A DNA stretch of 31,287 bases from an uncultured Methylococcaceae bacterium (GTDB lineage Bacteria > Pseudomonadota > Gammaproteobacteria > Methylococcales > UBA1147). The notes under the pieces are model-generated. The model was not told where the DNA came from. It saw nothing but the letters and a program-made list of their open reading frames with translations, and made no database searches. Positions 1 through 31,287 of this stretch are shown one piece after another. Within the stretch, counting starts at the first letter, position 1; the number at the start of each line of letters is the position of its first letter. The stretch spans positions 1 to 31,287 of the forward strand of contig CAZGQY010000026.1 in assembly GCA_964528035.1 (NCBI GenBank). Direction: 5' to 3'. The position numbers and the translations under genes are program-made.

Positions 1-20
1 AGGCCGCAAATTTTCTTGCT

Positions 21-524
21 TTGGGTATCATCATCCAATCGTCAATTCGCTGGGTCGAAACGGAGAGCTGGGATGGACTGGTGTCCGTCATTTTCGTATT
101 CATTGCTTCACAGGTATTATTGCTCTGTGTAACACGTCTACGCGCCCGAATCTATATGCGGCGTCACCAGGGCCAAAGACTTCAGGATGTATTAAAAGAA
201 GGGAATCCAGCACTCGCAATCCGCTATGCCGGTCACATTATTGCAGCGGCTCTTGGAATTAGTGCGGCCGCACACCTGATTGCATACATGCCCGAGACCC
301 CATGGATTTCAGCAATTATCTGGTTAGTCGTTTCCGTGACTATTGCTGGCTTGATTACTCTGCTTTCCATGATCGCCCGTTGCATTATTCTCAAAGGCAT
401 CGATACAGTTGAGGAAGTGGATAACCAGAAAAATATAGGCGTTGCCTTTATTGAAGCTGAAATTTTTATTTCCATCGCAATAATTTTAAATCCAATAATG
501 ACCATGCTGGATTCTATTATCTAA
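21..524 (+). CDS. DUF350 (YjfL-like) small inner-membrane protein. The reading frame is open to the window edge, so the 5' end may be partial.
   Basis: The 167-aa ORF has two hydrophobic repeats with the DUF350-like pattern N-x-A-x-A-I/L...G-x-x-I-A-x-A, seen as 'EGNPALAIRYAGHIIAAALGISAAAH' and 'NQKNIGVAFIEAEIFISIAI'. It starts with TTG and there is no stop between position 3 and 21. It is followed by the other yjf-type cluster genes. Confidence 0.55.
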   Translation: MGIIIQSSIRWVETESWDGLVSVIFVFIASQVLLLCVTRLRARIYMRRHQGQRLQDVLKEGNPALAIRYAGHIIAAALGISAAAHLIAYMPETPWISAIIWLVVSVTIAGLITLLSMIARCIILKGIDTVEEVDNQKNIGVAFIEAEIFISIAIILNPIMTMLDSII

Positions 525-543
525 ATACACCGGGCGTAACATA

Positions 544-2262
544 ATGCACGCGTCGGCTGAAACTCGACGACCACGGATTACTCTACAGCACGATATCGTC
601 TTAATTGGCAGCATGATGGTATTGGCTGCGTGTGGCCTGATTTATGAATACCTGCTGGCCCATTACGCCGGTCGAATAATCGGTGCCATGGAAAGCAGCA
701 TATACGGGATGATCGGTATCATGATCGTTGCCATGGGTGTCGGTGCCTTTCTTGCGAAACTGATCAAAGACCCCTACACCGGGTTTGCCTGGCTCGAAGT
801 CTGTATCGGCTTTCTTGGCGGGTCTTCCATACTGATCATGGCAGGTGTAATCTGGTTAACCTACAGTTTACCGCAATGGCTGCAACAGGTATACGGTGTA
901 CACCCCTCCATGAGCATGGACGGTGGCTATATTGCGATTCTGCAGGAAGCCTCATTTGTAATGCCTTTTGTTATCGGATTTATTTTAGGTGTCATGATCG
1001 GCATGGAAATCCCTCTCATCGCCCGAATCAGAGAACATATACACGGCAAACACATCGTACATAATACCGGTACGATTTATGGTGCCGATTATATTGGAGC
1101 AGGGATCGGCGCTGCGATCTGGGTTATTGTCTGCCTAAAGTTGCCCATTATGGTCGCGGCAATTGGTACTGCAGCAATCAATGCGCTTGTCGGACTGATT
1201 TTTCTATTTCGCTATCAATCGGAACTAAAATCAAAACACAAACTGTGGTTTGCACATGCCATGCTGATAAGCGCTTTAATACTGTTATCCGTCATGGGAA
1301 TTCGATTTACCCAGGATATGAATTCAACCTTATTCAAGGATAAAGTAATTTACACTAAGATCACTGCCTATCAACACATCACGTTGACCGAACGTCGCAG
1401 TGGTAAAGGCTTAGCCACAGTAGTCAGTTTGTATATTAACGGTCGTTTACAATTCTCCAGCAATGATGAAGCTATATACCATAGTCTTCTGACTTACCCG
1501 CCGATGCTGGCTTCTGCCCGGCATGACCATATTCTGGTGATTGGTGGCGGTGATGGGCTGGCCGTCAGGGATATTTTGCAATGGCAGCCAAAATCTATCA
1601 CTGTCATCGACCTTGATCAATCAATGATTGAGCTTTTTTCCGGAAATGACCTGGAGTCACAAAAATACCTGCGTAAGATACTTTTAAAGCTCAACAAACA
1701 ATCGTTCCTTGATCATCGAGTCAAAATAATCATTGGTGATGCTTTCATCGAAGTGGAAAAACTGGTCAGTTCCAGGAATCATTACGATACTATTATCGTT
1801 GATCTTCCCGATCCAAGTCACCCGGATCTGAACAAACTTTATTCCGGTTTTTTTTATTCGCGCCTGAAAGAACTGTTGTCGGGTGACGGCGCGATTGCTG
1901 TTCAGTCTACATCGCCCTATCACGCAAAAAAAGCATTTATCTCAATCGGCAAAACTTTGACCGACGCTGGCTTCAATACCCAACAGTACCACACCAATGT
2001 ACCAAGCTTCGGCGAATGGGGCTGGAGCATAGGAACTAAACGAGGGAAAAATGCCTTACAACGTATCAGGGAAACGGACACCCTTCCTGTTAGTGACCCA
2101 TGGATCTCGAAAGCTCAGTTAGAAGCCGCTTTCGTCTTTGCACCGTCGTTTTACAGAAATCCGAAAAATGTCGGTGTAAACCACCTTGGCAGTCATCTGA
2201 TCTACCATTATCACCATGATGCCTGGGAAAACGAAAATGGCATATACTTCACATATAAATAA
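544..2262 (+). CDS. Membrane-anchored spermidine-synthase-like polyamine aminopropyltransferase. An N-terminal multi-TM domain of about 230 aa is fused to a C-terminal SpeE-like domain.
   Basis: The 572-aa product has a C-terminal half with SpeE/aminopropyltransferase motifs: 'HILVIGGGDGLAVRDILQW', 'VIDLDQSMIELF', 'IIIGDAFIEVE' and 'DTIIVDLPDP'. The N-terminal half is strongly hydrophobic with several predicted TM helices. Confidence 0.75.
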   Translation: MHASAETRRPRITLQHDIVLIGSMMVLAACGLIYEYLLAHYAGRIIGAMESSIYGMIGIMIVAMGVGAFLAKLIKDPYTGFAWLEVCIGFLGGSSILIMAGVIWLTYSLPQWLQQVYGVHPSMSMDGGYIAILQEASFVMPFVIGFILGVMIGMEIPLIARIREHIHGKHIVHNTGTIYGADYIGAGIGAAIWVIVCLKLPIMVAAIGTAAINALVGLIFLFRYQSELKSKHKLWFAHAMLISALILLSVMGIRFTQDMNSTLFKDKVIYTKITAYQHITLTERRSGKGLATVVSLYINGRLQFSSNDEAIYHSLLTYPPMLASARHDHILVIGGGDGLAVRDILQWQPKSITVIDLDQSMIELFSGNDLESQKYLRKILLKLNKQSFLDHRVKIIIGDAFIEVEKLVSSRNHYDTIIVDLPDPSHPDLNKLYSGFFYSRLKELLSGDGAIAVQSTSPYHAKKAFISIGKTLTDAGFNTQQYHTNVPSFGEWGWSIGTKRGKNALQRIRETDTLPVSDPWISKAQLEAAFVFAPSFYRNPKNVGVNHLGSHLIYHYHHDAWENENGIYFTYK

Positions 2263-2269
2263 ATATTTA

Positions 2270-2298
2270 TTGACATTTGCCATAATATGGCTTTTAAT
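2270..2298 (+). promoter_or_regulatory. Candidate sigma-70 promoter for the yjfI-like/PspA-like genes, with TTGACA, a 17-bp spacer and TTTAAT.
   Basis: TTGACA lies at 2270-2275, followed by a 17-nt spacer and TTTAAT at 2293-2298. This is about 50 bp upstream of the 2347 start, which has an AGGAG RBS. Confidence 0.3.
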
Positions 2299-2346
2299 TG
2301 ATCACCAGATTGTTGAAACCAGTCTGATTACCTTAGGAGCAATTGA

Positions 2347-2754
2347 ATGAACTATACACTTGAAGAGCTGGCTCACGGCCTGAATACAACGACGACAGAG
2401 GAAGGTACGAATTTCGATGCCGTCATCACGGAAATCGGCGTAATTGAGGTAAGCTGCTCTAATAACGAGGAGTTTCCCATTCATCTTGCCATGACTGAAA
2501 CGCAGCTTCTTTCAGTCACGCCGCTGTTTAATATCAGTGAAGTGCTAGAGGGCAAAGTGGATCAGTTAAACAATTTATTGTTGCAGTTGAGTCCTGCTGT
2601 GCCACTCAGTTCAATCGGTCTGCAGGATGGTAATTATATTCTGTTTGGCGCGATGGCACTCAACACGATATTCGAAAATATCGTTCACGAGCTGGAAGTC
2701 CAGGCTGAAAATACGGTCGACGTTCTTGAAGCAATTGAGCCATTATTGAATTAA
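2347..2754 (+). CDS. YjfI-like DUF2170 protein.
   Basis: The 135-aa acidic protein has a strong AGGAG RBS and a sequence pattern close to E. coli YjfI: 'EEFPIHLA..TQLL', 'YILFGAMALNT...IVHELEV...NTVDVLEAIEPL'. It sits immediately upstream of a PspA-family gene, as in the yjfIJ arrangement. Confidence 0.75.
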   Translation: MNYTLEELAHGLNTTTTEEGTNFDAVITEIGVIEVSCSNNEEFPIHLAMTETQLLSVTPLFNISEVLEGKVDQLNNLLLQLSPAVPLSSIGLQDGNYILFGAMALNTIFENIVHELEVQAENTVDVLEAIEPLLN

Positions 2755-2814
2755 ACGTAACTATTCAACACATCAAATTTGTAGGGTAGTTATAATCAAA
2801 CGAGGATTAACATT

Positions 2815-3507
2815 ATGAGTATATTGAGAGACATGTTTTCAGCCTTTAAAGGCGCGGGTAACGAAGTGGGTGAGGCTATTATCGATGCCAATGCAGTGCG
2901 TATCCTGGAACAGGAAATTCGCGAAGCCGACGAGGCTATTCATAAATCCAAACAAAGCCTGACTAAACTGAAAGGTACGGAAATTCGCCTCAAACGCGAA
3001 ATCAATTCCTTAGAAGTTGATATTCAAGATTATGAAGCTAAAGCAGTTCAGGCATTGAATGAAAACAAGGAAGAAATTGCCGTTAAAGTCGCCGACCGAA
3101 TTGCAGAAATTGAGTCAGATCGGGACGAAAAAGCCGCTGAACATGCAAAACTGGCCGCTGACGTTGAATCCCTTAACAAAATGATCAAGAATCGCAACAA
3201 AATTATCCAGAAGAACAAGCGGGAACTGGAAAAAGTTCGTACTATAAAGGAGCTACAAAAGACAACTTCCACGATTAGTTCGAATTTCGCTGCCAGCAGT
3301 TCAAATGCACACCGCGTATCTAAAGCACTGGATCGGGTAAAAACCAAACAGGCGAAATGGAAGGACGATATGGAAGCAGGCGACTGGATGGCCAGCCAGG
3401 AAAATGTCGATGATCTCGACAAAGAACTCGAGGCCGCCGGCATTGGCAACAACCCGGGTAAAAGCAACAGCGTTCTCGAACGTCTGAAAGCCAGACAGAA
3501 TGCGTGA
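2815..3507 (+). CDS. PspA/IM30 (ESCRT-III-like) family protein, YjfJ-like.
   Basis: The 230-aa product has long charged heptad-like coiled-coil sequence typical of the PspA/IM30 family: 'AVRILEQEIREADEAIHKSKQSLTKLKGTEIRLKREINSLEVDIQDYEAKA'. It has a GAGG-type RBS. The context is yjfI-like upstream and DUF2491-like downstream. Confidence 0.85.
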   Translation: MSILRDMFSAFKGAGNEVGEAIIDANAVRILEQEIREADEAIHKSKQSLTKLKGTEIRLKREINSLEVDIQDYEAKAVQALNENKEEIAVKVADRIAEIESDRDEKAAEHAKLAADVESLNKMIKNRNKIIQKNKRELEKVRTIKELQKTTSTISSNFAASSSNAHRVSKALDRVKTKQAKWKDDMEAGDWMASQENVDDLDKELEAAGIGNNPGKSNSVLERLKARQNA

Positions 3508-3539
3508 GATCTTGTTGAAATTTCTTAGAGTGGAGCAGC

Positions 3540-4175
3540 ATGGGACTATTTGGTAAAAATAAGCAAAAGGGTCGGCGCTCATTGACAACGCCGGGAGAGT
3601 TACTTGCCGGGGATATCGTCGTTTTAAAAGAACGACGATCCCTGCCCGGTGAGTTACAGGGCCAACAACTGGAAGTGACTCAGGTAGGAACCTATCAATA
3701 CCCGGGGAGCGTCAAAAAAGAATTAACTTTGCGCTCTGTGGATAATCGTATTTATTATCTAGCCATCAATGATGACAATGACGCACCGTCTTTGAATTTC
3801 TCGATAAAAATCCCAAGAAAGATTGTTTTGTCGATTTTTGATGAAGAACAGTTTGCACAACTATGGGACCCTGAATTTACAACCCTACAGGTAGCTGACA
3901 GGCTGAATGAATATACAGACTGGTTGTCCGATGACTATAAACAGGAAGTCATCGAAGGAGAAGGCTACTACTATGATCGCGATTGCAGCGGCGATCCACC
4001 ATCGGAATATCAGGATGATGACGGTGAAGAATTCCGCTGGCATGAATGCACCTCCATGCTTGATAATAACTACTCACTGTCGGTTGAAATATGGGAAGAT
4101 GGTGATACAGAAGTATTCCTGGAATTAATAACACCCGCTGATGTCATCGCAGAAATGTGGCCACATGGCAACTGA
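3540..4175 (+). CDS. YjfK-like (DUF2491-type) protein. The assignment is tentative.
   Basis: The 211-aa product has a basic N-terminus and a very acidic C-terminal half. The call rests on position directly after the PspA-like gene, as in E. coli yjfK. Homology cannot be verified without a search. Confidence 0.5.
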   Translation: MGLFGKNKQKGRRSLTTPGELLAGDIVVLKERRSLPGELQGQQLEVTQVGTYQYPGSVKKELTLRSVDNRIYYLAINDDNDAPSLNFSIKIPRKIVLSIFDEEQFAQLWDPEFTTLQVADRLNEYTDWLSDDYKQEVIEGEGYYYDRDCSGDPPSEYQDDDGEEFRWHECTSMLDNNYSLSVEIWEDGDTEVFLELITPADVIAEMWPHGN

Positions 4176-4485
4176 TAAGTGGGAAAAAGAAAAGCATGCA
4201 CTAAAAAAAGTGCAGATTCATTTCGCATTTCAGCAGGAAATCATCGCATCAATTCGTCACGATGCCGCAGATGATAATATTAATCCCAGCGATATTGTCC
4301 GCAAAATTGTCGGCTTACCCTATACAAAAATTCAGCGCGCCAGAATCGGTCTATCCTTTAATGAACATGATTTGAACTACCTGTCGAATCGCTATAGTCT
4401 TGAAGAAGTCGATGAAAAAGAAATCAAACGCAGAGTCATGGAAGAAATCAATTTGCATTATCATAAGCAGAATCGGAATGGCTAA
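4141..4485 (+). CDS. Hypothetical small protein of 106-114 aa.
   Basis: The ORF begins with ATG at 4141, overlapping the previous gene by 35 nt. An internal ATG at 4165 ('MATDKWEKEK...') is an alternative start. The product is charged with no recognisable motif. The ORF fills the gap before the channel gene. Confidence 0.35.
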   Translation: MSSQKCGHMATDKWEKEKHALKKVQIHFAFQQEIIASIRHDAADDNINPSDIVRKIVGLPYTKIQRARIGLSFNEHDLNYLSNRYSLEEVDEKEIKRRVMEEINLHYHKQNRNG

Positions 4486-4491
4486 CCGAAA

Positions 4492-5592
4492 ATGAGCCCC
4501 GGCTATTTTATTCATGCACAGTGGAAACGCCGACTGTATTTCAAGTATACACGGCATTACGAAAAACGCTTCCTGATTCGTCTAGCTAAAGTATTCGCGC
4601 TGCTTTTGATGCTGATAATGGCTCATACCGGGGGCATGATGGTCCTGGAAAAAATGTCTTTCAGCGATGCCTTGTGGCTGTCAATCACTACCGTAACAAC
4701 CGTCGGTTATGGTGATTTTTCTGCTGCAACATGGCAAGGACGACTGGTAACAACATTATTACTCTATGTATTTGCTATCTCATTGCTGGCACAACTTGCC
4801 GCAGAATTTTTCGATTACCGCCTGCTAATCCGTGAAAGAAAGGTAAGAGGCCACTGGAGATGGAAAGATATGAAAGACCATCTGTTAATTATCAATACAC
4901 CGAATGATCACACCGAAATATATCTTAAACGACTGCTCAAACAGGTCAGGAAAACACCACTAATTGAAGAACTCCCGGTGCAAATACTGACACGAAAATA
5001 TGATTCAGGACTCCCTGGCTCGTTATCTAACCTGGGTGCTGTACACTTTAGCGGTGTCGCAGAAAACAACGAAAACCTGAAAACTGTCAATGTCGATACC
5101 GCAAAATTCATTATCATTATCGCCAGAGATCCGGGTGATCCCACATGCGACAGCCTGAGCTTTGATGTATTAGACAGAATTCATGAAATCGGCACCAAAG
5201 CCTTAATTGTTGCCGAGGTCTCTCAGGATAATAACCGGGAACGCATCAAAAAAGCCGGAGCGGATGTCATTCTTCGACCGATCCGGGCTTACCCGGAATT
5301 ACTGGTTCGTTCATTGGTTGCCCCGGGAACTGAGCAAGTTATGGAAAATCTCTTCACCCATGATTCGGATCATATGGTGCGTATCGATTTAAGCTTTAAG
5401 AATAAAATCTGGTCAGATATCGTCTGCAGTTTTGTTACCGGTGATATAGGACTGCCGATCGCCTATGTTGGCGACCAGGGGGTGAATGTCAACCCATTAC
5501 CCGGCGTAGCCTGTAGCGGAACTGCGGTCATTGTTCTCATCAATGAATGTCAGCAGGTTTCGATGGAAAAAGCTAAAAAATACCTTGGATAA
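4492..5592 (+). CDS. Two-TM potassium channel with a C-terminal RCK/TrkA-N domain, MthK/Kch-like.
   Basis: The K+ selectivity filter 'TTVGYGDFS' lies between two hydrophobic helices. The C-terminal region is Rossmann-like ('HLLIINTPNDH...KFIIIIARD...ALIVAEV'). Confidence 0.85.
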   Translation: MSPGYFIHAQWKRRLYFKYTRHYEKRFLIRLAKVFALLLMLIMAHTGGMMVLEKMSFSDALWLSITTVTTVGYGDFSAATWQGRLVTTLLLYVFAISLLAQLAAEFFDYRLLIRERKVRGHWRWKDMKDHLLIINTPNDHTEIYLKRLLKQVRKTPLIEELPVQILTRKYDSGLPGSLSNLGAVHFSGVAENNENLKTVNVDTAKFIIIIARDPGDPTCDSLSFDVLDRIHEIGTKALIVAEVSQDNNRERIKKAGADVILRPIRAYPELLVRSLVAPGTEQVMENLFTHDSDHMVRIDLSFKNKIWSDIVCSFVTGDIGLPIAYVGDQGVNVNPLPGVACSGTAVIVLINECQQVSMEKAKKYLG

Positions 5593-5847
5593 ATTGATCT
5601 TTTCAGCACTCGGGATCAGATTACCTGCCCCCCAACAGTAAATCAACGAGCTACAAACTTATCGAGAAAATACTAGCTGATAGATATTATGCAAGGACGG
5701 TGTTAAGCAACGAAAACCGACAACAGTGCTGGGGTTCGTTGCCGCTCTACCCGGCCTAAATGTTTTGATTTGAGTTCAGGTTATTTTCCATGAAAGCAGG
5801 AACTCTGAAGCTACACCTCTTTTTATAAAATACGGTAAGTAGTAACC

Positions 5848-6387
5848 ATGAAAATACCTCATGCCGCCTATCTGCTGGCAATAATGTGGATCGTACAATT
5901 CGTTCAATCGGTGTTGTGGATAGATCTAGGAAGCTATGGAATACTGCCAAGAGACTTTCACGGTTCATTGGGTATTTTGTTGGCTCCCTGGATTCATCAC
6001 GGCTGGTGGCATCTGATAAACAACTCTGTACCGTTTCTAATTTTGGGAACGCTGATTCAATCTAAAAATACCGTCATTTTCTGGGAAGCAACCCTGTTTA
6101 TTACCCTGATTGCCGGTGCAGGTACCTGGCTTTTCGGCTCGACCGCCTACCATGCCGGTGCCAGCGGACTTGTTTTGGGATACTGGGCATTTCTTATCGC
6201 CGACGCCTGGTTTCAGAAATCGATCAAAGCCATTTTAATTGTATCCATTGCGCTAATATTTTACGGCGGTTTCTTCTTTATTTTGTTCGATGTACGCCCA
6301 CATATTTCATGGATCGGCCATACATCAGGAATAGTGGCCGGAATTATCGTTGCGAAGTTGTATGCGAATTCCTGTACGAAAGGATAA
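5848..6387 (+). CDS. Rhomboid-family intramembrane serine protease.
   Basis: The 179-aa polytopic membrane protein has the catalytic motif 'GASGLVLG' (GxSG) and a downstream His in 'WIGHTSGIVAG'. 'WWHL' and 'HHGWWHL' are typical rhomboid helix-2 features. Confidence 0.8.
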   Translation: MKIPHAAYLLAIMWIVQFVQSVLWIDLGSYGILPRDFHGSLGILLAPWIHHGWWHLINNSVPFLILGTLIQSKNTVIFWEATLFITLIAGAGTWLFGSTAYHAGASGLVLGYWAFLIADAWFQKSIKAILIVSIALIFYGGFFFILFDVRPHISWIGHTSGIVAGIIVAKLYANSCTKG

Positions 6388-6485
6388 GACCTTACTACTT
6401 GCAAACACCGCTCACAAAGAGGCTAATCGAAACATTCAAAGGATGAAGTTCGTATATCCCAGTAATCCAAGGGGGCATAATCCAT

Positions 6486-6514
6486 CCCAGGGGTCACATC
6501 CTCCCAGGGGTCAG
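6486..6514. repeat. Tandem direct repeat CCCAGGGGTCA repeated twice with an 18-bp period.
   Basis: 'cccaggggtcacatcctcccaggggtcagatc' is read directly from the sequence. It lies inside a 480-bp gene-poor region. Confidence 0.5.
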
Positions 6515-6868
6515 ATCTCTTATTATAGCCTAAATACTAGACCTGACCCTGTACGTGCTGTACGTGCGTGTTTCTGCCTTTCTGCATATCCAGGCTCCTG
6601 TAAGAAAGGAATGAAATCGGCATGCCTCATAATTATCAACAGAGCAGTCACTCAGAACTTAATAGGAAAATCCAAAAGTACGTGGATCCGGAGCGATGTT
6701 ATTCCCAAGGCGGAAACCATCCAGAGCACCAATATTATCAAATACTCTAAGCATATCATCGTCAAAATCTATTCGAGGAAACCGTTCACCTCCAGAAATT
6801 CTGCTAGTAACTTTTTCAAGAAACACATTGCAGCTTCACTTAACTTTCTACGTTATACAAAATTTATT

Positions 6869-7597
6869 TCAAGCCTTGGGCCGCATAGGAATCAACATGG
6901 ATACCTTGCTCTTATAATCCTTATACAAATCCCCATGCGCGGCGATAAGATCTTTTTCTTCCAAGAAAATTCCCACCAGTATATAACCTGTCGCACCCAG
7001 TGCAAATAATAGGTGTCCTCCCGTCATAACTGGTGCCGACCAAAACGCCAGAATGAAGCCCAGATAAATCGGGTGACGTACATAATTATAGAGATAAGGT
7101 GTTCTAAAACTCAGATCTGGCAATTCCCCACCACGCCAATGTGCATAAACCTGATTCAGACCAAACAATTCGAAATGATTGATCATAAAGGTACTCGCCA
7201 GCACGATTAGCCAGCCGAATACAAATAATAACCAAAAAAGACTGCCGACAATAGAATCGGAAAAATCCCAGATAACTCCACCAATCGGACGCCAACTGGC
7301 GAACATCAGTATCAATGCCAGACTGGCGAGCAATACATAGGTACTACGTTCAATTTCTTTAGGAACGAATACAGTCCACTTTTGTTTAAACTCCTGGCGA
7401 GCCATTACACTGTGCTGTACTGCGAAAACTCCCAATAACAGTGTATTCACGACCAGAGCAAGTAATACAGAACCGTGCTCGCCACTATCAATCGATTTCG
7501 GCACCCATAAATTGCCAGTAAATCCCGCAGCATAAAGAAATGTGCAGAAGAAAATCAAATAGCACACCATGCCATAAACAAACAATACCTGCCTCAT
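6869..7597 (-). CDS. Isoprenylcysteine carboxyl methyltransferase (ICMT)/phospholipid methyltransferase-family membrane methyltransferase, NnrU/MddA-like.
   Basis: The 242-aa polytopic membrane protein has the family signature 'RHPIYLGFILAFW' and the C-terminal 'EEKDLIAAHGDLYKDYKSKV'. Confidence 0.75.
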   Translation of the reverse strand: MRQVLFVYGMVCYLIFFCTFLYAAGFTGNLWVPKSIDSGEHGSVLLALVVNTLLLGVFAVQHSVMARQEFKQKWTVFVPKEIERSTYVLLASLALILMFASWRPIGGVIWDFSDSIVGSLFWLLFVFGWLIVLASTFMINHFELFGLNQVYAHWRGGELPDLSFRTPYLYNYVRHPIYLGFILAFWSAPVMTGGHLLFALGATGYILVGIFLEEKDLIAAHGDLYKDYKSKVSMLIPMRPKA

Positions 7598-7861
7598 ATT
7601 CTTCTATCTCCTCTCTATTTTAAATAGTTCCGCTAATTTTCAACCGACGCAAATTTCACCGCTAATCGGAAACAGTCTATCCTACTGCGTATTTTTCGGC
7701 TAATCCACGCTAAAATAGGATACATCACCGGAATCGTTTAGAATCTGGAATTATAAGCATCAACTACCAGTACTTTGTCCAGACTTATACAATTGTGGGA
7801 TGGAATCTATAACAGGATCAATGGGGCTAAACTCAATGTTTAAACCCCATTTTTCCAACAC

Positions 7862-9043
7862 TCATGTTTCAGCAGGCGTTGATGGAATCCGAACCATATC
7901 ATTCATAACACCATCCAAACCACTGTATACATTCAGTGTTTTGATTTGCGAAGTGATTTTTTCAAGTACTTCCAACTCTTTCAATCTCAATAAAGTCGGG
8001 TTACCCTCCATTACTTTTGCGGTATTGTGCAAAGACCGTGTGGCCTGAGTTTCTTCACGACGTCTGATCAAGTTGGCTTCAGCTTTCTTTTCCGCTTCTA
8101 CCACCTGAGCCAGAATTGTCTTCATTTCGCCAGGCAAAACAATATCTCTTGCGCCCACGGTTTTCAACTCAATACCATATTCGGACACCTTACTGAAAAC
8201 GATTTCCAGAATTTGCTGGTTCAATTTATTTTTATCGGCCAACAATTCATCCAGTGTCTGAGTCGAGACAATACTGCGTAACGCCAACTGTAATTCTCGG
8301 TACAGATAATCAGTATGATCCGCCAACTCGTCAGACACGCGTTTTGCATCACTGACCTGCCAGGTGGCAGACAAATTGACACGCAAACCCACACGGTCTT
8401 TGGTTAAAATTTCCTGCCCATTCACTTCCATATTCTGCAACCTGCAATCGATCTGTTTAATCTTTAAGTTCCGATTAAACTTCCACCAGGCATGAATTCC
8501 TGCCTTTAGTTCAGCATCCTGCTCACCATCCACTGACAAAAAACCCAGATGACGTTCAGGAATTGTAGAAGTCGTCACAGCGTTGACAGCAGAATCTCTT
8601 AACAAGGGTTGTTTCGCTGCCAGCAAAACTCTCGCCAATGTCTTATCCAGTTTAAATTCTTTTGAAATATCGATTTTTCGAATTTCAATTTCTCCAAACC
8701 CTTTCCAGTAAGCACCGCGCTGGGCCGGTGCTTTAATTTCTTTAAGCACGTCATCCTGATAGATTAAACCCACTTCATGCTCATTGGTTTCCCAGGACAG
8801 TAAGTGTTCAGACATTTTTCCAGAATGAAGTTTTAAAACATTCATTACCTGGGTGTTTACACCTGTTTCCAAAGTACCTGTAATATTAACCAGTAAAATT
8901 CTGTAGCGATTTTTCCAGTCTGTCATTTTATGAACGCCTGGCATCAATACTTTAAGAAACTGTTCGTCTTTGAACAACAACGCACGATGTGTTTCAGCGA
9001 CGGTCACTTTTTTAACAAAAAACATTTTGTTCTCCTCATACAA
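7862..9043 (-). CDS. SPFH/band-7 (stomatin/slipin-like) domain protein.
   Basis: The 393-aa product has a central SPFH-like region ('VGLRVNLSATWQVSDAKRV...LYRELQLALRSIVSTQTLDELLADKNKLNQQILE...YGIELKTVGARDIVLPGEMK'). It is followed by a coiled-coil 'AQVVEAEKKAEANLIRRREETQ'. Confidence 0.75.
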   Translation of the reverse strand: MYEENKMFFVKKVTVAETHRALLFKDEQFLKVLMPGVHKMTDWKNRYRILLVNITGTLETGVNTQVMNVLKLHSGKMSEHLLSWETNEHEVGLIYQDDVLKEIKAPAQRGAYWKGFGEIEIRKIDISKEFKLDKTLARVLLAAKQPLLRDSAVNAVTTSTIPERHLGFLSVDGEQDAELKAGIHAWWKFNRNLKIKQIDCRLQNMEVNGQEILTKDRVGLRVNLSATWQVSDAKRVSDELADHTDYLYRELQLALRSIVSTQTLDELLADKNKLNQQILEIVFSKVSEYGIELKTVGARDIVLPGEMKTILAQVVEAEKKAEANLIRRREETQATRSLHNTAKVMEGNPTLLRLKELEVLEKITSQIKTLNVYSGLDGVMNDMVRIPSTPAET

Positions 9044-9085
9044 AAATACAGCAACTATTCAGACACCGTTTTTTAGAGGGTACAA

Positions 9086-16276: not shown

Positions 16277-18346
16277 TCATGCCTCAGAAACTTGCTGATT
16301 CTGAGGCATTTGATCCGCTCGCAGGGCATCTTCATGTATCACATCACTGGCTTTCTCACTAATCATATAGACTGCACTAACGATAAACACCCCCGGAATT
16401 TTAGGAAAAACAGAGGCATCGACGATACGCAGATTTTTAACTCCATTTACTCTGAAACGACTATCGACCACTGCATTTTGCGGGTCGTTTGTTCCCATCC
16501 TACAACTACAGGAAGCATGGTGACCCCAGGCATTGTTTTTCACAAATTCTTCTATCTGGGTATCGGTCCGAACTTCTCTACCTGGCAGTTCTTCCTCGGC
16601 GATGTACTGTTCGCTCTTCGCATTTATTCTACGCACGAACTTTAGCGCTTCCACGACTGAACTCAAATCAGTTCCAGCAGGATCATTGCCTTCATCAAAA
16701 TAGTGGAAGTTAATCGCAGGAACCGCGCGAGGATTCGCCGATTTTAGGGTAACCTCTCCCGCTGTATTGTTGGTATGCGCCTTGAGAATGGCCCAGGTAA
16801 AATGTTTGTTATCCTGCGTAGCCTTTTCAGCATAACCGGGATAATAACCAGAAAAATTCCCCGGCATACCGAATACGAAAAGATCCGGCGGTTCGTCTTC
16901 AGCGACAGACGAGGCACGTTTCAGAAACGATATGACCGCTCCGTTTGTCGTATAGAGCCCTTCACCTTCCTGCCATTCGGTATACATTGGGTCAGGTACT
17001 TCCCCTGACGATGGCGAACGGAATGTGGCATCTTCGAGGAAAGTAAAATCATGCTTCATTCTGGAAACCACACACACTTCGTAGCGATCCTGTAGATTTT
17101 TACCGACCCACGGACTATCGACTATTAGCTCGATGCCATGTTTGCCTAATTCATTTCCTGGACCCACACCGGATAACATCAGTAGCTGAGGTGTATTGAA
17201 CACCCCACCACTTAATATCACTTCGCGCCTGGCACGAACCTGCTGCAAATCATTGTCTTCACTTTCCTCATTCAGCGACCCATTGTCAGTGATCTTGGAA
17301 CGATCCGCATTATACAACCCTTTGCCCTGCCGATACTCTACGCCAACCGCAACCTCCCCATCGAAAATTACGCGCGTCACCAAAGCGTGTAACTGTACAC
17401 GAAGTACACCTGCGCACTGCCGCTCAACCTGGCGAATATATTCGCGACTGCCGACGCGCCGTCCATTATGGGTTGTCATCGGTACAACAACCAAACCCTC
17501 ACGATCAGTATTTCGCCAATCGTTAGGATCGAGCAGCCAATGTTTATTTCGTAATTGCAGTAATCGGTCTATGTAATCGGTGACTGTTTTTATTTTCGGG
17601 TTCAAGACTTCTATCGCTGCCTTAAATACACCTTTCCTCAATTGCATATCAGATCTCAGCCTGTGCCGATACTTCCACATTTTCAGCAATTTTACTCCAG
17701 GGATATCGGTATGCAGCCAACCATTAAAACCGTGACGCGACAAATTTTGATCTGCAACGTGTGAATAGTCGCAATTTTCAAGCCGCTCAAAATAGGCTCT
17801 CATCTTATCGCTGCTCCAGGAATTATCCCCCGTTACTTTGGCAATATAATCCCAATCACTATTATTTGGAGTCACCATAATCATTGCGTTATGGGCGGTA
17901 CAACCACCCAGCGTACCTGATCGTGGGTAAAATATTCCGTCCTGGGCTTCACAGAACTTCTTATCCCGACGGGATTGCTTATCATCCCCATAATGGCGTA
18001 CAAAAAAATCCCATCTGAATTGAGGATCTTCAGAGGCTTTAGTGTGAAACAGCGGCACCGAATAATTATCACTCTGATCATCACCCCCTGCTTCCATCAG
18101 CAATACAGAATAGCCCCTGGTGGCCAGGTTCGCAGCCAGCGGCCCACCACCCGCACCCGAGCCCACAACAATATAGTCGTATTCTTCCGCAAGCCCGACA
18201 GCATCGCCGTCTGCATTTAATTTATTCTCCGGCTGACCACAGATAATGCGCGAACAACCACTCAATAGCGCCAGTGTCCCAACACCGGTTCTTATACAAA
18301 ATTTTGCAAATCCCCTGCGAGTAAAGCCCGTACTATTTATCCTCAT
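16277..18346 (-). CDS. Tat-exported GMC-family FAD oxidoreductase, choline/alcohol-dehydrogenase-like.
   Basis: The 689-aa product has a twin-arginine signal 'TRRGFAKF...LLSGCS' and an FAD-binding 'VVGSGAGGGPLAANLA...LLMEAGG'. The GMC C-terminal region includes 'HHASCSCRMG'. A strong RBS (AGGAGAA) precedes the ATG. Confidence 0.85.
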   Translation of the reverse strand: MRINSTGFTRRGFAKFCIRTGVGTLALLSGCSRIICGQPENKLNADGDAVGLAEEYDYIVVGSGAGGGPLAANLATRGYSVLLMEAGGDDQSDNYSVPLFHTKASEDPQFRWDFFVRHYGDDKQSRRDKKFCEAQDGIFYPRSGTLGGCTAHNAMIMVTPNNSDWDYIAKVTGDNSWSSDKMRAYFERLENCDYSHVADQNLSRHGFNGWLHTDIPGVKLLKMWKYRHRLRSDMQLRKGVFKAAIEVLNPKIKTVTDYIDRLLQLRNKHWLLDPNDWRNTDREGLVVVPMTTHNGRRVGSREYIRQVERQCAGVLRVQLHALVTRVIFDGEVAVGVEYRQGKGLYNADRSKITDNGSLNEESEDNDLQQVRARREVILSGGVFNTPQLLMLSGVGPGNELGKHGIELIVDSPWVGKNLQDRYEVCVVSRMKHDFTFLEDATFRSPSSGEVPDPMYTEWQEGEGLYTTNGAVISFLKRASSVAEDEPPDLFVFGMPGNFSGYYPGYAEKATQDNKHFTWAILKAHTNNTAGEVTLKSANPRAVPAINFHYFDEGNDPAGTDLSSVVEALKFVRRINAKSEQYIAEEELPGREVRTDTQIEEFVKNNAWGHHASCSCRMGTNDPQNAVVDSRFRVNGVKNLRIVDASVFPKIPGVFIVSAVYMISEKASDVIHEDALRADQMPQNQQVSEA

Positions 18347-18361
18347 TTATTGTTCTCCTTT

Positions 18362-18510
18362 CGTAACTGCTCACCCCTCTATGGGTGATCTGTTCCGGAA
18401 GACGCCGTAAATACATCCTTGTAGGCTTGGATGCGGCTTCCCTGCCGCATACACTTCCTCCACAGATCACCCATAGAGGGCTGTTTCGATTAGGGGGCAA
18501 GTTGTTACCT
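18362..18510. mobile_element. MITE-like small repeat element, copy 1 (about 149 bp). It has internal 19-bp inverted repeats and a nested 7-bp hairpin, and is flanked by CTCCTTT(T)C direct repeats.
   Basis: It is about 94% identical to 26486-26632. The inverted repeat 'cccctctatgggtgatctgt' (18374-18393) pairs with 'acagatcacccatagaggg' (18462-18480). The inner hairpin is atgcggc-ttccct-gccgcat. The flanks 'ctccttttc|' and '|ctcctttc' look like a target-site duplication. Confidence 0.7.
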
Positions 18511-18711
18511 CCTTTCTTTGTATAAACAGGTCTGCCACACACCTTCACCCACTCAATGAATGATATCAAGAAAGTACAGGAATAAATATTCCGTCTTCTC
18601 CTCCTCTAAACAGAGCTCCATAAAAAGGATTTGTATATGTTAAAATTCCGCCGATATTTAGTTATTTTATAGATCAGTTTCCCCTTTACTCATAGACCAA
18701 CAGTTAGTCCT

Positions 18712-21546
18712 ATGCACGCCGCACCCGAGCCATCACCACAGACCACTGCAAAACAATTGATCGAGTCTATACGTGGTGTCGCTTTAGAGCTTAAATTGCG
18801 CCCAGAACAAATCGAATCTATAGATCTGGATACCACACTGGATACCGAGCTCGGGCTGGACAGCCTGACTCGCGCGGAATTTATCAGTCGAATTGGGCAA
18901 AAATTCGAACTGACATTTCCTCAGCAGGTATTTACAACAGTTTCCACTCCGAGAGAATTACTGAGAGAGGTATTGGCGGCACAATCAATCGATCACAACG
19001 CACCAATAGCCAAAGTTGACAGCCTGGTACTCGATAAAGTTGATCCATCTCCCGCCACCGCCCAAACCCTGCTTGATATCCTCGACTGGCACGTGCAGAC
19101 CCACCCTGAACGCCCACATATTCAAATCTACGAAGCAGGTGAAAGCACTGCAACCATTAGCTACCAACAACTAAAGCGGGAAGCGACCCGGATCGCTGCC
19201 GGATTGCAGGCTAAAGGCCTAAACCCCAAACAGGCGGTCGCAATAATGCTGCCAACCTGTAAAGAATATTTCTACACCTTTTTTGGCATTTTAATCGCTG
19301 GCGGCATCCCCGTTCCGATTTACCCTCCTGCCCGGCTTAATCAGGTCGAAGATCACTTACTACGTCATAAAAACGTTCTATCCAACTGTAGCGCTGTAAT
19401 GCTAATCACGGTCGATGAAGCAATACACGTCGCACGCCTGGTAAAACCCCATGTTCGAAGCCTGCATAGCATCGTTACACCTGAAGAAATTTGCGCCGAT
19501 CCTGCATCTGTTTTATATCCCAATATTTCATCAGCCGATATCGCCTTCCTGCAATATACATCCGGGAGCACCGGGACTCCGAAAGGCGTCACTCTAACTC
19601 ACGCCAACCTGCTAGCCAATATAAGATCCATGGGGCAAAAACTGCAGATCGAATCCACAGATACTTTCGTAAGCTGGCTGCCTTTGTATCATGACATGGG
19701 CTTGATCGGCGCCTGGTTTGGCAATTTTTACTATTCGGCCTTGTTGGTAATCATGTCACCATTGGATTTTCTGGCAAAGCCGGATCGTTGGCTCAACATC
19801 ATCCATCAGACTAAAGCAACTTTGTCAGCAGCACCTAATTTTGCTTACGAACTGAGTATAAAGCGAAGCAGCGAAGACCAGATAAAAAACCTTGATCTGA
19901 GCAATGTTAGAGCATTGTTCAACGGCGCTGAACCTGTTAGCCCGAATACGATGGAAAAATTTGCCGATCACTTCGCCCCAACAGGTTTACGACGATCAGC
20001 CTTATATGCGGTTTATGGACTCGCCGAATGCTCCTTAGGCTTAACCTTTCCACCCTTGGCAAGAGGCCCGCTGTTTGATGTCATTAACCGGGATACCTTC
20101 ATGGAAACCGGATTCGCAAAACCGGAGGTTCAAAAATCAAACTCGCTGCGTTTTGTTTCCTGTGGAACCCCTATCCCCAACCACGAACTGCGCATTCTGG
20201 ATGACTCAGGCCGTGAATTACCCGACCGCCGCCAGGGTCGCCTGCAGTTCCGCGGGCCCTCAACAACCAGCGGTTACTACCGCAACCCTGAAAAAACACG
20301 CGAATTATTTCACGGCGAATGGTTAAATTCTGGCGACCTTGCCTATGTTGCCGATGGTGAAGTATATCTGACTGGTCGCGTAAAAGACTTAATTATCCGC
20401 GCTGGCCGAAATATATATCCACAGGAAATCGAAGAAGCTGTCAGTAATATCTCAGGGATTCGAAAAGGCTGCGTCGCGGTGTTCGGTAGCAGTCATTCAG
20501 AATCCGGTACCGAAAAACTCATTGTGCTTGCAGAAACCCGCATTACCGATAGCGAAGAAAAGAATCGCTTAGGGTTACAGATCAACCAGGTCGCAACAAA
20601 ACTGATTGGAGGTGCGCCGGATGAAGTCTTATTGGTACGCCCCCATACAGTATTAAAAACTTCCAGTGGAAAAATCAGGCGTAGCGGATGTCGCGATCTG
20701 TTTGAAAAAAACCTGCTTGAGAAAGGCCCTGCATCACCCTGGATACAATTCTCCCGATTACTTATTACCGCAGGCCTGTCTCAAATAAATAGAATCAGAG
20801 ACATCGCTTTCGACTCAGCCTATGCGATCTATTCATGGATAATCTTTAGCTTCATTACCATCATATCCTGGCCTGTCGTAGTATGCTGCCCGAGCCTTCT
20901 ATGGCGATTGAAATTTATTCGCGCGGCGATTAGAACCCTTGCACGATTAACTGGAACAAAAATTACCCTCCAGGGAACCGAAAATTTACCCTCAACAAAC
21001 ACAACCAACATTTTTGTCAGTAACCACTGCAGTTATCTTGACGCTGCTGTACTCTTCCTAGCATTGCCATTACCCTTTAGTTTCGTAGCAAAAAACGATC
21101 TGTTAAAACAATTTTTTGCAACAACCTTCCTACGTCGAATAGGTACCGAATTCGTCGCAAGATACCAGCAACAGCAAGGCATCACCGATTCAGAAAATGT
21201 GACTGCTGCCGTCAATAATGGAAAATCAATCCTGGTGTTTCCTGAAGGCACATTCACTCGTATGCCAGGATTACTACCCTTTTACATGGGTGCTTTCAAA
21301 ACAGCAGCGGAAACCGACACGCCGATCATACCCGTAATAATCCACGGTACACGTTCAATTTTAAGATCGGACACATGGTTTCCTCGTAAAGGTGCTGTAA
21401 CAATCAGCATTTTACCCAAAGTAGAATCACTTGATCGCAGCAATTCCAGAGAAGTTTCAAGCAATTGGGAGCATGCCCAGGATCTGAAAGACACCACGCG
21501 AAAATTAATGCTGAAACACCTGAGAGAACCTGACCTTTGTGAATAA
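18712..21546 (+). CDS. Tri-domain fusion of an acyl-carrier-protein domain, a fatty-acyl-AMP ligase (AMP-binding) domain and a lysophospholipid acyltransferase (PlsC/LPLAT) domain, with a TM segment between the last two.
   Basis: The 944-aa product has an N-terminal ACP motif 'LGLDSLTRAEF'. Adenylation motifs are 'YTSGSTGTPKGV', 'GRVKDLIIRAGRNIYPQEIE' and 'KTSSGKIRR'. A hydrophobic stretch 'YSWIIFSFITIISWPVVV' follows. The acyltransferase motifs are 'NHCSYLD' (HX4D) and 'FPEGTFT'. Confidence 0.8.
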   Translation: MHAAPEPSPQTTAKQLIESIRGVALELKLRPEQIESIDLDTTLDTELGLDSLTRAEFISRIGQKFELTFPQQVFTTVSTPRELLREVLAAQSIDHNAPIAKVDSLVLDKVDPSPATAQTLLDILDWHVQTHPERPHIQIYEAGESTATISYQQLKREATRIAAGLQAKGLNPKQAVAIMLPTCKEYFYTFFGILIAGGIPVPIYPPARLNQVEDHLLRHKNVLSNCSAVMLITVDEAIHVARLVKPHVRSLHSIVTPEEICADPASVLYPNISSADIAFLQYTSGSTGTPKGVTLTHANLLANIRSMGQKLQIESTDTFVSWLPLYHDMGLIGAWFGNFYYSALLVIMSPLDFLAKPDRWLNIIHQTKATLSAAPNFAYELSIKRSSEDQIKNLDLSNVRALFNGAEPVSPNTMEKFADHFAPTGLRRSALYAVYGLAECSLGLTFPPLARGPLFDVINRDTFMETGFAKPEVQKSNSLRFVSCGTPIPNHELRILDDSGRELPDRRQGRLQFRGPSTTSGYYRNPEKTRELFHGEWLNSGDLAYVADGEVYLTGRVKDLIIRAGRNIYPQEIEEAVSNISGIRKGCVAVFGSSHSESGTEKLIVLAETRITDSEEKNRLGLQINQVATKLIGGAPDEVLLVRPHTVLKTSSGKIRRSGCRDLFEKNLLEKGPASPWIQFSRLLITAGLSQINRIRDIAFDSAYAIYSWIIFSFITIISWPVVVCCPSLLWRLKFIRAAIRTLARLTGTKITLQGTENLPSTNTTNIFVSNHCSYLDAAVLFLALPLPFSFVAKNDLLKQFFATTFLRRIGTEFVARYQQQQGITDSENVTAAVNNGKSILVFPEGTFTRMPGLLPFYMGAFKTAAETDTPIIPVIIHGTRSILRSDTWFPRKGAVTISILPKVESLDRSNSREVSSNWEHAQDLKDTTRKLMLKHLREPDLCE

Positions 21547-21835
21547 TAAGAGTACTATGTAATGAGAACCCTTATGCGCAATCTACAAGCTGTCGTTCAG
21601 GCGCGACAGGACAGCGCATTGCTAATCGCCGTTTTGTTGAGGATCAGCTAATTTTCGTCGCTCACTCCCGACAAAGACGCCCGGATATTATTCATCAACA
21701 ATCAAGACAAACTTATCAAGCAGTTTGTTATTTAAAGAAATAGAAAAAGCGGCTCGTTTTTTGCATTTTCGCCTGGATTGATAACTCGAAAAACAAAACG
21801 CTCCCTGTCGTTAAAAATAATAAGGACAATCCATA

Positions 21836-24481
21836 ATGTGGAAAAAATTTTTTCGCCTGCTGATACTTTTACTCGTTATCGCCGCCAATTACGCAGTGTG
21901 GACGCAGTTAAACAAACCACGTCATGCGCCAACCTGGGAAAACACCATGATGGGGGTATCTTTTAATCCTCATAGACGCGACCAGGATCCGGAAAAAGGT
22001 CAATACCCGACAGAACAACAAATTGAAGACGATTTACGCCTGTTATCCGGAAAAACCCATGCGGTGCGTATCTACAGTGTTACTCATGGACTGGAGATGG
22101 TACCCGAGCTGGCTGCTCAACACGATATAAACGTGACTGCGGGTGCATGGATCGCCAGAGATGAAACCGCCAACGAAATCGAAATCGAAAACCTGATAGC
22201 GCTGAGTAAAAAACATAACAACATCGTACGCACTATTGTCGGCAACGAAGCAATATTGCGCAAAGACGTTTCAGTCGAACAGATGATCGCTTATCTCAAG
22301 CAAGTCAAAAGCCGCGTTTGGCGACCTGTCAGTACATCAGAACCCTGGCACACATGGATTGAACACCCAGAACTCGCTAAAGAAGTTGATTATATTGCGG
22401 CTCATATTCTGCCCTATTGGGAAGGCATTCCCATTGACCAGGCAGTGGACTATGCCTTCGAACGCTACAATCTGCTTCGTGAAGCCTTTCCGGACAAGCC
22501 CATCGTCATTACCGAGGCAGGTTGGCCTTCTGGTGGGCAACCCTTTAAGCAATCTGAACCGTCGTTGATCAATCAGGCTCAGTTTTTAAGAAATTTTCTT
22601 AATCGCACCCAGCAGGAAAACATCACTTATTACATTGTAGAAGCATTTGACCAACCCTGGAAAATGTCTATGGAAGGCTCGTCGGGCGCATATTGGGGCC
22701 TGTTTGATATCAACAGGAAAGCAAAGTTTCCGATGCGGGACGATGTTTTAGCACTACCAAACTGGAAAGACTGGGCAATAGTTGCCGGCATAGTGGGTGC
22801 GCTACTCATGGCTCTCTTCCTGATCAAGAAGCACCGTTTGCGCCCTCAGGGCAAACTTTTATTCGCCATAGTGGCCAATATCGCTGCCTCCGCTGTCGCA
22901 TGGACAGCCTCGGTGGGAATCCTTCAATATCACACAACCTTAAGCAGTGTAATGTGGGGAGTTCTGCTATTGATGCAAGCATTAGCAATTGTGGTGCTTC
23001 TTGTCGAAACCCTTGAAATTTGCGAAGTTTTATGGCACAGAAAAGGAAAACGCACATTCACCGCACTCAGCCCTCCCGATAATTTCGATTTCCCTAAGGT
23101 TTCATTACACCTACCCATACATAATGAGCCCCCGGAAATGGTTAAGGAAACTTTGTCAGCGCTTGCTCAACTGGACTATCCAAACTTCGAAGTACTGGTA
23201 TTGGACAATAACACAACTGACGATAACATCTGGAAACCCGTTGAAGAATTCTGCACCACCCTGGGTAATAAATTTCGTTTTTTTCATCTGGAAAACTGGC
23301 CGGGATTTAAAGCCGGTGCTCTAAACTACGGACTCACCCAGACTGCTGATGATGCAGAAGTGATTGCAGTCATCGACAGTGACTACATTGTCAGTCCAAA
23401 CTGGCTAAAACAATTGGTACCCTATTTTGAGGATTCTGGCGTAGGTTTTGTACAAGCCCCCCAGGATTACAGGGATAGCAAGGAAAACCTGTTCAAATCA
23501 TTTTGTCATTGGGAATACGCCGGTTTCTTTAAACTGGGCATGGTGCAGCGCAATGAATTCAACGCGATCATACAGCATGGAACCATGACTATGATCAGAA
23601 AAACAGCACTGGAAAAAGTAGGTAAGTGGGGCGAATGGTGCATTTGTGAAGATAGCGAACTCGGCATACGCCTGTATCGACACGGGTATGACTCGGTCTA
23701 TGTTAAAGATTCGTTTGGCCAGGGCGTCACACCCGACAATTTAGCCAGCTACCGGACTCAAAGATTTCGTTGGGTCTACGGTGCGGTGCAAATTATGAAG
23801 GGTCATTGGCGCGCATTTCTACCCGGCAAAAAATCCGGATTAACACCGGCTCAACGATATTATTTCATCGCCGGGTGGGTTCCGTGGTTTTCTGATGCAC
23901 TGGCGTTATTGTTCACCCTTGGCAGCCTTGCGCTTTCGGCGCATATTCTCACTGAACCCTCGCGCGGAGAACTACCGGTCATGGCCTTCGTGCTACCAAC
24001 GATTGGTTTATTCTGTTTTAAGATTTTACGTTCATTCCTGCTGTACCAGGCACGCGTAAAATGCACTCTTGGACAAACTCTGGCTGCGATGATCGCGGGA
24101 CTTGCACTTACACATACCGTGGCAAAAGGCGTATGGATTGGATTGTTTACGTCCGGACGTCCTTTTCTACGCACCCCTAAATGCGAAAAAACCAGCCCTA
24201 TCCTTGCTGGAATCCTAACCATCAGACAGGAAATTATTTTATTGATTCTGCTGGTCGCAGCCGCATATTCGATCGGCTCTTTAGAATATTTCAATAATAC
24301 CACCGGTAAAATATGGACCACAGTTCTACTGGTTCAGGCCATTCCTTATGGTGCAACAGTACTGACATTATTCGTGAATATTGCAGGCAGTTTAGATACA
24401 CAGTCTGTAATGGAACCACAAGCGGATTCTGGAGAAAAAACCATCAAATCCGCAGAAAATCTTGAAAAAATTGTACGTTAA
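21836..24481 (+). CDS. Bifunctional GH17 beta-1,3-glucanosyltransferase / GT2 processive beta-glucan synthase, NdvB-like.
   Basis: The 881-aa product has an N-terminal signal anchor and a GH17-like region ('IVGNEAILR', 'ITEAGWPSGG'). Several TM helices follow. A GT2 domain carries 'VLVLDNNTTDD', 'VIDSDY', 'QAPQDY' and the processive-synthase motif 'QRFRWVYG'. Further TM helices lie at the C-terminus. Confidence 0.8.
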   Translation: MWKKFFRLLILLLVIAANYAVWTQLNKPRHAPTWENTMMGVSFNPHRRDQDPEKGQYPTEQQIEDDLRLLSGKTHAVRIYSVTHGLEMVPELAAQHDINVTAGAWIARDETANEIEIENLIALSKKHNNIVRTIVGNEAILRKDVSVEQMIAYLKQVKSRVWRPVSTSEPWHTWIEHPELAKEVDYIAAHILPYWEGIPIDQAVDYAFERYNLLREAFPDKPIVITEAGWPSGGQPFKQSEPSLINQAQFLRNFLNRTQQENITYYIVEAFDQPWKMSMEGSSGAYWGLFDINRKAKFPMRDDVLALPNWKDWAIVAGIVGALLMALFLIKKHRLRPQGKLLFAIVANIAASAVAWTASVGILQYHTTLSSVMWGVLLLMQALAIVVLLVETLEICEVLWHRKGKRTFTALSPPDNFDFPKVSLHLPIHNEPPEMVKETLSALAQLDYPNFEVLVLDNNTTDDNIWKPVEEFCTTLGNKFRFFHLENWPGFKAGALNYGLTQTADDAEVIAVIDSDYIVSPNWLKQLVPYFEDSGVGFVQAPQDYRDSKENLFKSFCHWEYAGFFKLGMVQRNEFNAIIQHGTMTMIRKTALEKVGKWGEWCICEDSELGIRLYRHGYDSVYVKDSFGQGVTPDNLASYRTQRFRWVYGAVQIMKGHWRAFLPGKKSGLTPAQRYYFIAGWVPWFSDALALLFTLGSLALSAHILTEPSRGELPVMAFVLPTIGLFCFKILRSFLLYQARVKCTLGQTLAAMIAGLALTHTVAKGVWIGLFTSGRPFLRTPKCEKTSPILAGILTIRQEIILLILLVAAAYSIGSLEYFNNTTGKIWTTVLLVQAIPYGATVLTLFVNIAGSLDTQSVMEPQADSGEKTIKSAENLEKIVR

Positions 24482-24524
24482 GTCTGACTAATTTCGACGC
24501 AAGTGAATAATCACCCGATAATGC

Positions 24525-25724
24525 TTGCATTGTGAAATGAAAGCATTGACTGATTCAACGTTTGCCTATCCAAGCTCCGTTTCGAGCCGGGATTTACGCA
24601 TAGATTTTCTTCGTGGCATGGTCATGATGGTCGTAATCACCGTTCACCTTGAATTTTTTTCTTTGTTCGGGATGTTGGTCTGGGAGCGAATCGGACTGGT
24701 TTCAAGCGCCGAAGGATTCGTCGCTCTTTCAGGCCTGGTACTAGGTATCGTCTATCAGAAAAAGCTGCTTAAAGATGGATTTTGGCCCACCGCCAAAAAA
24801 TTATTAAAACGAGCATTTCTTTTGTATCGGGTAAATATTTTCGTCATACTCAGCATACCCATACTGGGTTTACTACCGTTCATAAACATTTACGAATTAA
24901 GCCATTGGTCTTTAGCAGGCAGTCCGGGCCCGGTCTACCCCTTATACCCACCAGTCTCTACAGGTTGGATCAAATTAGTCTCACAAGCACTGCTACTAAA
25001 AATAGGGCCGCACCAATTTCAGGTTATAGGGCTGTATGTTTTATTTCTTTGCTGCGCACCCTTAGCACTGTATCTAATGCACAAAAAACAAACAGCCGTT
25101 CTGCTGGCATTCAGTTGGGCTCTGTATGTCATCAACCAGATTTTTCATATACAGCTAACAAACGCCAAGTTCGACCTTGCTTTTCCTATACTGAACTGGC
25201 AACTACTATTTATAAATGGCATGGCACTGGGATTTCACCGCGAAAATATCACCCAGATCTACAAGCGAATTAATATATCCATCTTAAATATTGTCATCGG
25301 TTTTGTATGCCTGGCTTTTTTATTTCTGGCTCAGAATATGCCTCACCCAATTTTCTGGCCCTGGCCCAGCCTATCGTATATCGATCCGGAAGATTTTCGC
25401 ACACTCTACAATTATGGTTTTCAAAAAGGAGGTCTGGGATTCGGGCGGATCCTAAACAACATGGCCTTATATATTGCTGCTTATACTCTTTTGAGCCGCT
25501 ATTGGATCATTTTTGAAAAGTCACTGGGGTGGTTATTTATTCCTATCGGACAAGCTTCTTTATACGTATTCATTGTCCATGTGTATTTTGTTCTTCTGGT
25601 CGCCAATACACCACTTGCCGTGTACAACAACTTCTACCTCAACAGTTTGGTTCATGCAATAACAGTACTAGTCATCTGGCTTATGGTAAAGCGGAAGTTT
25701 TTATTTAATTTGATACCTCGTTGA
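24525..25724 (+). CDS. OpgC/acyltransferase-3 superfamily polytopic membrane protein, a putative glucan O-acyl (succinyl) transferase.
   Basis: The 399-aa product has 10 or more predicted TM helices. The N-terminal 'RDLRIDFLRGMVMMVVITVHL' matches the R-x-D-x-x-R-G...H signature of acyltransferase-3/OpgC proteins. The gene starts 44 bp after the glucan synthase gene. Confidence 0.6.
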   Translation: MHCEMKALTDSTFAYPSSVSSRDLRIDFLRGMVMMVVITVHLEFFSLFGMLVWERIGLVSSAEGFVALSGLVLGIVYQKKLLKDGFWPTAKKLLKRAFLLYRVNIFVILSIPILGLLPFINIYELSHWSLAGSPGPVYPLYPPVSTGWIKLVSQALLLKIGPHQFQVIGLYVLFLCCAPLALYLMHKKQTAVLLAFSWALYVINQIFHIQLTNAKFDLAFPILNWQLLFINGMALGFHRENITQIYKRINISILNIVIGFVCLAFLFLAQNMPHPIFWPWPSLSYIDPEDFRTLYNYGFQKGGLGFGRILNNMALYIAAYTLLSRYWIIFEKSLGWLFIPIGQASLYVFIVHVYFVLLVANTPLAVYNNFYLNSLVHAITVLVIWLMVKRKFLFNLIPR

Positions 25725-25801
25725 AAGCGGCTGATTTCATGTGCTTTGAATATCAGCTTTCACTGGAATATGCAGATAATCAGAAAAAATATATCTGTGC
25801 C

Positions 25802-31287: not shown

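Follow-up and report, generated by a model that had tools for sequence, protein, structure and literature searches.

Gene array of the locus

The window, that is, the whole stretch of 31,287 nucleotides analysed here, derives from an uncultured Methylococcaceae bacterium and opens with seven reading frames on the + strand, verified at the coordinates given in an earlier note on this DNA. As that note had described, they form a co-directional array with short gaps: the successive junctions, ranging from -11 to 84 bp, are spacers of 19, 84, 60 and 32 bp, an 11-bp overlap and a 6-bp spacer. The first gene, of the DUF350 (YjfL) family, is truncated by the window edge and represented by its 3' part (1..524, + strand). 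The reading frame at 21–524 accounts for the last 167 residues of a protein of 301 aa whose gene starts 381 nt before the window (1778–2683 on the source contig L001; window position equals L001 position minus 2159). The full-length protein contains two DUF350 repeats and about 8 transmembrane (TM) segments (Pfam, 7.6e-36 over 2 stretches; 1e-14 for the in-window frame in an HMM search). Upstream of the window, the source contig shows the array starting with a class-1b AdoMet decarboxylase (AdoMetDC), which scores above the TIGR03330 cut-off, and a 318-aa lipoprotein.

The second gene (544..2262, + strand) encodes a 572-aa fusion of a 7TM domain to a spermidine-synthase-like aminopropyltransferase, as indicated by matches of the TM plus Spermine_synth architecture to Pfam (3e-32) and to NCBIfam PRK03612 (3e-175, exceeding its cut-off) and by an AF2 model with 7 helices ahead of residue 264. 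The GGGDG motif, D356/D358, D399, D420 and D423 are invariant, as are all dcAdoMet-binding and catalytic residues; judged by these residues, the enzyme is catalytically intact. It is not the housekeeping speE product, an identity set beforehand in the earlier note as a refuting condition: it scores 118.5 against the speE equivalog, under the cut-off of 249.55, and in the surveyed loci it is always fused to the 7TM domain and always accompanied by the lipoprotein and DUF350, with AdoMetDC directly upstream in 48/68 loci.

Next come a 135-aa DUF2170/YjfI-family protein with a CesT/Tir-like chaperone fold (2347..2754, + strand; Pfam 1.2e-22), which matches the solved BacA structure 8q8o weakly, and a 230-aa PspA/IM30 (ESCRT-III-like) protein of YjfJ type (2815..3507, + strand; Pfam PspA_IM30 2.5e-30). 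Their kinship with Escherichia coli YjfI and YjfJ, asserted in the earlier note, is borne out by hhalign (97.7%, and 99.8% over the full length, respectively). The following gene (3540..4175, + strand) encodes a beta-rich cytoplasmic protein of 211 aa. It is a divergent DUF4178 protein: a direct HMM search with it returned zero Pfam matches, and its Pseudoalteromonas ortholog passes Pfam DUF4178 (29.6 bits, cut-off 25). Its previous assignment to DUF2491 was rejected (BLASTP against E. coli YjfK, E = 1.2; hhalign probability 0.2%). Among the five family calls made originally and checked by HMM, those of DUF350, the 7TM-spermidine-synthase fusion, DUF2170 and PspA stood, whereas DUF2491 fell.

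Gene 6 (4165..4485, + strand) specifies a small conserved protein of 106 aa. Its annotated weak matches are solely to ribbon-helix-helix (RHH) families (NikA-like, CopG-like and Arc-like), and a search against families gave no significant RHH match. Operons of this type end with an RHH factor (Ravi et al., PMC11237479), and gene 6 probably encodes an RHH DNA-binding regulator. Six nucleotides further on lies the gene for a 366-aa K+ channel that combines two TM segments with an RCK-like domain in the cytoplasm (4492..5592, + strand). The channel call of the earlier note holds (Ion_trans_2 7e-14; selectivity filter TVGYGD; NCBIfam Kch PRK10537 over residues 55–278 at 3e-11), whereas the RCK domain is weakly supported (TrkA_N 17.5 bits, under the cut-off of 23.8). 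A Rhomboid-family membrane protease of 179 aa (5848..6387, + strand; Pfam Rhomboid 7e-17) begins 255 bp beyond the channel and is loosely associated with the array: it follows the channel in 21/42 loci and comes directly after gene 6 in 3 more.

Conservation and proposed transcription units

A survey of 80 genomes yielded 75 evaluable loci. The neighbourhood comparison suggested in the earlier note shows the PspA module (DUF2170-PspA-DUF4178) retained beside the enzyme unit in 69/75 of these, in line with its view that the module is coupled in a conserved way to an enzyme of polyamine type. The arrangement is not due to chance, because the same gene order recurs in these loci across many families. 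Gene 6 is present in 68 loci, and the K+ channel follows it directly in 43 of them.

The array appears to comprise two units. Ahead of the DUF2170 gene is a candidate sigma-70 promoter (2270..2298, + strand), consisting of TTGACA (2270–2275), a 17-nt spacer and TTTAAT (2293–2298). An automated promoter scan omitted this site because its -10 element has no A at position 2; most orthologous loci repeat a TTGAC element beside the palindrome described below. No sigma-54 element is found at the promoter of the PspA unit in this locus. The spacer accommodates a palindromic candidate operator, GCCATAaTATGGC (2279..2291), which lies ahead of DUF2170 in almost every locus. Across 18 kb of sequence upstream of DUF2170 genes its core, CATAWTATG, is found 108 times, compared with 35 copies in the remaining 1.48 Mb, so that it is ~254-fold denser upstream of these genes. 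Two copies are present in 39 loci, mostly spaced 31 or 34 nt. At the promoter of the upstream unit the operator is detected in only 23/64 loci, so that at least 23 loci bear it at both units.

The gene-6 protein is probably the factor that binds this palindrome (GCCATAaTATGGC; GCCATAATATGGC). Two loci devoid of gene 6 also lack the palindrome; over the 64 loci scored at the upstream promoter, operator and gene 6 are not significantly linked (p = 0.17). In 9 loci heterogeneous, unrelated genes split the upstream unit from the PspA unit. By these sequence features, the aminopropyltransferase sits with partners of its own in an upstream unit, and the PspA module has its own candidate promoter and operator. 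The proposal in the earlier note that the aminopropyltransferase takes the slot of YjfC is, in this simple form, not supported.

Relationship to described systems

By gene content the locus falls within a published class of operons, CesT/Tir-PspA, and more precisely within its second major group, exemplified by Shewanella oneidensis AAN56744-AAN56747 (Ravi, Anantharaman, Aravind, Gennaro et al., mSystems 2024, PMC11237479). The locus and this group share the 7TM-spermidine-synthase fusion, 8TM DUF350 protein, lipoprotein, DUF2170-PspA dyad, DUF4178 and final RHH factor; in a Shewanella locus (L056) the gene order is identical and orthologs of every gene are detectable. The operon type pairing PspA with a membrane spermidine-synthase-like enzyme is thus real and previously described. 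Ravi et al. had already proposed the PspA-polyamine coupling and suggested 'aminopropylation of other substrates' influencing membrane structure (PMC11237479); the coupling put forward in the earlier note is therefore not new, although its qualification as still unexplained stands. Beyond that text the present locus offers the K+ channel, the rhomboid gene, the leading position of AdoMetDC, the Gly-Lys end of the lipoprotein, the predicted periplasmic site and the operator; a search of PMC11237479 returned neither periplasm nor rhomboid.

The E. coli yjfIJKLMC cassette belongs to the third group of Ravi et al. (PMC11237479). It has in common with the locus the DUF2170-PspA dyad, a membrane protein of the DUF350 family, a lipoprotein whose tail is rich in Ser, Arg and Gly, and a polyamine-type enzyme, and yjf-type cassettes carry a K+ channel in some genomes (Rhizobium, 23% identical). 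In contrast, the locus is without ATP-grasp ligase, DUF2491 and DUF1190 and has a duplicated DUF350; its lipoprotein terminates in Gly-Lys instead of Gly-Gly, and its enzyme is a dcAdoMet user, whereas that of the yjf cassette employs ATP and spermidine. The locus is hence a separate, published architecture (PMC11237479) and not, as first thought, a yjf cassette with one enzyme swapped. In the bac operon of Pseudomonas aeruginosa the DUF2170-PspA dyad (BacA and BacB) heads the operon, as here, and BacA, whose CesT-like structure has been solved (8q8o), is a negative regulator (Wallart et al. 2024, PMC10948618). A polyamine enzyme is missing from the bac operon, and the promoter proposed for it is of the sigma-54 type, unlike the sigma-70-like candidate promoter and palindromic operator of this locus. 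Clusters of class-1b AdoMetDC, a membrane-fused SpdSyn-like protein and DUF350 were likewise reported by Li, Kurihara, Kim, Liang and Michael (Biochem J 2019), cited in Ravi et al. (PMC11237479).

A predicted periplasmic active site

Predicted cytoplasmic loops of the fusion enzyme carry a mean of 11.3 K+R and predicted periplasmic loops 2.1; in each of the 36 sequences the two differ by 5 or more. The catalytic domain is Cys-free in 78/78 proteins (zero Cys in 24,528 residues), as is the mature lipoprotein, compared with 0.4–3.0 Cys per 100 aa in the cytoplasmic globular partners. Seven TM helices, the strong positive-inside bias and the Cys-free catalytic domain together lead to the prediction that the active site faces the periplasm. 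Both the positive-inside rule and the depletion of Cys are statistical indicators, and the cytoplasmic PspA is likewise without Cys. Five acidic residues of the enzyme are invariant and membrane-embedded. We know of no precedent for export of the donor, dcAdoMet, which a periplasmic enzyme dependent on it would need.

The lipoprotein terminus

The lipoprotein ends in Lys in 74/75 orthologs and in Gly-Lys in 72, on 47 different 12-residue tails in which Lys accounts for only 5%. The entropy of the last residue is 0.10 bits, versus 2.0–3.6 bits in nine other operon proteins. The Gly-Lys end is strictly tied to the core of aminopropyltransferase, AdoMetDC and DUF350, even in a very distant operon on an Alteromonas plasmid, where the enzyme is 29% identical and a TelA-like protein takes the place of PspA.

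DUF1190 lipoproteins adjoining YjfC-type ligases have similarly Ser/Arg/Gly-rich tails and terminate in Gly-Gly-COOH in 7/8 lineages, the sample beyond Enterobacterales being six loci. According to the summary of Pederick 2023 given in PMC11762307, YjfC and YgiC are peptide-spermidine ligases whose physiological substrate is unknown. Homology between the lipoprotein and DUF1190 is not detectable by hhalign (0.5%), and the resemblance to the yjf system is therefore confined to tail chemistry. There, the tail is exported, whereas the ligase is an ATP-dependent enzyme of the cytoplasm.

Interpretation and alternatives

The best model, to which a probability of roughly 0.4 is assigned, is a two-unit system that aminopropylates the terminal lysine of its own lipoprotein. 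AdoMetDC, the lipoprotein, the 8TM DUF350 protein and the fusion enzyme would constitute an envelope aminopropylation machine. AdoMetDC would produce decarboxylated AdoMet in the cytoplasm; once exported, this donor would serve the fusion enzyme, with its acidic, transporter-like 7TM domain and its catalytic domain predicted to lie on the periplasmic side, in moving the aminopropyl group onto an amine other than putrescine. The most likely acceptor would be the epsilon-amine of the near-invariant C-terminal lysine, yielding a spermidine-like tail, Gly-Lys(N-epsilon-aminopropyl). Such a tail would be chemically near-equivalent to a Gly-Gly-spermidine amide, a possible product of E. coli-type YjfC/YgiC on the adjoining DUF1190 lipoprotein. 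DUF2170, PspA, DUF4178, the RHH-like protein and the K+ channel would form a cytoplasmic-side module for membrane protection and ion flux, transcribed from its own promoter, with an operator probably bound by the RHH-like protein, and the two units may communicate.

About half as probable is aminopropylation of a lipid head group or small envelope amine such as phosphatidylethanolamine, which would alter surface charge as MprF does with lysyl-PG, PspA responding to or protecting the altered membrane and the lipoprotein being accessory. This would suit the fusion of catalytic and TM domains, the invariant acidic membrane residues, the conserved link to lipid-binding PspA and the suggestion by Ravi et al. 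(PMC11237479) of other substrates affecting membrane structure. Distant fusion enzymes also exist in Ralstonia, Burkholderia, Novosphingobium and Gemmatirosa with no such lipoprotein within 6 kb, an absence that weighs against the lipoprotein as acceptor. Yet neither the near-invariance of the last two lipoprotein residues nor the Gly-Gly ends in ligase-type operons would be accounted for.

Somewhat less likely still is that the lysine is a peptidoglycan attachment site, joined to mDAP by an L,D-transpeptidase, with the enzyme acting elsewhere and Gly-Lys unrelated to aminopropyl transfer. A C-terminal Lys on a lipoprotein is the hallmark of Lpp-type tethering. In Braun's lipoprotein Lpp, a short coiled coil ending YRK and joined to peptidoglycan by L,D-transpeptidases, the epsilon-amine of that lysine is likewise the functional group. 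Literature matches on C-terminal-Lys lipoproteins all concern Lpp, and the long low-complexity tail could serve as a flexible tether. Lpp is unrelated in sequence, however, and lacks a Ser/Arg/Gly tail followed by GK; the strict tracking of Gly-Lys with the enzyme core and the Gly-Gly ends beside a ligase acting on peptide C-termini in the sister system also argue against tethering.

Equally improbable is a mispredicted topology, in which the catalytic domain would lie in the cytoplasm and either produce a free polyamine of unusual kind or act on a cytoplasmic partner at the inner membrane face, with PspA, DUF4178 and the K+ channel sensing or buffering the result. Its appeal is that dcAdoMet is produced in the cytoplasm, that to our knowledge all known aminopropyltransferases are cytoplasmic, that polyamines block K+ channels and that AF2 inter-domain confidence is modest (pTM 0.56). 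The seven helices, the consistent charge bias and the uniform lack of Cys speak against it. So does the work of Li and colleagues, in which the decarboxylase was reportedly active, species with the fusion are said to be without spermidine, and neither the fusion nor its catalytic domain alone reportedly complemented an E. coli speE mutant; as far as we know, no acceptor was named. Finally, an ordinary speD-speE pathway lying by chance beside an unrelated PspA module is very improbable: AdoMetDC and an intact aminopropyltransferase do share one array and the module has its own candidate promoter, but the adjacency is widely retained, the enzyme, under the speE cut-off and always 7TM-fused, has the lipoprotein and DUF350 beside it, the operator recurs at both units, and the association is published (PMC11237479).

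The Gly-Lys-COOH end of the lipoprotein, the periplasmic prediction and the palindrome before DUF2170 were not found in the searchable literature texts. What is new here are sequence clues that the enzyme may modify the terminal lysine of the lipoprotein from its own operon, in a reaction probably located outside the cytoplasm.

Composition of the array and operon type

All the ORFs listed by the earlier note in window 1–5592 are present on the + strand, with distances between them, in order, of 19, 84, 60 and 32 bp, an 11-bp overlap and 6 bp; a rhomboid gene lies 255 bp further on. Within the window the first gene encodes a DUF350 protein that begins upstream and is cut by the window edge. 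The DUF350 call holds: the ORF in the window matches the Pfam model at 1e-14 in an HMM search, and the full-length protein of 301 aa contains two DUF350 stretches (7.6e-36). The 572-aa protein read as a fusion of a membrane domain with a SpeE-like domain (544–2262, +) is borne out by matches to Pfam Spermine_synth (3e-32) and NCBIfam PRK03612 (3e-175, above cut-off). The next two assignments hold as well: a DUF2170 protein (Pfam 1.2e-22; hhalign to E. coli YjfI 97.7%) and, directly 3' of it across the 60-bp gap, a PspA protein (PspA_IM30 2.5e-30; hhalign to YjfJ 99.8%). For the terminal gene, proposed to encode an RCK-domain K+ channel, the pore is clear (Ion_trans_2 7e-14, TTVGYGD filter), while the RCK part is weak (TrkA_N 17.5 bits, cut-off 23.8); the alignment to the NCBIfam Kch model extends to residue 278.

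The 211-aa protein encoded by gene 5 (3540–4175, +) had been assigned to DUF2491. This is ruled out by a BLASTP E value of 1.2 against YjfK, an hhalign score of 0.2% and the absence of any Pfam match. Its relatives point to DUF4178: the window protein itself does not match this Pfam model, a Pseudoalteromonas ortholog scores 29.6 bits (cut-off 25), and E falls to 0.0017 for two other relatives. PDB profile searches with gene 5 and with gene 6, the 106-aa gene that follows (4165–4485, +), returned nothing meaningful.

The array extends beyond the window. On the identical contig ena:ERZ27251151:k141_497088 (L001; window position = L001 position − 2159) two further co-directional genes lie upstream of DUF350. 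The first encodes a class-1b S-adenosylmethionine decarboxylase (AdoMetDC, SpeD; Pfam 1.6e-32; TIGR03330 121 bits, cut-off 75.65) in which the Glu-Ser-His (ESH) self-processing motif LAESHITVHTWPE is present. The second (L001 807–1763) encodes a lipoprotein of 318 aa with the lipobox LLSG↓C, and this lipoprotein is kept in 75 loci.

Exactly such an architecture has been described as the 'second major group' of CesT/Tir-PspA operons by Ravi et al. (mSystems 2024, PMC11237479). It comprises a 7TM-spermidine-synthase fusion, an 8TM YjfL/DUF350 protein, a lipoprotein (Ctha_1186, a domain name without a model in Pfam or NCBIfam), a DUF2170-PspA dyad, a beta-rich DUF4178 protein and sometimes a final ribbon-helix-helix (RHH) factor. 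The 7TM fusion, the DUF2170-PspA adjacency and the 8TM DUF350 protein are all found here, and the locus very probably belongs to this group. The earlier note had instead read the array as a yjf cassette, known from E. coli, in which a different enzyme takes the place of the ligase. That cassette represents the third group of Ravi et al. (PMC11237479), with an ATP-grasp ligase, DUF1190, DUF2491, a 4TM DUF350 protein and a K+ channel. The ligase, DUF2491 and DUF1190 are all missing from this array, although its PspA and DUF2170 proteins are relatives of YjfJ and YjfI. A YjfC-like ligase is encoded neither in the array nor elsewhere in the window. The lipoprotein is likewise no DUF1190/YjfM homolog: hhalign gives 0.5%, aligning the lipobox alone, and Pfam gives no match. 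The idea of a coupling between PspA and polyamines was correct, but it is not new, as Ravi et al. (PMC11237479) had already put forward PspA systems as monitors of polyamines or of 'aminopropylation of other substrates'. The array is a real and well-conserved operon type that has been described before, in which one family call of the earlier note was wrong.

Conservation of two neighbouring modules

The fusion enzyme family is, by sequence comparison, very large and tightly conserved: one search gave more than 4700 matches at E < 1e-20, and members from Desulfobulbales and Flavobacteriales are still ∼58% identical. Every array gene was mapped onto 80 genomic loci, the best 80 of at least 529 and hence a sample biased towards relatives of the window enzyme. 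The lipoprotein-DUF350-fusion core is present in essentially all of these 80 loci, and DUF2170-PspA-DUF4178 lies downstream of the fusion in 69 of the 75 that could be evaluated. Gene 6 was found in 68 loci, with the K+ channel immediately 3' of it in 43 of them; AdoMetDC stands immediately upstream of the lipoprotein gene in 48/68. Two Moritella loci harbour a lipoprotein-DUF350-fusion-AdoMetDC core alone, and at nine others (L038, L040, L044, L049, L053, L054, L055, L074 and L082) the fusion and DUF2170 are 1.3–9 kb apart, with unrelated, heterogeneous genes in between, often in the opposite orientation. The insertions and the core-only loci together indicate that the array consists of two modules that stay neighbours: AdoMetDC, lipoprotein, DUF350 and fusion enzyme (unit 1), and DUF2170, PspA, DUF4178, gene 6 and K+ channel (unit 2).

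A palindromic operator between the units

The 84-bp gap 5' of DUF2170 contains a candidate promoter on the + strand, TTGACA (2270–2275) and TTTAAT (2293–2298) with a 17-nt spacer, and inside this spacer lies a perfect palindrome, GCCATAaTATGGC (2279–2291). A palindrome of the form G(C/A)CATAWTATG(G/T)C is found 5' of DUF2170 in almost every locus, with variants in Flavobacteriales and in Pleionea/Aliikangiella. In 18 kb of sequence upstream of DUF2170 genes its 9-mer core was counted 108 times, versus 35 times in the other 1.48 Mb, a density ∼254-fold higher. Two copies, mostly 31 or 34 nt apart, are found in 39 loci and one copy in 30. Most of the 35 remaining core matches fall just 5' of AdoMetDC or of the lipoprotein gene, which suggests that the palindrome unites units 1 and 2 in a shared regulon. 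The claim is kept as partial, because the association between an operator at unit 1 and the presence of gene 6 is not significant: the strict core is present at unit 1 in 23/64 gene-6-positive and 0/6 gene-6-negative loci (p = 0.17).

At two loci without detectable gene 6 the palindrome is absent too. The gene-6 protein would be the obvious candidate binder of the palindrome (GCCATAATATGGC, GCCATAaTATGGC), whose conservation fits a dimeric protein. The last gene of group-2 operons has been described as an optional RHH factor (PMC11237479). With 20 orthologs of gene 6, RHH families were the sole annotated matches, all weak and none significant (NikA-like 0.0027, Arc-like 0.0074, CopG-like 0.02), and the gene itself gave no significant match in PDB or Pfam. 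For an internal RHH duplication, a comparison of the two halves by hhalign yielded 1.3%, and the idea was dropped.

Regulation of related operons has been described. In Pseudomonas aeruginosa the PspA operon is under negative control by the DUF2170 protein BacA (PMC10948618), and E. coli yjfIJKL forms a single co-regulated unit that is raised in heat-adapted strains; a promoter-up mutation of yjfI has been described (PMC12492005). A sigma-54 promoter, as proposed for the bac operon, is found at neither unit; the single good match belongs to rtcB. A generic scan for promoters and terminators gave counts no better than shuffled sequence and no internal terminator.

Active site and topology of the fusion enzyme

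The dcAdoMet-binding and catalytic residues of the fusion enzyme align with those of solved spermidine synthases, including Bacillus subtilis SpeE (1iy9). GGGDG (334–338), D356/D358, D399, D420-x-x-D423-P and D308-E309/Y312-H313 are invariant among 36 sequences.

An AF2 model (pLDDT 82.8) places seven long helices before residue 264. Averaged over the 36 sequences, Lys plus Arg amount to 2.7 at the N-terminus and 2.1, 3.0 and 3.4 in alternate loops (sum 11.3) and to 1.0, 0.5 and 0.6 in the other loops (sum 2.1), with a difference of at least 5 in every sequence. The odd number of helices, together with an N-terminus on the cytoplasmic side, predicts a periplasmic location for the catalytic domain. 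Cysteine is absent from this domain (0 in 24,528 residues of 78 proteins) and from the mature lipoprotein (0 in 16,990 residues); its frequency per 100 aa is 1.1 in the TM domain of the fusion and 0.4–3.0 in cytoplasmic globular partners, and the cytoplasmic PspA has almost none. Five acidic residues embedded in the membrane are invariant (D17, E35, E85, E155 and D182), a typical feature of pathways for cationic substrates.

To our knowledge, no dcAdoMet- or AdoMet-dependent enzyme operates outside the cytoplasm, and for this reason the predicted periplasmic orientation, the most surprising element of the analysis, is also its least secure. A cytoplasmic catalytic domain, making an unusual polyamine or modifying a cytoplasmic partner, would need no export of the donor; given the consistent charge asymmetry, we regard it as quite unlikely.

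Terminal residues of the lipoproteins

The C-terminus of the lipoprotein is nearly invariant. Lysine is the last residue in 74 of 75 orthologs, as Gly-Lys in 72 and Ser-Lys in two, and the sole exception looks truncated. The tail conforms to R(-7)-[GS]-x-x-[RG]-G-K-COOH among 47 distinct 12-residue tails, in which Lys otherwise accounts for only 5% of residues. The entropy of the last position is 0.10 bits versus 2.0–3.6 bits in nine other operon proteins. The Gly-Lys end recurs on Alteromonas mediterranea plasmid MCP49-600 (L171), where a fusion enzyme of 29% identity has as a neighbour a 510-aa lipoprotein ending in ...FRNRGPSSGK. The order on this plasmid (L171 5953–12611) is fusion enzyme, speD, a hypothetical gene, a TelA-like 'toxic anion resistance' gene, DUF4178, the GK-ended lipoprotein and DUF350, the TelA-type protein taking the place of the DUF2170-PspA dyad.

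The counterpart in the sister system is Gly-Gly, found at the C-terminus of lipoproteins encoded right beside YjfC-type ligases. This applies to E. coli YgiB (...TSSRSMGG) and YjfM (...SSSARGHWGG) and to the proteins of Vibrio (...SRSSWGG), Rhizobium (...RSSFSFGG), P. amygdali (...GFSTGG), Paracoccus (...GRSSFGG) and Acinetobacter (...AVSSGG), Azospirillum (...GFSGS) being the exception among these eight sources. The six loci outside the enterobacteria were reached through YjfC: a homology search for DUF1190 gave enterobacterial YgiB and YjfM only, a metagenome scan gave E. coli ygiB copies only, and tblastn of YjfM against plasmids gave Enterobacteria only. Close enterobacterial homologs of the DUF1190 lipoproteins carry GG ends in 116 of 120 cases. 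Some tails in the window lipoprotein family, such as ...SSRSSFGGK, amount to a DUF1190-type tail plus one Lys.

A terminal lysine could also anchor the lipoprotein to peptidoglycan, as in Lpp, in which case the fusion enzyme would act elsewhere. This would account for the residue itself; considering how regularly the lipoprotein and the enzyme occur side by side, it is distinctly unlikely.

Other genes of the window

The rhomboid-family protease gene (5848–6387, +) comes after the channel gene in roughly half of the related loci (21/42), sometimes with overlapping stop and start codons; the protein matches the rhombosortase model weakly (25.8 bits, cut-off 84). The related loci do not conserve a 242-aa membrane protein (6869–7597, −) that gives weak matches to NnrU and phospholipid methyltransferase. 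Band-7 proteins are published partners of PspA, and a 393-aa SPFH/band-7 protein (7862–9043, −; Pfam 3e-26) is encoded 2.3 kb downstream of the array. It was rejected as a component of the system, a homolog being present in 0/80 related loci, and is probably a chance neighbour. Further on are a divergent pair of rtcB, encoding an RNA ligase, and rtcR, encoding its sigma-54 activator (10145–13199), rtcB being preceded by a sigma-54-like -24/-12 site close to consensus, TGGCAAAGCTGTTGCA (11464–11479, −), and an 842-aa ORF without Pfam matches (13378–15906, −). A run of envelope genes (18712–25724, +) includes an Aas-like protein of 944 aa with carrier, AMP-binding and acyltransferase domains, an 881-aa GT2 glycosyltransferase with a GH17-like region, and an OpgC-family protein of 399 aa.

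A model for the two units

PspA/ESCRT-III proteins play a central role in membrane repair. Li et al. in 2019 reportedly linked AdoMetDC, membrane-SpdSyn fusions and DUF350, and are reported to have found that the fusion does not complement speE and that carriers lack spermidine. We propose that in unit 1 the terminal Lys of the lipoprotein would be aminopropylated at the outer face of the inner membrane, and that unit 2 would mount a cytoplasmic membrane-protection and ion-flux response via the palindromic operator. We give this model as a whole a probability of roughly 0.4. Aminopropylation of lysine at the epsilon position has a precedent in the silaffins of diatoms. The literature searched contained no link between an aminopropyltransferase and a terminal lysine of a lipoprotein.

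Several observations weigh against this two-unit model. Export of the donor is without known precedent, the E. coli ligase is cytoplasmic whereas the tail is exported, and the non-enterobacterial DUF1190 sample is small (six loci). Furthermore, no such lipoprotein is encoded within 6 kb of the distant fusion enzymes of Ralstonia, Burkholderia, Novosphingobium and Gemmatirosa. On the Ralstonia solanacearum megaplasmid (L172 5965–9178) a 7TM-aminopropyltransferase of 28% identity is paired with an amine oxidase, with no lipoprotein, DUF350 or PspA in the vicinity; this pair is possibly another use of the family. A lipid or a small molecule as the acceptor would suit such enzymes and leave the nearly invariant Gly-Lys end beside the window-type enzymes unexplained; we consider it rather improbable. 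That the locus is a housekeeping speDE beside an unrelated PspA module is hardly credible, since the fusion enzyme is no housekeeping speE (TIGR00417 118.5 against an equivalog cut-off of 249.55; seven TM helices), even though its catalytic residues align with those of spermidine synthases.

The two-unit model can be carried one step further. YjfC and YgiC have been demonstrated to act as peptide-spermidine ligases (Pederick 2023, as cited in PMC11762307). A Lys side chain plus an aminopropyl group would reproduce the spermidine skeleton, so Gly-Lys(N-epsilon-aminopropyl) and Gly-CO-NH-spermidine would be essentially one carboxylate apart. Such near-equal products could make AdoMetDC plus aminopropyltransferase, on the one hand, and the ATP-grasp ligase, on the other, exchangeable beside DUF350, the lipoprotein and DUF2170-PspA. 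dcAdoMet would cross the membrane via the acidic 7TM domain (or DUF350) to the periplasm-facing aminopropyltransferase, which would aminopropylate the invariant lysine at the ...Gly-Lys-COOH end. YjfC/YgiC of the E. coli class would amidate ...Gly-Gly-COOH of the DUF1190 lipoproteins YjfM/YgiB with spermidine. The polyamine-tipped lipoprotein would then act as an envelope signal or effector to which the DUF2170-PspA module and the K+ channel respond. Convergence of two unrelated enzyme systems on a lipoprotein with a spermidine-like C-terminal appendage, read by a PspA module, is a speculative and somewhat unlikely proposal.

The window locus by itself adds little, because its architecture was already published. 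The value lies in three sequence regularities, namely the Gly-Lys end with its Gly-Gly counterpart, the predicted outward active site and the operator, through which the function of the family becomes directly testable. Convergence, if true, would name the substrates of both enzyme families and represent the first case in which an AdoMet-derived group is transferred beyond the cytoplasm, as well as a new bacterial protein modification. A lipoprotein acceptor, if confirmed, would account for the repeated presence beside PspA of polyamine enzymes with two unrelated folds.

Follow-up and report, generated by a model that had tools for sequence, protein, structure and literature searches.

The stretch of DNA analyzed here (the window; 31,287 nt, from an uncultured Methylococcaceae bacterium) is a metagenome contig that was assembled also in ENA, Logan and JGI data. 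It contains two short repeats of high similarity, and these raise the question of what kind of element they represent and which enzyme dispersed them. The original prediction, made from the sequence, had taken them for a new MITE-like family. Our results support its MITE interpretation, and it is well supported that the repeats belong to a previously undescribed MITE family, i.e., to an ordinary kind of element. The explanation that we favor as a whole, in which the repeats are copies of a 146-bp intergenic MITE presumably mobilized by a transposase of the IS66/ISBst12 type, has in our estimation a probability of about 0.8.

The two window copies (Table 1) lie in the same orientation and are 94.5% identical over their full length, and in their pairwise alignment the similarity begins and ends abruptly; repeat detection within the window matched 18362-18496 to 26485-26619 at 96%. 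Both copies are flanked by perfect 8-bp direct repeats, the target-site duplications (TSDs), and the similarity ends exactly at the termini that these duplications bound. The terminal inverted repeats (TIRs) of the family (GTAACTGCTCGCCCC / GTAACTACTTGCCCC) are 15 nt long, imperfect, with 13 of the 15 positions matching, and conserved in 49 copies. The arm of the internal inverted repeat occurs four times in the window, against 0.01 matches expected by chance. Hence, the original prediction was right about two same-orientation repeats of about 94% identity, about their internal inverted repeat, now located with its 19-nt arms in both copies, about the perfect 7-bp hairpin in the core, and about the flanking direct repeats acting as TSDs. 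The boundaries that it gave to copy 1 (18362-18510) enclose a real element but overlap the left TSD by 1 nt and the right one by 2 nt, and the 19-nt inverted repeat that it emphasized, although real, does not mark the true termini, which are the 15-nt TIRs outside it. Either strand of either copy is predicted to fold at about -68 to -70 kcal/mol (z = -5.5 to -7.2 relative to shuffled sequences). The sole ORF overlapping the element (18333-18569, 78 aa) has no Pfam hit, a scan of copy 1 found no promoter- or terminator-like site, and Rfam at gathering thresholds returned for the whole window only one tRNA, located outside the element.

Table 1. Positions of the MITE copies and their parts in the window, together with the copy of a second MITE family
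Feature	Position	Strand	Description
MITE copy 1	18363-18508	+	146 bp, GTAAC...GTTAC
MITE copy 2	26486-26630	+	145 bp; core scores 83 bits with core covariance model R1
Left TSD, copy 1	18355-18362	.	CTCCTTTC; from sequence and TSD analysis
Right TSD, copy 1	18509-18516	.	CTCCTTTC
Left TSD, copy 2	26478-26485	.	CTTTAACC
Right TSD, copy 2	26631-26638	.	CTTTAACC
Left TIR, copy 1	18363-18377	+	GTAACTGCTCACCCC; family consensus GTAACTGCTCGCCCC
Right TIR, copy 1	18494-18508	+	GGGGCAAGTTGTTAC; reverse complement GTAACAACTTGCCCC
Internal 19-nt inverted repeat, left arm, copy 1	18375-18393	+	
Internal 19-nt inverted repeat, right arm, copy 1	18462-18480	+	
Internal 19-nt inverted repeat, arms, copy 2	26498-26516 / 26585-26603		
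YPAL/RU-2-like core, copy 1	18399-18456	+	three-way junction with hairpins A and B
Hairpin A of core, copy 1	18412-18423	+	TACA-TCCT-TGTA
Hairpin B of core, copy 1	18431-18450	+	ATGCGGC-TTCCCT-GCCGCAT, 7-bp stem
Second-family MITE, degenerate, older	9051-9205 (end near 9205 approximate)	-	26-nt-arm hairpin at 9077-9179

Copies of the element are not confined to the window. An exact scan of JGI metagenome contigs for the 19-mer arm returned 101 stretches, nearly all from one group of sister samples, and about 95 of them are full-length or contig-end copies; about six hits (L011, L017, L032, L055, L076, and L079) were dropped as chance or coding matches. Four of these (L011, L017, L076, and L079) are unrelated metagenome contigs in which the arm 19-mer coincides by chance with the coding sequence of a conserved N-terminus (MGNLFQELKRRK...), which is a caution for copy counts based on patterns. 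A BLAST search, the check that the original prediction had proposed for further copies, gave 105 hits at 91 flank-distinct sites with unrelated flanks, 54 of the sites having both flanks. We put the number of sites in the host at roughly 70-90 or more, a range set because one-flank sites may be halves of one site; it derives from metagenome assemblies of a small set of sister samples rather than from a closed genome. The copy count is probably an underestimate, because the scan needed one exact 19-mer arm. A local segmental duplication or chance similarity, suggested by the window itself showing only two copies, can be dismissed with near certainty, since about 95 further copies have unrelated flanks and the similarity extends precisely to the ends marked by the TSDs and no further.

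Identity to the consensus has a median of 95.9% (range 87-99%) in a sample that the exact-arm requirement skews towards well-preserved copies. The family comprises at least two subfamilies, and the long stem of most copies in the largest one contains a T·C mismatch that is not compensated. A symmetric 130-bp variant (L041:1013-1142) has the left-end sequence at both ends, is devoid of the 17-nt right-end spacer and is bounded by a perfect TSD (CTTGAAAG); forms of about 126 nt resembling this variant are seen in L099/L038, L014, L012, and L105. Moreover, two independent assemblies end inside the repeat, 46 nt upstream of the oxidoreductase gene, and the L002 and L005 contigs have terminal matches of 30-31 nt to the element. 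No exact match to the 19-mer arm occurs in 185,579 species-representative genomes or in IMG/VR, BLAST of the element against PLSDB plasmids and E. coli genomes gave no match, and a full-text literature search with terminal or arm sequences found no paper, the 10-mers giving only unrelated primers and barcodes. No close relatives of the host were found among the GTDB representative genomes; the best relatives of the 944-aa ligase/acyltransferase encoded in the window, obtained in a contig protein search, are 45-51% identical.

The copies bear the marks of transposition. The 49 unique full-length copies run from GTAAC to GTTAC over 145-146 bp. An 8-bp TSD, whose recurrence at other copies had been named as a check by the original prediction, is perfect in 32 of the 49 and deviates at no more than one position in 43, while the other lengths tested (3-7 and 9-12 bp) fit none of them. 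The targets are AT-rich and weakly palindromic, roughly WW|S-WWWWWW-S|WW with S at TSD positions 1 and 8, and they are unstructured: the reconstructed empty sites fold at -6.68 kcal/mol versus -6.41 kcal/mol for shuffles (p = 0.83). Nearly all copies (47/49) are intergenic, being located outside any ORF of 120 aa or more. No empty orthologous site was seen among the loci compared, all of which had been chosen for containing the element. The properties by which MITEs are recognized are thus found together: a size below about 300 bp, no coding capacity, TIRs, a TSD of fixed length, and many dispersed copies with unrelated flanks. REP/BIME elements are 20-40-nt palindromes with GTAG or CGTC heads and without TSD (PMC3733652); the 146-bp size, the 8-bp TSD and the GTAAC termini rule them out as candidates here. 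We propose that a DDE transposase supplied in trans would bind the terminal repeats, cut the target with an 8-bp stagger and insert the element.

A part of the element has relatives that are already known. In a permissive Rfam search it scored 29 bits with Ysr224 (RF02770; E = 5e-5), in a match that starts at its first base; the Rfam gathering score is 70 bits and is not reached by the element. The same model gave 133.9 bits for a YPAL copy on a Y. similis plasmid (L191:152-258) and 72.4 bits for a second true YPAL copy. Judged from these alignments, Ysr224 is the first 107 nt (5') of the YPAL/RU-2 MITE, and the RU-2 sequence printed in an earlier paper agrees with the Rfam Ysr224 consensus (PMC2759123). 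A survey lists Ysr224 among the most abundant annotated sRNAs (PMC9029176), an abundance that is probably explained by Ysr224 being part of a MITE. The part common to YPAL and our element is the core of about 60 nt (consensus positions 37-94), with 47 of the 59 aligned positions identical, including the stretch AAGACGCCGTAAATACATCC(A/T)TGTAGGCT; the local alignment score of the element against YPAL is 56, compared with 15.3 ± 2.2 for shuffles, and a BLAST search with the consensus aligned exactly this interval to a YPAL copy from a Yersinia phage. Outside the core, the element and YPAL do not align. YPAL-like copies were observed on conjugative plasmids of Klebsiella, Citrobacter and E. coli, as well as in the Yersinia phage vB_YpM_Tongde, and such plasmids and phage are possible routes of their horizontal spread.

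Given this homology, one could ask whether the element is simply a member of YPAL/RU-2 that moves by the YPAL mechanism, with dyad or terminator-hairpin targets and TSDs of 3-26 bp. Both are about 150-170 bp long, intergenic, non-coding and strong hairpin formers (PMC2759123, PMC2229807), and YPAL likewise has a three-way junction with two hairpins holding TCC in their loops and an internal inverted repeat around the core. However, YPAL has no true terminal inverted repeats, its targets are dyad-symmetric, and its TSDs, which vary between 3 and 26 bp, typically comprise whole terminator hairpins (PMC2229807), whereas our element has terminal inverted repeats beginning with GTAACTGCTC, a TSD fixed at 8 bp, and AT-rich targets whose empty sites fold no better than shuffled sequences. 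Accordingly different are the YPAL copies that we compared, on the Y. similis plasmid (L191) and on an E. coli plasmid (L188), both of which duplicate an entire rho-independent terminator hairpin (ACCGCCATAAAGGCGGTT, 18 bp, in L191; CAGGGGCAT(T/A)T(T/G)GCCCC in L188). Together with the Rfam score far below gathering and the lack of alignment beyond the core, these differences make membership in YPAL very improbable, and we consider the element not a YPAL member but one that shares a module with YPAL. The claim of a new family therefore stands for the multi-copy family, which was previously undescribed, but not for the central ~60 nt, which are homologous to the known YPAL/RU-2. Correia/NEMIS, ERIC/IRU and RUP resemble our element in being small, non-coding, bounded by TIRs, intergenic, multi-copy, hairpin-forming and thought to be mobilized in trans (PMC2229807), but they differ from it in their TA termini, TA duplications and transposase families (IS630 for RUP). 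No sequence similarity to them was detected, as Rfam gave nothing else and there was nothing in the E. coli genomes.

Which transposase, then, mobilizes the 146-bp MITE? Termini starting with GTAA are generally known for IS66 elements from ISfinder, and both ends of the MITE start with GTAAC and are flanked by 8-bp direct repeats. Published IS66-family terminal repeats begin with GTAAGCG and likewise give 8-bp direct repeats (PMC11946415). Within this family, ISDge4 of the ISBst12 group, bounded by the TIRs GTAACTGCTCAGCA and GTGACTACTCAGCA and flanked by an 8-bp direct repeat, encodes one transposase of 449 aa (PMC12898284). The elements of this group, like the MITE, have terminal repeats that begin with GTAACT followed by (G/A)(C/T)T and an 8-bp TSD (PMC12898284), while the MITE, unlike them, is only 146 bp long and has no transposase gene. 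Further single-ORF IS66 elements were read from plasmid records: that of Geobacillus pHTA426, whose transposase matches PF03050 at 1.9e-64, has the terminus GTAACTATTCAGCCC and the TSD AACTCGTC, that of B. thuringiensis GTAACTACTCAGCTT and AATTTATC, that of Octadecabacter GTAACTCCCAAGCACC and TTTATTTG, and that of Oceanisphaera the terminus GTAACTATTCAGCTT with a TSD that is not intact. The MITE terminus GTAACTGCTC agrees with that of ISDge4 at 10/10 positions and the other, GTAACTACT, with the B. thuringiensis element at 9/9, and 11 of 15 positions are shared with the Geobacillus terminus. Overall, the two MITE termini are the same or nearly the same as those of five single-ORF IS66 elements from four phyla, four of them with 8-bp TSDs. 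Because both the termini and the TSD length match, an ISBst12-type IS66 transposase is the most likely mobilizer, and the GTAACT(G/A)CT termini with the 8-bp TSD would point to a single-ORF transposase of this group encoded elsewhere in the host genome. None of the five sampled elements resembles the MITE in its interior or contains the core, which lends no support to an origin of the MITE from such an IS by internal deletion.

The window contains no transposase, as had been stated originally: none of its ORFs of at least 100 aa has a transposase domain. An IS66/PF03050 transposase was found neither in the window nor in about 750 kb of related contigs (780 kb in total; tblastn and a four-sequence IS66 HMM in six frames), and the element is itself non-coding, in line with a non-autonomous MITE. 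The cognate IS with matching TIRs that the original prediction suggested looking for thus did not turn up in these sequences; self-megablast of the related contigs detected no interspersed repeats longer than 300 bp, and no TIR pairs with TSD spaced 150-4000 bp apart were found there. Multi-copy IS elements are usually absent from short-read contigs.

Possibly, the MITE could have been moved by another DDE family with an 8-bp TSD, e.g., ISL3, IS256, IS6, IS1595 or ISAs1, a reading favored by the lack of an IS66-type transposase in the 780 kb of host contigs and by the fact that the IS66 assignment depends only on the length of the TSD and some 10 nt at the ends. However, the characteristic ends of the other families with 8-bp TSDs differ, starting with GG..., GAG... 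or CAGGG (ISfinder). The close agreement of GTAACTGCTC and GTAACTACT with the ends of five single-ORF IS66 elements (PMC12898284) and the canonical GTAACTATTCAGC end of a second MITE family of the host also speak against such a transposase, which we consider a distinctly unlikely mobilizer.

This second family is represented in the window by the degenerate copy listed in Table 1, whose terminus at 9051-9063 (+ strand) reads GCAACTATTCAGA, whereas the family consensus is GTAACTATTCAGC, of the IS66/ISBst12 type; its termini match GTAACTA(C/T)TCAGC. Copies were found at 13 other loci with 71-85% identity, and the two best-preserved ones have the 8-bp TSDs AATAAAAA (L022) and TTTTTATA (L077). The window copy begins 8 nt upstream of the start of a Band_7 gene (9043). 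The termini and TSDs of the second family provide independent support for a putative IS66-type transposase in the host. It also contains the same YPAL-like core (R1 at 34 bits, E = 1.6e-6, window 9088-9168).

The recurrence of the core invites the question of its role. For an alignment of six core sequences from five lineages, the three-way-junction structure pairs 92.6% of the cells, compared with 33-44% when the partners are slid; 6 of the 18 pairs change on both sides, and none of 500 shuffles reached the observed values. Both hairpin loops always hold TCC (GGA on the other strand). With R1, the covariance model of the core, every copy of the 146-bp family was retrieved, and a further match lies in a Haliea sp. 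MAG (39.5 bits, E = 9e-8). There, a single core copy (CGCCGTAAGTACATCCATGTAGGCTCG...GGCCATCCATGGCC; L173:13395-13505) lies in a 19-nt outer stem (GAAGCAACTATGG.../...CCATAGTTGCTTC); the Haliea host is a marine gammaproteobacterium unrelated to Yersinia. Core-only versions in unrelated outer stems are carried by Pantoea and Enterobacter plasmids. The chassis of the core are YPAL, which targets hairpins, in Yersinia and on enterobacterial plasmids, the bare stem-enclosed copies of Pantoea, Enterobacter and Haliea, and the two IS66-type MITE families of our host.

These data bear on the strongest alternative, namely that the copies persist because the core is a host-useful or protein-binding RNA or DNA module for which transposition is only the delivery. 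Such a module might, e.g., stabilize mRNA or act as a decoy of a regulator that binds GGA, such as CsrA, and would be compatible with the main explanation. In its favor, the core has been kept from Yersinia to Haliea and to the host studied here, its stems varying in a compensatory manner and its TCC/GGA loops staying invariant. Moreover, hairpin A reads UACAAGGAUGUA on the minus strand, resembling the CsrA SELEX consensus, which is said to be RUACARGGAUGU (attributed to Dubey et al., 2005). Upstream of start codons, the strand with the GGA loops is the sense strand in 11 cases versus 3 (p = 0.057), a weak trend that would fit such a role. However, there is no covariation within the 146-bp family (covariation term -0.04), orientation relative to the flanking genes shows no significant overall bias (9:9 in tandem gene pairs, 16:12 downstream of stop codons), and the T·C mismatch in the largest subfamily is left uncompensated. 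Furthermore, the Rfam Ysr224 transcript corresponds to the opposite (UCC-loop) strand, and horizontal transfer on plasmids and phages could equally account for the sequence conservation. On balance, we find a host-useful core unlikely as the reason for the persistence of the copies, though it is the least improbable of the alternatives. To the same low degree, the ~60-nt core, with its 5-bp closing stem and two short TCC-loop hairpins, may be a structure-constrained functional module and not neutral filler, one that may have spread across Gammaproteobacteria on three or more chassis. As one speculative form of this idea, the two A(N)GGA loops of the minus-strand RNA, spaced about 24 nt apart (UACAAGGAUGUA and GCAGGGAAGC), are a candidate dual site for a CsrA/RsmA dimer.

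Returning to the MITE as a mobile element, its insertions lie close to genes. On the minus strand, from which the GMC oxidoreductase gene is read (ATG at 18344-18346), the left TSD of copy 1 (CTCCTTTC) reads GAAAGGAG, its reverse complement and the Shine-Dalgarno sequence located 8 nt upstream of this ATG, in agreement with the early remark that copy 1 abuts the ribosome-binding site of this gene. The insertion therefore landed within the ribosome-binding site and duplicated it; the gene retains such a site, and the element now lies between the gene and the sequence further upstream. The left TSD of copy 2 lies 20 nt upstream of the start of a fitA-like antitoxin gene (26457, minus strand). 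The window encodes here a pair of a FitA-like RHH antitoxin and a PIN toxin (a fitAB-like operon, 25802-26457, minus strand), and copy 2 is positioned in the expected promoter/operator region of this operon. When co-transcribed with neighboring genes, the element would form a hairpin of about -70 kcal/mol. Such a hairpin could change the stability or translation of the mRNA, an effect reported for YPAL and for other MITEs. Most cautiously, the element can be described as selfish DNA whose hairpin is present in any transcript that crosses it.

Other parts of the window hold features in their own right. A ~1.1-kb non-coding stretch downstream of rtcB (10145-11398) contains a tRNA-Met(CAT)-like gene (9518-9592, minus strand; 63 bits, called by ARAGORN too) and a sub-threshold tmRNA-like match (9862-10083, minus strand; 30 bits, E = 4e-10), and a divergent rtcR lies at 11616-13199. 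No Ro/Rsr gene is present near rtcB/rtcR in the window, and the YrlA match is weak (20 bits). The two features may be tRNA-like RNAs tied to the Rtc RNA-repair operon. Between rtcR and the GMC oxidoreductase gene lies an 842-aa ORF (13378-15906, minus strand) without Pfam domain.

For the host, the family predicts an active or recently active transposase of the IS66 type, and its clear TIR/TSD signature ties the MITE to the little-studied single-ORF IS66 (ISBst12) group. Its usefulness lies mainly in annotation, as it accounts for contig breaks and for strong hairpins beside genes in an uncultured lineage. The central module of YPAL, an element that Rfam treats as an sRNA (Ysr224), recurs in IS66-type MITEs of distant marine Gammaproteobacteria, and this sharing makes the origin and role of the module testable. 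If the candidate CsrA site were real, MITEs with the core would scatter CsrA sites or decoys across transcripts.

Follow-up and report, generated by a model that had tools for sequence, protein, structure and literature searches.

Escherichia coli Aas is a bifunctional 2-acylglycerophosphoethanolamine acyltransferase/acyl-ACP synthetase; in Aas and in the LplT-Aas fusions (PRK08043, PRK08633 and PRK06814), an adenylating domain and an HX4D PlsC-type domain share one membrane-associated polypeptide and the acyl group travels via an ACP thioester to a lysolipid. Aas has the order acyltransferase-ligase, relies on soluble ACP, carries an AasS/FadD-type ligase and is encoded beside the transporter gene lplT. 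A comparable multidomain enzyme in ether-lipid synthesis is Myxococcus ElbD, arranged as ligase-ACP-reductase-AGPAT. Fusions of a fatty acyl-AMP ligase (FAAL) with a lysophospholipid acyltransferase (LPLAT) are listed in two surveys of FAALs (PMC8460268, eLife 2021; PMC12820801, Protein Sci 2026) as a bacterial FAAL-LPLAT/AGPAT-like class outside any PKS/NRPS context; both give the architecture only, with no substrate, product, role or association with glucan genes, and no characterised member of the family was found in the literature.

On the glucan side, the NdvB/“Orphan” synthases (Pseudomonas aeruginosa PA1163 and Bradyrhizobium NdvB; PMC10237404) combine a periplasmic GH17 domain, a transmembrane region and a cytoplasmic GT2 domain, and one of their clades has a Methylomonas methanica representative. 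OpgC is a glucan succinyl transferase (PMC4726272), and its characterised members use beta-1,2/1,6 glucans made by OpgGH.

Here we analyzed a stretch of 31,287 nt (the window), in which a gene for an ACP-FAAL-LPLAT fusion precedes ndvB-like and opgC-like genes (Table 1). The ORF listing bore out the three consecutive plus-strand ORFs (944, 881 and 399 aa) at exactly the positions of the preliminary description, the third spanning 24525-25724 if started at TTG 24525; public gene calls start it at ATG 24537, giving the 395-aa product. The ndvB-opgC gap is therefore 43 nt with the TTG start and 55 nt with the ATG start. The fusion-ndvB spacer showed no convincing terminator or promoter and had no match in an Rfam search.

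Table 1. Features of the fusion-ndvB-opgC locus (positions within the window).
Feature	Position	Strand	Basis
ACP-FAAL-LPLAT tridomain protein (fusion)	18712..21546	+	ORF, 944 aa; three Pfam domains above cut-offs
PP-binding (acyl carrier) domain, aa 33-85	18808..18966	+	Pfam PF00550, 4.6e-10, 40.1 bits vs cut-off 20.8
Predicted FAAL-type adenylation domain (fatty acyl-AMP ligase), aa 118-667	19063..20712	+	NCBIfam, solved structures
Single hydrophobic membrane anchor, aa 705-733	20824..20910	+	Hydropathy scan, sequence
PlsC/LPLAT-type acyltransferase domain, aa 750-877	20959..21342	+	Pfam PF01553, 3.5e-26, 92 bits
Fusion-ndvB spacer	21547..21835	+	289 nt
NdvB-type GH17-GT2 glucan synthase	21836..24481	+	ORF, 881 aa; Pfam
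OpgC-family polytopic membrane O-acyltransferase	24537..25724	+	395 aa from ATG 24537; PF10129

Domain architecture and distribution of the fusion protein

Every domain assignment proposed earlier for the three proteins held in Pfam, and the motifs named with them (DSL, HX4D/FPEGT and QRFRW) were located in the sequences and are invariant across homologue alignments. In the fusion the phosphopantetheine site reads D50-S51-L52, with all three residues invariant across 19 homologues. The AMP-binding Pfam match (aa 125-523, 2.1e-72) is, judged by sequence comparison, of FAAL type and not of CoA-ligase type: i) its best NCBIfam matches are FAAL families; ii) its closest solved structures are the FAALs 7r7f, 3pbk, 3kxw and FadD32 (1e-86 to 1e-68), while CoA ligase structures match at 1e-36 or weaker; iii) the CoA-rejection residues W224, M231 and F279 of EcFAAL align with W322, M329 and F377; iv) the FAAL-specific helix aligns with aa 349-360.

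Between ligase and acyltransferase lies the hydrophobic stretch, flanked on both sides by basic residues; in an AF2 model a long helix (676-725) is followed by a helix (729-746) that runs into the acyltransferase fold. One such stretch with basic flanks and a two-helix lead-in matches the monotopic anchor expected of PlsC-like enzymes, and this anchor topology (AF2 model plus hydropathy) would place the acyltransferase domain on the cytoplasmic side. In that domain the HX4D motif is HCSYLD (772-777) and FPEGT occupies 843-847. Scanned alone, it scored 90.6 bits against TIGR00530 (below the curated cut-off of 102.95), 66-71 bits against the acyl-ACP:phospholipid O-acyltransferase models PRK08633/PRK06814, and less against PlsC (45), OlsA (42), Aas (42) and GlsA (26). 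On these profile scores its nearest counterparts are the acyltransferase portions of acyl-ACP:phospholipid O-acyltransferases.

With all domain calls confirmed, the earlier description of Aas-like chemistry in permuted order with a built-in carrier protein is apt. Unlike Aas, the fusion runs ACP-ligase-acyltransferase, brings its own carrier and has a predicted FAAL-type ligase, and Aas models matched it at only 42-71 bits (C-terminal domain alone) or 157-190 bits (whole protein) against cut-offs of 886-1349. No reductase domain was present in Pfam searches. We take the fusion to resemble ElbD in uniting fatty-acid-activating, carrier and AGPAT-like domains in one membrane-lipid-making protein, and presumably to differ from it in the reductase domain that ElbD possesses and in domain order.

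The best 120 homologues all had the identical three-domain architecture, with 49-60% of residues identical and a coverage of 96% or more, and near-full-length homologues were found in 80 species of several Pseudomonadota classes, Desulfobacterota, Nitrospirota, Acidobacteriota and others. This suggests a widespread, uncharacterised family of fatty-acid-activating lipid acyltransferases. The claim that the system is undescribed needs narrowing: NdvB and OpgC are described and the fusions, a class to which the present protein belongs, appear in both FAAL surveys, but the fusions have never been characterised. The sole recurrent neighbour of the fusion was an MFS transporter gene (11 of the 80 loci), which recalls the Aas-LplT pairing as outlined in PMC11416262; unlike LplT beside aas, this transporter is Atg22-like (Atg22/UMF1 family).

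The NdvB-OpgC pair

The glucan synthase agrees in architecture with the NdvB/“Orphan” family (PMC10237404), sharing its length (about 870-880 aa) and its VGNE, GWP and QxxRW motifs, here GNE at 136 and GWP at 229 in GH17, and QRFRW at 642-646; the catalytic motifs are invariant across the homologue alignment. Pfam matched GH17 at aa 223-298 (29.7 bits, barely over the 28.2 cut-off) and GT2 families at aa 423-700, and the protein overall reads as a periplasmic GH17 (~aa 30-300) and a GT2 (~aa 420-700), with roughly eight transmembrane segments in a TM scan. Among PDB entries, aa 55-285 matched the R. miehei beta-1,3-glucanosyltransferase 4wtp (1.7e-30) and aa 334-722 matched BcsA (2e-21). A 60%-identical homologue is named NdvB in one source; the most distant homologues recovered were ~43-47% identical, some of them in a Pseudomonas-like conserved housekeeping-gene context. 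Unlike the typical family member, this ndvB is paired with opgC and lacks the pseudomonad dapE synteny. The pairing is rare for the family, OpgC being near NdvB at only two of 80 NdvB loci (57 of them informative).

OpgC_C (PF10129) spans the third protein end to end (5.1e-49, 167.5 bits, profile positions 1-350 of 358). As in Rhodobacter-type OpgC, the match is full-length, about 9-10 hydrophobic segments are present (about 10 in that type) and the gene lies beside that of a periplasmic glucan synthase. Homologues are named “OpgC domain-containing protein” or “succinyl transferase OpgC” in the sources, and some also match PF01757 (Acyl_transf_3). By analogy the acyl group is probably succinyl. 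The partner differs from that of characterised OpgC proteins, being a predicted beta-1,3 synthase; for both the NdvB product and the acyl group, the guides are distant characterised relatives only.

Linkage of the fusion to the glucan genes

The triad, with order and strand kept, occurs in at least eight lineages from three subclades of one Methylococcales-like clade. Fusion identity between the subclades is only 53-60%, the flanks were replaced at least five times upstream and at least four times downstream, and the fusion and NdvB gene trees are congruent across the clade. Recurrence amid changing flanks with congruent trees is what one would expect of an arrangement that arose once and was then passed on vertically, and stability beyond the prediction for neutral adjacency hints at selection for linkage. 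Yet with a single origin the persistence could be phylogenetic inertia. The synteny looked for was found, but among the genomes tested within this clade only: neither NdvB nor OpgC lay within 10 kb of the fusion in any of 80 diverse genomes from many phyla (55 of the loci carrying at least 3 kb of sequence downstream), and no fusion lay near NdvB at 80 NdvB loci, 51 of which have upstream room. Moreover the linkage comes apart inside the clade and in a sister genome. Locus L004, nested inside it, has cleanly lost ndvB-opgC and kept the fusion, followed by the same downstream genes as in L084 (pgi, panD, panC, panB, HPPK and pcnB), and the sister genome GCA_036480195.1 carries the fusion and NdvB-OpgC on separate contigs. 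Fusion-ndvB spacers across all triad loci measure 274-646 nt, with no sequence conservation found among them.

Absence of linkage at both sets of 80 loci, retention of the fusion in L004, unlinked genes in the sister genome and long, unconserved spacers argue for independence of the fusion from the glucan genes. We consider it probable, albeit by no means certain, that the locus holds two functional units which became neighbours by one event in the ancestor of this clade. In one unit, the fusion would act as a self-contained Aas-like enzyme on the inner membrane, facing the cytoplasm: its FAAL domain would adenylate a free fatty acid, the acyl group would be loaded onto the phosphopantetheine arm of its N-terminal ACP domain and not onto CoA, and the anchored PlsC-type domain would pass it to a lyso-glycerolipid, probably a lysophospholipid. 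The outcome would be salvage of fatty acids together with repair or remodelling of membrane lipids. As no family member has been characterised, the choice of acceptor is a guess. In the other unit, the cytoplasmic GT2 of NdvB would make beta-1,3-glucan from UDP-glucose and pass the growing polymer through a channel of its own, the periplasmic GH17 would cut the chain and cyclise or branch it into an osmoregulated periplasmic glucan, and OpgC would O-acylate this glucan, most likely with succinate.

A different lipid acceptor is improbable, namely that the fusion activates fatty acids in cis and acylates another lyso-lipid (for example an aminolipid of the lyso-ornithine or lyso-glycine kind, as with OlsA/GlsA), unrelated to the glucan genes. 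[quoted passage not shown] Less doubtful, though still unlikely, is an indirect link, in which the fusion performs general lysolipid re-acylation and is kept beside ndvB-opgC through physiological coupling, such as co-regulation under osmotic or envelope stress, repair of lysolipids left over from envelope acylation or use of the ACP domain as a glucan synthase cofactor (cf. OpgH). Conservation of the triad at clade level favours it, as do the ACP requirement of OpgH glucan synthesis (PMC4726272) and the Aas/LplT precedent, where PMC11416262 ties lysophospholipid repair to phospholipase envelope stress. On the other hand, that ACP requirement is documented for OpgH and not for NdvB, Rfam and sequence comparison gave no conserved regulatory element in the fusion-ndvB spacer, and L004 and GCA_036480195.1 mark the linkage as dispensable.

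The preliminary description had proposed one pathway. In such a scheme a fatty acid activated by the fusion on its own ACP would reach an NdvB glucan or glucosyl-lipid, directly or via OpgC, and yield a fatty-acylated periplasmic beta-glucan or a glucolipid. The clade-limited triad stands in its favour, but nothing that we tested supported fatty acylation of a glucan, and we regard the proposal as quite unlikely. The fusion PF01553 domain is predicted on the cytoplasmic side while the glucan is periplasmic, and known acceptors of PF01553 enzymes are lipids. Known decorations of cyclic or osmoregulated glucans comprise succinyl, acetyl, methylmalonyl, phosphoglycerol, phosphoethanolamine and phosphocholine groups; a fatty acyl group is not known to be one of them. 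The fusion catalytic motifs are those of the 19-sequence family alignment and do not indicate a new function, and the dissociations that argue for two units also count against one. A common pathway would nevertheless sit well with the flank turnover that the collinear triad has survived, and with all three proteins being inner-membrane envelope enzymes. Also on its side, two of the three subclades have genes for an alpha/beta hydrolase and a GH-like TIM barrel downstream of opgC, suggesting that the fusion lies at the margin of a larger cluster centred on glucan.

Domain architecture of the fusion, NdvB and OpgC proteins

The preliminary description had placed three consecutive plus-strand genes here, encoding an ACP-FAAL-LPLAT protein (hereafter the fusion, which joins a carrier, a fatty acyl-AMP ligase and a PlsC-type acyltransferase), the GH17-GT2 glucan synthase NdvB and the membrane acyltransferase OpgC. 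Their positions proved exact in the ORF check, the domain calls (ACP plus ligase plus acyltransferase; GH17-GT2; OpgC) were all borne out by Pfam, and the motifs read in the fusion (DSL, HX4D and FPEGT) and in NdvB (QRFRW) were all found and were invariant across homologues. The intergenic gaps are 289 nt between the fusion gene and ndvB and 55 nt between ndvB and opgC, the latter value being used because public gene calls start opgC at the ATG (43 nt with the TTG start).

Coordinates and profile scores of the genes, domains and loci discussed (nucleotide positions refer to the window unless a homologous locus is named; aa, residues of the protein)
Feature	Position	Strand	Details
Fusion gene	18712-21546	+	ORF, 944 aa
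Fusion, PP-binding domain	aa 33-85		PF00550, 40.1 bits vs cut-off 20.8
Fusion, AMP-binding domain	aa 125-523		PF00501, 244.5 bits
Fusion, acyltransferase domain	aa 750-877		PF01553, 92 bits vs cut-off 23
ndvB	21836-24481	+	ORF, 881 aa
NdvB, GH17 domain			PF00332, 29.7 bits vs cut-off 28.2; weak but above threshold
opgC, TTG start	24525-25724	+	ORF, 399 aa
opgC, ATG start 24537	24537-25724	+	395 aa; start used by public gene calls on identical contigs
OpgC, OpgC_C domain	profile positions 1-350 of 358		PF10129 full length, 167.5 bits vs cut-off 21.4, 5e-49
Hydrolase/GH-like region, L087	6323-13530
Hydrolase/GH-like region, L175	11221-13529
Hydrolase/GH-like region, L177	11191-13631
Hydrolase region (no GH-like gene), L181	11225-12007
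MFS-adjacent fusion loci			L012, L016, L025, L029, L033, L039, L048, L061, L075, L079, L083
Three genes divergent from fusion gene	13378-18346	-	842-aa protein, 62-aa ORF, 689-aa GMC oxidoreductase
Middle ORF of these three	16069-16257	-	62 aa
rtcR	11616-13199	+	divergent from rtcB, within 9518-13199
rtcB	10145-11398	-
Small ORF after rtcB	9759-10085	-	67-108 aa
tRNA-Met (CAT)	9518-9592	-
PIN-domain toxin	25802-26227	-
FitA-like antitoxin	26224-26457	-	ribbon-helix-helix
Stretch of ~1 kb	26460-27505		no credible ORF
Inverted repeat, arms	26495-26524 and 26577-26606		30-nt arms, 87% complementary, 52-nt loop
Envelope-stress-like group	21-5592	+

Judged from sequence and predicted model, the N-terminus of the fusion folds as a four-helix carrier domain and has the conserved serine of the DSL motif: D50-S51-L52 is invariant in the family alignment, and the model places helices at residues 9-26, 31-35, 51-64, 71-76 and 80-89. 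By its sequence, the adenylation domain that follows is FAAL-type. Its motifs SGSTG (at 284) and YGLAE (at 435) are both invariant in the family alignment; among solved structures, FAALs (7r7f, EcFAAL 3pbk, Legionella 3kxw, FadD32, FadD23 and FadD28) matched at 1e-86 to 1e-49, and CoA ligases at 1e-36 or weaker; the best NCBIfam match was the ‘fatty acyl-AMP ligase’ PRK09192 (427 bits, under its 600-bit cut-off). In EcFAAL, rejection of CoA involves the bulky residues W224, M231 and F279 and the FAAL-specific helix T252-R258 (PMC8460268). When aligned to 3pbk (the chain numbering of which is 1 off from that of PMC8460268), the three residues correspond to W322, M329 and F377 of the fusion and the helix to its ungapped residues 349-360, all of them invariant in the family.

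At the C-terminus, the profile search for a PlsC-type domain matched PF01553 above cut-off, with motif I (HX4D) as HCSYLD at 772-777 and motif III as FPEGT at 843-847; the family alignment shows no variation at H772, D777, E845, G846 or T847. The isolated domain scored 90.6 bits against TIGR00530 (AGPAT), just short of the 102.95 cut-off, 66-71 bits against the acyltransferase domains of LplT-Aas-type acyl-ACP:phospholipid O-acyltransferases, and 45, 42 and 42 bits against PlsC, OlsA and Aas respectively. Between ligase and acyltransferase lies one hydrophobic stretch (residues 705-733) with Arg/Lys clusters on either side, and the AF2 model (mean pLDDT 75.7) has a long helix at 676-725 followed by a helix at 729-746 that leads into the acyltransferase fold. 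The N-terminus of PlsC is a two-helix motif. We read the 705-733 region of the fusion as a probable monotopic or re-entrant anchor resembling that motif, so that all three domains are predicted to be cytoplasmic, as ACP-tethered transfer requires.

The proposal of an Aas-like chemistry in which the domain order is permuted and the carrier is part of the protein fits both the order of the domains and the FAAL and acyltransferase matches. In Aas an N-terminal acyltransferase precedes the acyl-ACP synthetase and ACP is free, whereas the fusion runs ACP-ligase-acyltransferase; against the Aas models it scored 41.8 bits for PRK08043 (cut-off 886) and, for PRK08633 (cut-off 1221), 190 bits over the whole protein and 71 bits over the C-terminal domain. 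Because it falls short of the Aas equivalog models and its domain order is wrong, the fusion is likened to Aas but is not a member; a novel variation on the Aas type describes it best.

The 881-aa protein fits the NdvB/‘Orphan’ family of Spiers and colleagues (PMC10237404). For its GH17 domain the best PDB match was the R. miehei beta-1,3-glucanosyltransferase 4wtp (1.7e-30, residues 55-285), and V135-G136-N137-E138, E227 and G229-W230-P231 are invariant among homologues, VGNE and E-x-GWP being the GH17 catalytic-site motifs of that family (PMC10237404). The GT2 domain had strong Pfam GT2 matches and matched BcsA structures at 2e-21; its DSD (514-516, the DxD motif) and QRFRW (642-646, QxxRW) are invariant, and TM segments flank it on both sides. 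From the N-terminus, an anchor is followed by the periplasmic GH17 domain, a TM region, the BcsA-like GT2 domain in the cytoplasm and more TM helices. OpgC in turn is polytopic with about 9-10 hydrophobic segments, the hallmarks of OpgC being full-length PF10129 plus about 10 TM segments (PMC4726272). Its homologues carry the source names ‘OpgC domain-containing protein’ or ‘succinyl transferase OpgC’, and no relative of solved structure was detectable by sequence.

Distribution of the fusion and conservation of the triad

The fusion family is large and spans several bacterial phyla. The top 120 database matches all carried the same three domains, with identities of 49-60% and coverage of 96% or more, the named homologues including Methylococcales, Nitrosomonas, Methylogaea, Methylothermus, Neptunomonas and Muproteobacteria. 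From a genome scan with one genome per species, the best 80 loci out of at least 600 matches were kept; all 80 had the three-domain architecture, and their hosts comprised Gamma-, Beta- and Alphaproteobacteria, Desulfobacterota, Nitrospira, Acidobacteriota, Campylobacterota, Entotheonella and others. FAAL plus lysophospholipid acyltransferase fusions appear as unexplained architectures in two FAAL surveys (PMC8460268, PMC12820801); our literature search returned these two and no experimentally characterized orthologue. The architecture is already in the literature as a surveyed one. Conservation of the triad (fusion, ndvB and opgC as neighbors) is clade-specific.

Within 10 kb of these best 80 fusion loci, tblastn with the window proteins as queries found no homologue of NdvB, OpgC, the GMC oxidoreductase or the 842-aa protein; at least 3 kb was available downstream in 55 loci and upstream in 63. 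ORF clustering revealed a single recurrent neighbor, an Atg22/UMF1-like MFS transporter (PF11700, ~430 aa), directly adjacent to the fusion in 11 of the 80, in unrelated genomes and often on the same strand. This adjacency loosely resembles the aas-lplT pairing, and the transporter is a possible partner of the fusion, as LplT is for Aas. Apart from it and lineage-specific housekeeping synteny, no other pathway-revealing partner was seen in the 80 loci.

Searching from the NdvB side gave a similar picture. In a metagenome scan based on the NdvB alignment (80 loci, 43-65% identity), the fusion was near NdvB in none of the 80, of which 51 had at least 3.2 kb upstream, and OpgC was near NdvB only in L090 and L091 (NdvB 65%) among the 57 loci with at least 1.5 kb downstream. 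Methylococcales are rich in NdvB homologues (59-79% identity, one of them source-named NdvB). In targeted look-ups, L171 and L172 (NdvB 66%) have NdvB and OpgC without the fusion, while L169/L170 and L173/L174, the latter from a Bathymodiolus methanotrophic symbiont, have NdvB alone. L172 opens with an ORF matching PF01553, which was considered as a nearby fusion gene and ruled out, as it gave no tblastn match at 1e-5. The neighborhood comparison found no general partners of NdvB; a subset of its loci has conserved, Pseudomonas-like housekeeping neighbors, and a 386-aa protein without Pfam match is common to the sister methanotroph loci. Both NdvB and OpgC add a member to a family already known, and their pairing is uncommon.

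Look-ups of the closest homologues uncovered the triad, in the same strand and order, in L084/L085 (GCA_973857295.1), L086 and L087/L088, and further in L175/L176 (GCA_964619885.1), L177, L178 (GCA_022616155.1) and L181, making at least eight lineages with the window, which was assigned to Methylococcales solely from the names of its nearest homologues. Trees of the fusion and of NdvB gave the same three subclades: (window, L088), (L084, L086, L178) and (L175, L177); L181 stood outside the trees and was grouped with L175/L177 by common upstream genes. Between subclades the fusion is 53-60% identical (vs about 50-56% to outgroups) and NdvB 70-79% (vs 62-67% to the sister clade). The congruent trees and common gene order indicate a triad of single origin that was vertically inherited. 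The flanks vary: upstream lie GMC, h175/MEKHLA, a cNMP-binding protein, flavin reductase or a 293-aa protein with TauE, and downstream the PIN/FitA toxin-antitoxin pair, pgi-pan, a methyltransferase, or else an alpha/beta hydrolase that some loci combine with a GH2_C-like TIM barrel. That the triad outlasted its flanks is genuine if modest evidence of selection on linkage. The synteny that the preliminary description had suggested looking for thus holds in at least eight lineages of one clade and fails elsewhere, at the 80 fusion and 80 NdvB loci alike; the conserved neighborhood has one origin only, rather than recurring across independent lineages.

A generic alpha/beta hydrolase follows OpgC on the opposite strand in two of the three subclades, joined in three of four lineages (L087, L175/L176 and L177, not L181) by the GH2_C-like TIM-barrel protein; L087 bears an additional stand-alone GH17-like protein of 566 aa. 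The hydrolase, missing from the window, is probably ancestral downstream of the triad, which suggests a bigger ancestral glucan-processing cluster since lost in the window lineage.

Fusion and glucan genes as one or two units

Several observations speak for the fusion and the glucan genes being separable. L004 (Methylococcales JTS-RE114) falls inside the second of the three subclades in the fusion tree (77% identity to L084) and has the downstream genes of L084 (pgi, panD, panC, panB, HPPK, pcnB and an RDD-domain gene), with pgi directly after the fusion (about 200 nt) and neither ndvB nor opgC: the two glucan genes were lost together here, and the fusion stayed. In GCA_036480195.1 the fusion gene lies between EF-G and CreA (L180), on a different contig from NdvB-OpgC (L172). 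Across the triad loci the fusion-ndvB spacer is always long (274-646 nt) and lacks sequence conservation, the ndvB-opgC spacer being 55-367 nt, and the catalytic motifs of the window fusion are identical to those of the whole fusion family. The idea that the fusion-ndvB spacer holds a conserved element, RNA or regulatory, was rejected: Rfam gave no match, four aligned spacers had little common ground, hairpins folded no better than shuffled sequence, and terminator and promoter scans stayed at background with nothing convincing.

The reading best supported, which we hold to be somewhat probable, is that of two units: i) the fusion would activate a fatty acid, carry the acyl group on its own ACP in an Aas-like manner and then acylate a lysolipid at the cytoplasmic membrane face; ii) NdvB would make a cyclic beta-1,3-glucan, to which OpgC would transfer an O-acyl, probably succinyl, group. 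The position of the fusion beside ndvB-opgC is then, on the best-supported reading, a lineage-specific arrangement. Two other explanations are retained because the triad outlasted its flanks. An indirect physiological coupling of the fusion with ndvB-opgC draws on this persistence and is unlikely, though worth keeping in mind. The same persistence speaks for the direct pathway of the preliminary description, in which the triad makes an acylated glucan or glucolipid; that pathway is rather improbable, being disfavoured by the distribution data (no linkage outside the clade), by a PlsC-type domain that is predicted to be cytoplasmic and whose relatives have lipids as acceptors, and by our knowing of no report of a fatty-acyl substituent on periplasmic glucans.

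Similarly doubtful is a version in which this Methylococcales-like clade recruited an otherwise housekeeping fusion into a conserved envelope cluster whose other members are NdvB and OpgC and, in the ancestor, also the alpha/beta hydrolase and the GH-like protein. The product would be a glucolipid or a beta-1,3-glucan that is either anchored to lipid or acylated with long chains, and the fusion would serve as acyl supplier or as re-acylator of the leftover lysolipid; if true, this would add a kind of substituent that periplasmic glucans are not known to carry. A further, likewise improbable reading has the fusion acting on aminolipids.

Were the fusion family to load itself and act as an ACP-independent counterpart of Aas, this would amount to a second widespread route of fatty-acid salvage and lysolipid repair in Gram-negative membranes, and to a FAAL at work in primary lipid metabolism rather than in PKS/NRPS chemistry. 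From the pairing of NdvB with OpgC, methanotroph-like bacteria are predicted to make cyclic beta-1,3-glucans that bear O-acyl (probably succinyl) groups, and such NdvB glucans would carry OpgC chemistry beyond OpgGH glucans. The clade-specific triad is furthermore a genetic system for testing coupling between lipid repair and periplasmic glucan synthesis.

Other features of the window

Together, the three minus-strand genes that diverge from the fusion gene resemble an operon for a three-subunit flavocytochrome dehydrogenase: the 842-aa protein has a lipoprotein-like signal, CxxCH at residues 263 and 503 and a weak match to di-haem cytochrome c peroxidase. None of the three genes accompanies the triad at another locus; as cluster members, the GMC oxidoreductase and the di-haem protein were rejected, being missing from every other triad locus. 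Further upstream lies the divergent rtcR-rtcB pair, of which rtcB is followed on the minus strand by a small ORF and then a tRNA-Met gene, a curious placement just downstream of an RNA-repair ligase operon.

Directly after opgC comes the PIN/FitA pair, where relatives have either the alpha/beta hydrolase and GH-like genes or the pgi-pan genes. The stretch beyond it, without a credible ORF, contains an inverted repeat, and its only Rfam match was a sub-threshold Ysr224 (24.5 bits vs a gathering score of 70). At the opposite end of the window, the envelope-stress-like group encodes DUF350, a membrane protein of 572 aa that carries a spermidine-synthase-like domain, DUF2170, PspA/IM30, two proteins that match no Pfam family and an ion-channel protein.
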